Position numbers and translations under genes: made by a program. DNA of 64,000 nt from Minisyncoccota bacterium (GTDB lineage: Bacteria > Patescibacteriota > Minisyncoccia > Phycocordibacterales > PALSA-1337): the NCBI GenBank assembly GCA_028713005.1, contig JAQTPC010000001.1, forward strand, positions 33,414 to 97,413. Reading direction: 5' to 3'. Below, one piece after another: positions 1-64,000 of the stretch. How positions within the stretch are numbered: the stretch's first letter is position 1; each line of letters begins with the position of its first letter. Under the pieces are notes generated by a model. That model searched no databases and had not been told where the DNA came from. It was given only the letters and a program-made list of their open reading frames with translations.

Positions 1-1283
1 TTTTGATTGAAACGCAAAGTAACCTTGTAAGAGCTAATACCATTTTTGATGGTCTCTGAAGGACTAACAAGGTATACAGAAGCAGGGAAAATAGCACCTG
101 ATCCATATGCATCAAAAGTGATGGTGGCAGGATTTCCTGGATTCATTGAGCCAATAGTGTTCTGAGGTACATATACCTCGATGTTGTAGAGATTCGTATT
201 GATAATGCCAATATTTTCTCCTGCAGATATGCCAGGCACTACTACCTCACCAACTTTCATATTCACATCGGTGATTGTTCCATCAAAAGGAGCCAAGATG
301 TATGTCTGAGATAATGCACTTCGATATGCTTCAACTTGTGCAGATGCCTTTGCCAAGAGAGCAGATTGTGATTGAAGATCTTCGTTTCGAGTACCTGCAT
401 TTTCAAGAGTGAGACTACCGTGTGCACTGCTCCAAGCCGCGTCAGATGCAGTAAATGTATTTGATGCAGCGGTGACTTGCTGTTGAGCTCCGTTCACTGC
501 TGTCATTGCAGTATTTATCATTGACTGAGTCATGCCTGAATTTCCAACTGAAAGGGCGTTAGTGATAGCGCTCAGATGCGTGAGAAATGTTTGGGCAGAT
601 GAAAGGCCGTTACGTGTCATTGCACGTGCAGTGTCTATCGAAGTAGTTGCATTGGTTATGTTTGAAAGAGCAGTTTTCCATGCATCGAGCTTGTCTTTCA
701 CATTTACACGCTCAGCATCGATAGTCATTTGCTGGGTCAAATTTTCGGTACGGATATTGATAGTTGGATTGACGGTGTTTCCATTAAGAAAAAGTGAGTC
801 GGATTTGTTTGTCAAAGCATCAACTGTCTGAAGGTAGGCATTGTTCATCGCTACAGTAAGTGCTGATGAACTATCAGTGTATTTTTGACTGTAGAGGGCT
901 AGTTCTTCAGGTCGGGCGCCACTTTCAAGCTTACTCAACTGTGATTCACTCGCAGAAAGATCAGCGAGCGCTCCATCAAGTTGCGCTTGAATCGTGCCAG
1001 AATCGAGGTGAGCCAAAATATCTCCTTTGTGCACCACATCACCTGAATGTACTCGAACTTCAACGATTTTTCCTTGTGTACTAAAAGAAAGCTCTGATTC
1101 TTGTTCAGCTACGACGCTTCCTGAAGCACGCACAATCTGTGTGATATTACGTCGTGCAACTGGTGCTGTGCTATAGGTTGGCGCATGGCGAGAAAGTACA
1201 TACGTAGTTACGCCGACTGCTACCGCAACCACTGCAATACCGATGCCGAGCCATAATTTGAGTTTTTGATCGTTAGTCTTCAT
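1..1283 (-). CDS. HlyD-family efflux adaptor (membrane fusion protein); C-terminus runs off the window start
   Basis: Reverse strand translates from ATG at 1283 as MKTNDQKLKLWLGIGIAVVAV... (N-terminal TM), then coiled-coil and beta-barrel/lipoyl-like segments typical of periplasmic adaptor subunits (…VHSGDVVHKGDILAHLD…). No stop before position 1. The ORF track lists no ORF here, so this is my own translation and the partial extent is my inference. Confidence 0.55.
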   Translation of the reverse strand, partial: MKTNDQKLKLWLGIGIAVVAVAVGVTTYVLSRHAPTYSTAPVARRNITQIVRASGSVVAEQESELSFSTQGKIVEVRVHSGDVVHKGDILAHLDSGTIQAQLDGALADLSASESQLSKLESGARPEELALYSQKYTDSSSALTVAMNNAYLQTVDALTNKSDSLFLNGNTVNPTINIRTENLTQQMTIDAERVNVKDKLDAWKTALSNITNATTSIDTARAMTRNGLSSAQTFLTHLSAITNALSVGNSGMTQSMINTAMTAVNGAQQQVTAASNTFTASDAAWSSAHGSLTLENAGTRNEDLQSQSALLAKASAQVEAYRSALSQTYILAPFDGTITDVNMKVGEVVVPGISAGENIGIINTNLYNIEVYVPQNTIGSMNPGNPATITFDAYGSGAIFPASVYLVSPSETIKNGISSYKVTLRFNQ

Positions 1284-1290
1284 AAGATAT

Positions 1291-1728
1291 TTATTGATTA
1301 TTTTGTAATTTACTCAGTATCCGTGTCAGTTCGATCTGTTCTTCATCTGATAAGACAGAGGCTCGTTGATTGAATGCTTCATAAATCGCTGAGCGGTTCT
1401 TCTCAAATGTTTTCTTGCCTTGAGTAGTGAGTTCTATACGTGTGACTCGACGGTCATCTACATCTTCGTAGCGAGTGACGTCTTTGCTCTCAACGAGACG
1501 ATCGATGATGGCTGTCACTGCAGGGGAGGATATGCCAAGCTCGTCCGCGATATATTTCATCGAAGGATTTTTTTGCTCATACGCAATAGTCATGGTCTTC
1601 ATTTCAAGAAAAGAACATGCGGGGGCCACTGATCGCATTGTCTTGTACATTGAACGAGTGAGTGACACCAGCAATGAAGCAATGTCTGTTGTGCTTGATG
1701 CGCGTTTCGATTTTATGGCTGTAGACAT
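1291..1728 (-). CDS. MarR-family transcriptional regulator
   Basis: 145 aa with a winged-HTH MarR signature (…ADELGISSPAVTAIIDRLVESKDVTRYEDVDDRRVTRIELTTQGKK…). Sits immediately upstream of the efflux adaptor gene. Confidence 0.8.
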   Translation of the reverse strand: MSTAIKSKRASSTTDIASLLVSLTRSMYKTMRSVAPACSFLEMKTMTIAYEQKNPSMKYIADELGISSPAVTAIIDRLVESKDVTRYEDVDDRRVTRIELTTQGKKTFEKNRSAIYEAFNQRASVLSDEEQIELTRILSKLQNNQ

Positions 1729-1796
1729 AGTTATTATGGTGAATAGTTAAGTATGTGAAGTATTATATCACACCACAAACTAGATGCAACTACTCC

Positions 1797-1826
1797 CAGG
1801 TCCGACCTAGTTCTAGGTCGGACCTG
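1797..1826. repeat. Family-1 palindromic element caggtccgacctag-tt-ctaggtcggacctg
   Basis: Perfect 14-bp inverted repeat with a 2-nt centre. The same unit recurs at 5584-5667, 10347-10379 and 14793-14880. Confidence 0.8.
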
Positions 1827-1829
1827 TAA

Positions 1830-2348
1830 CTACAGACGGTACATCGGACGAAAATAGAGCAGGATTATATTTGCAATGCCAAAAACAAGTGAGAGTAGCC
1901 ACGTACCTATACTCACGTTACTAGAGATAACTAGAGCGAATGCTATTACACATAAAATAACGCCGGCTGAATCAATCTTTATCTTTTTTATAAGTAGTTG
2001 TGGGTAAGATATCTTTCCCCAGAGTAAAACGTATTTTGTAACCGCAAGAATAAAAAGACCCGTGACAGTAAGCATGAAAACGAATGGATTATTAAAGTTA
2101 AAAGCAAGAAATAGATACAAGATTACTAAAATAATATCGACAGAATCTTGTAGAAAGTTATGTGCACCCGCGATTGTCGTGAAAAGCCTCATTGAATAGT
2201 ATGTATTGAGTGTAATCGAAGCGTAAAAAATAATAAGAGGCAGAGCAGTTAAAAAATCACTCACAGAAAAGATCAACCCAACAATTCCAGCCAAACTGAG
2301 TAGTACGGTTACACCAACTGTCTTTATGTGTGGGCTAATTTTATTCAT
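1830..2348 (-). CDS. polytopic membrane protein, function unknown (adjacent to a glycosyltransferase pair)
   Basis: 172 aa, about five hydrophobic helices and no recognisable catalytic motif. Confidence 0.4.
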   Translation of the reverse strand: MNKISPHIKTVGVTVLLSLAGIVGLIFSVSDFLTALPLIIFYASITLNTYYSMRLFTTIAGAHNFLQDSVDIILVILYLFLAFNFNNPFVFMLTVTGLFILAVTKYVLLWGKISYPQLLIKKIKIDSAGVILCVIAFALVISSNVSIGTWLLSLVFGIANIILLYFRPMYRL

Positions 2349-2352
2349 AGTA

Positions 2353-3087
2353 CTATTTGTTCGTTCGAGACAATTTACGAATATCGGTTGATTTTTTGGT
2401 GAACGGTCGTTTAAAAAGTATTGGCCATAAAAAATTGAGCGCGTACGTGATGTTTGTTTTGATCAATCCCTCTTCACTAAATCGACGGCTCGAGGAATGA
2501 ATAAAGAAACTCATATCAAAAACCACTTTACCGTGTTTGCTCAAACGTCGTGCTATGTCTGTATCCTCACCATAAAAATCAATGCTCTGATCAAAGCCGC
2601 CCATGGCGAGTAGTGCATCTTTGCGAGCGACAAAATTGCCGCCGAGTACCATATAACCAACAATGCGGTATGTAAAAGGTGCAGTTAGCCACCACACTAA
2701 ATGCATGACATTATTTTTCCATTTGATACCGTCATGATAACGGTAAGGACCACTAAGACAAACAGTATTGGGTTGCTCGTTAAATATCTTTTCTACTTTT
2801 GATACCCAATGAGGTGGTAAAAGGGTATCTGCATCGATATAAGCTATGATATCTCCTGTGGATGCTTCGAGGCCACACTGTCGGGCTCTGGTCAGACCCT
2901 TCTTTGATTCATGTACAACTTTTACTCCGGAAACACTCAGTGCGTATTCTCTTGTTTTATCGGTACTCGCATTGTCTACAACAATGATTTCATGAAATTT
3001 TCCATCTGAATGTTTGATGGCAGATTCAAGACATTTCTTGATACATAGCTCTTCATTATATGCAGGTATGATGAGTGAGATTTTCAT
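2353..3087 (-). CDS. family-2 glycosyltransferase
   Basis: N-terminal LIIPAYNEE…VVDNASTDKT…DADT motifs characteristic of the GT-A fold GT2. Confidence 0.8.
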   Translation of the reverse strand: MKISLIIPAYNEELCIKKCLESAIKHSDGKFHEIIVVDNASTDKTREYALSVSGVKVVHESKKGLTRARQCGLEASTGDIIAYIDADTLLPPHWVSKVEKIFNEQPNTVCLSGPYRYHDGIKWKNNVMHLVWWLTAPFTYRIVGYMVLGGNFVARKDALLAMGGFDQSIDFYGEDTDIARRLSKHGKVVFDMSFFIHSSSRRFSEEGLIKTNITYALNFLWPILFKRPFTKKSTDIRKLSRTNK

Positions 3088-3091
3088 GTAA

Positions 3092-3832
3092 TTATTTGGC
3101 CTGATCAGATGTTTTTTCCCACCATCGTTCCCAGTTTTTTGCTTTTGCAGTACCGAAAACCATCAGCCAAAAGCTATTCACCATCCAAATTGATAGTAAC
3201 TTCGGCCAACCAAGGGCATGTGCACGACGTCCGCTATGTATAACAACCAATTCGGAATCGTATAATGTTCGACCAATTTTAGATAAACGATGAAAGAGGT
3301 CAGCATCTTCACGGGTGACGAGATCCTCGCGAAATCCGCGTATTTTTTCAAAAGCTTCTCGAGTAACCATTTGAAATTTGCCTGCTGCTTCGCCAGTACG
3401 AAGAATATTATTCTTAATAAAATGTGTGCTATTAAATATAAAATACATTAGCCGGTCGCCCCACGTGCGTGTTTCAGGGTATACGTTGAGTTTGGCGGTC
3501 AATCCAACAAGATTAGGTATAGACCTAAAATCATCAAGTGCACAGGTGAAGAATGCATCAGGATTCTCGATCAAACAACTACTGTCGATGAATACCAAAA
3601 AATCTCCCTGAGCAATTTTTGCTCCTGCATTTCTATTTGCTGCTATCGTCGTGTGCTTTTCACTTGGCACGAGCACATTTTTTGTATACTTTCGAGCAAT
3701 AGAAACTGTATTATCAATACTTTTATCGTCAGTTACAATTATCTCGTGAGGAATCTTCAACAATGAAAGATTTTCTAAGGTTTTTCCCAGATATTTTTCT
3801 TCATTATATGTAGGTATGATAATTGAAATCAT
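3092..3832 (-). CDS. family-2 glycosyltransferase
   Basis: IIIPTYNEEKYL…VTDDKSIDNT…FIDSS motifs. Tandem with the preceding GT2, separated by a 4-nt gap. Confidence 0.8.
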   Translation of the reverse strand: MISIIIPTYNEEKYLGKTLENLSLLKIPHEIIVTDDKSIDNTVSIARKYTKNVLVPSEKHTTIAANRNAGAKIAQGDFLVFIDSSCLIENPDAFFTCALDDFRSIPNLVGLTAKLNVYPETRTWGDRLMYFIFNSTHFIKNNILRTGEAAGKFQMVTREAFEKIRGFREDLVTREDADLFHRLSKIGRTLYDSELVVIHSGRRAHALGWPKLLSIWMVNSFWLMVFGTAKAKNWERWWEKTSDQAK

Positions 3833-3848
3833 GTTTATGAGATATAGC

Positions 3849-4484
3849 TTACAATGACTGTGCTTTGTTTTTTAATTTTTTGAAATATCGATAACCAATA
3901 TATGCGAGAACGAGCAAGCCGACTGTTAGTGTAATCTTCCCAAGAACATTATCGATGGTGACATATAGATTACTAAAGAAATATCCAGCGCCGAGGAGGA
4001 AACCAGTCCATATGAGTTGACCGATCATGTTTACCAGGATATATCTTCCAAAAGGAATTTTAACCATACCTGCTGTCATCAGAGTGACAATGGCAAAACC
4101 AAGTCCGTTTGATATTTTCGAAAGAAAGAGGACGACATGTTTATGCTTATGAAATAGTCGCGTCATACGCTCTACGCCAGCCTCAGTGATACTGAAACGA
4201 TGTCCATGCTTTCCGATAAATGAATGACCGTACCTACGGCCAATGTAATACCAGATCACATCACCTACGAGATCGCCAATCATAAGTGCGATGTATATAG
4301 GCCAGAAGAAAAAGAAACCGAGACGGAGCAGAACACCGAGAATAAGAGATATCCATGGACCTTCGGCACATGCAATCACTGCAACGGCAATATAGACGAG
4401 ATAATCATGAGTCACACCGAAACCAATAATCCAGTTTGCTATGTCGGGTAGGGACTGATTCATGTGTAATTCAGATTGTACCAC
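3849..4484 (-). CDS. DedA/VTT-family membrane protein
   Basis: …GDLVGDVIWYYIGRRYG… motif and multi-TM profile of the DedA/SNARE-associated family. The start could instead be the internal Met at 4463. Confidence 0.6.
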   Translation of the reverse strand: MVQSELHMNQSLPDIANWIIGFGVTHDYLVYIAVAVIACAEGPWISLILGVLLRLGFFFFWPIYIALMIGDLVGDVIWYYIGRRYGHSFIGKHGHRFSITEAGVERMTRLFHKHKHVVLFLSKISNGLGFAIVTLMTAGMVKIPFGRYILVNMIGQLIWTGFLLGAGYFFSNLYVTIDNVLGKITLTVGLLVLAYIGYRYFKKLKNKAQSL

Positions 4485-4516
4485 GATTTTATGCCCATTT
4501 ATGTTATATTGTTTTT

Positions 4517-5587
4517 ATGTATAAAAAACTCCTTAAGCCGATTTTATTCCGTTTTGACCCAGAAACGGTGCACGACTTCTTTACGTGGACAGGAGAATTG
4601 CTCGGTAGGTCCGCTTTAACACGTTTTGTGGTAGCAAAGGTGTACGGTTACACTGGAAAAAATATTTCAAAAACAGTTGATGGTGTCACCTATAAAACAC
4701 CAATTCTTCTTTCTGCAGGCTTTGACTACAATGGCCGACTTGCGCAGATTTTGCCTCATATTAGTTTTGGTGGAGAAGAGGTGGGCTCAGTCACGGCGAG
4801 ACCATGTGAGGGAAATCCAAAGCCTCGTTTGACTCGATTGCCTCAGTCAAAGAGTATTATTGTGAACAAAGGATTGAGGAATGAGGGAGTCGATAAAGTA
4901 ATTGAGCGCTTAAAACAGAGAATTCCGAGATTTAATAACCAAGTAACAATAACCAATGATCAAAAAAAGGTAGATTTTGTAGTCGGTATCTCTATCGCAC
5001 GAACGAATGATGAGAAATCAGCTGCGTCAGTGCAGGCAGGCACTGATGATTACGTATATTCGTTTAAGAGGCTCAATGAGGAAAATGTCGGTGACTATTA
5101 TACGATCAATATATCGTGCCCGAATGCTTTTGGTGGCGAAACGTTTGCTAAACCTGAGCTGTTGGGCCAGCTTTTGCCTGCACTCATGAAGATTCCGTGC
5201 ACAAAGCCTGTATACGTGAAGATGCCCATCAATATTCCGTGGGATCATTTTGCACAACTCCTCAAAATAATTGATGAAAATAAATTGCACGGTGTTGTCA
5301 TTGGTAACTTAAATAAAGACTATAGCTGGCTTGATGTTCGTGAAGAGGCTCCAAAAGAATACGTTGGTGGACTTTCTGGTAAGCCTTGCACCCACCCTTC
5401 GACTGACTTAATCAGAAAAACAAAAGAAGTATATGGAGATCGATTCACCATCATCGGTGTAGGAGGCATCATGTCTCCAGAGACTGCTCGGGAGAAGTTT
5501 GAAGCTGGTGCAGATCTGATACAGCTCATCACGGGTATGATCTATGAGGGGCCAGGGTTGGTAAGGAAAATTGCGAAAAGTTGCTAG
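4517..5587 (+). CDS. pyrD: dihydroorotate dehydrogenase (class 2-like)
   Basis: FDPETVH, GFDYNG, GSVTARPCEGNPKPRLTRL and NKGLRNEGV motifs of PyrD. The ORF-track start at 4436 overlaps the divergent dedA-like gene, so I placed the start at MYKKLL (4517). Confidence 0.8.
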   Translation: MYKKLLKPILFRFDPETVHDFFTWTGELLGRSALTRFVVAKVYGYTGKNISKTVDGVTYKTPILLSAGFDYNGRLAQILPHISFGGEEVGSVTARPCEGNPKPRLTRLPQSKSIIVNKGLRNEGVDKVIERLKQRIPRFNNQVTITNDQKKVDFVVGISIARTNDEKSAASVQAGTDDYVYSFKRLNEENVGDYYTINISCPNAFGGETFAKPELLGQLLPALMKIPCTKPVYVKMPINIPWDHFAQLLKIIDENKLHGVVIGNLNKDYSWLDVREEAPKEYVGGLSGKPCTHPSTDLIRKTKEVYGDRFTIIGVGGIMSPETAREKFEAGADLIQLITGMIYEGPGLVRKIAKSC

Positions 5588-5667
5588 GTCCGACCTGTAA
5601 GCAACGTGTTTACTTAACGAAATGATGATTTTTTTAACAGGTCCGACCTGGTTCTAGGTCGGACCTG
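5584..5667. repeat. Family-1 composite element (single arm + 36-nt spacer + full palindrome)
   Basis: ctaggtccgacctg at 5584-5597, then a spacer, then caggtccgacctggttctaggtcggacctg at 5638-5667. The spacer is the reverse complement of the spacer in the 14793-14880 copy. Confidence 0.8.
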
Positions 5668-5675
5668 TTAAAAAA

Positions 5676-5700
5676 GCGACCACGTGGTGAAGGTGGTCGC
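5676..5700 (-). terminator. intrinsic terminator of the 5725-6225 gene
   Basis: gcgaccac-N9-gtggtcgc hairpin, followed on the minus strand by a T-run. Confidence 0.6.
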
Positions 5701-5724
5701 GATTGTGTGTTGATGTATGAAAAC

Positions 5725-6225
5725 TTAGTGATGATTGCACTGATGATGATCAGGGCGACGATAACGCTCGCTTCGTTGTTGTGTGCGCAAGAGGCGTTTC
5801 TCAAGCTTAAGACCGTTGCGGTGAGCGTGGCCCTGGAGCTTACGCTTGAAACGATGGAGCGACGTCTTGAGATAGGTTGTTATTTTCCGGAACAGTTCAC
5901 CCATAGTTTGGCCGTGGTAGATTTTGATGGAGTGAATTTGTTTTCCTCTCCATGAGGCCAAAGAATCCCTGTCAGCAAACTGCGTGTAGATAGCCATCTT
6001 GGTGCTCTCGACTCGCAGGGGCACAAACTCCTCTTTACCACCTTCTTCGAGAGTCACCAGAAAGGTGATTCCAGACTTGCGCTTCATGCGAGCCGCGGCT
6101 GCTGCGAACCCTTTGAAGGGAATATTGAGTTTCTCACTCATATTCTTGATGTGGTTCAACATGTTTTCAACCACGTATATGGGCTCCATGCGCGGATCGA
6201 TAACTTCATCTAATGTGATTTCCAT
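5725..6225 (-). CDS. hypothetical protein (basic low-complexity C-terminus)
   Basis: 166-aa ORF with a terminator downstream. No recognisable domain, and the 3' third is low complexity. Confidence 0.4.
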   Translation of the reverse strand: MEITLDEVIDPRMEPIYVVENMLNHIKNMSEKLNIPFKGFAAAAARMKRKSGITFLVTLEEGGKEEFVPLRVESTKMAIYTQFADRDSLASWRGKQIHSIKIYHGQTMGELFRKITTYLKTSLHRFKRKLQGHAHRNGLKLEKRLLRTQQRSERYRRPDHHQCNHH

Positions 6226-6375
6226 TTCGAACTCCTTTTGTTAGTTGTTTGCAGAACTTACTCCGAATTTGATTATTCTCCTTTATTGTTGAAATGTAAA
6301 GGGTGGCTGTGCATATCATTATGATATACTAGAGCACGTAATCCTTACCCATTAAATTCATTCACTTTTTATCAC

Positions 6376-7407
6376 ATGAAAAAAATCCGCGTCGCTATCA
6401 ATGGTTTCGGTCGCATCGGTCGTGCTTTCGCCAAAATCGCTAAAAACCGCGATGAGATCGAGCTCGTCGCTATCAATGATCTTGGTAGTATCAAAAATTT
6501 TGCGTATCTCCTCAAATACGACACAGCGTACGGTGTCAGTCCATTCGATGTCACTGCTGATGAGACAAAAGGCATACTCAGTATCGATGGTCATGATGTT
6601 CAGTACATCTCTGAAAAGGATCCAACCAAGCTTCCATGGAAATCAATGGATATTGATGTAGTTATCGAGTGTACAGGCCTCTTCACCTCTGCTGAAAAGG
6701 CTCAAGCTCATATCAATGCTGGCGCAAAGCGCGTAGTTGTTTCAGCTCCTATAAAGGATGAGGCAGGTTCAGCGTACAAGGGTGAGACTATTCTGATGGC
6801 AATGAATGAAAACAAGCTTGAGACATGCACGGTATCATCAAATGCCTCATGTACGACAAACGCTTCAAGTCCACTTATCGCTATTCTCGATGAAACTATT
6901 GGTATTCACAAAGCTATTTTGAATACGGTTCATGCGTATACTGCTTCACAAGCTCTCGTTGATGGTCCAAGCAAGAAAGACCTCCGTGAAGGCCGTGCGG
7001 CAGCTCAGAACATCGTTCCTTCTTCGACCGGTGCGGCCATCGCTGTCACCAAGGTTGCCACACAGCTTGAAAATAAGTTTGACGGTATCTCTATCCGTGT
7101 ACCAGTCGTTACCGGATCTATTGTGGACGTGACATTTGTTGCAAAGAGAAAGACGTCAGCTGAGGAAGTAAACTCAATTCTCAAGAAAGCAGCTGCGGAA
7201 GCACGCTGGAATGGTATTTTTGCGGTGACTGAAGAACCTCTTGTATCACATGACATTGTCGGCAACCGTCATGCATCTATAGCTGACCTTGAGATGACAC
7301 GTGTTGTTGATGGAGATCTCGTGAAGGTGCTGGCGTGGTATGACAATGAGACAGGGTATACGTATACGTTGGTTGATCATGTGATCAAGGCAGGGAGGTT
7401 GGTTTAA
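6376..7407 (+). CDS. gap: glyceraldehyde-3-phosphate dehydrogenase
   Basis: INGFGRIGR Rossmann motif and catalytic SNASCTTN. Confidence 0.92.
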   Translation: MKKIRVAINGFGRIGRAFAKIAKNRDEIELVAINDLGSIKNFAYLLKYDTAYGVSPFDVTADETKGILSIDGHDVQYISEKDPTKLPWKSMDIDVVIECTGLFTSAEKAQAHINAGAKRVVVSAPIKDEAGSAYKGETILMAMNENKLETCTVSSNASCTTNASSPLIAILDETIGIHKAILNTVHAYTASQALVDGPSKKDLREGRAAAQNIVPSSTGAAIAVTKVATQLENKFDGISIRVPVVTGSIVDVTFVAKRKTSAEEVNSILKKAAAEARWNGIFAVTEEPLVSHDIVGNRHASIADLEMTRVVDGDLVKVLAWYDNETGYTYTLVDHVIKAGRLV

Positions 7408-7416
7408 ATCAAAACA

Positions 7417-7848
7417 ATGAATAAAATATATTTACTTATTTGCGTAGTTATCGTACTAATTTTAGTTGGCAGCTGCTTTCTTTATCAAAACTATTCATCT
7501 GACTGGAAAAATTATTTTGAAAATGGAATGAAGACAAATATTGTTTATCCTGCTGGATGGCAGGTAATTGGTGTGACCACATTCGCTTCGCCAACATCCA
7601 CTAGAGAAGCATATACAGCATTTTTACCACCCCACCACACAGCGATAGATATCGATACCGTATTCATGCTTTTCGCTCATGACTGTACGGTTATTAAGTC
7701 ACCAGTAAAATGTACTGGCGGCAGGAGCATGGAAGACAAAAATTCAGGTAGTAACGTCTTTTATACCTACAGTAACAATAAAGACATATTGGATATGTTT
7801 GACTCTATTGTTTCAAAAAATAAACTTAGTCAAGTATTTGAGAACTAA
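7417..7848 (+). CDS. hypothetical secreted/membrane-anchored protein
   Basis: N-terminal hydrophobic segment; no known motifs. Confidence 0.4.
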   Translation: MNKIYLLICVVIVLILVGSCFLYQNYSSDWKNYFENGMKTNIVYPAGWQVIGVTTFASPTSTREAYTAFLPPHHTAIDIDTVFMLFAHDCTVIKSPVKCTGGRSMEDKNSGSNVFYTYSNNKDILDMFDSIVSKNKLSQVFEN

Positions 7849-7862
7849 AATCAATTTGTTCT

Positions 7863-8192
7863 ATGGTCCCCTCAAACAAACCTATCATCAAATACGCCTT
7901 CATAAATGCCTCATTGATGTCTTTGTACGTCATTGTTATAGGCAGTTTCTTTCACTTTGCACCGGTGATATTTGGTGGGCAAAATAAACCTGACACGGTA
8001 TTTATCCCTATTGCCATGCTCCTGTTGTTTGTCTTTTCAGCAACACTCAGTGGCACCATCGTCCTCGGCAGACCAATACTTTGGTATCTCGACGGTAAAA
8101 AGAAAGAGGCTGTGATGCTCTTTTCTTACACACTATCATTACTTTTTGTCGCCATGAGCCTTGTATTCATTGTAATGGCACTATTTAGATAA
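7863..8192 (+). CDS. hypothetical integral membrane protein
   Basis: 109 aa with three predicted TM helices. Confidence 0.4.
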   Translation: MVPSNKPIIKYAFINASLMSLYVIVIGSFFHFAPVIFGGQNKPDTVFIPIAMLLLFVFSATLSGTIVLGRPILWYLDGKKKEAVMLFSYTLSLLFVAMSLVFIVMALFR

Positions 8193-8213
8193 TTAGTCAG
8201 ATAATACATTTCA

Positions 8214-8516
8214 ATGGCTTCATACAACAAACTTGTTCGAGATAAGATACCTGAGATACTCGACAAAAAGGGTGTCTCGTATGAAAAGAGGATAGCTGAT
8301 GATGCTGAATTCAAGGCTGAGCTTATAAAAAAGCTCACCGAAGAATGTGCTGAATTTGCGGAAGCAGGTGACCTTAATGAACTTGCTGATGTACTCGAAG
8401 TCATCAGCGCACTCAAAACCTTACCTGAATATACAGATGTTCTGGATGTACAAGATAAAAAACGCCTTGAACGTGGAGGTTTCGCACAAAAGATTATTTT
8501 GAAAGGGGAAAAATAG
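8214..8516 (+). CDS. MazG-like all-alpha NTP pyrophosphohydrolase (small house-cleaning type)
   Basis: KLVRDKIPEI…EE..E…EL.D. pattern of the PRA-PH/MazG-like superfamily, about 100 aa. Confidence 0.55.
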   Translation: MASYNKLVRDKIPEILDKKGVSYEKRIADDAEFKAELIKKLTEECAEFAEAGDLNELADVLEVISALKTLPEYTDVLDVQDKKRLERGGFAQKIILKGEK

Positions 8517-8603
8517 TGTTTTAGGGTTTCTTGAGAAATTCTTCATCATTTCTTTATCTCGGTCTGATACACTTGTTGCATTAGAATTTTAGGAATACAA
8601 TAA

Positions 8604-9161
8604 ATGCACACGATGACCACTTCAAACTACAATTTTGTCACCCAAGATGAGTTCAATGCCCACTCATTTCATGTTGATCAGAAATTCAACGATCTGACTG
8701 AGATCATGCTGGGTGAATTTGATAAGATGCATGAGAGATTTGAGCGAAATGACACCAAATTTACTTCTGTTGAAATTCAATTTAAGGCAATTGATAAAAG
8801 ATTTGTTGGTATCGAAGGTCACTTTACAGGTATTGATGCGCGACTCGATTCGATTGATACGAAGATTGGTACTTTAGAAAAAGATATGAAGGATGTGAAG
8901 CTTCACATGAAAAATACAAATAAGAGACTTACTTCTCTTGAGGATAAGTTTGAAGTTCTGGACCAGAAAATGGATACCGTCTTCGATAAACTCAGTAACC
9001 ACGATGAGAAATTTGATCAGATGATGTCTAGATTGAGCAAGCATGACGAGAAATTTAATCAAATAATGCTAGAACTGAGTAGTCACGATAAGAAATTCAG
9101 TCAAATAATGACAAAGCTCGATACACACAGCAAGCAATTAGATGCTATAATCGCAAAATGA
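8604..9161 (+). CDS. coiled-coil protein with three tandem 14-aa repeats
   Basis: Heptad-rich sequence. The C-terminus carries 3 x 42-nt repeats (8997-9122) encoding xHDEKF(D/N/S)Q(M/I)M..L(S/D). Confidence 0.5.
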   Translation: MHTMTTSNYNFVTQDEFNAHSFHVDQKFNDLTEIMLGEFDKMHERFERNDTKFTSVEIQFKAIDKRFVGIEGHFTGIDARLDSIDTKIGTLEKDMKDVKLHMKNTNKRLTSLEDKFEVLDQKMDTVFDKLSNHDEKFDQMMSRLSKHDEKFNQIMLELSSHDKKFSQIMTKLDTHSKQLDAIIAK

Positions 9162-9619
9162 AAACTCACCCTATTATTTTGGCCGCTGATCATGCTGGCT
9201 ACAAGCTCAAAGAAGAGATAAAGGTCTTTTTACAGGCAAAAGGATTCAAGATTGACGATATGGGCGCACATGCCTTTGTTGAAGACGATGATTATCCATA
9301 CTTCATGACTCAAGCAGCGCTTCGTATCGCTCAGGATTCCAGCGGTTTTGCTCGTGCCATCATCTTTGGCAAGTCTGGCCAAGGTGAGGCTATGGTCGCT
9401 AACCGTTTTCCGGGTGTTCGCGCAGCAGTGTACTACGGCGGCCCTCACGATATTTTGAAGCTCTCTCGTGAACATAACAATGCCAACATTCTCTCTATCG
9501 GTGCCGGCTTTGTCAGTGAGACAGAGGCGCAAGAGGCTATCATCCAGTGGTTAGAAACCCCATTTTCACATGAAGAAAAGCACCAGCGTCGTATCATCGA
9601 GATCGATTCGATAGAATAG
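9158..9619 (+). CDS. rpiB: ribose-5-phosphate isomerase B
   Basis: RpiB/LacAB-family signature MKTHPIILAADHAGYKLKEE… The start overlaps the previous stop (ATGA). Confidence 0.85.
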   Translation: MKTHPIILAADHAGYKLKEEIKVFLQAKGFKIDDMGAHAFVEDDDYPYFMTQAALRIAQDSSGFARAIIFGKSGQGEAMVANRFPGVRAAVYYGGPHDILKLSREHNNANILSIGAGFVSETEAQEAIIQWLETPFSHEEKHQRRIIEIDSIE

Positions 9620-9646
9620 TTCGTCGATCCATGCTACATTTTTGAT

Positions 9647-10324
9647 ATGAATAAAATAGAAATCATCCCCGCTATCCTCGTCGACGATTTTGAGGAGCTC
9701 CAAGACAAGATCGAGCTTATCAAGCTGAATACCAAACGTATACAGATCGATATTTGTGATGGTCAATTCACTCCGAGTGCCACGTGGCCATATAGAAAAC
9801 CTGACAATAACTTCGAGATGCTCATTCGTGAAGATCAGTCACTGCCTGGCTGGGAAAAGATCGACTACGAGTTCGACCTTATGCTCAACAAACCAGAAGA
9901 AGTCGTTGATGATTGGGTATCTGTCGGCGCAACTCGTATTGTTTTGCACGCTGAGTCAAAAGGAGACATAAAAGCTGCGATTGAAAAATTGCAAGGTAGA
10001 GTAGAAATTGGTTTGGCTTTGAATATTGATACACCAATCTCAATGATCAATGACGCAATAACCAATAACCAAATTCAATTCGTCCAGCTCATGGGTATTG
10101 ATCATATCGGTTTTCAAGGACAAGATTTTGATGCAAAAGTTTTGGAAAAGATACAAGAAGTCAAAAAGCTCTATCCGGATATACCCGTTTCTATCGATGG
10201 GGGAGTTAGTCTTGAGACAGCACAAGATCTCATTGATGCAGGCGCAGATAGGTTGGTCATCGGTTCAGCTATTTTGAATGCAGAGAGTCCGCTCAATGCT
10301 CTCGAGGAGTTTCAGAGTTTATAA
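9647..10324 (+). CDS. rpe: ribulose-phosphate 3-epimerase
   Basis: …IQIDICDGQFTPSATWP… TIM-barrel RPE motifs. Confidence 0.85.
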   Translation: MNKIEIIPAILVDDFEELQDKIELIKLNTKRIQIDICDGQFTPSATWPYRKPDNNFEMLIREDQSLPGWEKIDYEFDLMLNKPEEVVDDWVSVGATRIVLHAESKGDIKAAIEKLQGRVEIGLALNIDTPISMINDAITNNQIQFVQLMGIDHIGFQGQDFDAKVLEKIQEVKKLYPDIPVSIDGGVSLETAQDLIDAGADRLVIGSAILNAESPLNALEEFQSL

Positions 10325-10346
10325 TTTCATCAGTAATCTAAGATAC

Positions 10347-10379
10347 CCACACCTGCTAGGTCGGACCTAGCAGGTGTGG
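10347..10379. repeat. Family-1 variant palindrome
   Basis: ccacacctg-ctaggtcggacctag-caggtgtgg. The same core unit flanked by a different inverted pair, downstream of rpe. Confidence 0.7.
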
Positions 10380-10405
10380 AGTATTTCGTATGATATACTA
10401 TTCCT

Positions 10406-11254
10406 ATGTCATTGACCGATGAAAAAGTAAAGCTCCTCGAAGCAAAAGCCCTCGACATCCGTCGTTCGCTCATCGAATCTCTCATTGAAGCAAAATCAGG
10501 TCATACCGCTGGTCCGCTCGATATGGCCGACATCTTCACCTATCTCTATTTCCACGCGCTCAAGCACGATCCAAAGAAACCCGCGTGGCCATATCGCGAC
10601 CGTCTCATCCTCTCAAACGGCCACATCTGTCCGGTGCTCTACTCAACCATGGCGCATGCAGGGTATTTTCCTGTATCTGAACTCAAAACACTCCGCAAGT
10701 TTGGCTCACGTCTCCAAGGGCACCCACATCGTGAGTGGCTACCTATGCTCGAAAACTCTTCTGGTCCGCTCGGTTCAGGACTTTCCCAAGCTGTCGGCAT
10801 GGCAATGGCTGACAAGATCGACAACGGCAAGACATCAGGAAAATATTTCTACTGCTTGCTCGGTGATGGTGAGCTTGATGAAGGAAACAATTGGGAAGCC
10901 ATTATGTTCGCGGCGCGAGAAAAGCTTCATAATGTGATTGCTATAGTTGATCGTAACAATATCCAGATAGATGGGTTCACCGAGGATGTCATGCCACTCA
11001 ATCCGCTCACTGACAAATGGAAAGCGTTTAATTGGCATGTCATCGAGGTTGATGGACACAATTTCCGTGATATCGACCGTGCGGTTGGTGAGGCACAGGC
11101 TGTCTTCGACAAACCATCAGTCATCATCGCAAATACGATTGCCTCAAAGGGTATTCCGGCTTTTGAACGTAAGTTTGAATGGCATGGTAAGCCACCGGGT
11201 ACGCCAGAGGAGATAAAGACGGCTAGGGAAGCGTTGGGGATTAATAAAAATTAA
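10406..11254 (+). CDS. transketolase, N-terminal (TPP-binding) subunit
   Basis: GHTAGPLDMADIF, LSNGH and GDGELDEGNNWEA motifs. A split transketolase. Confidence 0.88.
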   Translation: MSLTDEKVKLLEAKALDIRRSLIESLIEAKSGHTAGPLDMADIFTYLYFHALKHDPKKPAWPYRDRLILSNGHICPVLYSTMAHAGYFPVSELKTLRKFGSRLQGHPHREWLPMLENSSGPLGSGLSQAVGMAMADKIDNGKTSGKYFYCLLGDGELDEGNNWEAIMFAAREKLHNVIAIVDRNNIQIDGFTEDVMPLNPLTDKWKAFNWHVIEVDGHNFRDIDRAVGEAQAVFDKPSVIIANTIASKGIPAFERKFEWHGKPPGTPEEIKTAREALGINKN

Positions 11255-11255
11255 T

Positions 11256-11474
11256 ATGAATTTCATTGCGATTCCATTTATTACATTAAGTTTACTTCTG
11301 CCAATTATAATTTTGATTGCGCTTATTTATGCAACAATTGTGCTCAGAAAACAGAAAAGATACTTTCTATTAATATTTTTGTATATTTTAACTATATTCA
11401 TAATTTATTCAGCTGGTGATAAGATATTTTATACTTTTATTGAATTAATTCATGGACAAAATATTTACCCTTAA
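11256..11474 (+). CDS. small hydrophobic protein (72 aa) in an AT-rich insert between the transketolase halves
   Basis: Two predicted TM helices in a very AT-rich stretch. The gene may be spurious. Confidence 0.3.
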   Translation: MNFIAIPFITLSLLLPIIILIALIYATIVLRKQKRYFLLIFLYILTIFIIYSAGDKIFYTFIELIHGQNIYP

Positions 11475-11492
11475 TAAATAATAAAAACTAAC

Positions 11493-11744
11493 ATGAGAAC
11501 AATCGAAACAATCTTAAAACTATCTTTCCTTGGACTTTCTATTTATTTCTTGAGTACACAAGCAGTGTTGTCTCCTTTATTTAACTTACTTCTTCTCGTA
11601 AGTATCGTTCTTGGCATGGTCCTCATGTTCAATCATGAAGCCAGTTACCATTTCAAGCAGACAAAGAAGGATTTGAATATCCGTAAAATAGAGGGTGGGG
11701 TACTCATATTCTTTGCTGCGATCGTAAGTAGTTTGGGATTGTAA
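11493..11744 (+). CDS. small hydrophobic protein (83 aa) in the same AT-rich insert
   Basis: Two or three predicted TM helices in AT-rich sequence. Confidence 0.3.
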   Translation: MRTIETILKLSFLGLSIYFLSTQAVLSPLFNLLLLVSIVLGMVLMFNHEASYHFKQTKKDLNIRKIEGGVLIFFAAIVSSLGL

Positions 11745-11753
11745 TTTATTTTA

Positions 11754-12767
11754 ATGCTTAACCCTCACCAAAAACTTAACCCGCACCTCTTCGACAAGGA
11801 CGTCGAACAAGTTCCTATACGCAAAGGATTTGGTGAGGGACTCCTCCAAGCAGCCGAAGCAGACAAGCGCATCGTCGGCCTCTGTGCAGACCTGACTGAG
11901 TCGACGCACATGCTCGCTTTCAAGCAAAAGTTCCCAGAACGATTCGTAGAGATGGGCATCGCTGAACAAAATCTCGCCGCATTAGCTTCAGGTATGGCCG
12001 CTATGGGCAAAGTTCCATTCATCACCTCATATGCGATGTTTAGTCCTGGTCGTAATTGGGAACAAATACGTACGACCATCGCGTATAATAATAGACCGGT
12101 AAAAATCGCCGGTTCACATGCTGGTATATCAGTCGGCCCAGATGGAGGCACACACCAAGCTATCGAAGATATCGCCATCACTCGTGTCATACCTCGTATG
12201 GTCGTCATCGCACCCTGTGACTCTATCGAAGCGCGCAAGGCAACTATCGCTTCAAGCAAGACAGACTCGCCAACCTATATCCGCCTTGCACGTGAGAAAA
12301 CTCCAGTCATAACTACTGACGAGACGCCGTTTGAGATAGGGAAAGCTCAAGTGGTATTTGACTCACGTGTCTCAAGTGATTCACATAAAAGAGATCTCGA
12401 TGTAGGTATCATCGCTACTGGTGCTCTCCTCTACAAAGCACTCAAAGCTGCTCGTAAACTCAATCAAGAAGGGAAAAATGTGGCAGTGGTTAACCTTTCA
12501 ACGATCAAGCCACTCGATGAAGATACGATCATCAAAGTCGCTCATGACGCTGGTGCTATCGTCACCGTTGAAGAGCATCAGATCGCGGGAGGTATGGGTT
12601 CAGTTGTAGCTGAATGCCTCGCGAAGCATTTCCCAGTACCGATCGAGTTTGTCGGAGTAAAAGATCTGTTCGGCCAATCAGGTACTCCTGATGAGCTCAT
12701 TGCGCACTATGGTATGGATGAAAAAGATATTCATCAAGCCGTATTGAAAGTGCTGTTGAGAAAGTAA
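11754..12767 (+). CDS. transketolase, C-terminal (pyrimidine-binding + C-terminal domain) subunit
   Basis: …FVEMGIAEQNLAALASGMA…SHAGISVGPDGGTHQAIEDIA… motifs. Confidence 0.88.
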   Translation: MLNPHQKLNPHLFDKDVEQVPIRKGFGEGLLQAAEADKRIVGLCADLTESTHMLAFKQKFPERFVEMGIAEQNLAALASGMAAMGKVPFITSYAMFSPGRNWEQIRTTIAYNNRPVKIAGSHAGISVGPDGGTHQAIEDIAITRVIPRMVVIAPCDSIEARKATIASSKTDSPTYIRLAREKTPVITTDETPFEIGKAQVVFDSRVSSDSHKRDLDVGIIATGALLYKALKAARKLNQEGKNVAVVNLSTIKPLDEDTIIKVAHDAGAIVTVEEHQIAGGMGSVVAECLAKHFPVPIEFVGVKDLFGQSGTPDELIAHYGMDEKDIHQAVLKVLLRK

Positions 12768-12789
12768 ATCCCCGAGGGTAGGCCTCGGG

Positions 12790-12818
12790 TTGACACTTAT
12801 ATATAATAAGAGTATAAT
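12790..12818 (+). promoter_or_regulatory. consensus sigma70-type promoter (TTGACA-17-TATAAT)
   Basis: ttgaca at 12790-12795, a 17-nt spacer, then tataat at 12813-12818. A hairpin (ccccgagg/cctcggg) lies just upstream. Confidence 0.6.
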
Positions 12819-12882
12819 ATTACTCAAAGTTCACAAGGCACGTGTTTGTTTTTACAAATACGAGCACAACATAAAGGCACAA

Positions 12883-13350
12883 ATGAAAGATAATCTATCA
12901 CTTGTGTTAACCAAACCAGAAGGAACGGGTTTTTTGGATACTGCTCGGGTGGAATTGCCACACGTAGGCAAAGTGGTCCTGGAAAAATCGGTGACAATTA
13001 CCGAAGAAATGCTTCGTGTCATGTATCCGAACGACACTGACGAGGAACGGAGCGTTAACCACCCACACATGCTCGGTAAAACGTGCGTGGTGTTTGTCCT
13101 TGAAGGACAGAACATTGTCAACGACCTCTTCGTCTTTGTTGGTAAAGATCGAAATCCTGAGATGTGTGATCCGCGTTCACTGCGCTATCGAGTATGGAAT
13201 TCGGGTTTTTTCCCACTTCCAGTCCTCATGCCCAGTAACAAGGAATACTACTTCAATGGTTTTCATCGGGTCAAAACGGCTGAAGAATTCCACCTGCAAG
13301 CACCCATCATCCTCAATGGTAGTTACGACGTTTTGGTTAATACTCAATAA
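12883..13350 (+). CDS. divergent nucleoside-diphosphate-kinase-like protein
   Basis: LSLVLTKPEG…, …HMLGKTCVVFVLEGQNIVND…GKDRNPEMCDPRSLRY… and …NGFHRV… are colinear with NDK motifs but weakly conserved. I chose this start because the upstream ORF extension would overlap the promoter. Confidence 0.4.
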   Translation: MKDNLSLVLTKPEGTGFLDTARVELPHVGKVVLEKSVTITEEMLRVMYPNDTDEERSVNHPHMLGKTCVVFVLEGQNIVNDLFVFVGKDRNPEMCDPRSLRYRVWNSGFFPLPVLMPSNKEYYFNGFHRVKTAEEFHLQAPIILNGSYDVLVNTQ

Positions 13351-13388
13351 GAGCGGCAGGTTCTAAACCAGCCGCTCTTTCTTTTACC
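13351..13388 (+). terminator. intrinsic terminator
   Basis: gagcggc-N13-gccgctc, then tttcttttac. Confidence 0.7.
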
Positions 13389-13399
13389 CAAAACTGCAC

Positions 13400-14209
13400 C
13401 CTTAAGTTATACACAACCCCCTTGCGCGCCAGAATATTAGTGCTAAGATTATATCTATGAACATCGTGATTACAAAGTTTACCTCTCCTTCAAACCTCGC
13501 GTCTAAGACGCAGGTTGTTGGAAGTCGGACTTTGTAACAAATTCTCCTCAATTGGTTACAACATCGGGCTCCCAACGAAAAGGGAGTCCGTTTTGCATAT
13601 CCACCCGCTTGAGCGGACTGGAACGAGTGCAAAAGCAGTTCATTTGAAAGCTCAAAAGACTATGAATACCGAGAATCACGCAACCAATGGTGTGCCTCTT
13701 GCCTTAACATCAACAATTGATTTGTTTGCAACGAGGCGGACACGCAGCAAATATGCTGCCAAAATGCAGGGTCGGATCGGCTGGTGGCACCCTCCCGGCA
13801 AAAAAGCGACAGCCTATTGGTGGTCCGAAAAGCTGGAGCGATGGAACTTGGTTCAAACCAATCCACGCAAAGATAAAGCAACTCGCTTGATGCGAACACC
13901 CCAAGTCAGTCCCGCCTCGTCTCACGTTGGCTGGGAAGCAGGTATCAAATCTCCCATTTTGCCCGGTGAATCTTCCGGCGATCCGGAATTTGAACATGGT
14001 AATGGTGATTAATTCAATTTGTAGACCAGATGTGTATGACGCTGTGTCACATCACTCTGATGTGCTGCCTACAGCATGTCTGGTCTCCACGATTTTGGGC
14101 ACCGATCGGCAAACGCCTAGATAAAGTTATCCTGAGAGAAACCTCTAGTGCGTCGCTCGGTTCAAGCTCATAAGCGCACGGTCTATACTGTGCGCTTTTT
14201 TATTTTTTG
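13400..14209 (+). ncRNA. candidate large structured ncRNA (unidentified); boundaries approximate
   Basis: About 800 bp with no credible ORF in any frame; the longest is a composition-poor 165 aa. GC is visibly higher than the flanks. Many extended hairpins are present, for example gggctccc/gggagtcc, agtccg/cggact, ttccgg/ccggaa, and a long stem around 14014-14088. It ends in a strong terminator. Confidence 0.3.
14175..14209 (+). terminator. intrinsic terminator
   Basis: gcgcac-N10-gtgcgc, then ttttttatttttt. Confidence 0.75.
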
Positions 14210-14282
14210 AGTCATCTACTTCTTCGGTTGACATGCATATATCAACGTAATAGAGTTGGATTAAAGAAAGGAGACTTGCACC

Positions 14283-14747
14283 ATGAAAACAACTGAAAGA
14301 ATACTCGTTCGGGTTATGCCCGAAGCAATGTCGCGTCTCGTGTGGATCATGCGTCAGTTGCTTTCAACTCACGCAAAAATACTTCACAAGCGCGTAGTGA
14401 ACCTCGACACTGACACAGTCAATGCACTTCATCCAACCGCAAACGGTCAGGTGAAGGCAGAGATTCTGCAGCGTCTCAAGGGTCAGCAGATCGGCCTGTT
14501 TCTTCTTGAAGGTGAAAATGTGGTTGAACACATCACACGACTGGTTGGAACAGATAATAAGCAGTATTTGTGGACGATAAACACATTGCAGGGTCAATTA
14601 CTCGTGGAGTTCTACCTCCGTATCAATCGCTCATACGCGGATAGCGTCTACCACTACCACTTCATCGAGTGTGTAACCGACCCTGACGAAATCAAGCGTC
14701 AATACGCTCTTCTGACAGATAAATCACTCTACTCAAAAACGTTTTGA
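14283..14747 (+). CDS. hypothetical protein (154 aa)
   Basis: Strong Shine-Dalgarno (aaaggag) 8 nt upstream; no recognisable domain. Confidence 0.5.
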   Translation: MKTTERILVRVMPEAMSRLVWIMRQLLSTHAKILHKRVVNLDTDTVNALHPTANGQVKAEILQRLKGQQIGLFLLEGENVVEHITRLVGTDNKQYLWTINTLQGQLLVEFYLRINRSYADSVYHYHFIECVTDPDEIKRQYALLTDKSLYSKTF

Positions 14748-14755
14748 TCACATTC

Positions 14756-14788
14756 AGCGCATCCTTCACTGGTATGCGCTGTTTTTTT
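14756..14788 (+). terminator. intrinsic terminator
   Basis: agcgcat-N11-atgcgct, then gtttttttg. Confidence 0.65.
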
Positions 14789-14792
14789 GATT

Positions 14793-14880
14793 CGACAGGT
14801 CCGACCTAGTTCTAGGTCGGACCTGTCGGGAAAACTATCATTTTGTTAAGTAAACTCGTTGCTTACAGGTCGGACCTGGC
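14793..14880. repeat. Family-1 composite element (full palindrome + spacer + single arm), inverted relative to the 5584-5667 copy
   Basis: cgacaggtccgacctagttctaggtcggacctgtcg at 14793-14828, then a spacer similar to the reverse complement of 5600-5640, then acaggtcggacctgg at 14865-14879. Confidence 0.8.
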
Positions 14881-14926
14881 AAAACATCCTTTAAATACCT
14901 CTACTTTTGTGTTATAAAGTAAGCCT

Positions 14927-17002
14927 ATGTCCGCCAAACCCCTCTTTCAACTCGCGACACCATATAAACCAGCAGGTGACCAACCAAAGGCTATTTCAGG
15001 GCTCGTAGAAGGGCTCAAGAAGGGTTTTACCAAGCAAACCTTGCTCGGAGTCACAGGCTCAGGTAAGACCTTTACCGCGGCTAATGTCATCACTCAGTTC
15101 AACAAGCCGACCCTTGTCATTGCTCATAATAAAACCCTTGCCGCACAGCTTGCCCAGGAGTATCGTGAATTTTTCCCGCACAATGCAGTGCACTATTTCG
15201 TCTCATACTATGACTACTATCAGCCAGAGGCATATATTCCATCGAGTGATACATACATCGAAAAAGAAGCCATGATCAATGAAGAGATCGAGCGTCTCCG
15301 TCACGCATCGACGCAAGCACTTCTTACGCGTAAGGATGTAATTATAGTTGCGTCAGTTTCTTGTATATACGGTTTGGGTAGTCCTGAAGAATATGAAAAG
15401 GTGAATCTCAAACTCAAAGTCGGCATGGAACTATCGCGCGCAGAGCTCATCCGCAAATTGATCGACATTCACTTTGAACGCACACTGGCTGATCTGAAGT
15501 CTGGTCAATTCCGCGCAACAGGCAATATGCTCGAAGTCATGCCCGTCAACGAAAAGACTATTTATCGTATCGAGTACGACACCAACGACAAAGGTGAGGC
15601 GGTCATCTCACTCATCACCGAGCTTGATCCCGTCAGTCGTTCCGTGCGTGCCAGTCATGAGGCTATCTTCATTTTCCCAGCAAAGCACTTCATCTCATCT
15701 GATGAGCAGAGTGCCAAAGCGTACAAGACCATCCAAGCTGAGCTCGTCGATAGACTCAAAGTGCTCGAAAAGGGAGGCAAGATGCTCGAAGCAGAACGTC
15801 TCAAGCGTCGCGTCAAGTATGATCTCTCTATGATCAAGGAGATCGGGTATACGAACGGCATTGAGAACTATTCACGTCACTTCAGTGGGCACATGCCCGG
15901 TGAAGCGCCTGATACACTCCTCGCATACTTTCCAAAAGACAAAGATGGCAATCCAGACTTCCTGACCATCATCGATGAGTCGCATGTCACCATCCCACAG
16001 TTGAACGGTATGTATGCCGGCGATGCCTCACGCAAAGAGACGCTGATCGAGCACGGTTTCCGTTTGCCGTCTGCCAAGGACAATAGACCGCTCAAATTCC
16101 CGGAGTTCCTCGAACGTGTGGGCCCCATGATCTATACCTCAGCGACGCCAGGTAAATATGAAGTAGCCGAATCACAAAATGTCGTCGAGCAAGTCATCCG
16201 TCCAACTGGCCTCATTGATCCGGTGGTTGATATCAAGCCAATCAGGGAAAATGCGTCGAGTGGCTACAAGGGTCAAATATTTGATTTCATTGAGGAAGCA
16301 GAGAAGACTATCAAGAGCGGTTTCCGTGTCATCGCCACCACTCTGACCAAAAAGATGGCTGAGGATCTGTCTGAATTCCTCAAGGAAAAGAAGATCAAAG
16401 CGGCATATCTCCACAGCGATATCAAAACCATTGAGCGCATCAATATCCTCACTGACTTCCGCAGAGGGAAGTACGATATCGTCGTGGGCGTCAACCTCCT
16501 CCGTGAAGGACTGGATCTCCCTGAAGTGTCCCTCATCGGCATCCTCGATGCTGACAAAGAAGGCTTCCTCCGCAGTGAGACCTCTCTCATCCAGACTATC
16601 GGCCGTGCGGCGCGCAACTCTGCTGGTCGCGTCATCCTCTATGCCGACACCATGACCGACTCCATGAAGAATGCCATCCGCGAAACTGATCGCCGTCGCG
16701 CCATCCAGGTCGCATACAATACCGAGCATGGCATCACCCCAACCACCATCATCAAGGCTATCCATGACATCACCGACCAGTTGCGCACTGAGCATGATAA
16801 GGCGGTGAATGCACTTGTGAAGATCGATGAGGAATTGGCGCGCACTGACCCCAAGAAGCTCTACCGCATGAAGGAGGAAGCTATGGCCGAGGCTGTGCAA
16901 GCGCTCGACTTTGAGACTGCGGCACTCATACGCGATGAGCTTTTCAAGTTGGAGGAAAAGATGGGTGTGCCGGGGAGGAAGGGTAATAAATTATATGAAT
17001 AA
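14927..17002 (+). CDS. uvrB: excinuclease ABC subunit B
   Basis: Walker A GVTGSGKTFT, the UvrB beta-hairpin region, helicase motifs, and a C-terminal UVR domain (ALDFETAALIRDELFKLEE). Confidence 0.92.
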   Translation: MSAKPLFQLATPYKPAGDQPKAISGLVEGLKKGFTKQTLLGVTGSGKTFTAANVITQFNKPTLVIAHNKTLAAQLAQEYREFFPHNAVHYFVSYYDYYQPEAYIPSSDTYIEKEAMINEEIERLRHASTQALLTRKDVIIVASVSCIYGLGSPEEYEKVNLKLKVGMELSRAELIRKLIDIHFERTLADLKSGQFRATGNMLEVMPVNEKTIYRIEYDTNDKGEAVISLITELDPVSRSVRASHEAIFIFPAKHFISSDEQSAKAYKTIQAELVDRLKVLEKGGKMLEAERLKRRVKYDLSMIKEIGYTNGIENYSRHFSGHMPGEAPDTLLAYFPKDKDGNPDFLTIIDESHVTIPQLNGMYAGDASRKETLIEHGFRLPSAKDNRPLKFPEFLERVGPMIYTSATPGKYEVAESQNVVEQVIRPTGLIDPVVDIKPIRENASSGYKGQIFDFIEEAEKTIKSGFRVIATTLTKKMAEDLSEFLKEKKIKAAYLHSDIKTIERINILTDFRRGKYDIVVGVNLLREGLDLPEVSLIGILDADKEGFLRSETSLIQTIGRAARNSAGRVILYADTMTDSMKNAIRETDRRRAIQVAYNTEHGITPTTIIKAIHDITDQLRTEHDKAVNALVKIDEELARTDPKKLYRMKEEAMAEAVQALDFETAALIRDELFKLEEKMGVPGRKGNKLYE

Positions 17003-18017
17003 ATTTGATGACATCAGTAAGTATATTTCTAAAAATCTCAACGAAAATACTTTGCAAGTAGCTGTGCGCGAAGGTATAAGCTTAGAGTTTAAAGAAAATT
17101 ACGATTGGTCAAATAAAGATGACTATGCGAAAACTATCGCATCATTCGCTAATAATCGCGGTGGTTACCTTATATTTGGAATTACAAACGCACCCAGAAT
17201 ACTGAAAGGTTTATCAAGTAATAATTTCGAGAATCAAGATGATGCTATTATTACTTCCTACTTGAACAGTGTATTTTCTCCTGAAATTAATTACGAAAAA
17301 TATGAAAAAATAGTAGTAGATAAAAGGATTGGGGTTATCTATGTTCATCAGTCACAGCAAAAACCAATTGTTGCAATTAAAAATGATAAAGGAATCAAGG
17401 AAGCAGAAATCTACTACAGATACAAAGCGAGAAGTGAGAAAATTAAATTTCCTGAGCTTAAAAGTATTTTCGATAATATACGCGAAAAAGAGAGAGATAA
17501 TTGGATGAATTTATTTGAAAAAATATCAAAAATTGGTCCAGAAAATGTGGGGGTTATGGATACGGTTAGAGGCACCTTAGAGGGAAAAGGCGGGTCACTT
17601 CTTATTGATAGTAAACTCGTTCCTAAGCTTAAATTTATTAAGGATGGTCATTTCAGTGAAAATGGAAAGATTGCCCTTAAGTTGATTGGTGACATCAAAC
17701 CTGTTTCTGTTGCAAGTTACGGTAAAATAGGGAGCGCATCCATAAGAATTACGGATGATCCAACAGCTTTTGCAATTAGTGAAGAAACTATTCTTAAACA
17801 GTACCCCTTAGATTATTTTGATTTGATTAAAGCGTTACGAACTAGATTTCCTAGCCTCAAAATTAACCCTGAATTCCATAAAATCAAGGATATATTAATT
17901 AAAAATCCAAAGTACTGCATAACACGCTATCTCGATCCAAATAAAAAGAAAGGTAGTCAAAAGTCATTTTATAGTAATTCAATTATTAAAGAGTTTGATA
18001 AACATTATAAAAAATGA
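16995..18017 (+). CDS. AlbA_2 (Schlafen-like 'divergent AAA' DNA-binding) domain protein
   Basis: N-terminal …ISLEFKENYDW…AKTIASFANNRGGYLIFGITNAPRILKG… matches the E.LEFK…AFAN..GG.i.fGv signature; the C-terminal 200 aa are unassigned. The start overlaps the uvrB stop by 8 nt, and the gene is much more AT-rich than uvrB. Confidence 0.6.
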   Translation: MNKFDDISKYISKNLNENTLQVAVREGISLEFKENYDWSNKDDYAKTIASFANNRGGYLIFGITNAPRILKGLSSNNFENQDDAIITSYLNSVFSPEINYEKYEKIVVDKRIGVIYVHQSQQKPIVAIKNDKGIKEAEIYYRYKARSEKIKFPELKSIFDNIREKERDNWMNLFEKISKIGPENVGVMDTVRGTLEGKGGSLLIDSKLVPKLKFIKDGHFSENGKIALKLIGDIKPVSVASYGKIGSASIRITDDPTAFAISEETILKQYPLDYFDLIKALRTRFPSLKINPEFHKIKDILIKNPKYCITRYLDPNKKKGSQKSFYSNSIIKEFDKHYKK

Positions 18018-18640
18018 ATCGAAAATACTACAGAAGTAAACGACAAAGCCCACTTGATACATTTCTTGACGAACTCTTTGATTTCATAGTTTTTATTTTT
18101 GTTACACTTTTTAGATACTGTTGGAAATTAATCAAAAATACTCGTACGACAAGACCAAATCTAAAATTGAACATAGAAATACCCTCTGTGCCAAATGTAA
18201 ATAATAGTTTAGCTGATGACAGTAAAGTAACTACTTCAGAATCTCGTTATATCTTAAAAGAAAGTTTGGTGACAAATGCTGAAAAGGAATTCTTGAAAGT
18301 TTTAGAGACTGTAGTTGGCAATAGTTATCGTATCGAATCACAGGTTCCACTATCTGGAATAGTTAAACCAATCGATTCAAGTGATCATTGGACTAACTAT
18401 CGTGATTTTAATCCGATTAAGTCAAAGTCGATTGATTTCGTCTTATATGACAAGGATTACAAACCATATTTGGCTATTGAACTGGATGATCGTTCACATT
18501 CAAGATGGGATAGAATTAAGAGAGACCAGATCGTAAACGAGATAATGAAGAGTGTGGGATTGCGCATCGTTCATATACCATTTTCCTATCGCTATAATCC
18601 TGAGAAATTAAAGAGTGAGATATTTATCGAGAATGCTTAG
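18014..18640 (+). CDS. membrane-anchored Vsr/DUF559/DUF2726-like (restriction-endonuclease-fold) protein
   Basis: N-terminal TM helix. The C-terminal …IDFVLYDKDYKPYLAIELDDRSHSRWDRIKRDQIVNEIMKSVGLRIVHIPF… matches the …DF.l….aIE.DG..H…..rD..r…L…G..v.R signature. A 4-nt ATGA overlap joins it to the previous gene. Confidence 0.5.
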   Translation: MNRKYYRSKRQSPLDTFLDELFDFIVFIFVTLFRYCWKLIKNTRTTRPNLKLNIEIPSVPNVNNSLADDSKVTTSESRYILKESLVTNAEKEFLKVLETVVGNSYRIESQVPLSGIVKPIDSSDHWTNYRDFNPIKSKSIDFVLYDKDYKPYLAIELDDRSHSRWDRIKRDQIVNEIMKSVGLRIVHIPFSYRYNPEKLKSEIFIENA

Positions 18641-18710
18641 TGATTTTTAATTTTTGAGATTAAAGTATAAGAGCTTGTAATTTTTATTAACAGATATATA
18701 GTAAGTAAAT

Positions 18711-19541
18711 ATGCAAACAATTTCTGCTCCACAATCTATAGACATGGTTCAATTTAGTAGAGATCTTTTTTCTCAAATTGCAACAGTGAATGCTACATAC
18801 CTAGCAATTTCAGTATCTATAATACTTGGTTCTGGTATAGGTATTACTATCTTAATGTATTTTTTAAATTATAAGCCGACTAAAGAGAACTTAGACAAAC
18901 AGGCAGCAGATATTGATTTGATAAAGAAAGAGACTGAATTGAAGGTTGGGGAGTTGAGAACTTCACAGTTAGAAGTATCAAATTCTATGCAATATCTTAA
19001 GGACGAGAACAATAGAATACTTGAAAATTTAAAGATTGTCAGTGAAGAGGAAGTCACAACAATTAAGAAACTCTTTGAAGAAAAACAAAAAGATTTTGAT
19101 ACTAAAATAAAGGCCGAGATGGAACTGCGAATTAATGAGATTGGCGTAAAAATGTCAGCTATTGAAAAAACGGCAATTGAAAAAGCAAAAATTTTGGAGG
19201 AAAAAAATAGAGCTCTTGATATTAGCTCGACGTGGGATATGCATTATGTCTGGCAGGTACAAAAAATTCCAGTGAATACTTTGTCATCGCTTGTTACTAC
19301 TTTAGAAAAAACGATTGAGTCACTAAAAGTTTCTAATTATAATGAAGCCTTTATTGGTCTTTGTCTGAAGGAATTACCTAAAACAATTGATGAAGTAACT
19401 AATGACCATCCAAAAATATTTACAAATCTGCCAAATACTATTGAAAGACTTGAAATTTGTCTTACATTAATCAAAGGAAGCGAAGTCGAGAAGGGTGTTG
19501 TAACAGCCAAGATTCAATTACTACGGAATGCTTTAAGTTAA
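18711..19541 (+). CDS. TM + coiled-coil protein (276 aa), function unknown
   Basis: One N-terminal TM helix followed by long heptad-rich sequence. AT-rich like the two preceding genes. Confidence 0.45.
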
Positions 19542-19585
19542 GCAAATACGCTATAATAAGTCCATTAATCACCTCACAAACCCCC

Positions 19586-20344
19586 ATGCCAATCACAGCC
19601 ATCATCATAGTCCTCGTCATCTTGCTCGCTATGTCACTCCGCGTCGTCAAAGAGTATGACCGTGGCGTTATCTTCTTCCTGGGCAAATGTACTGGCGTCA
19701 GAGGTCCTGGACTCATCATCCTCATTCCTATCTTGGAAAAGATGACCAAGGTCACTCTCCGTACGATCACCATGAATATCCCTTCACAGAAGATCATCAC
19801 CAAAGATAACGTCTCAATCGACATTGCGGCAGTGGCGTACTATCACATCGCTGATGCAAAGAAATCAGTTCTAGCCATCGAGAACGTCTATGACGCAGTC
19901 AACCAGATCAGTCAGACGACCGTCCGAAACATTGTGGGCAAATTCTCGCTTGATCAGCTCCTCTCACAAACGGGCGATATCAATGTCCAGATCAAGGATG
20001 TCATCGACGCACATACGGAGCCGTGGGGCGCAGAGGTGACGGCTGTGGAGATCAAAGACATCGTTCTCCCCGACAACATGCAACGCGCTATGGCCAAGGA
20101 AGCCGAAGCAGAACGTGAGCGCCGTGCAAAGATAGTGGCAGCCGAAGGCGAATTCCAAGCATCCGTCAAACTCGGTGAAGCTGCTGATATCATCGCTATG
20201 CACCCTGTCGCTCTCCAGTTGCGCACCCTCCAGACCATGTCAGAGATCGCCACTGAAAAGAATTCAACGATCATTTTCCCCGCACAATTCATGACGACCG
20301 TTCAGGAAGCTATTGCCACGATAAAAGGGGATTCAAAGAAGTAA
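19586..20344 (+). CDS. SPFH/band-7 (stomatin/prohibitin-like) membrane protein
   Basis: N-terminal TM, then …[15 protein letters not shown]… and SPFH-domain motifs, with a charged EA-rich C-terminal helix. The ORF-track start at 19457 overlaps the previous gene and crosses a sharp GC shift, so I preferred 19586. Confidence 0.8.
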
Positions 20345-20358
20345 ATTTATTAAAAAGA

Positions 20359-20390
20359 AAAGCCCCACCAGTAGTGTGGGGCTTTTCTTG
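20359..20390 (+). terminator. intrinsic terminator
   Basis: agccccacc-N8-gtggggct, then tttctt. Confidence 0.75.
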
Positions 20391-20548
20391 ACAAAAGTGT
20401 ATTTTACGTTATATCATAATATTGAACAGTATGGGCAACCATATTGAAACCGCTAGTGAGGCTGTCTCGGCCTTTCACCATGGACTCTCGAAACAATTTG
20501 AGAGAATGGTACATACAGTTGGTGGTTATTTCCTGAAAGGAGATCAAA

Positions 20549-21019
20549 ATGAGAAATGCATGGAACGAAGATCCGCAGTATATTGTCAACCTAACTAGAA
20601 ACTTGATTGGAGAAAAAACCCTCTCAAGTATCATCAAAGAAAATCCAGAAGCTGATCCTCAGCGGATACGAAGCTATGTCTGGCTCACATTGCCGAAACT
20701 TCAGGTGATGCGCGCTGATACTTTGGGATACATCTGTGCCTACGCCTCCGCAAGCGGAGCTCATTGTGGCAAACATTCACGTGGAATGGTGGCACCGAAG
20801 TTCATCAACAGCACAGGGCTCATTGATGTGTTTCCTAGCAGTCAACGTGAAGAAGTTTTTTGTTCCAAACAGCCCGGCGAATTGCAGGTGTATATCGCTT
20901 TGGGTGTGCTGATTTCAGTCGTTACTGACATGATCAGACAGACTGAATGGCAAGCCCAGTGGCCTACCTGGGAATTGACTGAAGTCGAAGAAAAGTGGCT
21001 CCGCGATCATCCCGAGTAA
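20549..21019 (+). CDS. hypothetical protein (156 aa)
   Basis: Good Shine-Dalgarno (aaaggag); a TTGACA promoter candidate at 20386; no known domain. Confidence 0.45.
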   Translation: MRNAWNEDPQYIVNLTRNLIGEKTLSSIIKENPEADPQRIRSYVWLTLPKLQVMRADTLGYICAYASASGAHCGKHSRGMVAPKFINSTGLIDVFPSSQREEVFCSKQPGELQVYIALGVLISVVTDMIRQTEWQAQWPTWELTEVEEKWLRDHPE

Positions 21020-21047
21020 TAACTATTAGAATTGTTTTGAATCATCT

Positions 21048-21086
21048 GACCCCCTTAAGCGAAATGCTTTTGGGGGTCTTTTTAGT
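21048..21086 (+). terminator. intrinsic terminator
   Basis: gaccccc-N18-gggggtc, then tttttag. Confidence 0.7.
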
Positions 21087-21163
21087 TTATTTATTTTTTA
21101 ATAAAAAATCACGCAAACCACCGAAGTGATTTGCGCGATTGTGATAGAAAACTCAGATTTGCA

Positions 21164-21844
21164 TTAAACCGCGACCCTCATGTAACAAACTTGAAGCATT
21201 TTGTCGAGAACTTCCTGTTTGGTCATAAAGGTCGAGTCAATGAAGACTGCTTCAGGCAGGCGTATGAGAGGCGACTCGGGCCGGGTAGTATCCTCCATGT
21301 CACGTGCCCGTAATTCATTCCGAACTTGGTCGAGCGTGCCTGCATATGCAGGATCTTTTTCACGATACTGATCAAACCGGCGCAATGCGCGAATAGAGGG
21401 ATCCGCTGTCATAAAGATTTTGACCCGCGCTTCGGGGAAGATGACTGAACCGATATCCCGCCCTTCAGCTATGATATCGAGCCTGTCTTCCGCACCAAAA
21501 CTTCGTTGGAGAGGAACGACCAACTTTCTGACTGCCGGAATTTTGGCGATATGATGGACAAGCGCGCTGATCTGGGGCGTGCGAATCTCATCTCGAACAG
21601 GCTGCCCACTGAAGATCAGCTGATTGTTCCAAAATGATATGCACCCCAAATTGCATTTGATCAAACGCGCCACGGATTCCACATCATGCGGATCAATCTG
21701 TGACCGGAGAACGAGCAACGTGAGCGTCCGATAGATTGCGCCCGAATCTAGCAGCGCATATCCAAGCCGTTTTGCCACTTCGGCACATACTGATTTGCCA
21801 GCTGCGCCTGGTCCGTCAACCGCAATAACGTCTCTTTCTTTCAT
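21164..21844 (-). CDS. cmk: cytidylate kinase
   Basis: IAVDGPGAAGKS P-loop and …LLDSGAIYR… CMP-binding motifs. Confidence 0.88.
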   Translation of the reverse strand: MKERDVIAVDGPGAAGKSVCAEVAKRLGYALLDSGAIYRTLTLLVLRSQIDPHDVESVARLIKCNLGCISFWNNQLIFSGQPVRDEIRTPQISALVHHIAKIPAVRKLVVPLQRSFGAEDRLDIIAEGRDIGSVIFPEARVKIFMTADPSIRALRRFDQYREKDPAYAGTLDQVRNELRARDMEDTTRPESPLIRLPEAVFIDSTFMTKQEVLDKMLQVCYMRVAV

Positions 21845-21974
21845 AGATTTCCTTTTGGTTAAGGTTATTTCAATAGTTCAAAAACTGTGATATTTCTAAC
21901 ACATGGCTCTGACATTGTAAATTCAGGGGAAAACATTTTGCTTGTAATATATATTACTATGCTAAAATATACGC

Positions 21975-22775
21975 ATGTCAAAGACCTCAACAAAAAAAGA
22001 AAAGATCCTCATCATCGAGGGCGATGCAGGCCTCGGTGAAAAATTATCAAATGCGCTCAAGACCGAAGGGTATGTCACCTTCCTTATCAAAGATGGCACC
22101 GAAGGTCTCAAAGCGATCTACGATACCTTGCCACAGCTCGTCATCATCGACCTCGTCATCTCAGGTACTGATGCCTACGATATCTTGGCAAAGAAAAACG
22201 CCGAGGTTATGTTGAGTAAAATTCCCGTCTTCATCCTTTCAACACAAGGTGTACCTATAAATATGCGCAGTGTGCCAGAGAACAGTGTTGCAGACTATAT
22301 CGTATCTCTCCAGCCTGATCCTGCTGACCTCGTAAACCGCGTCAATACATTCTTTGGTCACATAGATCCAAATGCGCCAACTGAAAAGACAACTGTACCG
22401 ACGGGAACAGGCAAAAACGTCCTTTGGGTAGAAGATGACAAGCTTATCGGCTCTATTCTCGCAAAAAAACTCATTTCATCTGGCTTCAATCTCTTTCATG
22501 CAAAAAATGGCGAGGAAGCCATGACTCACCTCAAAGACAACGTTCCTGATATCATCATTCTCGACCTCATGTTGCCGGGCATGGATGGTTTTGAAATCCT
22601 CCAAAAGACGCGCATGGAAGAACGCCTCAAAAAGGTTCCAACGATGATACTCTCGAACCTGAGCAAGCCAAGCGATCTCGAAAAAGCAAAGCTCCTTGGT
22701 GCTTCAAAGTTCATGGTCAAAGCATCATCATCGCTCGATCAGATCGTGGCTGAAGTCAAAGCTCTGGCAAAATAA
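21975..22775 (+). CDS. response regulator with two tandem receiver (REC) domains and no output domain
   Basis: Two CheY-like domains (…LVIIDLVISGTDAYD… and …IIILDLMLPGMDGFE…KVPTMILSN…). No histidine kinase lies adjacent. Confidence 0.75.
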   Translation: MSKTSTKKEKILIIEGDAGLGEKLSNALKTEGYVTFLIKDGTEGLKAIYDTLPQLVIIDLVISGTDAYDILAKKNAEVMLSKIPVFILSTQGVPINMRSVPENSVADYIVSLQPDPADLVNRVNTFFGHIDPNAPTEKTTVPTGTGKNVLWVEDDKLIGSILAKKLISSGFNLFHAKNGEEAMTHLKDNVPDIIILDLMLPGMDGFEILQKTRMEERLKKVPTMILSNLSKPSDLEKAKLLGASKFMVKASSSLDQIVAEVKALAK

Positions 22776-22800
22776 CAAAAGTTTACTATTTCTTCATTAA

Positions 22801-22828
22801 AACTTCAGCATTAGTTGAAGTTTTTTTG
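22801..22828 (+). terminator. intrinsic terminator
   Basis: aacttca-N8-tgaagtt, then ttttttg. Confidence 0.6.
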
Positions 22829-22885
22829 ATAAAAAATTTATCTAAGAAGAATATACTGCTCTCATTAGCAATATAATATTTTCTT

Positions 22886-23137
22886 ATGTCACTAGAATCA
22901 AAAGACCTTGAATTAATCGAGCGTGTAATTTATAAAAATGGCGATGATATAGCAGTCTCTATTGGCAGGAGTTTTGAGCGTCTCGAAGAACGCATTGATG
23001 CTGCTGAATCGCGCATCTATGGCCGATTGGCTGAGATAGAAGACAAGATTGAGTCGAGCAGACAGGATATATTTGATTATCTGGGCGAGATGAAAGAAGA
23101 GATCCGCGAAATACGAAGATTATCAGCAGACAACTAG
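22886..23137 (+). CDS. small hypothetical coiled-coil protein (83 aa)
   Basis: Charged helical sequence with a tataat at 22868. Confidence 0.35.
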   Translation: MSLESKDLELIERVIYKNGDDIAVSIGRSFERLEERIDAAESRIYGRLAEIEDKIESSRQDIFDYLGEMKEEIREIRRLSADN

Positions 23138-23138
23138 C

Positions 23139-24569
23139 TTAGCGAGTAATGATCGAAAAACCACTTTCACCATCGATCACATCAAAGCCACGTTCTTGTA
23201 TCTCTGTACGAAGCGCATCAGCCTTTGCCCATTCTTTAGTTTTACGTGCATCTTCACGAGCTTCAGCGAGAACTGTAATCTCAAGTGGTATATCCTTGGT
23301 ATCAGCTACTGGCAACTCGACATGCGGCACGGATTCGATATTGAGACCAAGAACACGATCAAAATCAAGTATAGTTGCACGCTTATCAGCAGGACTGACT
23401 TTCGCATCTTTGATGAGCTCCCAAACAAGCGCTACTGCCTGAGGTATATCCAAATCATCATTGATAAAAGCCCAGAAACGTTCTTTATAGGTCGAGACCA
23501 CTGTACCACCATCTGGATAACCACTAACAATAGAAAGGAGACGTATAAGAGCTTTTTGAGCACCCTGAACAGCAGTTCCTGTGAAGTTCACCGTTGAACG
23601 ATAGTGACCAGTGAGTAACCAATAGCGATAAGCGAGAGGGGAGATATGCTCGAGCTCAAGCGTATCGAGAGTGAGAAAATTACCTTCTGACTTTGCCATC
23701 TTAGCTTTCTTGATGGTTATAAATGCATTATGCATCCAGTAGTTGGCGAGACTGGTGCCATATGCAGCTTCAGACTGTGCAATCTCATTGTTGTGGTGGA
23801 CAGAGATGTGATCGATACCGCCAGTATGTATATCAAACGGCTGACCGAGGATCATGCGCGACATAGCCGAACATTCAATATGCCAACCAGGAAAACCTTT
23901 GCCCCACGGACTATCCCAACCGATCAAGACACTCTCTTCACCCACATTTTGTTTTGCTGATAGTTTCCAAACTGCAAAATCACGATGATTTTTCTTATCA
24001 GTATTCTGAGCGATGCGCGCATGAACATCCGCCTCATCTGCGATGAGGTCCTGTCCGCCGAGCTTACCGTAGTGAGGAAATTTGCCAGTATCAAAATACA
24101 CCCCATCACTCAGCTGATAAACAAAACCATTTTTCTCAAGTTGTTTGATAAGCTCTATATCTTCGGTAATCGTGTCGCTGGCTCGAGGAAATGCCTGCGG
24201 TAGCTCGATATGAAGTTCTTTCAGATTTTCTACAAAAGCATCAAAGTATTTTGTGCCGACTTCACGCATTGCATTCAACGTGAGCGGCATATTCTCACGG
24301 ATAAGGGCTTTGGTCATCTTGTCTTCACCAGCATCTGCATCACTCGTGAGATGTCCAACATCAGTAATATTGATAACTTGATTTACCTGGTAACTGTTAT
24401 ATTCAAACATCCTGCGCAACGTATCAGCGAAGACATATGCACGAAGATTACCTATATGGGCGTGATCATATACGGTCGGTCCACAATGATACATGCCAAC
24501 AACGCCAGGTTTGAGTGGCTTAAAAGTCTCTTTATTTTTACTGAGCGTATTGTATATCTTTATATCCAT
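23139..24569 (-). CDS. cysS: cysteinyl-tRNA synthetase
   Basis: HIGN class-I motif (HCGPTVYDHAHIGNLR), KMAKSEGN (KMSKS), and a zinc-binding Cys. Confidence 0.92.
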   Translation of the reverse strand: MDIKIYNTLSKNKETFKPLKPGVVGMYHCGPTVYDHAHIGNLRAYVFADTLRRMFEYNSYQVNQVINITDVGHLTSDADAGEDKMTKALIRENMPLTLNAMREVGTKYFDAFVENLKELHIELPQAFPRASDTITEDIELIKQLEKNGFVYQLSDGVYFDTGKFPHYGKLGGQDLIADEADVHARIAQNTDKKNHRDFAVWKLSAKQNVGEESVLIGWDSPWGKGFPGWHIECSAMSRMILGQPFDIHTGGIDHISVHHNNEIAQSEAAYGTSLANYWMHNAFITIKKAKMAKSEGNFLTLDTLELEHISPLAYRYWLLTGHYRSTVNFTGTAVQGAQKALIRLLSIVSGYPDGGTVVSTYKERFWAFINDDLDIPQAVALVWELIKDAKVSPADKRATILDFDRVLGLNIESVPHVELPVADTKDIPLEITVLAEAREDARKTKEWAKADALRTEIQERGFDVIDGESGFSIITR

Positions 24570-24599
24570 TATATTTATGCGTAGGGTAGACCTACGCAA

Positions 24600-25532
24600 T
24601 TACACCCACTTCTTTTTCTTAAAGAAGAACCAAATACCTGCCGCAAGGGCAATCATGAGCAATGTCATAGTAATCCAACTAAATGTACCATGTGATTCTT
24701 CGACAAGAGCAACATCTACAGCCGGTATAGTAAAGAATGCTGCAATGAATGTAAGCGGGTAGAAAATAAAAGCGATGAGCGTCAGGTCCTTGATAATCTC
24801 ATTTTGTTTCGTATTCAGCAAGGAGTCATTGGTCTCACGAAGATCAGCGAGCAATTCACGTGCATTGACGATGAGTTCATGGATATGGGTGAAGTCAGTT
24901 TTGAGATCATCAACATACGGTGCAAAGTCAGAGTTGAAAACACTCTTATCAGTATGCTCACTCAGGTTCGCCCAGATATCATGATGAATACGTGCGGTCT
25001 GTTTGAAATCTATCAATTCACGGTTGAGGTTTGAAAGATGTCTAACCATATGTTTTTCGCCACCCTTGAATATGCCATTTTCCGCAGAGACGATAGCGTC
25101 ACGAATATTTTCGAGATCATTTCTCATGCCCGCATAGAGACGTTTGACCATAAAATAAAAGATATGGCCCGCATGGTCAATCTTCTCCTCTTTACCAAGA
25201 ATCTCATTTGCTTCAAATATCTTTGCAAAATACTCGATCTGTTCGATAGCTTCAAAGCGAGAGGTGATAAGGAAATTTTTACCGATGACGAAGTCGACTT
25301 CGCGGTCAACGACTACATATGAATCATTGTGACGTGTGCGAATAGGGAGTGTAAGAACAACAAATGTATAATCTTTGTACACATCTATCTTCGCTAGTGA
25401 CGATGAACTTTTAAGCTCTTCGCCAACGAGTGGATGAAGATCATAACGTTTGACGAGACTGCTAATCTCATTTTCATCAGGCGACTCAAGGTCGATCCAA
25501 ACTATGCCACGATAGGTATGAGTTGTTGTCAT
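24600..25532 (-). CDS. CorA-family divalent cation transporter homologue lacking the GMN motif
   Basis: CorA-like cytoplasmic domain and two C-terminal TM helices (…FIFYPLTFIAAFFTIPAV…KKKKWV). The position of GMN reads F-T-I. Confidence 0.55.
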   Translation of the reverse strand: MTTTHTYRGIVWIDLESPDENEISSLVKRYDLHPLVGEELKSSSSLAKIDVYKDYTFVVLTLPIRTRHNDSYVVVDREVDFVIGKNFLITSRFEAIEQIEYFAKIFEANEILGKEEKIDHAGHIFYFMVKRLYAGMRNDLENIRDAIVSAENGIFKGGEKHMVRHLSNLNRELIDFKQTARIHHDIWANLSEHTDKSVFNSDFAPYVDDLKTDFTHIHELIVNARELLADLRETNDSLLNTKQNEIIKDLTLIAFIFYPLTFIAAFFTIPAVDVALVEESHGTFSWITMTLLMIALAAGIWFFFKKKKWV

Positions 25533-25624
25533 GAAGATATTATAGCGTCAAGTGAGGACGTGTGGCAACGTGTTGATACAATGTCCGAACGCAGACGTTA
25601 TATGAGCACAGCGAATATAGTTAG

Positions 25625-25659
25625 TATCGATGCAAATTACAAATGATCGCGAATGATGC
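25625..25659. repeat. Family-3 33-bp direct repeat, copy 1 (upstream of ctpA)
   Basis: atcgatgcaaattacaaatgatcgcgaatga(t/c)gc also occurs at 27020-27053. Clustered attcgcat/atgcgaat half-sites follow it. Confidence 0.75.
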
Positions 25660-25776
25660 AAATCAAAAAACTGGGCAATGGTTTTTATTCGCATCATTCG
25701 CATGTGTCTTTGCGCTATTCGCATCGCATTTTGTTATTTGATATGAGATAATAGCTCAACAACTAATCAATATATT

Positions 25777-26988
25777 ATGGATTTCAATTTTAAAAATAAG
25801 TACATTCCTGTCATCGTTATTGGCGTGTGTGTGATGGTCTCAGTTTTTTATATCGGTTACTTTGCTGGTAGAGAAAAAGCACTCTACACCATCAATGCTC
25901 ATCTGACTGATACTTCTATCATTTCACAAGATGAGTTCGCTCCATTCTGGAAAGTATGGACTATTCTCGATCAAAAATACGTTAAGTCAGCGAGCAGCAC
26001 GTCCCAAGACAAAGTATGGGGTGCTATACAAGGGTTAGCAAACTCTTTCAATGATCCTTATACCGTTTTCTTCCCGCCAGTACAGTCAAAGATGTTCCAA
26101 GATGACATAGCAGGGAACTTTGGCGGTGTCGGTATGGAGATTGGTATCAAAAACAACCAACTCCTCGTCGTTGCACCACTCAAAGACAGTCCTGCAAGCA
26201 AAGCTGGAGTCAAAGCAGGAGATTTTATTCTCAAAATTGAAGCAACCTCGACTCAAGGCGTGCCTGTCGACAAAGCAGTCAACATGATTCGTGGACCAAA
26301 GGGAAGTACAGTTACTATTACTTTCCTTCCTGTAGGTGCAACTGCGCCAGTTATCAAGAAAATCATCCGTGATACGATTAATATCCCTACCCTCGATACA
26401 GAACAGCGTCCTGGAGGCATCTTTATCATCAAGCTTTACAGCTTCACCGCTCAGTCACCTGACCTTTTCCGTAATGCCCTCCGTCAATTTATTCTCTCTG
26501 GCGACCACAAACTCATCCTTGATCTTCGTGGCAACCCTGGTGGTTATCTCGATGCTGCCTGGGATATGGCTTCATACTTCTTGCCAGCAGGAGCAACAGT
26601 GGTAACCGAAGACTTTGGTACCAAGGGTGAGCCTAACGTATTCAAGAGTAAAGGTTACAATATCTTCAATAACAATCTCAAAATGCTCATCCTCGTCGAC
26701 GGTGGTTCTGCATCGGCGTCAGAGATTCTTGCAGGAGCGCTCTCAGAGCAAGGCGTAGCAAAGCTTGTTGGCTCAAAGACCTTTGGAAAGGGAGTGGTTC
26801 AGGAGTTGATACCAATCACTGCTGACACATCACTCAAGGTCACTGTAGCTCGTTGGATGACGCCAAAATGGCACAATCTATCAGAGAATGGTCTCGAACC
26901 AGAATATTCAGTATCATCAGCATCTTCAACACCCGAAAACGATTTAGTAACAAATAAAGCTATTCAGCTCTTGAACCAGCAACCATAA
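25777..26988 (+). CDS. carboxyl-terminal processing protease (S41, with PDZ)
   Basis: N-terminal TM, a PDZ region, and …LDLRGNPGGYLDAAWDMASYFL…SASASEILAGAL…KTFGKGVVQ… S41 motifs. Confidence 0.82.
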   Translation: MDFNFKNKYIPVIVIGVCVMVSVFYIGYFAGREKALYTINAHLTDTSIISQDEFAPFWKVWTILDQKYVKSASSTSQDKVWGAIQGLANSFNDPYTVFFPPVQSKMFQDDIAGNFGGVGMEIGIKNNQLLVVAPLKDSPASKAGVKAGDFILKIEATSTQGVPVDKAVNMIRGPKGSTVTITFLPVGATAPVIKKIIRDTINIPTLDTEQRPGGIFIIKLYSFTAQSPDLFRNALRQFILSGDHKLILDLRGNPGGYLDAAWDMASYFLPAGATVVTEDFGTKGEPNVFKSKGYNIFNNNLKMLILVDGGSASASEILAGALSEQGVAKLVGSKTFGKGVVQELIPITADTSLKVTVARWMTPKWHNLSENGLEPEYSVSSASSTPENDLVTNKAIQLLNQQP

Positions 26989-27019
26989 TAGTGTAGATTC
27001 ATATCACGCACATGAGTGA

Positions 27020-27053
27020 ATCGATGCAAATTACAAATGATCGCGAATGACGC
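27020..27053. repeat. Family-3 33-bp direct repeat, copy 2 (in the rplI leader)
   Basis: Differs from copy 1 by 1 nt. Confidence 0.75.
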
Positions 27054-27069
27054 GAATAAACCCAAAATC

Positions 27070-27513
27070 ATGAAAATAATCCTTTTGAAAGACATAAAGA
27101 ACGTTGGAAAGAAATTCGATATCAAAGATGTTAACGATGGCCATGCACTCAACATGCTTATCCCTCGTGGCCTCGCTATCCCTGCCACTGCATCCGCTAT
27201 AAAGCGCGTGGAGGCCGACAAAGCACAGATTGCTGGTGAGATGAAGGTTCAGCATGAACTCCTCGTACAAAACATCAAGGCCATCGAAGCGACTACACTT
27301 ACTATCTCAGGTAAAGCCAATGAAAAAGGCCATCTCTTTGCTGGTATTCATGGTGATGTTATCGTCAAAGAACTCCATGCCCAGGCACGTATTGAGATCG
27401 ATCCTTCGTTTATTCAACTCGAACATCCACTCAAGACGGTTGGTGAACATGTTGTCACTATCGAGGCAGAGGGGAAGAAGGCTGAGTTGAAGGTAGTCAT
27501 CAAGGCGTTGTAA
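27070..27513 (+). CDS. rplI: 50S ribosomal protein L9
   Basis: MKIILLKDIKNVGKKFDIKDVNDGHALNMLIPRGLA… The ORF-track start at 27016 adds 18 non-conserved residues, so I placed the start at MKIIL. Confidence 0.85.
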   Translation: MKIILLKDIKNVGKKFDIKDVNDGHALNMLIPRGLAIPATASAIKRVEADKAQIAGEMKVQHELLVQNIKAIEATTLTISGKANEKGHLFAGIHGDVIVKELHAQARIEIDPSFIQLEHPLKTVGEHVVTIEAEGKKAELKVVIKAL

Positions 27514-27540
27514 TTAAAAGTTATTCATTTGCAGATATAA

Positions 27541-27572
27541 AAATCCCCTCGACTTTATCGAGGGGATTTTGC
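27541..27572. terminator. bidirectional intrinsic terminator
   Basis: aaaatcccctcg-N8-cgaggggatttt, with flanking A-run and T-run. Confidence 0.75.
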
Positions 27573-27586
27573 TAGGGCTTGGCAGA

Positions 27587-27931
27587 TTATATCTGCTTAA
27601 TTTCGCCTACTGGTGCCGCAGTGTGCAGCATAAAAATGAAACAAGCTTCAACAGATTTCGGATATCCATGTTCACGGAACCAATCAAAAGCTTTTTCTGA
27701 CTTCTTTTTTAGTTCGAAGAGTGCAACTGATTGCAAAACGGCATAAGAAGGCTCGCACTTAACCTTCTTACCGTCGATAATCGTCACTGTGTGTCCACCA
27801 GAGGCTATGCCAGCGATAGGTAGAACGAGTCCTACCCACTCCTGGCGGACTGACATTGGAACATCAATATTGCATTGGTCACCTAAGCTATGCACTTTTA
27901 TCCGACCTGAACACTTAATGAACATTTCCAT
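27587..27931 (-). CDS. hypothetical Cys-containing protein, paralogue 1 (about 115 aa)
   Basis: Shares …VR..WVGL.LP..G… and …F.W..E…P..VE.CF.F with the adjacent gene. I chose the start at MEMFIKC because the longer ORF would read through the terminator at 27977-28020. Confidence 0.45.
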   Translation of the reverse strand: MEMFIKCSGRIKVHSLGDQCNIDVPMSVRQEWVGLVLPIAGIASGGHTVTIIDGKKVKCEPSYAVLQSVALFELKKKSEKAFDWFREHGYPKSVEACFIFMLHTAAPVGEIKQI

Positions 27932-27976
27932 ATTGATCCTTTCTTTATTATCGATTAAATCACATCCATCAATTTT

Positions 27977-28020
27977 TGCAATCAAAAAAGACCCCGCGGG
28001 AATATCCAAGGGGTCTTTTG
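27977..28020 (-). terminator. intrinsic terminator of paralogue 2
   Basis: aaaagacccc-N24-ggggtctttt, with a T-run on the minus strand. Confidence 0.7.
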
Positions 28021-28041
28021 ATTTTAATGCTACTGACAATT

Positions 28042-28404
28042 CTAAAACGTGTGATATAGGGTGAATCCCGGATCAACAGGAGCTTGTTGCCGGCCAATCA
28101 ACATGAGAGGCTCGACGATCCTGGCTTGCTTTACCTTGAAACCAAAGCAATCTTCGACTCCATGAGGGAATTTATTTTCGCACCACCACTGGGATGCACG
28201 ACGCGATTCAAGCCGAAGAAAAGCGGCAGTTTGCTTTACAACATAAACAGGACAATCTTCAATGCCAGTATGAGTTCCATCACACGCAAAGACACCCACG
28301 ACAGGTAATGTAAGGCCGACCCACACTTTCCGAACCCACTCAGGCACCTTGTCACCATCGGGAATGTCGAGAATTTTAATACTACCCGTGCAATATATCA
28401 TCAT
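28042..28404 (-). CDS. hypothetical Cys-containing protein, paralogue 2 (120 aa)
   Basis: Colinear similarity to 27587-27931; no known domain. Confidence 0.45.
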   Translation of the reverse strand: MMIYCTGSIKILDIPDGDKVPEWVRKVWVGLTLPVVGVFACDGTHTGIEDCPVYVVKQTAAFLRLESRRASQWWCENKFPHGVEDCFGFKVKQARIVEPLMLIGRQQAPVDPGFTLYHTF

Positions 28405-28442
28405 ATAATAAAGATCCTTTCGGAGACCATTAAAGCAACTAC

Positions 28443-28500
28443 ACAGAAAAATCGCAAGGGCAGGCTTGCGATTTTTCTGTTTACTGATTACCGTTTACTG
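28443..28500. repeat. Family-2 long hairpin element (downstream of rpmA)
   Basis: cagaaaaatcgcaag-N6-cttgcgatttttctg, followed by tttactgattaccgtttactg. A near-copy lies at 33172-33242. Confidence 0.75.
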
Positions 28501-28773
28501 TTATCTAACATGAACAATCTTCTTGCGAGTGATTGAGTTGTTGAAAGATGTCTTGCGCTTTGTAGAGAATACGACAACGCCATTTTTCATAGCAAAGAGA
28601 GTGTCATCCTTGGCACGAGAAACATTGTCACCTGGGAGAACGTTTGTACCGCGCTGACGAACAATGATCTGACCAGTTGTGATGGTTTGACCATGGTTTA
28701 TCTTGACCCCGAGATACTGAGGATTTGAATCGCGACCGTTTTTTGACGAACCTGCTGCTTTTTTATGTGCCAT
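28501..28773 (-). CDS. rpmA: 50S ribosomal protein L27
   Basis: [24 protein letters not shown]…IIVRQRGT… No rplU lies upstream. Confidence 0.88.
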
Positions 28774-29125
28774 AGGAGTTAGTAAATGGGGCTTTTAATT
28801 AGTTAATTTGTTGTCCAAGGAGTGTAACATAGGGCTGTATTACTTGCAAATATCATCCCATACAGGTTTGCTTGAGCTGATTTCCAGGTCAAAAGTAGCT
28901 CAAAATTGGCAAGGGAAGTTTGGAGTAACCATAGTAGCTACCTAGCTAGACGAAAGACTGTATACATGGCTTATTGTATATTTTGTGGCTCAAAATAAGG
29001 GTTATTAAACCTTTCAAAGACTATGCCTGTCAAAAACGACATTGATTCCCCTAGAATGGCTCAAAATAAGGATATTTTGGGTGTAAAATATGGCCTTGTT
29101 GAGCCATATAATCAGTGTAAGGGTC

Positions 29126-29154
29126 TTGACTTTATTGCCTAGGGGTGCTAATAT
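29126..29154 (+). promoter_or_regulatory. sigma70-type promoter (TTGACT-17-TAATAT)
   Basis: ttgact at 29126-29131 and taatat at 29149-29154, about 58 nt upstream of the 29213 start. Confidence 0.5.
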
Positions 29155-29212
29155 GTAACGACAAATGAGCTACGGTAAATCTCATGGTTTACTTTAACTC
29201 GTTTTTTAATTT

Positions 29213-29680
29213 ATGATTGAACTTACAACAGGTATAGCGTTTCTCATGTCGTCTTTGTACGGTGGAGCACAAGCTCAGGCCAATACATCGGTAGATATAG
29301 GAACATCTTCGCCAGTAATCGAGCAAAATACTCATACTGAGGCAAGTTTCATCAATTCAAAGGCAGTCGAGGCTTATGTTAAGACTCAGTACGCCGATGA
29401 ACCACTTCTCATCGAAATCGCACGTTGTGAATCGACATTCCGTCAGTTCGACTCAACCGGTAATATTATCCGTGGTAAGGTCAACAACAAGGACGTCGGT
29501 GTCATGCAGATCAATGAAAGATATCACGCAGAGGACTCCGCAAAGCTCGGGTATAACATCTATACCACAGAGGGTAACGTAGCCTTCGGTAGATACCTTT
29601 ACAAGAAGTATGGATCACAACCTTGGATATCATCATCACCATGTTGGTCTTCAGGAACGCAGTTAGCGATAGCAAAGTAA
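29213..29680 (+). CDS. secreted lysozyme-like/lytic-transglycosylase (GH23 SLT-domain) protein
   Basis: Signal peptide, then …IARCESTFRQFDSTGNIIRGKVNNKDVGVMQINERYH… (catalytic Glu-Ser and the G.MQIN motif). Confidence 0.6.
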   Translation: MIELTTGIAFLMSSLYGGAQAQANTSVDIGTSSPVIEQNTHTEASFINSKAVEAYVKTQYADEPLLIEIARCESTFRQFDSTGNIIRGKVNNKDVGVMQINERYHAEDSAKLGYNIYTTEGNVAFGRYLYKKYGSQPWISSSPCWSSGTQLAIAK

Positions 29681-29711
29681 GCTAACGTAACAATTAAAAA
29701 CTCTTAAGAAG

Positions 29712-29748
29712 AACTCCGGGGCAGAAATGCTTCGGAGTTTTTCTTTTG
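29712..29748 (+). terminator. intrinsic terminator
   Basis: aactccg-N14-cggagtt, then tttcttttg. Confidence 0.7.
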
Positions 29749-29968
29749 CGCCACAAATAATTTTACAAAATTTTTATGAGTTGAGCAGGATGATATGAGG
29801 GAAGAGTGCTGAATAAGAACAAATCTGACCGAGCTGTATGCAGGGCGCAATATACTATGCATGTCGCACAATATATCTTTTTTCATTATCATATATACAA
29901 TTCAAGCACTGTATACGGATAAAGAAAAACGCACTGTGTTGAGTGCGCTTCCTTCTTACTTCTTTCTT

Positions 29969-30289
29969 CTAATTTGGTATCGGTACTGGGTTCGGTAGCT
30001 TTGGTGAACTTGTCTGTACATTGGTCGGCTCGCTATTTTTGATCTTGGTCAGGTTGTCTATAGCTGGTTCCCAGATAAGGTTTATAAAGATATCCTTATA
30101 GAGATATGTTGCAGGATTCTTGAGATACTTGTCCCAGACACTGACTGTAGAGGTTGCGACGTAATGTATGTTGTCTTGAGTGACTGGAGAGTCAACCAAA
30201 GTGCGGAGACTGAAGCCATAGTAGCTGAGGACGAGAAGCGCAATGACGATGATGATGATCCACTTGATGAATCCCCTATTGGTAGTCAT
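29969..30289 (-). CDS. small membrane-anchored protein with a Pro-rich C-terminus
   Basis: 106 aa with one TM helix. Confidence 0.35.
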   Translation of the reverse strand: MTTNRGFIKWIIIIVIALLVLSYYGFSLRTLVDSPVTQDNIHYVATSTVSVWDKYLKNPATYLYKDIFINLIWEPAIDNLTKIKNSEPTNVQTSSPKLPNPVPIPN

Positions 30290-30356
30290 GAGAATAATTT
30301 AGTAGGTAGTAATAGATTTATTATATCACAAGAATATTCAGTATTAGAGGTTCAAC

Positions 30357-31679
30357 CTATAGATACGATAGTGGGTTAAGGTATGCGCTGAAGTCTGCGA
30401 GTGGAATCGTAGCACCACGACAGTTCTTACTGTTGGTAAACTTAGTAATAGCTACACCAGCAGTCGCGTAGACACCGAAGTGTAGATGAGGGCCAGTCGA
30501 ATATCCCGTATTACCACTATAGCCGATAACTGAACCAGTACCCACAACATCTCCTATACGCACATTTTGAACTGAAAGATGAGCATAGAGCGTCGATAGG
30601 CCGTTGGCATGCTTGATCATGATCCATTTACCATATGATTGACAGCCTCGGTATAGATCTGTATTCGCTACTCCTACAACTTCACCGCTTAGTGCAGCTT
30701 TGATTGGTGTGCCGATAGAGACACCGAAGTCGACACCTGTGTGACCCTTACCATTATATATCTGCGGGTTCTTTGTTGAAAAAGCTGTATTGCCAAAATA
30801 CTGTGTGATACGAACCACATCGACCGGATATGAAAGAATATTTTTTCCTGAACTTGGCAACTGGCTACCAGTCACAGTCAGATGTAGAGAATTTTCAAAG
30901 TCCATCATCTCTTGTTCAAAGGCATCTTTTTGAGCTTTCTTTTGATTAAGTATTTTCTGATACTCGGACTGAGATTGTTTAGTATCTTTAAGTAGTTCAT
31001 TTTTTTCTGCAACGGCTGATGCGATTGCACTTTGCTGACCATTTAATTGAGCCTTGAGAGCAGTCAGATCAGCTTGTGCTTGTTGCTTGACCGTTTTGCG
31101 AGTACTCAATGTATCTTTTGTTTTTTTGAGATGTGAAATGTCTGTGAGTAAGCCATCCGTCAAAATACCAAGTTTATTGAGCGAGTCCCATGTTTCAGAG
31201 ATAGAACTTTTAGCCAAAATGATTTCAGGCAAGCTCTGGTCACTGTGCTGATTGAGTACACTAAATGCGCTACTGATCGCACGTCGATCAGCTGAAACAG
31301 TCAGTTCTGTATCTGATATCTGAGAATTTAACCCTTGTATGGCAATATTTGCGGCAGTGATCTTGTCCTCAGTGAGCTTAATCTGCGCTGAGAGCTTCTT
31401 TTTTGTGAGATCAAGAGATTTAATTGTCGAGCTGAGCGAACTTGCCTGTGTACTCAGTGAATTGAGTTGACTTTCATATTGAGCAATCTCTTTTTCAAGG
31501 GCTTTGATATCCGCTCCACGTTGATCAATCTTGGTCTGCAGTTCGAGGACCTTTGGGTCTACCGTGGGAGCAGGAGTATCGCCTGGCTCGGCATACGCGA
31601 CTGAGCCAAAAGCTATCACCAGGATGGCGTACAGGAATAGATTGAGTGAAAATAGACGGAATATTTTCATATTATCCAT
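30357..31679 (-). CDS. M23 peptidase with N-terminal coiled coil (EnvC-like but with an intact HxH active site)
   Basis: Signal peptide, about 250 aa of coiled coil, then …HTGVDFGVSIGTPIKA…GYSGNTGYSTGPHLHFGVY…. Confidence 0.8.
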   Translation of the reverse strand: MDNMKIFRLFSLNLFLYAILVIAFGSVAYAEPGDTPAPTVDPKVLELQTKIDQRGADIKALEKEIAQYESQLNSLSTQASSLSSTIKSLDLTKKKLSAQIKLTEDKITAANIAIQGLNSQISDTELTVSADRRAISSAFSVLNQHSDQSLPEIILAKSSISETWDSLNKLGILTDGLLTDISHLKKTKDTLSTRKTVKQQAQADLTALKAQLNGQQSAIASAVAEKNELLKDTKQSQSEYQKILNQKKAQKDAFEQEMMDFENSLHLTVTGSQLPSSGKNILSYPVDVVRITQYFGNTAFSTKNPQIYNGKGHTGVDFGVSIGTPIKAALSGEVVGVANTDLYRGCQSYGKWIMIKHANGLSTLYAHLSVQNVRIGDVVGTGSVIGYSGNTGYSTGPHLHFGVYATAGVAITKFTNSKNCRGATIPLADFSAYLNPLSYL

Positions 31680-31684
31680 ACATG

Positions 31685-33160
31685 TTACTGAGACGGCGTA
31701 TTTAGTTTTTCAAGTGCAACAGATAGACGTTTTAACGATTCATCTTTGCCAAGAATATATGAAGATACAAATGGATCTGGTGATTTTTCCTTGCCCGTAA
31801 CAGCGACACGGAATGGCCATAAAACATCACCTTTACCATTGGCTTCAACATATGGCCATACGGCATTTTTTATTCCTTCAGCAGTAAATAAATCAGTAGA
31901 AATAGAGTTGAGCTGTGAGTGGATCTCGGCAATATGTTTTTTTGTTATTTCTTTATCAGGATTTTTCTTCCATAAAAGTTGACTAGCAGGGTAGTCTGAT
32001 AGCGCTTTCACAAAACTCAACTCCCCTTCCCCATCGAACAGTTTTGGTGCGTCACCAAGAGTGACGATTTTTTCTTTAATGAGCGGTAACGTACGTTCAT
32101 CTACTAAACTCTTTTGAGCAGAATCTAAAAATGACTCGAGACGTATAAGCAGTTCTTGATCAGACATTTTTGCTATATGTTCTCGGTTGAACCAGCCTAG
32201 CTTTTCTTCATTGAATACTCCCCCACTCTTTTGTACTTTAGCGACATCAAAAACTGACTTGAGCTCTGTCATAGTGAATACTTCTTGCTCAGTGCCCGGA
32301 TTCCAACCAATCAAGGCAAGTATATTGAGCATGGCCTCTGGCAAATATCCTTCAGCTTTGTATTCGAGTATGTCTTTTGCGCCATCACGCTTGCCAAGTT
32401 TCTTGGTCTTATCATCACGCAGGATAGGTGGCAGTGTAGCAAAGATAGGTGGCATAAGGCCAAGCGCTTCATATAAGCTCAGGTATTTTGGTGTACTCGA
32501 AATGAACTCTTCTCCACGAAGTATATGCGTCACGCCCATCTCATGATCGTCGATGATGTGAGCGAAATTATATGTGGGATATCCATCACTCTTCATGATG
32601 ATAAAATCATCTTGAGCTTCTTCTCCAGCTTGGAGATCACCACGAACCACATCATGCCAGTGTGAACGTGCGATAGTTGGCGTCTTGAGACGAAGCGGTT
32701 TGGTGCCATCCCATGGGGCTTTCATAAGCTCATCACTTGGACGATGGTTACGGTATAGGAAAGGTCTCTTTGCCATGTCAGCCTCGGCACGAAAAGCGGC
32801 AAGCTCTTCTGCTGTGTATGGATCAGGATATGCAAGGCCTTTTGCGACTAACTCGAGTGCGTATTTTTTGTATATTGAAAGTCGCTCAGACTGTATACAT
32901 GAACCAAAAGGGCCTGGTTTATCTGGTCCAAAATCCCACTCAATACCCAACCATGAAAGCGAATCTTGGATATGTTTGACTGAACCCGCAACTTCACGTT
33001 CTTTGTCGGTATCTTCTATGCGCAATATGAATGTGCCCTTGTTTTTACGTGCTAAAAGATAGGCAAAAAGAGCTGTGCGAACGCCACCAATATGCATAAA
33101 ACCAGTTGGTGAAGGAGCGAAACGCGTAACAATAGGTTTTGAACTGGATTCAGGGGTCAT
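31685..33160 (-). CDS. gltX: glutamyl-tRNA synthetase
   Basis: …RFAPSPTGFMHIGGVRTALF… HIGH-class motif and KLGKRDGA (KMSKS). Confidence 0.9.
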   Translation of the reverse strand: MTPESSSKPIVTRFAPSPTGFMHIGGVRTALFAYLLARKNKGTFILRIEDTDKEREVAGSVKHIQDSLSWLGIEWDFGPDKPGPFGSCIQSERLSIYKKYALELVAKGLAYPDPYTAEELAAFRAEADMAKRPFLYRNHRPSDELMKAPWDGTKPLRLKTPTIARSHWHDVVRGDLQAGEEAQDDFIIMKSDGYPTYNFAHIIDDHEMGVTHILRGEEFISSTPKYLSLYEALGLMPPIFATLPPILRDDKTKKLGKRDGAKDILEYKAEGYLPEAMLNILALIGWNPGTEQEVFTMTELKSVFDVAKVQKSGGVFNEEKLGWFNREHIAKMSDQELLIRLESFLDSAQKSLVDERTLPLIKEKIVTLGDAPKLFDGEGELSFVKALSDYPASQLLWKKNPDKEITKKHIAEIHSQLNSISTDLFTAEGIKNAVWPYVEANGKGDVLWPFRVAVTGKEKSPDPFVSSYILGKDESLKRLSVALEKLNTPSQ

Positions 33161-33171
33161 TTACTAATTGT

Positions 33172-33242
33172 AAACGGTAAACAGTAATTAGTAAACAGAA
33201 AATCGCAAGGTTCGCTTGCGATTTTCTGTTTACTGTTTACCG
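33172..33242. repeat. Family-2 long hairpin element, extended palindrome
   Basis: aaacggtaaacag…cagaaaatcgcaag-N5-cttgcgattttctg-tttactgtttaccg. Confidence 0.75.
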
Positions 33243-33256
33243 ATCTCTATCTACTA

Positions 33257-33763
33257 CTACCCCTTGATCTGAGCTCCTGCAGCTGATGAAGCGTGGAAAA
33301 CCTTCATAATGATATTTCCGTTTGCATCCTTGAGAGGAAGATCAAGCGTTGCATCAAACTTTTTATCACCATTATCAGAATGCATCATAGCGTAATATGT
33401 CACTCCATCAACCATTGGCTGTGTGAGGGTGATCTTGCCTGGACTAATACCAGCTACAAAATACATCTGTCCAATAATCTTACCTGGTGTACCTGCATTG
33501 TCTGCATGGATAACTACCCAACCTGGATTCTCAAACTGTGCTGAGTTGAGATAAACGACATTACCTGGATACTGATCACCCATAACAACACGATTGAGTG
33601 CGCCTGGTGTGTTTGAAGTATCATCTGTTGCGATAGCGTTTTGATCTGAAGGCAAAGAAGCACTCTTGCCACCAAATACCCAGATACCGATGATAATAAG
33701 GACAATGATAACCACTACTGTAACTACCCACTGCCATGTCTTGATACCGCTTTGAGGTTGCAT
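33257..33763 (-). CDS. hypothetical membrane-anchored exported protein (168 aa)
   Basis: N-terminal TM helix and a Gly/Asn-rich extracytoplasmic domain. Confidence 0.45.
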   Translation of the reverse strand: MQPQSGIKTWQWVVTVVVIIVLIIIGIWVFGGKSASLPSDQNAIATDDTSNTPGALNRVVMGDQYPGNVVYLNSAQFENPGWVVIHADNAGTPGKIIGQMYFVAGISPGKITLTQPMVDGVTYYAMMHSDNGDKKFDATLDLPLKDANGNIIMKVFHASSAAGAQIKG

Positions 33764-33872
33764 ATTAGTATTAATTAAATTTATACGTTAATAAAATTCG
33801 ACTGTGTTTAGACTCATATTCTACACCCGCACCACCCTAAGTACAAGGTTTACAAAAGACTTAAAGTAAGCC

Positions 33873-35009
33873 CTACTTTTCATGTTCAAGGCCTATACTG
33901 AGTATGGCTTCTGCTATAAGTGATGCACTATCAAGCCGTGAGAAAGCCTTAGCTCTTTCACTCATTGTTTTACTGATAGCCTGGGATCCAACTATACGGT
34001 TGATCTCACCAATGAGTACATGTGGTGTAAGGTTATTTTCTTCGACAACAGAGGCAGCTCCTGTTGAAGCATAGGCAAATGCGTTGGCCGTTTGATCATG
34101 ACTGATAGAGCTTGGCAAAGGGATAATTATCGATGGCACACCCCATGAAGCAATTTCAAATATTGTTGACCCAGCTCTTGATACGATAATCGTAGCCGCT
34201 CCAGTCGACATACGCAGCGCTAGCTCATCAAGATAATCAAAAGGATGATATCGGTAACTGTACGGATGATCCTTGAGCGTTATGTTTGTGGTTGACTGTA
34301 TCTCTGCTAGATTTGCTCGTCCAGTCTGATGGATGATCTGGTATTTATTGAGAAGTTCAGGTAAGGCCTGAAGTATGACATCATTGATGTTTTGTGAACC
34401 TTGAGAACCACCGAGAACAAGAATAACAGGTATATTTTGCTCAAGATTTAAAAATTCAAATGCACCATTTTTGAGTGGCTGAGCAATCTCTGCACGGATA
34501 GGATTGCCGGTATATGCAATACGAGTTTTATCCTTTATTTTGAAAAAATCAGTAGCAGATGGGTACGACAAGGCTATGCGTCTCGCAAATTTCCCTGCCC
34601 ATAGATTTGCTCTACCGGGATGACTATCTGATTCATGCACCACTACAGGAATACCGAGAATACGTGCAGCCAAGAGTGGCGGGAAGCTCGTATAGCCACC
34701 CTTACTGAACACCACGTCAGGATAGATAGAAAACATCTTTATGAGTGCTATAAAACAACCAGATACTGTTTTGAAAGCATCAGTAAAATTGAGTACAGAA
34801 AAATAACGACGAATCTTTCCTGCAGGTACATACACATACTCGATCTCATTATCAAATAAAGCTCGGGGGTTGTACTTGGCTGGCGCCATAAAGAAAAACT
34901 GTGGCGGTAAAACCTTCTTTTCTTTTGCATGCTCACGAATGGCTTGTGCTACAGCGATGATCGGGTAAAAGTGGCCTCCTGTGCCTCCGCCAGTAAATAG
35001 GATTTTCAT
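33873..35009 (-). CDS. murG: UDP-GlcNAc:undecaprenyl-PP-MurNAc-pentapeptide GlcNAc transferase
   Basis: MKILFTGGGTGGHFYPIIAV… and GT28 C-terminal motifs. Follows ftsW, as in dcw clusters. Confidence 0.85.
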   Translation of the reverse strand: MKILFTGGGTGGHFYPIIAVAQAIREHAKEKKVLPPQFFFMAPAKYNPRALFDNEIEYVYVPAGKIRRYFSVLNFTDAFKTVSGCFIALIKMFSIYPDVVFSKGGYTSFPPLLAARILGIPVVVHESDSHPGRANLWAGKFARRIALSYPSATDFFKIKDKTRIAYTGNPIRAEIAQPLKNGAFEFLNLEQNIPVILVLGGSQGSQNINDVILQALPELLNKYQIIHQTGRANLAEIQSTTNITLKDHPYSYRYHPFDYLDELALRMSTGAATIIVSRAGSTIFEIASWGVPSIIIPLPSSISHDQTANAFAYASTGAASVVEENNLTPHVLIGEINRIVGSQAISKTMSERAKAFSRLDSASLIAEAILSIGLEHEK

Positions 35010-35055
35010 GGGATTATTTTAACATAATTTACTACATTCGTTGATTCGCAACATA

Positions 35056-36156
35056 TTATCCTTTTGCGTATCTCGATACATTTGCCAGAACCCCTGCTGC
35101 AGCAAGGATAATAATAAGCGCTGTACCACCATGGGATACGAACAATAGTGGTACACCAGAAAGCGGCACAATGCCGAGCATTGCTGACATATTCAAAAAT
35201 GATTCAGTGATAATGAGTACACCGATACCAACTGCAATCATACTTCCAAAAAGATCAGGTGCTTTGCCTGCAATTCGAAATGCACTTGCAATAATGAGCA
35301 GATAGAGACCGACGAGTAATGTGCTACCAATGAAACCGAATTCTTCACTTGCAACCGCAAAAATTGAGTCGTCAGTCGGTTGTGGTAGATATCCGAACTT
35401 TTGAATACTTTGTCCGAATCCTCGCCCTGTTATCTCTCCTGAGCCAATAGCAATGAGTGATTGGTTGATCTGATATCCCGCTCCTCTCGTATCACTACCA
35501 CCGGTAAAGAATGTTTGCACGCGTTGATACGCATACGGGCGCAAAAGAACTACAGAGACAACTACAAGTGCAAGCACTCCTCCTGCCATAGCCATATGTT
35601 TTATAGGCATACCAGCGATCAACAGCATAACTACGCCAGTAAAAGCAATAATGAGAAACGTATCAGTATCAGACTGAGCAAGTAATAATCCTCCAAGAAT
35701 AGCAGTAATCACTAAATAGGGCGCGAGACCAAACTTTAATGTCGATATCTTATCTTTTGCAAACTGTATCCAGGCAGCTAGATATATGATAAATGCAATC
35801 TTCAAAAATTCTGACGGCTGGAATGAAAGTGGGCCAATATTGATCCAGCGCGCAGCACCACCGTGAAATAGACTCAAGCTTGGGATAAATAGAAGCAGGT
35901 TAATAGCTATTGCACCAAGAAATATAAATAAAGCAGTTTTTCGTAGATATGTATACTTGAGTCGAGAGAAGAAAAAGAATGCTGTAATACCAATAACCAA
36001 ACTTATGATTTGCTTTGTAGCTACAGTAACAAAACTCACTCCGTCTTGTGTGAGCAATCCAAGAGAAGCGGAAAGGAATATGACAAAACCAACCAGAGTG
36101 AGAGCTCCTATAGATAAAAGAAAGAAACGGTCTATGTGTCCAACACGCGATAACAT
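35056..36156 (-). CDS. ftsW: SEDS-family peptidoglycan polymerase (FtsW/RodA)
   Basis: About 10 TM helices and …SDTDTFLIIAF… family motifs, upstream of murG. Confidence 0.75.
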   Translation of the reverse strand: MLSRVGHIDRFFLLSIGALTLVGFVIFLSASLGLLTQDGVSFVTVATKQIISLVIGITAFFFFSRLKYTYLRKTALFIFLGAIAINLLLFIPSLSLFHGGAARWINIGPLSFQPSEFLKIAFIIYLAAWIQFAKDKISTLKFGLAPYLVITAILGGLLLAQSDTDTFLIIAFTGVVMLLIAGMPIKHMAMAGGVLALVVVSVVLLRPYAYQRVQTFFTGGSDTRGAGYQINQSLIAIGSGEITGRGFGQSIQKFGYLPQPTDDSIFAVASEEFGFIGSTLLVGLYLLIIASAFRIAGKAPDLFGSMIAVGIGVLIITESFLNMSAMLGIVPLSGVPLLFVSHGGTALIIILAAAGVLANVSRYAKG

Positions 36157-36812
36157 TATGCTCCTATTGTAGCACCGTTTAATGCAGGTTCAGTATCTGT
36201 GGATTGCTGAGTTTCAGTGTTCTGAGCTGGTTCTGCAGTCTGATTCTTGAATGACTCAATATCTGCTCGAACTTTTTCATATTCAGGCAATTCTTCTATT
36301 TTTGAAATACCGAGATGAGCGAGGAGATCCAAAGTAGTTTTGTAAAGAAAACTACGAGCATCTTTTGGATTATCGACACGTTCAACAAGACCACGGATAA
36401 GGAGGTTACGGACGATGAACTGAGAATTGACACCACGGATATAGTCTATGTCTGCACGCGAGATTGGCCCTTGGTAGAGGATGATTGAAAGGGTTTCAAG
36501 ACCAGCTTTGCCAAGGTCACGAGTAAGCTCTTCTTTGGTGAGCTTTTCGATGAGTGGCGAGAGTTCCTTGGCTGTACCAAGCATAACTTCAGTGTCAGTT
36601 TGCACAAGGGAAAGTCCCCTGCCCTGTAGTGTTTTTTCTAGCTCTATGAGGCCAACTTTTATTTGTTCTTCAGTTACTTTTACACCTTCAGTTGTGCCTG
36701 CCTGCGCAGGCAGGTCGGTTTTTTCTATTGAAAGTAATTGTGCTAGTTTTTTGAACGTAACTGGTTCGGCTTTCCAAAAAAGGATAGCTTCGAGTTGTTG
36801 AGAAAGATTCAT
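36156..36812 (-). CDS. scpB: segregation and condensation protein B
   Basis: …LEAILFWKAEPVT… and tandem winged-helix ScpB motifs. Confidence 0.8.
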   Translation of the reverse strand: MNLSQQLEAILFWKAEPVTFKKLAQLLSIEKTDLPAQAGTTEGVKVTEEQIKVGLIELEKTLQGRGLSLVQTDTEVMLGTAKELSPLIEKLTKEELTRDLGKAGLETLSIILYQGPISRADIDYIRGVNSQFIVRNLLIRGLVERVDNPKDARSFLYKTTLDLLAHLGISKIEELPEYEKVRADIESFKNQTAEPAQNTETQQSTDTEPALNGATIGA

Positions 36813-36886
36813 GAGTTGTATTTTAACACTTTTTACACATAAAAAAAGCCAGACTCTACGTCTGACTTTGCGAAACCCATAATTAA

Positions 36887-37198
36887 TTACAGTTGTGCGA
36901 TTCTTGAGGGTTCCTTTCGGATCGCTTCGGCAATACGATGAATAGTGTATTGATTAGAGTGACACCAAAATCTTTTACCCATTTCATTTTGTAAAAGCAT
37001 CACATAGACGCACAAATGGCGCGGTGCAACTTCATCTGATAGTGCCCACCCGATAACTTTCCATCCACTTTCAAAATCGTGCATTCTAGTAAGAGTGTCG
37101 ATGCTCACATCTAACTCTCTTGCACATGTCTCAAGGGTAAAATGAACTGGTTTTATACGTGGAATGACCGCTTCGTCTTTTGCTTCAGCACGTCTCAT
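36887..37198 (-). CDS. hypothetical protein (103 aa, possible HTH) inserted between scpA and scpB
   Basis: …LDVSIDTLTRMHDFESGW…, with a weak terminator-like hairpin downstream. Confidence 0.4.
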   Translation of the reverse strand: MRRAEAKDEAVIPRIKPVHFTLETCARELDVSIDTLTRMHDFESGWKVIGWALSDEVAPRHLCVYVMLLQNEMGKRFWCHSNQYTIHRIAEAIRKEPSRIAQL

Positions 37199-37272
37199 AA
37201 AATAATCTCCTTTCAGACATTATAAAAGCAAATTATTTAGCTTATGTCAATATACACCTAAAAATAACAAAT

Positions 37273-38019
37273 CTAATACCTCGGCACGCCAACTTCTTTT
37301 GTCTCCATTTGTATATCAGAAAAAGCAGACTCCTGAGTGACATGCACTATTCCCTGCTTGACGAGCTCAAGCATAGCGAGAAAGCTCACAATAAAGTTAA
37401 CCTTATTTTCTCTATGTTCACCCGCAAAGCTCTTGAAACTCATCCTCAATTGCCCTTGAATACGCTGGGTCAGAGTGCCAATCATATCTTCGAGACTAAT
37501 AACTTTTTGCACAACAACCTGGGGCAACTTTTCTTTCTTTGGTAAACGACCGATCAAATCTTTCAAAAGTGATAAGCTTTTCTCGAGAGTGAATTCGGTA
37601 TCAGGTGCGAAAACAGGAGTCACTGGTCGGGCATGAGACTGTGAAAAAATAGCATTACCGCCAAACAAGGCCTGTACACCCTTACTTGCTTCTTTTATCC
37701 TTTGGTATATCTTGAGGCGTGTTTCAAGATGATGAATATCGCCTTTTTCTTCCTCTGTAAGATTGAGTTCTGGTAAAAGTGACTTTGACTTGATCAAAAG
37801 TAGCGTCGAAGCAATCAAGATAAAATGCGCCGACTCACCCATGGGCATATTTTCAAACTGCTGGATATGTGCGATAAAATCATCAGTTACTTTTGCGAGA
37901 GAAATATCGTTTATAAAAAGCTTCCTCTTTTCTATGAGATCAAGAAGGAGGTCGAGGGGCCCTTCAAAAGTTTGGGTTTTTATCTTGAACTGATCATTGT
38001 TCATTGTGTTATTGATCAT
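37273..38019 (-). CDS. scpA: segregation and condensation protein A
   Basis: …FEGPLDLLLDLIEKRKL… ScpA N-terminal motif. Confidence 0.8.
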   Translation of the reverse strand: MINNTMNNDQFKIKTQTFEGPLDLLLDLIEKRKLFINDISLAKVTDDFIAHIQQFENMPMGESAHFILIASTLLLIKSKSLLPELNLTEEEKGDIHHLETRLKIYQRIKEASKGVQALFGGNAIFSQSHARPVTPVFAPDTEFTLEKSLSLLKDLIGRLPKKEKLPQVVVQKVISLEDMIGTLTQRIQGQLRMSFKSFAGEHRENKVNFIVSFLAMLELVKQGIVHVTQESAFSDIQMETKEVGVPRY

Positions 38020-39008
38020 TACAAAACTCCTATTGCCTGTTTTACTTCCACCAATTTCTTATCAGCAATTTTTCCTGCTTGCTTAGCACCCTTTTCAAGT
38101 ATCTTCATGACTTTCTTTGGTTTCTTTACTAACTCTGCTCTACGTTCGCGCATAGGTTTGATGAAAGCGTCTATATCTTCAACAAGAGCGTCTTTCAAGG
38201 CTTTGTACTTGCCTTTATTCATATCATAGAGCTCGCGCAGTTTTTCTTCACTTTTGAAGAGCTTGTGAATGTTATATACGTTCATCGGCTTACCTCCATC
38301 TTCTGGTTTACCAGAGTCGGTGACAATAGACATGACTGCTTTGGTGATCTCTTCACGTGTAGCAAATAGTGGAATGGTATTACCGTAGCTCTTTGACATC
38401 TTACGACCGTCAACACCAGGTACAACAGCTACGTTTTCGAGTATGAGCGGTTCAGGGAGCTTGAAAATAAGATCCTCATATTCAGCGACATTCTTTGGTC
38501 CAAAAATATGATTGAACTTGAGAGCGATATCGCGAGCGTACTCTATGTGCTGTTTTTGATCCTGACCAACAGGCACAACATCAGTATTATATAAAAGGAT
38601 ATCCGCCGCCATGAGCACTGGGTAGTTGAATGTACCAACGTTAATCTCTTTGTCTTTTACTTCAGCGTCCTTGAAAGCATGAGCACGCTCGAGGTATGGA
38701 ACTGTGACAATAGTATCAAAAATCCATGCGAGTTCAGTATGAGCGGATATATCTGACTGTTTGAAAATAACAATCTTCTTTGGATCGAGTCCGACTGCGA
38801 GATAGTCGAGAGCGAGCTCAAAGGTAAGCTTTTTCATCTCATCCTTATTTTGGATAAAATTCAGTGCGTGATAGTCAGCGATCATGATAAGACATGAATA
38901 ATTGCCAGTGTTTTGCAAATCAACCATTTGCTTCATTGCACCAAAGTAATTGCCTATATGGGCTGAACCGGTAGGTTTGACCCCTGAGAGAAGGATTTTT
39001 TGTGACAT
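38019..39008 (-). CDS. trpS: tryptophanyl-tRNA synthetase
   Basis: …GVKPTGSAHIGNY… (HIGH) and KMSKSYGN. Confidence 0.92.
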   Translation of the reverse strand: MSQKILLSGVKPTGSAHIGNYFGAMKQMVDLQNTGNYSCLIMIADYHALNFIQNKDEMKKLTFELALDYLAVGLDPKKIVIFKQSDISAHTELAWIFDTIVTVPYLERAHAFKDAEVKDKEINVGTFNYPVLMAADILLYNTDVVPVGQDQKQHIEYARDIALKFNHIFGPKNVAEYEDLIFKLPEPLILENVAVVPGVDGRKMSKSYGNTIPLFATREEITKAVMSIVTDSGKPEDGGKPMNVYNIHKLFKSEEKLRELYDMNKGKYKALKDALVEDIDAFIKPMRERRAELVKKPKKVMKILEKGAKQAGKIADKKLVEVKQAIGVL

Positions 39009-39095
39009 AGTGCTTATACTATAGCAAATTATCCTCTATAAAAAAATGGACACAGGATGTTCTGTATCCACTATAATCAGCTGATTTTAAAGTAA

Positions 39096-39815
39096 TTAAA
39101 TTGATGAAATCTGACTGGCTGAAAGTATACCTGTATAAATCTTAACGTCATCAATCATGCCATCAAAACCACGCGTATCATCCCAAGGACTATTACCTAT
39201 ACCGACTTCTGTACCAGAAACAGGTGTACCAGCGTTCCCCTGTACATTCAATGATCCATTTATGTAAATTGAAACGTCCCCTGATTCAGTGCGGGCAACA
39301 CAGATATGATTCCAACTTCCCGGAACTATTGTGCCGGTAGTTGAAACTGAATTAGTGCCTCCATCATTTGAGACAGTAAAATTGCCAGATACATTGAGTG
39401 AAACTGAAAATGCATTGTTACTGATGAGCACTACCCCTGCAGGAGTTGAGTTGACGTTATACTCTGCACATACAGTTACAGAACCAGTACCAATCACATC
39501 ATTTGGAATGAGAGCACGGTTATCTCCTCCGTCAAACGAGATTGCAGAACCCGAAATTCCAGGTGCCCAAACAGAATCATCGGACAATATTGCATCGTTG
39601 CTATTACCTGAACTATCATGGGAGATCAGTGATTCGATTTCATCAAATGAAAGTTCCACTATGAGGGATCCATCAGCAAGGACCGGTGCTGTATATACAA
39701 AAGGCTCAATGTCAGCAGTTGTATAATCAGCATGAGCATAAGCGGCAAAGCCAGCAAAGACTGAAATAAGCGCACATAAAAGGCTTTTGTTGAGGATAGA
39801 TAAATTGAAATTCAT
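39096..39815 (-). CDS. secreted LamG/concanavalin-A-like lectin-fold protein
   Basis: Signal peptide, then …GNSNDAIL…ISGSAISFDGGDN…WNHICVARTESGDVSIYINGSL…FDGMIDDVKIY… LamG_3-like pattern. Confidence 0.6.
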   Translation of the reverse strand: MNFNLSILNKSLLCALISVFAGFAAYAHADYTTADIEPFVYTAPVLADGSLIVELSFDEIESLISHDSSGNSNDAILSDDSVWAPGISGSAISFDGGDNRALIPNDVIGTGSVTVCAEYNVNSTPAGVVLISNNAFSVSLNVSGNFTVSNDGGTNSVSTTGTIVPGSWNHICVARTESGDVSIYINGSLNVQGNAGTPVSGTEVGIGNSPWDDTRGFDGMIDDVKIYTGILSASQISSI

Positions 39816-39885
39816 ACTATCCTTTTATCATGGATAGTATGAATTGTCAATGTAACTTATTAACTTGTGAGCAACTAAAATCGAA

Positions 39886-40344
39886 CTATTTCTTTACAGG
39901 AGTCTTGACAGATGTAGTTGTAGTAGCCTTCTGAAGAACTGGCTGTTGCTGGTTTTCAAGAGGAGCTGCCTGACTTTCTGTAGTAAGAGGTATAACAGCG
40001 ACAATCTTGTTTGTTGTTGCACGATACAAGATTGCTTGCATAGCAGAAGCGTAAACAAGAAGAATATCTCCGTTTTCAACATTCTTGAAGAATGGCTGAT
40101 TTACAAGACTGTCCTTGTTTGTGACTATAGAAATATTTGGTGTTTCGTTTTGTGGAACAACAATGAGCTTTTGAACATTGTTTATGATCTCAAGTGCTTT
40201 CTGTTGTGCTGCTGCGTTTGGATCTTTTACGAGATCAGCGTATTTGTTGTGATAATAGTATCCCATCGAATATCCTCCAGCAACGATAGCTACGAGAACT
40301 ACAATGAGAATTATTTTTACAAAAGAAGGGATTTTGGCGAGCAT
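39886..40344 (-). CDS. hypothetical membrane-anchored protein (152 aa)
   Basis: N-terminal TM helix. Confidence 0.4.
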   Translation of the reverse strand: MLAKIPSFVKIILIVVLVAIVAGGYSMGYYYHNKYADLVKDPNAAAQQKALEIINNVQKLIVVPQNETPNISIVTNKDSLVNQPFFKNVENGDILLVYASAMQAILYRATTNKIVAVIPLTTESQAAPLENQQQPVLQKATTTTSVKTPVKK

Positions 40345-40462
40345 AAAGATAAATTAGATAATTATTAAAGTCACTACAATAATGGGTAATGTGTCAGACT
40401 ATTATATCACAAGGAGAAAAAAATTCGTTCAAACACACGTGTGCATAAATCAATAATCCCCT

Positions 40463-43400
40463 TTAAAATGAACTTGGAAAATCAATTACTGGCACAACTA
40501 TTGGCTTTGGTGTAGTTGTAGTCTTTACTGGAGGCGTTACTGTTTTTGTTGGCGCAACTACTTTTACTGGACTCGAAACTGGTTGAACTGTTGGCGCTGC
40601 AACTCCAGTCAAAGCTGCTCGTGTACGAGGCCCAGTTGCTCCGTAACCATTTGTTGCGGGGCTGCCAGAACACACGCTTATTGTTGCACATTGGAATCTT
40701 TTGACAGCAGCATCAGTCGCTGGGCCGAAATAGGTAGTTTCAAAACCACTTGAACCATTTCCATAACTTGCAACTGTGTACCCTTTTGCATTCAAAAGTT
40801 TTTGAAGAGTTTTGACTTGCTGACCTGTAACACCAAGCGAAAGGTATGATGTCAGTGCTGTGCCACTAATCATATTTGTGACAGCTGGTATTGGTACCAT
40901 AGGAGTTATAGCACTAGTAACTATAGGAACGAGGAGTGGTGTGAGTGCTCCGTTCAAAACATCACGTGTGCGAGGTCCTGTTGCTCCATAGCCATTGGTT
41001 GTAGCACTACCATAACAAATTGAAAGAACTGCGCACTGGAATTTTTTGAGTGCAACCTCAGTTGCGGGACCAAAATACGTCGTTTCGTTTCCTGGTGTAC
41101 CAAGTCCTGAAGTTGCTATGTAATATTTATTTGCATTAAGGAATTCTTGAAGCGCTTTGACATCGAGACCAAGAGATCCGGCAGAGAGAGTTCGTGTGAA
41201 CTGAAACTTTCCAGCATTGACGAATGGTTTTATCGCAAGAGTTGCTGTAGCAACTTTTGGCGGTGTGATATACAGTAAACCACCACCTCCTCCGCCACCG
41301 CCCGAAGAACCGCCAGGTGAACCTCCCCCACTACTTGGAATACTGATTGTAACTGACCCTGATGAGCTAGCGGATATATTGCCTGCAGCGTCCTTTGCCC
41401 AAGCATATAGAGTCTTTGTGCCTTCAGTGCCAAAAACGTATGCAGTAGGTGCCGTACCAACCCAGCCGGTATCATTCACCGATGGTAAACTTATTGATTC
41501 ATTTAACAAATAGCTTGTCACAGCCACGTTATCTGTTGCTACAAATGTAGTGATCGGAACTGTCAGTGAACTTGCAGTAGTCGGAATAGAAAATCCAGTG
41601 ATAACTGGTGCGGTAGTATCAGGTATAACAACCTGTAGTGTAGTTGTTGAAAGTATAGTGCCTGTAGTCGTACCCAGTGCACTCACTGCATATGCTCGAA
41701 AATAGTAAACGGTATTTGGGGTCAGGCTAATAAGATTTTGTGTGAAATCGCCTGTGCCACTGAAAGCACCAAGTGACGTGGTAGCAATCACCGTTGAAAG
41801 GTTTGCAGATGTACCATACGCAAATCCATGTTGAGTTGCATTATTTCCACCCGTACTGCTAACGTTCGCATTTAAAGTCAACGTTGAAGTAGATACCGAG
41901 CTTGGAGCTGATGTGGTGAGAGCATAAGGATATATGATAGCCGTCTGAGCCCTGAATGCGACCGACCCCATCGCCCAGTATGGGCTAGAATTTCCACTCA
42001 TCTCAACAGAATACGTACCGGGTGCATTTATAATTTGATATTCAGTAGCACTCATTTGAACAGGCTCTTCGTTCAATACAGTAAAACCTAATCCCGGAGA
42101 TACAGGTGAACCACCGCCAGACTCATCAGAAAGACCCACAAAGATAAGACCTGCTGGGTCAGTCAGTGTCAGATCACCAGTAGACCACAACGCACCTGCA
42201 TTCGCACCAGTTGACGAAGCTACAAATGGATCTGTGGTATCTAATCCTGACCATTCAGAGATATGGAAACCAAGGTCATCATACCCACCCGTAAGACTCA
42301 CCGTAACAGTATCAGGTCCACCTATAATATTTTTTGCGTAATATAGATACACTTTTGAGTTATTTCCAGAATCTTTTTCCGATACTTTCACAAAGGTATT
42401 GCTACTCGAATCTTGAATCGTAACATCACCCGCTCCGGCATTTATATAGCTACTTACTGCAACCACAATCAAGTTGCCAGCTGTCGTGTTACTCGTAAAT
42501 GAAAGGCCAGTTGGACCTTTTCCTGTCGGATATACTGAGCGATTCTGCACAAGCGCAGGTGTACCGAGGAGTACCTGCGTCGGTGTTGTAGTAGAAAGAA
42601 TCGCACCAGTTGATGTACCCGCAGAGTTTACTGCGTAGGCACGAAAATAATAGGTGGTATTTTGCGTAAGACCAGTGATATTTTGAGAAAAATTGCCAGT
42701 GCCACTAAAAGCACCGAGTGATGTAGTGGCAATCACCGTTGAGAGATTTGCTGATGTACCGTAAGTAAATCCGCGTTGAGTTGCATCTTCTCCCCCAGTT
42801 GCACTGATATTTGCATTAAGTGTGAGGGCTGACGGCGTTACTGAACTTGGTGCTGAGGTAGTAAGAGTTGGAATAAAAACTGACTGTGCTGAAGTGGTGA
42901 ATGTTTGATCAGTTGTCGTAGCTGTACCCGCAGAATTAGTTGCGAATGCCCGGTAGTGATAGAGAGTTGACGGAGTAAGACCGCTGATTGATTTTGAAAA
43001 TGTTCCAGCGCCAAATGAACCCGTCGTTGATGCTGTAGAGCCATATGAAGTCGTTAAACCGTAATTAAAACCTACGTCAGTCGAAGCATCACCACCGTCA
43101 GCAGTAATTGTTGCATTCAAAGTAACGCTAGACGAAGTCAGTGAGGTCGGCGAAGATGTGGCGAGCGTTGGCACAGTTGCCGAACCAGTCGTTCTGAAAG
43201 TTAAATCAGTAGTTGTTGAGGTTGACGAAGCAGTATCAACAGAAACAATCTGAAAATGATAGGTCTGTGCCGAACTGAGACCAGTGATAGAAACACTGTG
43301 TGTAAGTGTCTTAGCTGATGTATATGTTGAAGAAGATGTATAAGATGCTGTGGCTCCATAATTAACCAATGTATCGGCTGACCTATCAGTGTTCCAGGTG

Positions 43401-46024
43401 ATAGTAGCACTTGTTGCACCAGTAGACGATGCGATTGATGAAATAATAGTTGGCGCATATCCCTCAGCAATATTTGCTACATTTGTGGCGAGTAAAGCGT
43501 GACCAGCACGGTTTGGATGGATATATTCTATCTCATAGGTTGTTGGTCCAAACTGATTGACTGCACCGAAAATATTTCCAATATTAAAATAATATACTTT
43601 GCTATCAGACGGATAAGCAGCTTGATATGCAGCTAGACCTGCCTGAATCTCGGTAGTAAATTCAGAATTAACGTTTAAGTCATTAAGGGACAGAAAAGAT
43701 GGCATCAAAAATATTTTTGTATTTGGTCCGAGTTGAGTACGAGATAGCGTAAGAAGCTCTTTCACCGATGTCGTAATATCTGTCTGATAATCATTTGCAC
43801 CTTGAGCGATGACAAAATAGTCGAGATCAGATGGAAGTGGTTGAGCGTGCTGAGAGTCAACATAATCGAACGTGGCAGTCACATATGGTCCTGCTCCTAT
43901 CGTTCTATATCCTTGTCCACTATAGGCTTTGATACCCACTTCAGCATCGAGCTTTTGTCCGAATAACATACCCCAACTATCTTGAACATATGTCTGCCCA
44001 GTTGTCGTATGATCGACACCACTTGCGTCTGCCTCAGCCGAGTATCCACGTGTGATAGAGTCTCCCAGTATCATCATGCGTTTTGGTCTCAAACCATCTG
44101 CATACGTAGGGGTTGAAATTGATTTTCCTGCTTCAATCTCCCATCCGGTAATCTTTACCAATGAATTTGCTGGCCAACTATCTTCAACGCCACCCTGTTC
44201 ATAATAAACTTGGGCCGAATGACTTCCGCTTGATAAACCGGTAGCAAGAGTCATCACTTGTGTACTGACACCTGATTCTGGTTGAAGTTGTGCTCGCTGC
44301 CACGCACCACCGTCAATTTTCCAGTTGATGAATGGATAATTTGAAAATGCAGCACCAGAACGAATCAGTGTACTGAGGTCCGCATCAAGCTTGAGTGTAC
44401 TACCTGTAAAAACAAATTTTGCTGAACTACCAGTATGCATCATCTGTACACCAGAACCACTATCATACGTATTGCCTGGAGAATAGATCACACGGCTGTC
44501 ATTCGCTGCGACTACATCTGTAGCTAATACAACGTTCAGTGTTGTTGATGTCGCATTGCTTGGGTCACTAATTGTCAACGTACCTGTAGATGGACCAGTA
44601 GCTATAGTGATGGACGCATGTGTTGCATCTGTAACGGTTTGTGATGATATGGAGGCACCACTCACACCAGAAACAGTAAACGTAGGACTACCTGGAGTAC
44701 CAGAAGTCCAACCTGTTGCATTACCGGTAAGCTGTACGACAGTCGAAGCTGATGTAGGAATCCTTGTTTTATTTGCTACTGATCCACCTGAACAAGGTAG
44801 TGTTGTGAAATACGTACTTGATGCAGTACCGCTACCGTTAGCATTGGTAGCGTAAGCTCGATAAAAATATGTCGAATTACACGTAAGTCCGCCGATGCTC
44901 TGGCTATATGCACCTGCAGTAAATGTGCCCGCAGTAGATGCGTCTAAACCATATGACGTGCTTGTACCGTAACTAAAACCCTTAACGGTGGTTGAATATT
45001 GAAAAGCGAAATCATTTGAAATAACCCCATTGAGCGTTGCGCCTGTCGCAGTGATACTAGTAACACTTTGATTTACTATTGCAGGAACAGGTACATACGC
45101 TAAACCGGAACTATAGTACCCCTTTGATCCATCTGGTGCATACCATAGTCTCCACTGTCCTCCTCCGCCACCCTGATACCAACTTCTACCTGCATCATCT
45201 GAGTAATATAGCGCTACATTTCCTAAAGCAAAAATATGAATACCATCATTCGACATTGCGAGATCATCCCAATTATTCATGCCTGCAAATTTTAACGCTG
45301 TCCAGTTCGCACCGTAATCAATTGATTTGTATATATAACTATCTCTCGTACCCACATACATAACACCACTATCACCTACTACAACCGAACTTCCCTTAGC
45401 AGTTACACTTGAAACCGTATTCCATGTTGCACCAGAATCCGAAGAAACATGGATACTTCCATCATTGCCAAAATCATTAATGGAAACCATTGTCGCTCCA
45501 TCAGGTGATATAGCAACAGATCCACCACCAGTACCGTTGAGCACAGTAGTCCACGTAGCACCAGAACTTGTAGAGACAAGTGTAGATCCCCCTGTTTGTA
45601 AAATGAGATTTGCTCCACTAGCTGATGAAGCGATCCTTTGCCAAGAGATACCTGCACCAAGTACAGTTGAACTTGCCCAAGTTGTTCCTCCGTCAGTCGA
45701 ATAATAGACATAATCAATACATTGAGACGAACAGGTCGTTGCCCATACTTTTTGCCCATCTGCTGATGCTGCTATGGCATGCGAGTACACATTCCAAGCT
45801 CTTGAACCACCACCAGTAAGTGACGTCCAGGTTTTTCCTGTATCAATTGATTTTTCGAGATAGCCAGAGTTACCGAAACTAAGCGTATTTCGATACATCA
45901 CCAACTCACTCGTTGCTGAAGTCAAACTGCTCGCCGAGACAAAAGTATTGTTAGCATGAGCGAACTGCGTACCAATAGCTGTAACAGCAAAAGTAAAAAT
46001 GAGATATGGGTAGAGCCTCTTCAT
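40463..46024 (-). CDS. giant secreted protein, family A
   Basis: 1853 aa. Order: signal peptide; BNR/Asp-box (S-x-D-x-G-x-T-W) beta-propeller; Fn3-like domains; SGNH/GDSL hydrolase (…MMILGDSITRGY…GANDYQTD…IHPNRAGH); more Fn3 domains; Gly-rich linker; two PG_binding_1 repeats (…FQCAVLS…); Pro/Thr/Lys tail ending …KPIVVPVIDFPSSF. Confidence 0.75.
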   Translation of the reverse strand: MKRLYPYLIFTFAVTAIGTQFAHANNTFVSASSLTSATSELVMYRNTLSFGNSGYLEKSIDTGKTWTSLTGGGSRAWNVYSHAIAASADGQKVWATTCSSQCIDYVYYSTDGGTTWASSTVLGAGISWQRIASSASGANLILQTGGSTLVSTSSGATWTTVLNGTGGGSVAISPDGATMVSINDFGNDGSIHVSSDSGATWNTVSSVTAKGSSVVVGDSGVMYVGTRDSYIYKSIDYGANWTALKFAGMNNWDDLAMSNDGIHIFALGNVALYYSDDAGRSWYQGGGGGQWRLWYAPDGSKGYYSSGLAYVPVPAIVNQSVTSITATGATLNGVISNDFAFQYSTTVKGFSYGTSTSYGLDASTAGTFTAGAYSQSIGGLTCNSTYFYRAYATNANGSGTASSTYFTTLPCSGGSVANKTRIPTSASTVVQLTGNATGWTSGTPGSPTFTVSGVSGASISSQTVTDATHASITIATGPSTGTLTISDPSNATSTTLNVVLATDVVAANDSRVIYSPGNTYDSGSGVQMMHTGSSAKFVFTGSTLKLDADLSTLIRSGAAFSNYPFINWKIDGGAWQRAQLQPESGVSTQVMTLATGLSSGSHSAQVYYEQGGVEDSWPANSLVKITGWEIEAGKSISTPTYADGLRPKRMMILGDSITRGYSAEADASGVDHTTTGQTYVQDSWGMLFGQKLDAEVGIKAYSGQGYRTIGAGPYVTATFDYVDSQHAQPLPSDLDYFVIAQGANDYQTDITTSVKELLTLSRTQLGPNTKIFLMPSFLSLNDLNVNSEFTTEIQAGLAAYQAAYPSDSKVYYFNIGNIFGAVNQFGPTTYEIEYIHPNRAGHALLATNVANIAEGYAPTIISSIASSTGATSATITWNTDRSADTLVNYGATASYTSSSTYTSAKTLTHSVSITGLSSAQTYHFQIVSVDTASSTSTTTDLTFRTTGSATVPTLATSSPTSLTSSSVTLNATITADGGDASTDVGFNYGLTTSYGSTASTTGSFGAGTFSKSISGLTPSTLYHYRAFATNSAGTATTTDQTFTTSAQSVFIPTLTTSAPSSVTPSALTLNANISATGGEDATQRGFTYGTSANLSTVIATTSLGAFSGTGNFSQNITGLTQNTTYYFRAYAVNSAGTSTGAILSTTTPTQVLLGTPALVQNRSVYPTGKGPTGLSFTSNTTAGNLIVVAVSSYINAGAGDVTIQDSSSNTFVKVSEKDSGNNSKVYLYYAKNIIGGPDTVTVSLTGGYDDLGFHISEWSGLDTTDPFVASSTGANAGALWSTGDLTLTDPAGLIFVGLSDESGGGSPVSPGLGFTVLNEEPVQMSATEYQIINAPGTYSVEMSGNSSPYWAMGSVAFRAQTAIIYPYALTTSAPSSVSTSTLTLNANVSSTGGNNATQHGFAYGTSANLSTVIATTSLGAFSGTGDFTQNLISLTPNTVYYFRAYAVSALGTTTGTILSTTTLQVVIPDTTAPVITGFSIPTTASSLTVPITTFVATDNVAVTSYLLNESISLPSVNDTGWVGTAPTAYVFGTEGTKTLYAWAKDAAGNISASSSGSVTISIPSSGGGSPGGSSGGGGGGGGLLYITPPKVATATLAIKPFVNAGKFQFTRTLSAGSLGLDVKALQEFLNANKYYIATSGLGTPGNETTYFGPATEVALKKFQCAVLSICYGSATTNGYGATGPRTRDVLNGALTPLLVPIVTSAITPMVPIPAVTNMISGTALTSYLSLGVTGQQVKTLQKLLNAKGYTVASYGNGSSGFETTYFGPATDAAVKRFQCATISVCSGSPATNGYGATGPRTRAALTGVAAPTVQPVSSPVKVVAPTKTVTPPVKTTTTPKPIVVPVIDFPSSF

Positions 46025-46081
46025 TACCCTTCATTATAACTTATGATAAGACTAAAACAACCGATATTTAAAATGTTTCCC

Positions 46082-49000
46082 TTAGAAATTGAAATTGATA
46101 CTTGGTACAACCACTGGCTTTACAGTTGTTGTTTTAACAGGCACCGTTGCTGTAGTCGGAGTTTTTGTTGGAGTAGGTACACTAGCTGGAGTAACGGTAT
46201 TTGTCTGAGTGACTGGCGCAGTCGTACCACCCAATGCTGCACGAGTACGAGGACCTGTCGCACCATAACCAGTTGTCAGCGGTGAACCTGAACATACAGA
46301 AAGTACTGCACACTGGAATTTCTGAAGCGCTACCTGTGTAGATGGACCAAAATATGTAGACTCATTTCCAACTGACCCATTACCTGATGTGGCTATAGTG
46401 TATCCTTTAGCATTCAAAATCTTTTGTAGTGTTTTAACTTGTTGACCAGTTGTGCCCAAGAACAGATATGAAGTAAGTGCACTACCCGAAGAAGTGGTTG
46501 TTACGGACCCTGTCGCACTAACATTAGAACGACTCGCACGATATTGAGCTACAGCATTTGCTGTTAACTGACCGTAGTAGCCAGTAGCATAAACTGAAGA
46601 CAGGTAGCCACCTGCTATGAGATATTTTTGCAATGTGAGTACAGCAGTTGAGCGAGAACCGAATTCAAGGTTGAGGTATGCAGTCGGGATAGAACCAGTT
46701 GTTGGCGGAACAATTGTTGTTGTTACTGGTGCTGAAATATTTTGTATAACAGTATTCGCACTGCCTGCGTCGAATTTTGCAAAAACAGACATTGAGGATG
46801 ACAAGGTAACGGTACAAGTTGATGTGGCAAACGATGCGCAACCGCTCCATGATGTTAGATGTGAATATTTGTCTGGAATAGCAGTCAAAGTAATCTTTGA
46901 ACCGGCATAGAATGCCGAAGTACACTTTGAGCTACAGAGTATACCTGAAGGGTTTGAAGTTGTAGTACCATGACCTGTTCCGGTAGTTTGGATAGTAAGA
47001 CTATAGTATGTTCCCCCGCCCCCTCCGCCACCACCGCTATAGACGACAGGGTTACCTCCGCTCGTACTACAAGCAGATGTGGTAAATGTTCCATCACTTG
47101 TAACTCCAGTTCCTGAGAAATTTATTGCATATGCTTGGTAATGGTAAGTAGTGCCACACGTGAGGCCGGTGAGTGTTTTTGAGAATGCCCCTGTATTGAA
47201 ATGTCCCGAAGTAGATGATGTTGCAGAATAATCCACCGTTGCACCGTACCTGAAACCAAGTTCAGTCACACTGCTACCACCTGTAGTGTCCACATTTGCA
47301 TTAAGATCAGCACCTGTCTGAGTTATTGTCCCAATCGTTGATACTGAAACAGTAGGAGGAACAACACTTACACAGTCAGTTGTATTAAATGTTTGATCTG
47401 AGCTTGATGCAGTCCGTTGTACATAACTACCAGTTGCACCATCAAAATTGCGAGCATAGAACATATAATGATATGTAGTGCCACATGACAAATCATTGAT
47501 AGTTGCCGTCACCGCTGCATCAGTATTATTTAAACTTGCATCAAGAGTTCCTGAGAAATCAGTTGAACTTGCATATGCTGTGTCAGTGCCATATTTGAAA
47601 CCACGCTGATTGATGAAACTTCCTCCTGTATAGAGAACTGAAGCGTTAAATGTTACATCTGACGCTGTTATACCTGTGGCTGTAGGTGTTGATATTGTTG
47701 GGGCAACGACTGGCACACTCGAAGAAGCGTATATCATTTTAATATACTGTTTTTCCGCTGTATTAAACCAAGAATTAAACAATGTGACGCTACCGTGTCT
47801 GACCGCATTTACCAGCTCCCAGTAATGATCCACGAGTTCAGGAGTGACTTCGTTGTTTGAGTTGACTGCAACCGCAGCCTCGGGGTAAATATCACCGATA
47901 TTACCTATCGTTCCAGGCCCACCATAAAATCCCTGAAGTCGTGTGTACTTGAATGGTATACCAACGGTATACTCAAGAAGTGTCGTGTTCTCAGGCATGA
48001 GCAATACATCGGGGATATCCTGGTGAACCTGAATCATGTCAGTTCCCGCAATCCAATCGGTACTATCGATATAGAATATGGTAACACCCCATCGACTCTT
48101 GGCATAGTTAATCTTATCCTTGAGTAACTGAATGCGAGCCGCAGTATCAGTCACATACTGCTGACTTGGGCGCACGCCGTAAATGCCATATAGTCCACCC
48201 CCACCACAACCAAGATTTGCATCACCGGGATCATATACGATTTGATCTGGACGTATTGTAATACCTGCTCTGAGTCCATTATCAAGTATCTTATGGAAAG
48301 CTGCATCAATAACATTCATTGAGGTACTCGAATAATTTGCACTTGGATTCGTAGTACTCGAATACACGTAGTTAACTTGCGTATCCCATTCAGGTGCAAA
48401 ACGAGGATCTTCAGCGTAGCGAGGATCACCTATGTATGATGTACAATGCGGCCAACGTTGTCCTTCGAGATCCCACAAGATGACACCTTGACCATTAACT
48501 TCTTTTACATTTGCAATATCCGCATCAATGCGTGCCAGCATCTGTGTCGCCCAGGCTTGTCTACCTTCTGGTGTAGTCACGTCGACACTTCCCGGATCAA
48601 TGCCATTCGAGAACCAACCATTCATATTTTTTGAAAAATCAGATGCGCAACCATTTACAATTGGACAAGGTGGTGAAGACAAGAAATCAGTACCTATAGG
48701 TCGGCGATCTGACCAAAAATTTTGCATCGGATACTGTGCTGTCCATGCTGAAATCACTTCGGGTACAGCCTCAAGTAGACTGGTACCGAGTGGGTAAAAC
48801 TTGATTGCATTTGTAGCAGTAACAGTCGTACCATGTGGCACACTTCCTATGGAAGTCGAGAGTAGGCACCATGGTGTTGGGCTGCCACAGTCACCTGTGA
48901 CTTTATTCGTATTTACTAAAAAGAGTTCACCAAAAGTAGTATTAAAACCCCAAATGTTAGGGTAATCTCCCGCTTGGCTTGTCGGCAATGAATCACCTGT

Positions 49001-49501
49001 ATAACCTGTTATATTTAAGCCGCCCATATGGAATGACAGGTAACCAATATCAGTCGCAGTATTATTGGTAACTGAAACGTGTATATCAATACTTGGACCA
49101 TTTTGCACAAACTGCAGTGATGCGTTTCCTTGGCTATAGTTGAATGTAAGTGTGTTGGTCTGAGAATCAAATACAGTTCCTTGATCTGAACCAAGAGACA
49201 TGCTGCCGCCACTAGTATTTTGTATTTCTCGAATATTGATACATGTATTTTGTCCCGGGTCTTTAAAATCACCTCCATTATATGTGAGACTTGTAAACAT
49301 ATATCCACAACTTACTGGACCAATAGTAAATGATGGACTATTTAGTGCATACGTACTCTGAATATTCGCAAGAAGACTTGTGGTGAACGTGATTGCTATA
49401 AGAATGAATGTAACCCAGTGTGTTACCTCAGACAATGGATGCTCATGCCAAAGTCGATAGAGTGGAAATTTTCTTGATAAGTGTGAGTGTAAAAAGTCCA
49501 T
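46082..49501 (-). CDS. giant secreted protein, family B
   Basis: 1139 aa. Order: conserved N-terminal LYRLWHEHPLSEVTHW followed by a TM helix; beta-sandwich region; about 450-aa conserved TIM-barrel-like central domain (…VILWDLEGQRWPHCTSYIGDPRYAEDPRFAPEWDT…WGVTIFYIDSTDWIAGTD…); Fn3-like domains; Gly8 linker; divergent InlB-B repeat; two PG-binding repeats; tail …KPVVVPSINFNF. Confidence 0.7.
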   Translation of the reverse strand: MDFLHSHLSRKFPLYRLWHEHPLSEVTHWVTFILIAITFTTSLLANIQSTYALNSPSFTIGPVSCGYMFTSLTYNGGDFKDPGQNTCINIREIQNTSGGSMSLGSDQGTVFDSQTNTLTFNYSQGNASLQFVQNGPSIDIHVSVTNNTATDIGYLSFHMGGLNITGYTGDSLPTSQAGDYPNIWGFNTTFGELFLVNTNKVTGDCGSPTPWCLLSTSIGSVPHGTTVTATNAIKFYPLGTSLLEAVPEVISAWTAQYPMQNFWSDRRPIGTDFLSSPPCPIVNGCASDFSKNMNGWFSNGIDPGSVDVTTPEGRQAWATQMLARIDADIANVKEVNGQGVILWDLEGQRWPHCTSYIGDPRYAEDPRFAPEWDTQVNYVYSSTTNPSANYSSTSMNVIDAAFHKILDNGLRAGITIRPDQIVYDPGDANLGCGGGGLYGIYGVRPSQQYVTDTAARIQLLKDKINYAKSRWGVTIFYIDSTDWIAGTDMIQVHQDIPDVLLMPENTTLLEYTVGIPFKYTRLQGFYGGPGTIGNIGDIYPEAAVAVNSNNEVTPELVDHYWELVNAVRHGSVTLFNSWFNTAEKQYIKMIYASSSVPVVAPTISTPTATGITASDVTFNASVLYTGGSFINQRGFKYGTDTAYASSTDFSGTLDASLNNTDAAVTATINDLSCGTTYHYMFYARNFDGATGSYVQRTASSSDQTFNTTDCVSVVPPTVSVSTIGTITQTGADLNANVDTTGGSSVTELGFRYGATVDYSATSSTSGHFNTGAFSKTLTGLTCGTTYHYQAYAINFSGTGVTSDGTFTTSACSTSGGNPVVYSGGGGGGGGTYYSLTIQTTGTGHGTTTSNPSGILCSSKCTSAFYAGSKITLTAIPDKYSHLTSWSGCASFATSTCTVTLSSSMSVFAKFDAGSANTVIQNISAPVTTTIVPPTTGSIPTAYLNLEFGSRSTAVLTLQKYLIAGGYLSSVYATGYYGQLTANAVAQYRASRSNVSATGSVTTTSSGSALTSYLFLGTTGQQVKTLQKILNAKGYTIATSGNGSVGNESTYFGPSTQVALQKFQCAVLSVCSGSPLTTGYGATGPRTRAALGGTTAPVTQTNTVTPASVPTPTKTPTTATVPVKTTTVKPVVVPSINFNF

Positions 49502-49514
49502 ATGAGTATATTAC

Positions 49515-50390
49515 TTATCGTGTCGTCACGGTCACCATACGTGAATTTGAGGCAGTTACTACGCATGATTTTCCTGACATACTTTCACATCCTTTCCAAA
49601 TTAAAATACTTTGTGCATCATCCTGAGTGGCAGTCAATATAACTTTGGTGCCGAACGTAAACTTATGCGAACAAATTGCTCCACAAGAAATACCGGTTGG
49701 ATTTGAATTGATTTCAATATTTTCTTTGGTAAACACAAAAATTGGGTACGTAACATATTCCGTTTCCTTACTTCCAGATGGAACCACTAAACCGTCGTTA
49801 AGTGAAATAATTTTAGGTAAAACTTTTGGTACCACATCATCAATCTTAGCAATTATTTTATCTTCTGTCTTTGTAGTTGAAGCAACGTCAGGATTAATGG
49901 CTACATTTTCAGTAGTAACTGAACTTGATGATGCTGTATGTTCAGAAGTGATACCGCCGATGATTGGTGATGGCACTGGAGTTTCCGTGCTTGATGTATT
50001 TGTATCAGTAGTAGTTGCGACACTATCTGTACTCGTAGCAGCTGGTACAACAACAGAAACTGCTGTGTCTGTTGTATTTGTTTGAGTCGAGCTCGCTTGA
50101 TCTATTGTTTCAGCAGGGACAGCTACAGTACTCGTACTTTCAGTATTTATTAGTGGACTATTATCAGTAGTTTGCTCCGTCACTATTGTGTTGTCCTCTG
50201 TAGTAGAAGCATTTCCATCAACTGTTTGTGCATAGCTATTTACTGCAAATAATAGATTTGCCGTAAGTACACAACTGATTGCCATAAATGAAACCCAGTG
50301 GGTGGTTCCGGCAAGTGGATGCTTATGCCAACTATAATATGCTGGAACAGTGCGAGATAGGAAGTCGTGGAGACTTTTCATAAGCAACAT
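49515..50390 (-). CDS. family-B-related short protein
   Basis: 291 aa. Carries the same N-terminal …YYSWHKHPLAGTTHW… segment and TM, a Thr/Ser-rich linker, and a C-terminal divergent InlB-B repeat (…ISCGAICSHKFTFGTKVILTATQDDAQSILIWKGCESMSGKSCVVTASNSRMVTVT…). Confidence 0.55.
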   Translation of the reverse strand: MLLMKSLHDFLSRTVPAYYSWHKHPLAGTTHWVSFMAISCVLTANLLFAVNSYAQTVDGNASTTEDNTIVTEQTTDNSPLINTESTSTVAVPAETIDQASSTQTNTTDTAVSVVVPAATSTDSVATTTDTNTSSTETPVPSPIIGGITSEHTASSSSVTTENVAINPDVASTTKTEDKIIAKIDDVVPKVLPKIISLNDGLVVPSGSKETEYVTYPIFVFTKENIEINSNPTGISCGAICSHKFTFGTKVILTATQDDAQSILIWKGCESMSGKSCVVTASNSRMVTVTTR

Positions 50391-50421
50391 AGTAACACGA
50401 AATGAAACTAATGCCTATAAT

Positions 50422-53391
50422 TTACTTTTTACCTCCTCCACGAATATTGAACTTAATTGAAGCGGTTTTTGCAGCAGAGATATTGCCTGCAGCATCTTTT
50501 GCCCATGCGTAAAGTGTTCGTGATCCTGTGGTCATTTTGAATGTATACGATGTAAGTGGTGCAGTTTTCCATGAAGCACTCGTCACTGATGGAATAGTTG
50601 ATGATTCACTTACAAGATAACCTGTAACTCCAACATTATCAGTTGCACTATATGCAGTGATTGGTACAGTTGCTGTTATTGATGTTGAAGGAATAGTAAA
50701 TACTGTAACGACTGGTGAAGTAGTATCCCCTCCCGTTGTAGTATTTTGAGTGAACGATGCAGTGACAGTGATATCTCTAGATACATTGTTATCTGTGCGA
50801 GGATTTGCAGTTATTCCGTCTGACCAGCTTACGAAATGGAATCCACTATTTGCAACCGCAGTTACCGAAGAACCATTTGCCCCTGCTGTGACACTTTGTG
50901 GTGATGTGCCTGTAATAGAGCCGTCAGGTCCAGCAGTGTAAGTGAGAATATATGTAGTTGGTGCAACAACAATATTTATGACAACAGTTGCACTCTTGCT
51001 TGCAGATATATTTCCTGCAGCATCCATGACCCATGCATACAATGTCTTTGATCCCGAACTACCAAATGTATATGATGTTGGAACTGAACCTGACCATGCA
51101 GTATCACCCAAGGAAGGTACCGTTGATGTTTCTTTGATAAGGTATGCGGCAACGCCAACATTATCAACAGCAGTGAATGTAACCGGAACAGTGAGGCTCG
51201 CTGATGTAGAAGGAATAGCGAATGAAGTAATAGACGGACCTGTCGTATCAGAAGAGGGTGGAGGATTCGTTGTACCGCAACCAGTTCCTGTTGTCGTGAA
51301 TGTTTGATCAGCACCATATCCTGTGAGTTCGGTATGCAGACCGGTTCCTCCTGAAAAATTCTTTGCGAAGGCACGATAGTGGTACGTAGTTCCACAGGTA
51401 AGACCCGTAACACTTAGATTGAAATTTGCATCTATATTGTTTAGGTTCACATCAAACGCTCCGTCTGCCTTAACAGAAGAGCCGTATGAGGTCGTTGGAC
51501 CATATTCAAATCCACGAGTAATCACATATGTACCGCCTGTTGCACTAACTATACCGTTCAACGTTGCATTTGTATCACCTACAGCACTTGCTCCCGTTGA
51601 TACTGTGGGTGCTACGACCGGAAGCGCAGCTGCTGCATATACCATCTTTATATATGGCTTTTCAGATCCGTTATACCACGAGTTAAACAAACTTAAACTA
51701 CCATTTCTAATTGCATCTACAAGCTCCCAGTAATGGTTAACAAATTCATTCTGTTCATTATTTGCATTAAGTGCTGCTCCTGCACGTGGATATATATCAC
51801 CGATATTACCTATCTTTCCTGGTCCACCATAGAACCCTTGTTTATTTGTATATTTGAATGGCAAACCAACTGAATACTCGAGCAAAGTTGTATTTTCAGG
51901 AATGAGAAGTACATCTGGGATGTCTTTGTGCAACTTAATCATATCAGTACCAGCAATCCAATCAGTACTGTCAATATAGAAGATGGTGACACCCCAACGA
52001 TTCTTTGCAAAATTGATCTTATCCTCAAGCAACTTTATACGAGCATTCGTATCGGTAAGATATTTTTGACTTGGACGAATGCCAAATATGCCATATGTTC
52101 CTCCTCCACCACAACCGAGATCAGCGTTATTTGGATCATACGTTATCTCATCTGGACGAATGGTAATACCGGACTTGAGTCCATTATCTCGAATCTTGTG
52201 AAAGACAACATCGATAACATTCATTGAAGAACTTGAGAAACCACTACCAGGATCGGAGTAAGCTATCTTTGTATCCCACTCAGGCGCAAAACGAGGGTCT
52301 TCTGCATAGCGAGGGTCGCCAATATATGACGTACAGTGTGGCCAGCGTTGACCTTCGAGATCCCACAAGATGACACCTTGACCATTAACTTCTTTAACAT
52401 TTGCTATGTCTGCATCAATACGAGCGAGCATCTGTGTAGCCCACGCTTGTCTACCAGCAGAAGTTGTCACATCAACATTTCCTGGATCAGAACCATTTGA
52501 GAACCAGCCGTTCATATTTTTTGAAAAATCAACAGAACAACCGTAAATAGGACATGGTGGTGAAGAAAGGAAGTCAGTTCCGATAGGTCGACGATCTGAC
52601 CAAAAATTTTGCATCGGATACTGTGCTTTCCATGCAGCTATGACTTCAGGAACAGCTTCGAGTAGACTAGTTCCGAGTGGATAAAACTTAATAGCATTTG
52701 TAGCAGTAACAGTTGTGCCGTGAGGTATGTTACTGATCGAAGTTGACATCAAGCACCATGGCGATGGATTACCACAATCACCGGTGACTTTATTTGTATT
52801 AACAAAGAAAATTTCACCGTAGGTTGTGTTTACACCCCAAATATTAGGATAATCTCCTCCCTGACTCATTGGCAACGAATCTCCCGTATAACCAGTTATA
52901 TTGAGACCTCCTACATGGAAAGCGAGATAACCAATATCAGCAGACGTATTGTTTGTAACTGAAAGGCGCATATCTACACTTGGACCATTTTGGATGAACT
53001 GTATTGACGCACTACCTTGACTAAACTTCAAGGTCACCGTATTGCTTTGAGGGTCAAATAAAGTACCCTGATCTGCACCGAGAGATATTCTGTTTCCATT
53101 TGTATCTTGTATTTCTCGTATATTGATACACTGGTTTTGTGCCGGATCAGCAAAACTTGCTCCGTTGTACGATAGAGCAGTAAGCGCATAACCACAACCA
53201 ACCTGACTAACAGTAAATGATGATGGCGTGTATCCTGCAAACGATTTTTGAATGTTAGCAAGAAGACCCGTGGTGACAGAGAGAGATATGAGTATAAAAG
53301 CAAACCAATGTGTTGCCTCAGACAATGAATGCTCGTGCCACAAGCGATATAGAGGAACTTCCTTACATAGCTTGGCGTGAATTTTTCTCAT
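50422..53391 (-). CDS. giant secreted protein, family B paralogue
   Basis: 989 aa. N-terminal LYRLWHEHSLSEATHW plus TM. Its central domain is about 85-90% identical in nucleotide sequence over long stretches to 46082-49501. Fn3/Ig-like repeats follow. Confidence 0.7.
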   Translation of the reverse strand: MRKIHAKLCKEVPLYRLWHEHSLSEATHWFAFILISLSVTTGLLANIQKSFAGYTPSSFTVSQVGCGYALTALSYNGASFADPAQNQCINIREIQDTNGNRISLGADQGTLFDPQSNTVTLKFSQGSASIQFIQNGPSVDMRLSVTNNTSADIGYLAFHVGGLNITGYTGDSLPMSQGGDYPNIWGVNTTYGEIFFVNTNKVTGDCGNPSPWCLMSTSISNIPHGTTVTATNAIKFYPLGTSLLEAVPEVIAAWKAQYPMQNFWSDRRPIGTDFLSSPPCPIYGCSVDFSKNMNGWFSNGSDPGNVDVTTSAGRQAWATQMLARIDADIANVKEVNGQGVILWDLEGQRWPHCTSYIGDPRYAEDPRFAPEWDTKIAYSDPGSGFSSSSMNVIDVVFHKIRDNGLKSGITIRPDEITYDPNNADLGCGGGGTYGIFGIRPSQKYLTDTNARIKLLEDKINFAKNRWGVTIFYIDSTDWIAGTDMIKLHKDIPDVLLIPENTTLLEYSVGLPFKYTNKQGFYGGPGKIGNIGDIYPRAGAALNANNEQNEFVNHYWELVDAIRNGSLSLFNSWYNGSEKPYIKMVYAAAALPVVAPTVSTGASAVGDTNATLNGIVSATGGTYVITRGFEYGPTTSYGSSVKADGAFDVNLNNIDANFNLSVTGLTCGTTYHYRAFAKNFSGGTGLHTELTGYGADQTFTTTGTGCGTTNPPPSSDTTGPSITSFAIPSTSASLTVPVTFTAVDNVGVAAYLIKETSTVPSLGDTAWSGSVPTSYTFGSSGSKTLYAWVMDAAGNISASKSATVVINIVVAPTTYILTYTAGPDGSITGTSPQSVTAGANGSSVTAVANSGFHFVSWSDGITANPRTDNNVSRDITVTASFTQNTTTGGDTTSPVVTVFTIPSTSITATVPITAYSATDNVGVTGYLVSESSTIPSVTSASWKTAPLTSYTFKMTTGSRTLYAWAKDAAGNISAAKTASIKFNIRGGGKK

Positions 53392-53482
53392 GAAATTGGA
53401 TAGATTATATTAATTGATAATATAATACCTCATTTTATGTAAATGCACCGTGGATAACTCTATTCAACAATGCGGTTTTTCG

Positions 53483-54394
53483 CTAAATTCCCTCCTTTTT
53501 GAGCTCTTCGATTGCTTTTTGTGCTGTCTTTGAAAGCTTTCTCGGCATTTCTACGTGAGTGACGAGGAGGATATCGCCACGACGTCCGTCGATACCGCGT
53601 TCAGTCATCGGTACACCTTTACCTTTGATGCGGAGGATCTCTCCGTGTGAAGTGCCCTGAGGAACTTTGAGTTCTATCTTTCCATCTAATGTATCTATTT
53701 CGATAGCGCCACCAAGAAGTGCTGTTGAAAGTTTGAGTGAAAGATCCATGATGAGGTTAAATCCTTCTTTACGAAATATCGAGCCCTCTTCAACCCAGAC
53801 ACGGGCGATGAGGTCACCCCGACCAGCCTCACCGTCCTCACCGCGGCCTGATATGCGCAAGCCCTGACCATTTTCCATTCCTGCAGGGATTTTGACTGAA
53901 AATTTTTCCTTACCCGTCGAGATCTCACGTTCTACACCAAAGATTGATTCTTTAAAAGTGACTTGTAAATCAATTGTTATATTCTTGCCTTTGCGTGCAC
54001 GACGTCCGCCACCAAAAAATTCACCAAATATGTCACCGAGGTCAAACTCCACATGTTGACCATTGAAATTGCCACCGAAGCCTCCTTGCTGAAATTGTGA
54101 AAAATCAAAACCGCCGAAACCTCCTTGTCCGCCCCCAAAACCACCAGCACCTGGATTGAAACCGCCACCGCCCATATTTGCACCCGCTGCACCAAAGCGG
54201 TCATAGTTGACGCGCTTGTTTACATCGGACAATGTTGAATACGCCTCACTGGCTTCTTTGAATTTCTTTTCAGCGTCAGCGTTGCCCTTGTTCTTGTCAG
54301 GATGATGTTCATGTGCGAGTTTACGGAACGCCTTCTTGATGTCGTCTTGTGAGGCGGTTTTTTCGACTCCGAGGATTTTGTAGTAGTCTTTCAT
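53483..54394 (-). CDS. dnaJ: J-domain co-chaperone (DnaJ/CbpA-like, type II, no zinc finger)
   Basis: [10 protein letters not shown]…HPDK J-domain, a G/F-rich region and C-terminal substrate-binding domains. No CxxCxGxG repeats. Confidence 0.75.
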
Positions 54395-54481
54395 GGTTTT
54401 GATTTAATATGAGGAATAGACCCTCGTGTATTCCCCCAAGAAATCTTAGGGGAATTTTACGAAGATCCTTCTGTAATTTTA

Positions 54482-56422
54482 CTACTTCTTCTCCTTAAAC
54501 TCCGCATCCTTTACATCCCCTTCAGGAGCTTTTCCGTCAGCGCCGCCAGTTGAACCAGCTGTACCTTGCGCGCCAGCTTGACCAGCACTCGCAGTAGCAT
54601 TCGCTTTTGCAAGAATCTCACCAATCTTTGAAATCTCACTTGAGAGAGCCTCTGACGCACTCTTGATAGCAGCCACATCAGCTGGCTGTGCCTCCTTTGC
54701 CGTCTTCAAAGTTTTAATTTTTTCTTCAATCGAAGCAGTGACATCTGCAGGAATCTTTTCCTTATTTTCTTTAAGAGCCTTCTCAGACGTATAGATCATC
54801 TGCTCAGCCACATTGCGGACTTCAACTTCTTCTTGCTTCTTCTTATCATCTGCTTCATGAGCAGCGGCCTCCTGTTTCATCTTTTCAACTTCTTCTTTTG
54901 AGAGACCTGACGATGCAGTGATCTTGATACTATTCACCTTACCTGTCGTTTTGTCCTTTGCACTGACATTCAAGATACCGTTGGCATCGAGGTCAAATGA
55001 CACTTCGATCTGTGGCACGCCACGTGGTGATGGAGCGATACCATCGAGAATGAAGCGGCCGAGAGATTTGTTGTCTGCCGCCATAGCGCGCTCACCTTGC
55101 GTGATATGAATCTCTACAGATGGCTGATTGTCAGTTGCTGTTGAGAATACCTGCGAACGTTGTGTAGGGATGGTTGTATTCTTTTCGATGACCTTTGTAG
55201 CAACGCCACCCATCGTTTCAATACCGAGTGAGAGTGGAGTAACATCGAGCAAGAGCACGTCTTTGACATCACCACCGAGGATACCGCCTTGGATGGCAGC
55301 ACCGATAGCCACGACTTCATCGGGATTTACACTCATGTTTGGTTCACGACCAAAGAGAGCTTTAACAGCATTCTGGAGAGCGGGCATGCGTGTCTGACCA
55401 CCAACGAGGATAACCTCATTGATCTCACTGACTTTGAATGGTGAAGCAGCGATAGCGCGCTTACTGATCTCGATAGCACGATCAACGAACTCCTGTGTGA
55501 GCTGTTCGAGCTGTGCACGAGTGAGCGTTACGAGGAGATGCTTTGGTCCATCAGCACCAGAAGTGATGAAAGGAATATTGATCTCTGTTGAAACTGCTGT
55601 TGAAAGCTCGATCTTTGCTTTTTCCGCAGCTTCATCCAAACGCTGGAGTGAGAGCGAGTCTTTGCGGAGATCAATACCGTTTTCTTTTGCAAAGGTGTCT
55701 GCAAGCCAACCAACAATCTTTGAGTCGATATCGCGACCGCCGAGGTGAGAGTCACCGTCAGTAGATTTTACTTCGATTGATCCTTCACCTTCATCACTGG
55801 TACCGACTTCGAGAATAGAGATATCGAATGTACCTCCACCAAAGTCAAAGACTGCGATCTTTTCATTTTTCTTTTTGTTAAATCCGTAAGCGAGAGCGGC
55901 CGCTGTTGGTTCATTGATGATACGTTTTACATCCAAGCCAGCGATCTGACCTGCATCCTTTGTAGCTTGGCGCTGTGAGTCGTTGAAGTATGCAGGAACC
56001 GTGATGACTGCTTCAGTGATCTTTTCACCGAGACGTGCTTCTGCGTCATTCTTGATCTTGGTGAGGATCATGGCTGAGACCTCTTCTGGGCGCATCCACT
56101 TGCCCGCCATGTTGACCTCGACGCCACCGTTGGCTGACTTGCGAGTTTCAAATGGTACGTTCTTGGTATCCTTTTGAACGCCATCTTCATCGAATGTATG
56201 GCCAATGAAGCGCTTGATCTGGAAGATCGTATTTTTTGGGTTCGTGACCGCCTGGCGCTTTGCCAAGAGACCGACGAGACGTTCACCTGTTTTTGATTGG
56301 GCGACAATCGAAGGTGTTGTACGCGCACCTTCTGCGTTTTCGAGGACCTTTGGTGAGCCAGCTTCCATGACGGCGACAGCTGAGAATGTGGTACCAAGGT
56401 CAATTCCTATTATCTTACTCAT
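54482..56422 (-). CDS. dnaK: molecular chaperone DnaK (Hsp70)
   Basis: [14 protein letters not shown]… and DLGGGTFD motifs with an EEVD-less acidic C-terminus. Confidence 0.95.
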
Positions 56423-56500
56423 AGTGGTTTATTTAAGTTAGTTATTAAGTGACACGAATCTACTAATAATTACAATGTTTTTAGGGTTATTTTAGGGTAC

Positions 56501-56530
56501 TTGACAATTAGGCAATTAATATGCTAAAAT
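56501..56530 (+). promoter_or_regulatory. sigma70-type promoter (TTGACA-18-TAAAAT)
   Basis: ttgaca at 56501-56506 and taaaat at 56525-56530, upstream of the 56539 gene and divergent from dnaK. Confidence 0.5.
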
Positions 56531-56538
56531 GGTAGTAG

Positions 56539-56787
56539 ATGAAAAAATACCATGTTTACTGTAGCGGTATTTTTGGGGATAAGGATGAACAGAAGCATTT
56601 CTCAGGTTTCTTGTTCAGCCTGCCTCTCACCAACTTTGGTGAGATTGAAGCAGCAGAGAAGGTAATTGCAGAAGTTGAAAAGTTTGAACTACAGACATCA
56701 ATCCATGATGTCCGTATCTTGAGCTTTTCAAGTATACCCTTCAAGGGTAAGATGCTAAAACCAACATTTGTGCTTCATCAAAGATAA
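56539..56787 (+). CDS. small hypothetical protein (82 aa)
   Basis: Promoter upstream and a terminator downstream. Confidence 0.4.
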   Translation: MKKYHVYCSGIFGDKDEQKHFSGFLFSLPLTNFGEIEAAEKVIAEVEKFELQTSIHDVRILSFSSIPFKGKMLKPTFVLHQR

Positions 56788-56803
56788 CTGAAAGACGGAT
56801 TCA

Positions 56804-56838
56804 GGGCGTCCAACTTAAATGTTGGCGCCTTTTCTTTT
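56804..56838 (+). terminator. intrinsic terminator
   Basis: ggcgtccaac-N6-gttggcgcc, then ttttctttt. Confidence 0.65.
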
Positions 56839-56959
56839 ACCCGACTTTCATATCACATACCTAATTGTTAAAGAACCACGAAACAATGACGCAATAACCA
56901 AGATACAATAACCAAAAAATCGCAGTGTGCTAATTTGGTAATTGGTTTTTGATTATTGG

Positions 56960-57298
56960 TTATTTTGAACTCGGTGCTCTCGTAGGTTGACTAGTAAAGA
57001 AAAGAAGTGAAGTAAATGGAGAAACTTCAGGAGTAAAATCAAAAACGTATGCAGTGTCAGCTGAAACTTTTGCAAATGAACCTTCTATGAGAAAAACTCC
57101 TACCTTACCAACTGATCCCTTATTTGAATATCCTGATGCGAGCTTTGGAGTTGGGGCCGAGATAACCTGGGCACTAATAACTTTCGCCTTCACTTCCCCA
57201 TTGACGAGAGTAACCAAAAACACAACACGATACTGCTCACCAGTCTGTGAGGTTATGATTCTTTCTATGAATTTTGAGGGATTTAGTGGCTTTAACAT
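56960..57298 (-). CDS. hypothetical protein (112 aa)
   Basis: ORF only; weak support. Confidence 0.3.
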   Translation of the reverse strand: MLKPLNPSKFIERIITSQTGEQYRVVFLVTLVNGEVKAKVISAQVISAPTPKLASGYSNKGSVGKVGVFLIEGSFAKVSADTAYVFDFTPEVSPFTSLLFFTSQPTRAPSSK

Positions 57299-57393
57299 AG
57301 AAATATATCCAAACTATTGGATTCTTATTATAGCAACACGAAGCCTCCAGTCAAGATATTCCTTTTGACAAAACACTCAAAACAATGTAATTT

Positions 57394-57825
57394 ATGGATA
57401 AAGAAAGGATCTTTATCATGAAAGAAATAGAATATTTCAGAATCCCTTTTGCACGGAACATGCTCAACGAATCGGACGTCAGGCAAATACTCATCACAAC
57501 ACCCAAGCTGAAGATCACGGAGGAAGAAGTGGACTCGCGAATATGTCCAATCGAGTTTGTGCCAGTAGAAGCTTTTAAAAAACACCCGACTATCATCGCC
57601 AAATCAAACATGGGTGGACTCGTCGAATTTAAGCTCGAAGGCAAACGCAAAGTCGAGATCCGTAAATTCTTTCAGACAGGCACAGTTGTAGCGATCTATG
57701 TCGTTGTTCCTGGAACCGAACGCAAAAAGCGGACTGAACCAAAAACGAAAGGCTCGGCAGCATATCAGTCCATTCTCGCTGAAATACAGGCCGCAGGCAA
57801 AGATGGCACGCTCACTCAACTGTAA
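57394..57825 (+). CDS. hypothetical protein (143 aa)
   Basis: ORF with a terminator downstream. Confidence 0.4.
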   Translation: MDKERIFIMKEIEYFRIPFARNMLNESDVRQILITTPKLKITEEEVDSRICPIEFVPVEAFKKHPTIIAKSNMGGLVEFKLEGKRKVEIRKFFQTGTVVAIYVVVPGTERKKRTEPKTKGSAAYQSILAEIQAAGKDGTLTQL

Positions 57826-57837
57826 AAAATCGCTTCA

Positions 57838-57872
57838 CGAAACCGTTTCGCACTAGAAGCGGTTTTCTTTTA
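57838..57872 (+). terminator. intrinsic terminator
   Basis: cgaaaccg-N13-cggttttc, then ttttat. Confidence 0.65.
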
Positions 57873-57916
57873 TATGATTGCCACACGCATAATAGTATGT
57901 TTATATACATCCAGAT

Positions 57917-58435
57917 ATGAATACTCCTTCTCACACGAGCATTGATCCAGAACATGAGTGGTCGCTTAAAAAGCGATTGAATCTCATTGAAAAGATAGCG
58001 GCAGGCATGGTCGACAAACGATATTTCACCATACCCAAAGCGGCGCGAAAAGCACTGATAGATATCTCGGATATCGCGACTCAGCCTGCAGCTGAATTAG
58101 CAGCTCAGGCGCAAAAGATCCTCAGTCGCGAATATACGAATTTCGGTATCTTGTCTTTTCTCAAGGCAGGACAACAGCGCTTCATCATGAGCACGACGCA
58201 TCCGCTGCAGCTCATTGATGGGTCAGAGCTGCAGCTTGAACGTGCGGTTTGGTGCAGCCTTGTGCCAGGCACTCACAAGTTCGAACGGATTCAGAACCCA
58301 TGGCCGCGAACTGATTCCGACTTCCTGGTTCTCAGGGGCACTCAGATCGGTCTCGCTGAATCCTATTTGGAACATCTTTCAGAAGAGCAGTTCAACGGCC
58401 AACAAATCACCTTCACAGAAGATACTGAAGCGTGA
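57917..58435 (+). CDS. hypothetical protein (172 aa)
   Basis: ORF with a terminator downstream. Confidence 0.4.
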   Translation: MNTPSHTSIDPEHEWSLKKRLNLIEKIAAGMVDKRYFTIPKAARKALIDISDIATQPAAELAAQAQKILSREYTNFGILSFLKAGQQRFIMSTTHPLQLIDGSELQLERAVWCSLVPGTHKFERIQNPWPRTDSDFLVLRGTQIGLAESYLEHLSEEQFNGQQITFTEDTEA

Positions 58436-58450
58436 ACTGTGCCCTCATTC

Positions 58451-58480
58451 AAAAAACCGCCCATATGGAGCGGTTTTCTT
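58451..58480. terminator. bidirectional intrinsic terminator
   Basis: aaaaaaccgc-N9-gcggtttt, then cttttatttttt. Confidence 0.65.
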
Positions 58481-59095
58481 TTATTTTTTGAATTCGCCTA
58501 CCTTGACCTTTGGCGGACGCATCTGCTTTTTATTCAACGAATACCCTTTTTGTATAACCTGAGTGATGATATGGTCCTGGTTCTCTTCCGTCACTGGCAG
58601 ATACTCTGCTGCTTCATCACGTGCAGGATCAAATTTTAAGCCGATAGGATTTACCTCTTCTAAACCACTTTCATTCAACGTTTTTTTGAGCTGAGAATAG
58701 ATATACTCAACGCCCATACGCCAGTTCTTGTCTACTTTTTCCCATGTCTCTTTATTTGCCATAGCGAGATCAAAGCTTTCGAGAACCGGAATAAGGCTTT
58801 CGATCAAACGCTCATTTGAGAACTTGATGAACTCTTTTCGCTCTTCTTCGTCACGCTTGCGGGCATTCACAAAATCAGCTTTGGCTCTCTGCCAACCAGT
58901 GAGGTACTCCTGCGCATCAGCCTGAGATTTTTTGAGCTTGGCACGGAGCTTCTTGATCGTCTCTGCCATATTTTCTTCAGCGATGACGCTATCATCGAGC
59001 GTATCGTCTGACTCGATAGTGACATCATCAGCATCTAAATCAAGTACTTTTTCAGTGTCAGGGTTATTTGTGTCTTTATTTTCATCTGTATTCAT
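58481..59095 (-). CDS. grpE: nucleotide exchange factor GrpE
   Basis: Acidic N-terminus, a long coiled coil, and …DFVNARKR…E… GrpE motifs. Confidence 0.85.
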   Translation of the reverse strand: MNTDENKDTNNPDTEKVLDLDADDVTIESDDTLDDSVIAEENMAETIKKLRAKLKKSQADAQEYLTGWQRAKADFVNARKRDEEERKEFIKFSNERLIESLIPVLESFDLAMANKETWEKVDKNWRMGVEYIYSQLKKTLNESGLEEVNPIGLKFDPARDEAAEYLPVTEENQDHIITQVIQKGYSLNKKQMRPPKVKVGEFKK

Positions 59096-59155
59096 GTAAC
59101 AAGTATATATAAAAAACCAGTTCCCTGCAAAGAGAACCGGTTGTGAGTGCCGCAG

Positions 59156-59644
59156 TTAGACCATCTTGCCACCATGATGAAGGAGTTGTAACTTGTCGAG
59201 CGCATTATACAACGTTAACCATTGCATGCGAGCAACTGTATCATCTTTGATATGTTTTTTAGCATATGTTTCTTGCGACTGCAGAGCCACATGCCCGAGA
59301 TCCTTCTTTGATTTTAAGCCAAACTCAATCGAGGCGAGGTTGAACTCTTTCATACGCTGCGTTATTTCAAGCACAAGACTGAGTGGGTCCGTGTGCCCAT
59401 CCCGTAAGCGTCGGAGATAGCTGTATACCTCGGCTTTCGCACGGCGCCGGGAATGCCATTTATCCAAACGTTTATGGTAATAAATGGACTGAAACCAATG
59501 CAAAATTCGAAGTGGTATTGTCAACATATGAAAACCTTTCTTTTTTGTTTGTGATGTTTCTGTCACCAGACTACACCACACAGAATGAGAAAACAAGAAA
59601 AAAGCGCCACCATATAGTATGGTGACGCTGCAATAAAACCGCAA
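59156..59644 (-). CDS. hypothetical protein (up to 162 aa; internal start MLTIPL possible)
   Basis: ORF only; basic. Confidence 0.35.
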   Translation of the reverse strand: MRFYCSVTILYGGAFFLFSHSVWCSLVTETSQTKKKGFHMLTIPLRILHWFQSIYYHKRLDKWHSRRRAKAEVYSYLRRLRDGHTDPLSLVLEITQRMKEFNLASIEFGLKSKKDLGHVALQSQETYAKKHIKDDTVARMQWLTLYNALDKLQLLHHGGKMV

Positions 59645-60106
59645 TTAGAGAGCAAGCGACTGGAGTGTTGTTTTTTGATTGCCAAGATATTTCAACGCGC
59701 TTGGCAGTTCTATACGTGGTTGAGGTGCGGCATTTGCTGTATTTCGTGCATCAACAGACACAACATACTTGAGATGCACAGCCCTGCGTTCGAGTGCATT
59801 AATAGCGACCATACGGCACGCATCTAAATCCGGACAGCCGCGTGGATACTCCTTCGACTTAAACAACCGTGTCGACAGACGATACTGATTTACTCCATCC
59901 ATTATTGTTAAAAATGACTTGAGGCCATCATCTGTTCCTTCATCTGTAATGAGCGTATCCCAAACAAGCAGGAGCTCCTTAATACGTTTGTCCTTTCGCT
60001 TATGCCGCAGTGCGAATAATTCCCAGATAACCATCTCTGTAATAAGCAGAGCAAACCCCCAGGCGACATATCTCCATGAATGATATAAATCAAAGTTCCC
60101 TGACAT
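59645..60106 (-). CDS. hypothetical protein with N-terminal TM (153 aa)
   Basis: ORF abutting the previous gene, with a 1-nt spacing. Confidence 0.35.
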   Translation of the reverse strand: MSGNFDLYHSWRYVAWGFALLITEMVIWELFALRHKRKDKRIKELLLVWDTLITDEGTDDGLKSFLTIMDGVNQYRLSTRLFKSKEYPRGCPDLDACRMVAINALERRAVHLKYVVSVDARNTANAAPQPRIELPSALKYLGNQKTTLQSLAL

Positions 60107-60182
60107 ACTATCTCCTTTTGTTATATTGTTGTCCGCAAAAATTGTTCCTCGATTAATTTACAGTACAAGTAGAATAAATACA

Positions 60183-60217
60183 AGAAAAAACGCTACTGTT
60201 TTTTGAACAGTAGCGTT
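60183..60217 (-). terminator. intrinsic terminator
   Basis: aacgctactgtt-N5-aacagtagcgtt, with a T-run on the minus strand. Confidence 0.7.
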
Positions 60218-60231
60218 GTGTAGAAATAACA

Positions 60232-60606
60232 TTACGCACAGATGCGAATTGGTGGTCGCACCTTAGATTCAACAAGCGGAACCTTTACCGGTGGCGGGTT
60301 CATCGCAAGAAGATACTCTTCCTCGGTTTTCCTTTTGCGCTCCTGTGCACGAGCCAGAGAACATAATGCCCTCTGAGATAAGTCTTCGCTATTGATTAAA
60401 TCGAGCTCTTGGTGCGTCACTTTATAATGCTCGCATAGATGTTCGATTCTCTGACGCTTAGCTTCGGAACTGTCGCAGCCGTATTTATCTTCAATGAGAA
60501 ATATCAACTGCAATGCCTCCGCTTTTGCTTGTTGATATTTCAAGGCTACAAATGCTGAATGAATGCGAAATGGAATGAAGAGGAGGATCTTTAGAAAGAA
60601 TTTCAT
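60232..60606 (-). CDS. hypothetical protein (124 aa)
   Basis: ORF with a terminator downstream. Confidence 0.35.
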   Translation of the reverse strand: MKFFLKILLFIPFRIHSAFVALKYQQAKAEALQLIFLIEDKYGCDSSEAKRQRIEHLCEHYKVTHQELDLINSEDLSQRALCSLARAQERKRKTEEEYLLAMNPPPVKVPLVESKVRPPIRICA

Positions 60607-60741
60607 AACTTTTCTATGTAGTTGTGGGTTGAATGTGAAAAAACAGTTTAACTTAATCTACATCATTTTTGAAAAATGTGCCACAAAGCACAATCCGCTG
60701 GAAAAGCGGATTGAACTGGAAACAAACACTATGTTTGAGTT

Positions 60742-63700
60742 TTACTTTGGCTGGGTTCTAAACGTAGAGACTGCTGATGTTGACTGTGTTCCACTGACCG
60801 AATCAACTGCCGTAATCTTGAAATAATATTTCGTACTCTTTGTGAGACCAGAGATAGTCAGCACATGTAAAGTAGATAGATTGGTATCATTTGCAACTGA
60901 GCCAGTTGCTTTGTTGGTGAGACCATATGAGATATTGCCTGTAGATGGTACATTTGTATTCCATTTGATCGTCGCTGTTGTAGCGGTCTTCTGAGAAACT
61001 GAGAACGAAGTTATCGCCACCGGTGTTGGACCAGTAACAATAGGTTGAGGAACCGTAACAGAAACGGTATTACTCTGCGCAGAGAGATTTCCCGCAGCAT
61101 CAGAAGCGACGACGGTGTAGCTATACGTACCTGGAACAACACTATTATCTGTATATGATGTTGACGGAGCAGTAGCGATTGTTTGACCATTACGGAGGAT
61201 GGCATAACCTGTTATACCGACATTATCTACCGAAGCAAACCACGTAAGTTTAACTGAGCTTGAGTTAGGTGCAATTGCAGTGAGATTTGTCGGTGGTGTA
61301 GGTGCTGTAGTATCCGGAACAACTACTACAACATCTTTTTCAAATTGAGCTGTAACACTAACATTGCTTGAAACCGACACATCAGTTCTTGGGTTAGCCG
61401 TAGAGCCATCAGACCAATTTAGGAAATGGTACCCCGTATTAGCTACAGCGGTGACAGAACTCCCATTGGCACCGGAGTTAATAGTTTGCGTAAGTGACCC
61501 AGTAATATTACCGTTTGCACCTGCTGTATACGTAAGCGTATATGTGGTTGTTGTAGGTGGTTCAACAGGAGGCGTCACACCAGAAACATATTGACTAGCA
61601 ATTTCAACTATCTTTGAAGCCAATAATGCGTGGCCAGGCTTATTTGGATGAATTGCGTCATTTGTATATGTCATTGGGCCATAGGGGTTTGCTGCACCGA
61701 ATATATTTCCGATACTAAAGAAATAGACACGACTATCTGATGGATTAGTGGCTTTGTACGCAGCGAGACCAGCCTGTATTTGTGAAGTTACTTCTGGGTT
61801 ACCATTTATATTATTGAGAGTAAGGAATGAAGGCATCAGGAAGATATAGGTATTCGGACCAACCTGAGCACGAGCCATCCTCAACAGCTCTTTTACAGAA
61901 GTGGTGACATCCGTCTGATAATCATTTGCACCCTCAGCAATGATGAGATAATCGACGCCATATGGTAATGGTTGCGCATGGATATAGTCGAGATGATCAA
62001 ATGTTGCAGTAACTGATGGGCCGGAGCCATATTTTCTGTACCCTGCACCACTGTATGCCTTGATACCCACCTCAGCATCGAGCGCTTGTCCGACAAGCAT
62101 AGCCCAACTATCTTGTACAAATGTACTGCCTGTACCTGTATGATCTACTCCGCTCGAATCAGCTTCTGCATTATATCCACGTGAAATAGAGTCACCCAAA
62201 ACAATCATGCGCTTTGAACGTAAACCTGTTGCAGCAGTCGGAGCTGATATTGTCTTTCCAACATCCACCTCCCAGCCCGTGACATTGACCGCGGAACGTG
62301 CGTACCATGTATCTTCAAATCCGCCTTGCTCGTAGTACACCTGAACCGAGTGGTCACTATCTGCCAAACCACTCGCTAAAACTACCGTCTGTGTGCTTTT
62401 ACCTGTATCAGGACGGAACTGGGCGCGTTGCCATGCGCCATTATCGATCTTCCAGTTGACATACGGGTACTTTGAGAAAGCTACACTATCTTCTAACCAC
62501 AAACTAAGATCCACATCCATCTTGAGGAAGCTACCAGTAAAACCAAATTTTGCTGAAGTGCCTGTTTGGTTTACCTGCACATATGTACCTCCATTATAGA
62601 CATTACCTGGTGTGTAAAATATACGTGTGTCATTTGGTGCAATCAAAGTTGAAGGTTCAGCAGATGGAGTTCCTGGTGATCCGGCGCACAGCGAGGTTGT
62701 GAAATATCCACCCTTTCCATATCCAGTGCCATTTGCATTTGTCGCATAGGGACGGAAGAAATACGTAGTACCACACGTAAGGCCACTAATATTTTGAGAG
62801 TATGATCCAGCGGTGAATGTGCCGTTCATGACAACTCTTGACCCATATGCATTTGTTGTACCGTATTCAAAACCGCGAACAGATGTCGAATACTGGAATG
62901 CAAAATCATTAGCAACTGACGCATTGAGCGTTGCTCCTGTCGAAGTGATGTTTGTAGCACCCATACTTGTGACTAGTGGTATTGGCACATAGGCTGAGCC
63001 GCCACTAAAATACGCTTTTGAACCATCTGCGGCGACCCACAATCGCCACATACCACCGCCTGGACCTTGGGTCCAATTTGCTCCAGCAGAATCAGAATAA
63101 AAGAGTGCCACGTTTCCTAATGCGAGAATATGTACACCGTCATCTGAAATCGCAAGGTTTTGCCAATGATTCATGCCAGCAGAGGTGAGCGCTGTCCATG
63201 TTGCCCCATAATTTGTAGATTTATAAATATAAGTATCACTTATACCAACATACATGACACCATTGGCACCGACAGCGACTGAGGCTGCTTTGCCAGGAAT
63301 GCTCGTAACTTTACTCCATGTTGTGCCTGCATTTGTAGATATGTTGATACTCCCATCACTGTCTGGATTATTCAAAGAAACCATTGTTGCCCCATCAGGT
63401 GAAATAGCGACTGTACCACGACCCACTCCATCAAGTGTAGTTTTCCATGTAGCACCCGCATCAGTTGAAACCATGGTCGCCCCCATACTTTGCAAAATAA
63501 GAGTATTCCCACTTGCAGATGAAGCTATTTTCCACCACGATAAACTTGGTCCCAGCACAGTAGAGCTTGCCCATGTCGTACCTCCATCAGTTGAAAAATA
63601 CACATAATCAACGCACTGCGAAGCACATGTTGTTGCCCAGACTTTCTGACCGTCAGCAGAAGCTGCAATTGCTCCCTGAAACACATTCCATGCCTTTGAG

Positions 63701-63960
63701 CCGGAGCCCGTCAAGCTTATCCATGTTTTTCCAGTATCAATAGATTTTTCGAGATAGCCAGATGTGCCGAAATTAAGGGTATTACGGTACATGACTAGTT
63801 CACGTGATGAAGGAGCAAGATTAGCAGCATTGACCCACACATTGTTACCTGAACCTACACCAGCATTTGCTTGCTGACTTGTCATCATAGTTGCCAAACC
63901 GAGTGCCATAGCTATCACAAAACTTGAGAGAATAAAGAGGTGGGATTTTTTAATTTTCAT
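60742..63960 (-). CDS. giant secreted protein, family A paralogue
   Basis: 1072 aa. Order: signal peptide; BNR/Asp-box propeller about 75% identical to the N-terminus of 40463-46024; SGNH hydrolase (…MIVLGDSISRGY…GANDYQTD…IHPNKPGH); C-terminal Fn3-like domains. Confidence 0.75.
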   Translation of the reverse strand: MKIKKSHLFILSSFVIAMALGLATMMTSQQANAGVGSGNNVWVNAANLAPSSRELVMYRNTLNFGTSGYLEKSIDTGKTWISLTGSGSKAWNVFQGAIAASADGQKVWATTCASQCVDYVYFSTDGGTTWASSTVLGPSLSWWKIASSASGNTLILQSMGATMVSTDAGATWKTTLDGVGRGTVAISPDGATMVSLNNPDSDGSINISTNAGTTWSKVTSIPGKAASVAVGANGVMYVGISDTYIYKSTNYGATWTALTSAGMNHWQNLAISDDGVHILALGNVALFYSDSAGANWTQGPGGGMWRLWVAADGSKAYFSGGSAYVPIPLVTSMGATNITSTGATLNASVANDFAFQYSTSVRGFEYGTTNAYGSRVVMNGTFTAGSYSQNISGLTCGTTYFFRPYATNANGTGYGKGGYFTTSLCAGSPGTPSAEPSTLIAPNDTRIFYTPGNVYNGGTYVQVNQTGTSAKFGFTGSFLKMDVDLSLWLEDSVAFSKYPYVNWKIDNGAWQRAQFRPDTGKSTQTVVLASGLADSDHSVQVYYEQGGFEDTWYARSAVNVTGWEVDVGKTISAPTAATGLRSKRMIVLGDSISRGYNAEADSSGVDHTGTGSTFVQDSWAMLVGQALDAEVGIKAYSGAGYRKYGSGPSVTATFDHLDYIHAQPLPYGVDYLIIAEGANDYQTDVTTSVKELLRMARAQVGPNTYIFLMPSFLTLNNINGNPEVTSQIQAGLAAYKATNPSDSRVYFFSIGNIFGAANPYGPMTYTNDAIHPNKPGHALLASKIVEIASQYVSGVTPPVEPPTTTTYTLTYTAGANGNITGSLTQTINSGANGSSVTAVANTGYHFLNWSDGSTANPRTDVSVSSNVSVTAQFEKDVVVVVPDTTAPTPPTNLTAIAPNSSSVKLTWFASVDNVGITGYAILRNGQTIATAPSTSYTDNSVVPGTYSYTVVASDAAGNLSAQSNTVSVTVPQPIVTGPTPVAITSFSVSQKTATTATIKWNTNVPSTGNISYGLTNKATGSVANDTNLSTLHVLTISGLTKSTKYYFKITAVDSVSGTQSTSAVSTFRTQPK

Positions 63961-64000
63961 AAATATATACTATTATCGTGATTTGACACCAATATAATCA

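Follow-up and report, generated by a model that had tools for sequence, protein, structure and literature searches.

Gene layout and modular architecture

The window analyzed here is a stretch of 64,000 nucleotides of bacterial DNA in which five open reading frames, all on the minus strand, encode proteins of 1853, 1139, 291, 989 and 1072 aa. These positions and lengths agree with the original prediction, as judged from the ORF list and the translations. Four of the genes are contiguous, with intergenic gaps of 57, 13 and 31 bp, and the fifth, a second gene of family A, lies 7 kb from this four-gene block. The proteins, their modules and the sub-features discussed below are as follows.

39096..39815, minus strand: secreted Laminin_G_3 protein, 239 aa, directly downstream of the block (Pfam 7e-23)
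40463..46024, minus strand: family A protein, 1853 aa (MDD5164996.1, "peptidoglycan-binding protein"); front with signal peptide, BNR propeller (aa ~40-310), Fn3-like and Ig-like modules; middle with putative CE2-like sandwich (~505-645), SGNH esterase (646-858) and three Fn3; C-terminal part with an unannotated 211-aa domain (1150-1360), Fn3-like, Ig-like, Gly linker, two PG_binding_1 and Pro/Thr tail
40466-40624, minus strand: Pro/Thr-rich tail of the 1853-aa protein, after the PG_binding_1 repeats, ending ...VVPVIDFPSSF
40625..41167, minus strand: two PG_binding_1 repeats of the 1853-aa protein (Pfam 2.1e-16, two stretches)
43451..44512, minus strand: putative CE2-like esterase module of the 1853-aa protein (Lipase_GDSL_2 and motifs)
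46082..49501, minus strand: family B protein, 1139 aa (MDD5164997.1); front with N-terminal signal/anchor (hydrophobic aa 26-48), beta-sandwich (57-236) and (beta/alpha)8 barrel (237-595); rear with two Fn3-like, InlB-B repeat, two PG_binding_1 and Pro/Thr tail ending ...VVPSINFNF
47717..49333, minus strand: family B head of the 1139-aa protein, beta-sandwich and barrel (AlphaFold2 model, conservation)
49515..50390, minus strand: 291-aa protein with no enzymatic head
50422..53391, minus strand: family B protein, 989 aa (MDD5164999.1, "hypothetical protein"); signal/anchor, beta-sandwich and barrel head (aa 57-590), Fn3-like, Ig-like, InlB-B repeat, Ig-like
60742..63960, minus strand: family A protein, 1072 aa (NCBI "GDSL-type esterase/lipase family protein"); front with signal peptide, BNR propeller (aa ~55-325), Fn3-like and putative CE2-like sandwich (440-580); rear with SGNH esterase (581-795), InlB-B repeat and two Fn3

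With respect to paralogy, the earlier description of two families holds for four of the five proteins. The 1139- and 989-aa proteins (family B) are 70% identical over 704 aa, and the 1853- and 1072-aa proteins (family A) are 62-65% identical in two blocks that comprise the propeller and the esterase. The two family B heads share 74.5% identity at the DNA level with a longest identical run of 44 nt, values that rule out recent gene conversion between them. The 291-aa protein, judged by its sequence, is outside both families. It opens with a family-B-type signal/anchor, its N-terminus being 43% identical to that of family B across 60 aa, continues through a low-complexity stretch rich in Ser and Thr, and closes with a small beta domain that contains Cys and is weakly shared with family B. 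Pfam gave no match to this protein, even at E=10. The label "giant" that had been given to these proteins is generous for lengths of 1-1.9 kaa.

The exact 1853-, 1139-, 989- and 1072-aa proteins are on record in NCBI, from a "Candidatus Pacebacteria bacterium" MAG, with names across the block that read "peptidoglycan-binding", "hypothetical" or "GDSL esterase". The NCBI counterpart of the 291-aa gene is a 288-aa version (MDD5164998.1), and the exact 291-aa sequence is recorded only in Logan. A promoter and terminator scan of the block gave counts at or below the shuffled background and carried no information on operon structure, and Rfam and tRNA scans of the window returned no matches. An M23 peptidase and murG/ftsW are also present in the window. 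The 239-aa Laminin_G_3 neighbor has a hydrophobic N-terminal signal, seen in translation, and a concanavalin-like lectin/glucanase fold, and it may be part of the block's surface set.

The propeller, SGNH esterase, Fn3 and InlB-B modules of the original prediction were all recovered by Pfam with matches above the curated cut-offs. The fn3 scores were 35.2 and 40.5 bits (cut-off 25), and Flg_new_2, the InlB B-repeat, was found in the 1139-, 989- and 1072-aa proteins (25.4, 40.2 and 44.7 bits; cut-off 23.6). A stalk of Fn3, Ig or InlB-B modules accounts for the larger part of each protein. Hydrophobic segments occur at the N-terminus of four of the five proteins, and the translated 1853-aa protein has a signal-like start. 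The predicted pair of PG_binding_1 repeats (PF01471) on one member of each family was likewise found: the 1853-aa and the 1139-aa protein have two repeats each, with scores of 60.3 and 50.3 bits (cut-off 23) and 66% identity between the two modules. Pfam detected no PG_binding_1 in the 989-aa protein and none in the 1072-aa protein, which leaves two of the four enzymes lacking it. M23 and C1 peptidases of other Paceibacteria carry the same two-repeat cassette as a fusion.

Propeller and esterase of family A

Each family A protein contains one propeller of ~280 aa, in which six Asp-boxes recur every ~41 aa. In both propellers the Pfam matches to BNR and Sortilin-Vps10 exceed the cut-off; BNR_6 also matches and PSII_BNR does so weakly. 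The nearest solved natural sequences are the GH74 and Ycf48 propellers, and homologs carry a photosystem II assembly-factor-like annotation. These matches point to a small-bladed BNR/Asp-box propeller of the Sortilin/Ycf48/GH74-like type and not to the sialidase-like propeller that had been proposed. GH33 sialidases have a six-bladed propeller with FRIP and Arg triad motifs and blades larger than ~41 aa. A GH33-type assignment was rejected given the ~41-aa blades and the lack of any Pfam BNR_2/sialidase match, even at E=10; nor was a FRIP motif seen when the translated propellers were read by eye. Membership of GH74 was also rejected, as the cleft of that family is formed by two tandem seven-bladed propellers whereas family A has one, and the GH74 matches are local repeat matches. 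What family A shares with Ycf48/HCF136, Sortilin-Vps10 and GH74 propellers is the Asp-boxes, spaced every ~41 aa, together with the profile and PDB sequence matches. Ycf48 is a non-catalytic assembly factor.

Lipase_GDSL_2 matches both family A proteins at 52-54 bits (cut-off 32.9) over model positions 1-178 of 178, with E 4.4e-14 in the 1853-aa protein. The Ser, Gly, Asn and His blocks, among them the Ser and His whose conservation had been singled out as a check, are intact in both paralogs: block I (GDS), block II (G), block III (GxND) and block V (D/E-x-x-H). Specifically, the 1853-aa protein has Ser656 in GDS, Asn744 in GANDY and E833-x-x-H836, and the 1072-aa protein has S591, G638/640, N679 and D768-x-x-H771. 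Conserved blocks I, II, III and V are the defining features of the SGNH/GDSL superfamily, and they are found here along with the full-length Lipase_GDSL_2 match.

Within this superfamily, weak sequence matches suggest a CE2-like esterase of the acetylxylan/glucomannan type, rather than a sialate esterase. CE2_N reaches 23.7 bits, under its 27.9 cut-off, in the 1072-aa protein only; the best NCBIfam match, AxeC2, is partial (8e-10 to 8.9e-11) and far under the equivalog cut-off; and the best PDB sequence match of the module is 2WAA, a CE2 enzyme, at E=0.006. The defining activity of CE2 is the deacetylation of acetylated xylan or glucomannan. In CE2 an N-terminal beta-sandwich (jelly-roll) domain directly precedes the SGNH domain, and a block V acid that is atypical, or lacking altogether, is not unusual (PMC9487903). 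Family A is predicted to resemble the CE2 enzymes of Cellvibrio japonicus (PDB 2WAA) and Clostridium thermocellum (CtCE2) in both respects, with a predicted beta-sandwich followed directly by the SGNH domain, and with blocks I, II, III and V present and a variable block V acid (E-x-x-H in one paralog). An AlphaFold model of the module, built from a 4-sequence alignment and with a pLDDT of only 50, has beta strands in the sandwich region. Family A differs from the CE2 enzymes in that the similarity is remote and in that the family A module sits behind a BNR propeller in surface proteins of 1,000-1,900 aa. Beyond the block, just two database proteins, 80-82% identical, were seen to have this fusion of propeller and putative CE2 esterase.

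Fold, conservation and distribution of the family B head

The family B head was modeled by AlphaFold2 for the 1139-aa protein (pLDDT 84.4, pTM 0.88) as an N-terminal beta-sandwich of ~180 aa and a (beta/alpha)8 barrel of ~350 aa. The TIM-barrel-like domain that had been predicted is present in the model, in a head of ~540 rather than ~450 aa, and both motifs quoted for it (ILWDLEGQRWP and FYIDSTDWIAGTD) occur in both family B proteins. According to this model the head is not the plain beta-sandwich adhesin that would have counted against the original prediction. Its closest folds are GH36, GH13, GH31 and GH129 glycosidases at 8-11% identity. Sequence searches gave no Pfam match at E up to 10, no NCBIfam match and no match to PDB sequences by phmmer or profile hmmsearch, and in 55 aligned family B members the head was left uncovered by every Pfam and NCBIfam family; membership by sequence of GH36, GH31, GH129 or GH13 (clans GH-D and GH-H) was rejected on these grounds. 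The likeness to GH36, GH31, GH129, GH101 and GH13 thus lies in the two-domain architecture of beta-sandwich and (beta/alpha)8 barrel and in the barrel fold, and the differences lie in the lack of a detectable sequence relationship and in an invariant WD-x-EG motif that family B adds after strand 2.

Across 262 family B domains, among them both copies in the window, conservation reaches at least 95% at ~16 polar or aromatic positions, D344, E346, D479 and E504 included. Candidate active-site residues (1139-aa numbering) are W263, D265, R267, N292, Q338, W343, D344, E346, E371, R417, K463, Y477, D479 and E504. Conserved acidic residues directly follow the barrel strands at the C-terminal ends of strands 2, 4 and 5; D479 ends strand 4 and E504 ends strand 5, both at least 95% conserved. 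An Asp after strand 4 (FYIDS) with a Glu after strand 5 resembles the arrangement of GH13-type retaining enzymes. D479 is predicted to be the likeliest nucleophile, with E504 or E346 the likeliest acid/base. On the strength of the model, we regard the head as glycoside-hydrolase-like, with putative catalysis, and as a candidate new family.

The family B head is widespread, with 1,728 cluster representatives (~1,700 clusters at 50% identity) and named matches in Armatimonadota, Acidobacteriota (Bryobacteraceae), Planctomycetota and Alphaproteobacteria besides Patescibacteria. In an uncontrolled count, carbohydrate-related neighbors flank seven of the eight homologs inspected in free-living bacteria. 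Two adjoin Wza/Wzc/Wzx/GT4 EPS clusters in divergent orientation, one lies inside a polysaccharide island, another behind an MBOAT acyltransferase, one beside two GH95 genes and aldolase/DeoR sugar-catabolism genes, and the remaining two next to GH4/GH3 and next to GDSL and GH15, respectively. When 80 metagenome loci were searched by tblastn for Wza, Wzc, Wzx and GT genes, glycosyltransferases alone came up, in 6 of 32 long loci, so the EPS link is partial or the genes are too divergent for this test. The EPS-cluster hydrolases PelA/GH166, Sph3/GH135, Ega3/GH114 and PslG are TIM-barrel enzymes encoded beside polysaccharide synthesis/export genes, and the Wza-Wzc-Wzx-GT4 and MBOAT neighborhoods above recall them. 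These families are nonetheless absent from the listed Pfam, NCBIfam and fold matches of the family B head, the Paceibacteria copies lie outside any EPS cluster, and the association is seen in some homologs only. Searches of BFVD viral structures, and by tblastn of phages and plasmids, gave no meaningful matches, and so offered no connection with either phage depolymerases or EPS loci on plasmids. PG_binding_1 is absent from the precomputed Pfam lists of the eight inspected homologs, and a literature search with the locus tag of the Capsulimonas homolog found no papers.

Lineage, proposed surface function and competing explanations

The genome of the block belongs to CPR/Paceibacteria, which makes an episymbiotic context plausible. 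One metagenome contig carries a syntenic ortholog of the 989-aa protein adjoining dnaJ and a syntenic 286-aa ortholog of the 291-aa protein, and it is the only syntenic case among the loci examined; neither family A nor family B occurred at any of the 80 dnaK loci examined in related Patescibacteria genomes. Synteny beside dnaJ in this sister genome indicates that the block is a stable part of the lineage. Between the sister genomes, identity is 32% in the beta-sandwich of the head, 80% in the stalk and 89% in dnaJ, so that the head, and the sandwich above all, diverges far faster than stalk or dnaJ.

On balance, we favor, at somewhat better than even confidence, a reading in which the block encodes surface-retained enzymes that de-O-acetylate and cleave extracellular polysaccharide; activity, substrate and wall attachment are inferred from the data above, and cooperation between families A and B from adjacency only. 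The products would be Sec-exported, modular carbohydrate-active enzymes retained on the surface of the Paceibacteria (CPR) cell. Family A would contribute an SGNH O-acetyl esterase of CE2-like type, preceded by a small-bladed BNR propeller whose likeliest task is to bind or position glycan rather than to cleave it, and family B a glycoside-hydrolase-like barrel with an N-terminal beta-sandwich. The Fn3, Ig and InlB-B modules would serve as stalks, and the two PG_binding_1 repeats with the Pro/Thr tail would tether one member per family to peptidoglycan non-covalently. The esterase would remove O-acetyl groups from extracellular polysaccharide, the family B barrel would then cut the deacetylated backbone, and the tether would hold what is released at the surface of the cell, a sugar fermenter that is itself unable to make much.

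A different substrate is envisaged if the block is peptidoglycan-directed lytic machinery, with the SGNH module an Ape-like O-acetyl esterase, the family B barrel a muramidase/glucosaminidase-like wall hydrolase, and PG_binding_1 targeting the substrate, in host wall attack or own-wall remodeling, rather than anchoring the protein. Wall hydrolases are the usual fusion partners of PG_binding_1, and the occurrence of this very cassette on M23 peptidases in Paceibacteria fits such a role, as do the M23 peptidase and murG/ftsW within the window. Esterases built from a beta-sandwich and an SGNH domain also include Ape1 (PMC9487903). We nevertheless consider lytic machinery unlikely. The best sequence affinities of the esterase are to CE2 xylan/glucomannan esterases and not to Ape, half of the block's enzymes have no PG-binding module, the eight inspected family B homologs lack PG_binding_1 in their precomputed Pfam lists, seven of these homologs have EPS or sugar-catabolism surroundings, and Cwp19 is just one among hundreds of equally scored TIM-barrel matches to the head.

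The proteins might instead be mainly adhesins, with lectin-like heads of little or no turnover on beta-rich repeats by which the cell holds on to a partner. For Parcubacteria, an adhesin role has already been proposed for large (>1500 aa) proteins with beta-rich repeats (Nelson & Stegen 2015, PMC4508563), and the block proteins share with them the phylum-level group, the size class and the repeat-rich beta architecture, while adding enzyme heads that look intact and a defined cassette for peptidoglycan binding. The predominance of the stalk in each protein is in keeping with adhesion, and the divergence of the head relative to stalk and dnaJ is the pattern expected of partner-recognition surfaces. 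Intact SGNH catalytic blocks in both paralogs, however, and the conservation of an acidic/aromatic constellation in the barrel, which is hard to explain without catalysis, make a mainly adhesive role quite improbable. Least credible, to the point of being nearly discounted, is a sialidase-type propeller acting with a sialate/acetyl esterase to remodel a partner's sialoglycan-like surface: Asp-box repeats with a neighboring acetyl-esterase would suit it, but the blade size shared with Ycf48, GH74 and sortilin, the nearest solved sequences, the homolog annotations, and the missing BNR_2/sialidase and FRIP signatures all speak against it.

Building from the polysaccharide-degrading reading that we prefer, a wider scenario is possible but doubtful, namely that the family B head founds a new GH/transglycosylase family whose native role is trimming or turnover of Wzx/Wzy-type EPS, and which a Paceibacteria lineage captured for partner digestion. 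The lineage would have captured and duplicated the head, mounted it on wall-tethered stalks and paired it with the rare propeller-CE2 esterase fusion. Both enzymes would digest the acetylated capsule or biofilm matrix of a partner, and the fast-diverging beta-sandwich would set partner specificity.

If the enzymes act on common plant or microbial polymers, the block would be merely another set of modular surface CAZymes. Its interest lies mainly in the family B barrel, which has no name though it is widespread. A large part of bacterial diversity falls within CPR/Patescibacteria, and for their poorly known carbon acquisition and partner contact the block supplies expressible candidates: a cassette predicted to bind the wall, an acetyl-esterase with intact motifs and a barrel whose putative active-site constellation is conserved. 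Given the glycosidase fold of the family B head and its recurrent polysaccharide-gene neighbors, one characterized member would provide annotation for well over a thousand protein clusters.

Organization and putative anchoring of the protein block

The original prediction of four contiguous minus-strand genes and a fifth set apart was borne out at the lengths claimed, with all five ORFs recovered.

Genes of the block
40463-46024, minus: family A, 1853 aa (ORF and translation)
46082-49501, minus: family B, 1139 aa (ORF and translation)
49515-50390, minus: 291-aa protein (ORF and translation)
50422-53391, minus: family B, 989 aa (ORF and translation)
60742-63960, minus: family A, 1072 aa (a few kb from the four contiguous ORFs)

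The proposed division into two paralogous families holds for the 1139/989-aa pair (70% identity across the first 704 residues) and the 1853/1072-aa pair (62-65% in two blocks), but not for the 291-aa protein, which lies outside both and whose resemblance to family B is confined to the signal segment at the N-terminus and a weakly similar beta domain at the C-terminus. Above curated Pfam thresholds, family A matches Lipase_GDSL_2, BNR, Sortilin-Vps10 and fn3, Flg_new_2 (InlB B-repeat) is found in the 1139-, 989- and 1072-aa proteins, and two C-terminal PG_binding_1 repeats are present in the 1853- and 1139-aa proteins, in agreement with the propeller, SGNH esterase, Fn3 and InlB-B modules described earlier and with a PG_binding_1 pair on one member of each family. 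Since ORFs, paralogy and domains were confirmed, the earlier observation of the block stands.

With respect to lineage, the DnaK encoded between the block and the 1072-aa gene is 79-80% identical to DnaK of Candidatus Taylorbacteria/Paceibacterota MAGs. NCBI contains the exact 1853-, 1139-, 989- and 1072-aa proteins, encoded on a 113.6-kb contig of a MAG classed as 'Candidatus Pacebacteria bacterium'; the first two are entered as 'peptidoglycan-binding protein', the 989-aa one as 'hypothetical protein' and the 1072-aa one as 'GDSL-type esterase/lipase family protein'. The NCBI counterpart of the 291-aa gene is a 288-aa 'hypothetical protein', and the exact 291-aa sequence was found only in Logan. 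Housekeeping genes surround the block (murG, ftsW, scpAB, trpS, dnaK/J, grpE, other tRNA synthetases, GAPDH, transketolase), and none of 80 dnaK loci in related genomes carried family A or B. A soil metagenome contig, L088, is syntenic with the block: dnaJ (89% amino acid identity) is followed there by orthologs of the 989-aa protein (992 aa) and of the 291-aa protein (286 aa), and then by a third family-B head, which is divergent.

Two small genes follow immediately downstream of the block and share its strand (39096-40344). One encodes a secreted protein of 239 aa with the Laminin_G_3 lectin fold, the other a protein of 152 aa that starts with a membrane helix and matched nothing in Pfam; both may belong to the surface set. 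Several 110-170-aa ORFs without a Pfam match (56960-58435 and 59156-60606) lie among dnaK, grpE and the 1072-aa gene, where the usual grpE-dnaK-dnaJ order is broken. Elsewhere, transketolase is split over two genes (10406-12767), one for the N-terminal TPP-binding part and one for the pyrimidine-binding plus C-terminal part, and GC content dips to 0.353 at 18001-20000, overlapping genes at 16911-20344 for Schlafen/AlbA_2, DUF2726 (restriction-endonuclease-like), an unannotated 276-aa ORF and SPFH/Band 7, which may form a small defence or mobile island.

The PG_binding_1 pair and the Pro/Thr-rich tail behind it, ending VVP-x-I-x-F-x-x-F, form a cassette that is 66% identical between the 1853-aa (family A) and 1139-aa (family B) proteins. 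The extreme C-terminus of the tails (40466-40624 and 46085-46231, respectively), conserved as ...KP[IV]VVP[SVT]I[DNT]F..F, recurs in only a few close relatives (P0228, P0373, P0374) and not in other PG_binding_1 proteins. It may act as a signal for sorting or wall insertion that is specific to the lineage. P0228, a Patescibacteria-type protein of 1639 aa, has two tandem family-B heads together with the cassette and tail. At the N-terminus of the two family-B proteins, the 291-aa protein and their L088 orthologs, a conserved segment of about 25 residues, [VFI]P-x-Y-x-x-W-H-[EK]-H-[PS]-[LI]-x-x-x-x-x-H-W, precedes the hydrophobic signal/anchor helix; such a segment is unusual in a plain Sec signal, and the sole hint from profiles, Mpo1-like, was not significant (E=0.15).

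Occurrences of the N-terminal segment
49346-49501 and 53236-53391: 1139- and 989-aa proteins
50235-50390: 291-aa protein
L088 1509-1670 and 4544-4700: L088 orthologs

Propeller and esterase of family A

Export of family A is suggested by a strongly hydrophobic segment at the start of the 1072-aa protein and a signal-like N-terminus in the translated 1853-aa protein. The propeller spans approximately 280 aa, with six Asp-boxes spaced by about 41 aa, and its profile matches BNR, Sortilin-Vps10 and, weakly, PSII_BNR. The sialidase-like character first assigned to it was not upheld: Pfam searches up to E=10 gave no sialidase/BNR_2 match, among natural proteins of solved structure, GH74 xyloglucanase repeats and Ycf48 come nearest in sequence, and homologs in the databases bear the name 'photosystem II stability/assembly factor-like'. 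GH74 enzymes require two propellers, whereas the family-A proteins have only one, and the propeller is therefore read, from its sequence, as a probable binding or scaffolding module rather than a sialidase.

The esterase module consists of a beta-rich segment of about 140 aa followed by a complete SGNH domain. All of the predicted catalytic blocks are present in both paralogs, as G-D-S591, G638/640, G-A-N679-D and D768-A-I-H771 in the 1072-aa protein and S656, N744 and E833-Y-I-H836 in the 1853-aa protein. The beta-rich segment matched CE2_N (below threshold), NCBIfam AxeC2 (partial, ~1e-10) and, as the best solved structure, PDB 2WAA. A sandwich-plus-SGNH arrangement defines CE2, in which the Block V acid is usually displaced or missing (PMC9487903); in the 1853-aa protein, Block V has E in place of D. 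Given the catalytic blocks, the variable Block V acid of CE2 and the CE2-type matches, the esterase is probably active and CE2-like, and a candidate for formal membership of CE2. An AlphaFold model of the module reached only a pLDDT of 50 (4-sequence alignment). Just two further database proteins (80-82% identity) show the complete fusion of propeller and esterase. Between its Fn3 modules, the 1853-aa protein also contains an apparently beta-rich 211-aa domain (aa 1150-1360; 41945-42577) for which Pfam gave nothing up to E=10; the 1072-aa paralog lacks this domain.

Fold, candidate active site and evolution of the family-B head

Neither Pfam nor NCBIfam gave a significant match over the first ~600 residues of family B, no Pfam domain covered the head region in any of 55 aligned members, and phmmer and a 55-sequence profile found zero matches to the head among all PDB sequences. 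A word-index search recovered 107 homologs, all named 'hypothetical' (among them Capsulimonas corticalis, Labrys monachus, Bryobacteraceae and Planctomycetota), and an exhaustive profile search returned 1,728 representatives of 50%-identity clusters, with E≤1e-30 for 1,004.

The TIM-barrel-hydrolase-like core anticipated for this family is supported by a confident AlphaFold2 model (pLDDT 84.4, pTM 0.88; 55-sequence alignment), which has a beta-sandwich at query residues 1-180 and an eight-stranded (beta/alpha) barrel at approximately 205-539 (query residue 1 is aa 57 of the 1139-aa protein). The best Foldseek matches in the PDB are almost all glycosidases: GH36 alpha-galactosidases (E 3e-10), GH129, a GalN-specific galactosaminidase, GH31 MYORG, GH101 and GH13. 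Because identity to these is only 8-11%, the relationship indicated by the model is one at the level of the fold. When conservation was mapped onto the model's secondary structure, the most conserved motifs fell at barrel strand ends.

Conserved barrel motifs (1139-aa protein numbering)
After strand 2: Q338-G-x-x-x-W343-D344-x-E346-G
After strand 3: R417-P
After strand 4: Y477-x-D479-S
After strand 5: P503-E504

Sixteen residues are each conserved in at least 95% of the ungapped sequences (262 domains), namely W263, D265, R267, N292, Q338, G339, W343, D344, E346, G347, E371, R417, K463, Y477, D479 and E504, and all are present in both window copies. In the GH13-type arrangement, strand 4 is followed by an Asp and strand 5 by a Glu, and the family-B barrel has D479 and E504 at these positions. 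By inference only, we propose that D479 would be the nucleophile and E504 or E346 the acid/base.

Identity of the 989-aa protein (50422-53391), by domain, to its L088 ortholog (1509-4487) and to the in-genome 1139-aa paralog (46082-49501)
Beta-sandwich: ortholog 32%, paralog 73%
Barrel: ortholog 58%, paralog 80%
Fn3-like: ortholog 70%, paralog 47%
C-terminal Ig/InlB stalk: ortholog 80%, paralog 30%

The head is thus nearer the in-genome paralog (73-80%) than the positional ortholog (32-58%), while the stalk is orthologous (80%). Because the identities run in opposite directions, head and stalk differ in history, and the 989-aa protein is, by these comparisons, a mosaic. Recent exchange between the two family-B heads is ruled out by their 74.5% DNA identity. 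Divergence is far quicker in the heads than in dnaJ (89%), and the N-terminal beta-sandwich is the fastest-evolving part.

Genomic context and proposed function

Gene neighbourhoods were inspected for eight family-B homologs from free-living bacteria.

Neighbourhoods of family-B homologs
P0009, P0040 (two large genomes): a Wza-Wzc-Wzx-GT4-GT4 export/synthesis cluster in divergent orientation
P0049 (Labrys): island of glycosyltransferase, epimerase and acyltransferase genes
P0035: after MBOAT acyltransferase and methyltransferase genes
P0025 (Capsulimonas): adjoins two GH95 genes, Aldolase_II genes and a DeoR regulator
P0014: operon with sugar isomerase and oxidoreductase genes, between GH4 and GH3
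P0029: close to a GDSL esterase and GH15
P0013: uninformative neighbours

A crude tblastn of 80 metagenome loci found glycosyltransferases alone, in 6 of the 32 long loci, so the link to polysaccharide genes, which is uncontrolled, is not universal and only suggestive.

Taken together, these observations best support a block of exported, surface-retained, modular carbohydrate-active enzymes. An O-acetyl esterase and a glycosidase-like barrel would be carried on stalks, with peptidoglycan tethering part of the set. Their substrate would be an acetylated polysaccharide outside the cell, and the sugars released would supply a metabolically reduced cell. The polymer could be free in the environment or, as first suggested, belong to the capsule or EPS of a partner. 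That the proteins are instead lytic enzymes directed at peptidoglycan seems unlikely; relatives of the C-terminal cassette do sit on M23 and C1 peptidases, as well as on other Paceibacteria proteins. Somewhat less probable again are essentially non-catalytic adhesins, a reading that agrees with the adhesin role proposed for large Parcubacteria proteins (PMC4508563) and is to be set beside the intact esterase blocks and the conserved barrel constellation. The sialidase version, with a single propeller nearest GH74 and Ycf48, is very improbable.

Large modular Parcubacteria surface proteins, SGNH esterases and PG_binding_1 anchors were already known. What is new is the rare fusion of a propeller with a CE2-like esterase, and a family-B head that represents a large family with a predicted glycosidase fold and a conserved active-site-like constellation but no Pfam, NCBIfam or PDB-sequence match. 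We tentatively raise the possibility, doubtful as it is, that the head founds a new GH family and that a CPR episymbiont has recruited it for digesting the acetylated matrix of its partner.

Follow-up and report, generated by a model that had tools for sequence, protein, structure and literature searches.

A His/Trp-rich N-terminal module preceding a transmembrane helix on predicted extracytoplasmic proteins of CPR/Patescibacteria: a possible new sorting signal

Many unrelated proteins with predicted extracytoplasmic domains, encoded almost only by members of the CPR/Patescibacteria, start with a His/Trp-rich cap that is followed by a single transmembrane (TM) helix with one conserved face. 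This module, which is not annotated in Pfam or NCBIfam, probably replaces the ordinary Sec signal peptide on these proteins. The reading that we favor, with a rough probability of 0.6, is that it represents an extended Sec-type signal or signal-anchor, in which the cap and the conserved TM face add a recognition, docking, or anchoring role. Most CPR/Patescibacteria have not been brought into culture, and contact with the host surface is essential to them; to our knowledge, the ways in which their large surface enzymes and adhesins are targeted and displayed are essentially unknown. With a hidden Markov model (HMM) of the module as a sequence handle, a particular sub-secretome could be delineated in any CPR genome, made up of proteases, glycosidase-like enzymes, repeat proteins resembling adhesins, and T4SS-type pilins, and the module itself points to a recognition step, so far overlooked, in export or anchoring. 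Such 50-residue leaders may be taken for plain TM anchors by generic predictors or missed altogether; signal peptide prediction and annotation tools could be improved by including the module.

Three consecutive genes with a shared N terminus

The window analyzed here, a 64-kb stretch of DNA, contains downstream of dnaK-dnaJ three consecutive minus-strand genes (50422 to 53391, 49515 to 50390, and 46082 to 49501 in the ORF listing), whose products begin with a motif of the shape M..(L/I)H..L....P.Y..WH.H.L....HW..F and then run into a single TM helix. The segment from 49340 to 49501 (minus strand) corresponds to the first 54 codons of the ORF 46082 to 49501. Identical in all three N termini are M1, H5, L8, P13, Y15, W18, H19, H21, L23, T27, H28, W29, F32, and several positions of the TM helix. 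The translations are the same as those quoted in the initial annotation, which had drawn attention to the shared pre-TM motif; its count of two invariant Trp residues (W18 and W29) was accurate, but the invariant His residues number four (H5, H19, H21, and H28) and not two, as it had stated. It had also noted that the "family A" proteins of this region lack the motif, and this is indeed so: those encoded at 40463 to 46024 and 60742 to 63960 start with ordinary signal peptides, and a regular-expression search of all six frames of the window found no motif copies outside the three ORFs.

Protein 1 (1139 amino acids [aa]; 46082 to 49501, minus strand) consists of the module, a GH-D-like β-sandwich/(β/α)8 barrel (approximately residues 55 to 600), fn3-like repeats, an InlB B-repeat, and two PG_binding_1 domains. 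Its module (residues 1 to 52, MDFLHSHLSRKFPLYRLWHEHPLSEVTHWVTFILIAITFTTSLLANIQSTYA; 49346 to 49501, minus strand) is matched by the family profile A4 with an hmmsearch E value of 3.8e-22 in an alignment of residues 1 to 54. The module can be subdivided into a His/Trp/Tyr-rich cap (residues 1 to 28; 49418 to 49501, minus strand), predicted to be cytoplasmic from the AlphaFold2 (AF2) model, the charge distribution, and the sequence logo, and a TM helix (residues 29 to 47; 49361 to 49417, minus strand), delimited by hydropathy and bearing the conserved face discussed below; the helix is followed on the same strand by T-Y-A (residues 50 to 52), a possible signal peptidase I site. The AF2 model of residues 55 to 600 (pLDDT 88) combines a β-sandwich with a (β/α)8 barrel, and its best PDB matches are GH36 α-galactosidases, GH129, and MYORG, so the modeled fold points to an exported glycosidase-like enzyme as the passenger of protein 1.

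Protein 3 (989 aa; 50422 to 53391, minus strand) carries the module (MRKIHAKLCKEVPLYRLWHEHSLSEATHWFAFILISLSVTTGLLANIQKSFA; 53236 to 53391, minus strand) in front of the same GH-D-like domain as protein 1 (70% identical), an InlB B-repeat, and OmpL47-type Ig-like domains; it is identical to the hypothetical protein PHG25_00445 in NCBI (P0001), which comes from a "Candidatus Pacebacteria" metagenome-assembled genome. In protein 2 (49515 to 50390, minus strand; 291 aa as listed, 288 aa from the start proposed here), the module is joined through a Thr/Ser-rich linker to an InlB-B-repeat-like C-terminal domain. Its true start is most likely the 4th codon, an ATG at 50381, since the motif then falls into the fixed Met1 register of the family and P0122, its counterpart in the database, has a length of 288 aa; counted from this probable start, the module (MKSLHDFLSRTVPAYYSWHKHPLAGTTHWVSFMAISCVLTANLLFAVNSYAQ) spans 50226 to 50381 on the minus strand.

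Over ~700 aa, proteins 1 and 3 share 70% identity, and their N termini (60% identity) are conserved no better than their bodies (60%), so this pair is uninformative. The informative case among the three is protein 2, which has in common with the other two only the N terminus and the C-terminal InlB-B-repeat-like stretch. As a rule, an ordinary signal peptide changes more rapidly in evolution than the mature part of its protein; among the protein 2 orthologs, the N terminus is 75 to 77% identical, versus 27 to 37% for the body.

A position-fixed module on unrelated proteins

An exhaustive hmmsearch of 1.84 billion protein representatives (E ≤ 1e-3) with a profile built from 4 sequences and covering 52 positions matched 100 proteins, of which ~97 are true members and 3 are low-complexity false positives. 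The motif is therefore not limited to the three proteins of the window; a restriction to them is what the initial annotation would have taken as a sign of recent duplication only. Nearly all of the 97 true members, whose lengths range from 52 to 2021 aa, align at residues 1 to 50, and their consensus reads M1-x-x-[LI]4-H5-x-x-L8-x-x-K11-x-x-[WL]14-Y15-x-x-W18-H19-x-[HN]21-P22-x-[HS]24-x-x-x-H28-W29-x-x-F32, followed by a hydrophobic run to I47 that includes T40. In the logo, Y15 and W18 are conserved in 100% of sequences, H19 in 97%, H5 in 94%, W29 in 90%, F32 and L8 in 89%, and H28 in 88%. The invariant Trp is exactly residue 18 in 65 of the 97 members; most of the remainder are register-shifted, with an internal conserved Met and a start that was probably miscalled. 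Apart from the module, members share 14 to 29% identity when compared over their full length. A word-indexed protein search with the 56-aa and 72-sequence alignments returned no matches and is uninformative, these queries being too short for its 5-mer index. Judged from these alignments, the motif is a position-fixed N-terminal module carried by many unrelated, predicted extracytoplasmic proteins.

The passengers were surveyed with Pfam in 48 full-length members. The most common domains were Big_7 (16 proteins), Peptidase_S8 with I9 or fervidolysin prodomains (13 proteins), Pur_ac_phosph_N (12 proteins), and fn3 (11 proteins); others included Laminin_G_3, BACON, β-helix, dockerin, M11 and M12 peptidases, PG_binding_1, and T4SS_pilin. 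According to these assignments, all passenger domain types are extracytoplasmic. In public databases, members are named "hypothetical protein," "thermitase," or "S8 family serine peptidase." A second TM segment is absent in 98 of 105 members, and no sortase-type C-terminal signal was found among the 105. Two members do end in a hydrophobic C-terminal segment; both are VirB2/TrbC-type pilins (PF18895), and in them the module sits in the place of the leader. At the other extreme are tiny proteins that consist of the motif and TM helix only, such as the 53-aa proteins of loci L019 and L058 and the proteins P0158 and P0171, as well as proteins of 82 to 83 aa with a short N-terminal extension (L017 and L074). 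These tiny proteins indicate that the module can exist in the membrane on its own.

Taxonomic and genomic distribution

A DNA pattern obtained by back-translation of M1, H5, Y15, W18-H19, H28-W29, and F32, for which we calculated a chance expectation of ~0.14 matches in 596 Gb (both strands), was found at 30 loci in 185,579 GTDB species genomes. CPR/Patescibacteria names are attached to 28 of these 30 loci (Yanofsky-, Nomura-, Kuenen-, and Doudnabacteria, Paceibacterota, Parcubacteria, "Patescibacteria group," and a "Saccharibacteria" label on TPA bins); the other two come from an unclassified "bacterium" and from a 62%-GC contig labeled Gammaproteobacteria. Metagenomes contributed 65 loci, many of them from groundwater series, and no match was found on viral contigs. 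Every match proved to be the start of a real ORF, which yielded 118 motif ORFs with 87 distinct N termini from 65 populations, and the motif genes cluster, with up to five per contig. As far as these sequences and their labels tell, the module is confined almost entirely to the CPR/Patescibacteria.

For the globular domain that proteins 1 and 3 share, more than 100 homologs are found in Verrucomicrobiota, Acidobacteriota, Planctomycetota, and other phyla, and these homologs start with plain signal peptides. The single further homolog of this domain that carries the motif is P0003, a soil protein of 47% identity. Its contig, L001, is syntenic with the window, with dnaJ followed by genes for proteins of 992, 286, and 1136 aa; the motif is present on the 992- and 286-aa proteins, and the 1136-aa paralog has a plain TM segment instead. 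In a paralog at locus L020, the W/H core has been lost and the TM segment kept. The replacement of the module by a plain signal peptide in other phyla and by a plain TM segment in L001 indicates that it is interchangeable with a signal sequence, and the loss of the motif in the L020 and L001 paralogs indicates that the cap is dispensable for at least some family members.

Cap, TM helix, and possible cleavage site

In the AF2 model based on the 72-sequence alignment (mean pLDDT 92.8), the module folds into two short helices (residues 2 to 11 and 13 to 20) and one long helix (residues 24 to 54), with a turn at H21-P22-x (residues 21 to 23) between the short helices and the long one. Residues 1 to 28 contain, on family average, 4.1 Lys plus Arg and 1.6 Asp plus Glu (net charge, +2.5) as well as 4.8 His, the background frequency of which is ~2.3%, and residues 49 to 68 have a mean net charge of -0.8. 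By the positive-inside rule, the basic flank of a TM helix faces the cytoplasm; with a basic cap and a slightly acidic stretch past the helix, the cap is thus predicted to be cytoplasmic and the passenger to be outside. The module accordingly has the positively charged cytoplasmic-side n-region of a Sec-type signal, and, as in such signals, a single N-terminal hydrophobic segment, with high hydropathy at residues 30 to 47, precedes an extracytoplasmic passenger. Helices 1 and 2 are moderately amphipathic (hydrophobic moments of 0.44 and 0.49, versus 0.31 to 0.32 for shuffled sequences), and the conserved cap residues are spaced at i/i+3-4, on one face of each predicted helix, a spacing that in the model could reflect a small, packed cap or, alternatively, a belt of aromatic and His residues at the membrane interface.

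Conservation within the TM helix has a 100-degree periodicity (permutation P = 0.003; P = 0.014 without W29 and F32), and the conserved face, W29-F32-[AS]36-T40-L43-I47, is as expected for a helix that makes a specific helix-helix contact. The uncharged run that begins at W29 has a median length of 21.5 residues, which is TM-like. Just past the helix, at residues 48 to 62, [AVS]-x-A was found in 67 of 125 distinct members, versus 29 and 21 of 125 in control windows located deeper in the sequence, an approximately 2.5-fold enrichment that is not tied to a fixed position and is partly explained by the Ala content after the TM segment (12% versus 8%). At residues 50 to 52, the window proteins read T-Y-A, S-F-A, and S-Y-A. 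From this enrichment and the [ST]-[YF]-A triplets of the window proteins, it appears that many members are cleaved by signal peptidase I: about half of them, including all three window proteins, are probably released through a signal-peptidase-I-like site, and those without such a site probably stay anchored. The tiny proteins and the conserved TM face suggest that the module also works inside the membrane, beyond being a disposable tag.

Search for a partner gene

The initial annotation had proposed a specific secretion or maturation pathway for the motif proteins, with a particular signal peptidase or secretion component as a possible companion, yet no dedicated peptidase or secretion gene adjoins the motif genes in the 65 populations. 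BLAST clustering of all neighbors revealed no recurrent nonsurface neighbor across these populations; what recurred were other large surface proteins (in 14 populations) and scattered housekeeping genes, and the LepA, RF2, MurB, RNase Y, DnaJ, and AI-2E neighbors belong to the latter. The 145 immediate neighbor proteins represent 129 different Pfam families, none of which occurs in more than 3 proteins, and S26 signal peptidase, sortase, and rhomboid are absent from the 25 most frequent of these families. Signal peptidase, sortase, and rhomboid genes were likewise not found among the remaining ORFs of the window. If there is a dedicated enzyme, its gene therefore does not lie beside the motif genes, and the co-encoded sorting enzyme that distinguishes systems of the sortase, exosortase, or rhombosortase type was not seen among the recurrent neighbors or the 25 most frequent neighbor families. 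As separate observations, T4SS_pilin is weakly recurrent among the neighbors (3 of 145), which is a lead only, and N_methyl (PF07963) is found on 2 neighbor genes and never on motif proteins.

Possible functions of the module

In the mechanism proposed here, the hydrophobic helix would insert with an N-in/C-out topology via Sec/YidC, so that the passenger would be exported and the cap would remain at the cytoplasmic surface of the membrane. The cap and the conserved TM face could then be read by a conserved membrane component, such as the translocon, an insertase, a peptidase, or another copy of the module, and the module would thereby act as a sorting, docking, or anchoring signal and not as a generic leader. 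Several observations speak against this explanation: no partner gene is found beside the motif genes in the 65 populations or among the 145 neighbors, the motif or its W/H core is missing from the L001 and L020 paralogs, the [AVS]-x-A enrichment is in part an effect of Ala content, and the tiny proteins have nothing to export and fit better with a membrane-resident function than with a pure export signal. A more elaborate version, which we consider doubtful, invokes a candidate Patescibacteria-specific sorting machinery that would recognize the cap and the TM face, as an N-terminal counterpart of the exosortase/rhombosortase type, and would bring proteases, glycosidases, adhesins, and pilins together at one particular site of the membrane, such as the zone where these epibionts touch their hosts; the tiny motif-plus-TM proteins would then be its regulators or competitors.

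The [AVS]-x-A enrichment right after the helix, the triplets at residues 50 to 52 of the three window proteins, the leader position of the module in the two PF18895 pilins, and the fact that S8 proteases with prodomains are normally secreted could all be accommodated by a purely cleavable extended signal peptide, whose cap would do no more than adjust Sec targeting, or when or where translocation takes place, similarly to ESPR in autotransporters or YSIRK in Gram-positive surface proteins, and which would be removed by signal peptidase I and degraded, with no role in anchoring. Such a leader, the main rival of our reading, seems to us a rather unlikely account of the whole family, as the site is present in only about half of the members and at no fixed position, the uncharged run is of TM-like length and one TM face is conserved, the AF2 helix continues unbroken to residue 54, and some proteins consist of nothing but the motif and TM helix. 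The abundance of His in the cap, with H5, H19, and H28 conserved at 88 to 97% and the conserved residues aligned on one face of each predicted helix, also raises the question of a metal-binding or pH-sensing cytoplasmic cap, in which H5, H19, and H24/H28, on the conserved faces of three helices, would form a Zn/Ni-type site at the membrane surface that controls the stability, oligomerization, or regulated proteolysis of the anchored protein. We regard this as improbable: one subfamily has Ser, Thr, or Val in place of H28, H21 and H24 vary, acidic or Cys ligands are not conserved, and interfacial membrane anchoring explains the aromatic/His belt equally well.

If the module were a generic N-terminal TM anchor, with no specific function for the motif and with its similarity due to common descent, recent duplication, or domain shuffling among surface-protein genes, one could easily understand the recent paralogs 1 and 3, with N termini conserved no better than the bodies, the clusters of up to five motif genes per contig, and the loss of the motif in L001 and L020. 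This reading is largely refuted by the family-wide conservation and retains very little probability: specific residues are invariant across members that have unrelated bodies and 14 to 29% overall identity, the register from Met1 is fixed, the N terminus of the small-protein family is conserved far above its body, and AF2 confidence is high. It is also hardly credible that the cap is a prepilin-like (class III) leader, cut on the cytoplasmic side at H28-W29 by a membrane peptidase so that the mature protein starts with the hydrophobic helix. Class III (prepilin) signals have a conserved motif at the cytoplasm/TM boundary, and both the placement of the motif and the strongly conserved H28-W29 dipeptide, which lies exactly at that boundary, are reminiscent of them; however, the G-1/E+5 signature was found in 0 of 98 members, motif proteins have no PF07963 match, and the module is much longer than prepilin leaders. 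The extended Sec-type signal or signal-anchor with an added recognition, docking, or anchoring role remains the reading that we prefer.

Comparison with known signals

No Pfam model covers the motif in the window proteins or the 48 full-length members, and a search of 72 N termini (E ≤ 1) against NCBIfam (release 20), which holds curated sorting-signal models, gave scattered chance matches only. A PDB sequence search with the module produced only chance TM matches (E > 0.27), a Foldseek search with the model of the 55-residue module gave no meaningful match, and no published description of the motif was found in full-text literature searches. Several known signals were considered and rejected. 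A Tat signal, which would require [ST]RRxFLK before the h-region, was found in 0 of 98 members, even with the loose pattern RR.[FLIVM][LIVMA]; the type IV prepilin signal failed on the features given above; and a lipobox, L-[AS]-[GA]-C, was present in 2 of 98, with no conserved Cys past the TM helix. The TnaC arrest peptide (MNILH...KWF...HRP) has a superficial likeness to the N terminus of the module, but with a helical model this confident, translational arrest so early in a 1000-aa protein is implausible. The YSIRK-G/S pattern ([YF]SIRK...G/S) matched 0 of 98, and its models TIGR01168 and PF04650 were absent from the Pfam and NCBIfam matches; the KxYKxGKxW pattern likewise matched 0 of 98, and TIGR03715 was absent from the NCBIfam results for the 72 N termini at E ≤ 1. 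ESPR (PF13018) was absent from the families that the 48 full-length members share; the module has a single hydrophobic segment, and no autotransporter domains were found. The initial suggestion of a possible new sorting signal like YSIRK or KxYKxGKxW is thus borne out as to kind and not as to membership, and "possible new sorting signal" is a fair description of a widespread, position-fixed module that is almost entirely CPR-restricted and absent from Pfam and NCBIfam.

The closest parallels are ESPR, YSIRK, KxYKxGKxW, and prePAAR. ESPR is an aromatic-rich N-terminal extension of ~25 residues that starts with M-N/K-K-I-(Y/H) in proteobacterial autotransporters and TpsA proteins (PF13018; PMC2805444). 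Like the module, it is lineage restricted and lies ahead of the hydrophobic Sec core in surface proteins of very large size; unlike the module, whose cap abuts its only hydrophobic helix, it has a second, complete n-h-c signal behind it. The hosts differ as well (diderm Proteobacteria for ESPR and CPR for the module), there is no sequence or HMM relationship, and the signature of the module is His-rich, with a conserved TM face. The YSIRK motif, which directs secretion to the septum in a subset of Gram-positive surface proteins (TIGR01168/PF04650; PMC5962339, PMC11898559), similarly lies within the signal sequence of some surface proteins that occur beside ordinary signal peptides in the same genome, but YSIRK proteins carry C-terminal LPXTG signals, whereas module proteins have no C-terminal sorting signal. 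The KxYKxGKxW signal of accessory-Sec glycoproteins (TIGR03715) is, like the module, a long N-terminal signal in which conserved aromatic and basic residues form a motif ahead of the hydrophobic core; the passengers of the module, however, are not serine-rich-repeat glycoproteins. In prePAAR, a short conserved N-terminal motif with a TM segment in T6SS effectors is read by a dedicated partner (PMC7773334), and there, too, a short motif right before the TM helix defines a large class of otherwise unrelated proteins; the AARxxDxxxH motif is not in the logo of the module, and no PAAR domain is among the 25 most frequent passenger families. The module resembles ESPR, YSIRK, KxYKxGKxW, and prePAAR in kind and fits the membership of none of them.

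Domain composition and history of the window proteins

The two long motif proteins encoded in the window, protein 1 (1139 aa; 46082-49501, minus strand) and protein 3 (989 aa; 50422-53391, minus strand), share a domain at about residues 55-600 (47702-49339 in protein 1 and the corresponding part of the protein 3 gene) that is without a Pfam family. In the AlphaFold2 model (pLDDT 88), this region consists of a beta-sandwich and a (beta/alpha)8 barrel. Among PDB structures, it is matched best by GH36 alpha-galactosidases, GH129 and MYORG (∼10% identity, TM scores of 0.4-0.48). Invariant W-D, D and E residues are common to more than 100 homologs from Verrucomicrobiota, Acidobacteriota and Planctomycetota. 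The domain is probably an undescribed family of clan GH-D-like glycosidases.

Protein 1 is 70% identical to protein 3 across its first ∼700 residues. In the syntenic soil contig (L001:5406-7010, plus strand), the third gene, of 1136 aa, has a plain TM segment at its N-terminus and lacks the motif. Taken together, these observations suggest a recent duplication or gene conversion by which the motif, too, was transplanted. Elsewhere, within a cluster of five motif-protein genes, one paralog (L020:3158-4666, minus strand) retains only the first 10 residues (MRILHQHLLN), followed directly by the TM helix; its core of conserved Trp and His residues is lost internally.

For protein 2 (49515-50390, minus strand), the mechanical ORF start (MLLMKSLH...) probably lies three codons too far upstream. 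The ATG at 50381 places the motif in the fixed register of the family and yields the same length (288 aa) as the database copy P0122. Elsewhere in the window, adjoining genes at 16935-18640 (plus strand) encode a protein with a Schlafen AlbA_2 domain and a nuclease-like DUF2726 protein; this pair may be a small defense module.

Motif proteins in other genomes

Four tiny proteins of 53 or 82-83 aa (L017:120-371, L019:3225-3386, L058:778-939 and L074:840-1088, all on the minus strand) consist of the motif and the TM helix only, the longer ones bearing a conserved N-terminal extension. In the three of these loci where the neighbor was examined (L017, L019 and L074), a gene for an AI-2E-family transporter lies directly upstream.

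A motif gene from Kuenenbacteria (L024:4822-4959, minus strand) carries an in-frame TAG directly after the TM helix, at a position where a paralog has CAG, and the beta-helix body runs on in the same frame past it. The TAG state recurs at 11 metagenome loci (L032, L034 and L036 among them), which with L024 makes 12 contigs of this population. Either the gene is a pseudogene or its stop codon is read through. At L030:6852-8000 (plus strand), an unmistakable motif protein (E = 8.5e-16) is encoded on a contig of 62% GC whose bin is labeled Gammaproteobacteria. Either this is a high-GC CPR contig that was mis-binned, or the motif occurs, rarely, outside CPR.

Possible link to T4SS pilins

Two motif proteins, P0176 and P0216, belong to the VirB2/TrbC-type T4SS pilin family (PF18895) and carry the module in place of the usual long pilin leader. 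T4SS_pilin domains also recur, weakly, next to motif genes (3 of the 145 neighbors scanned). Clusters of T4SS pilins have been described in Patescibacteria (PMC12857230), and the motif may be linked to them.
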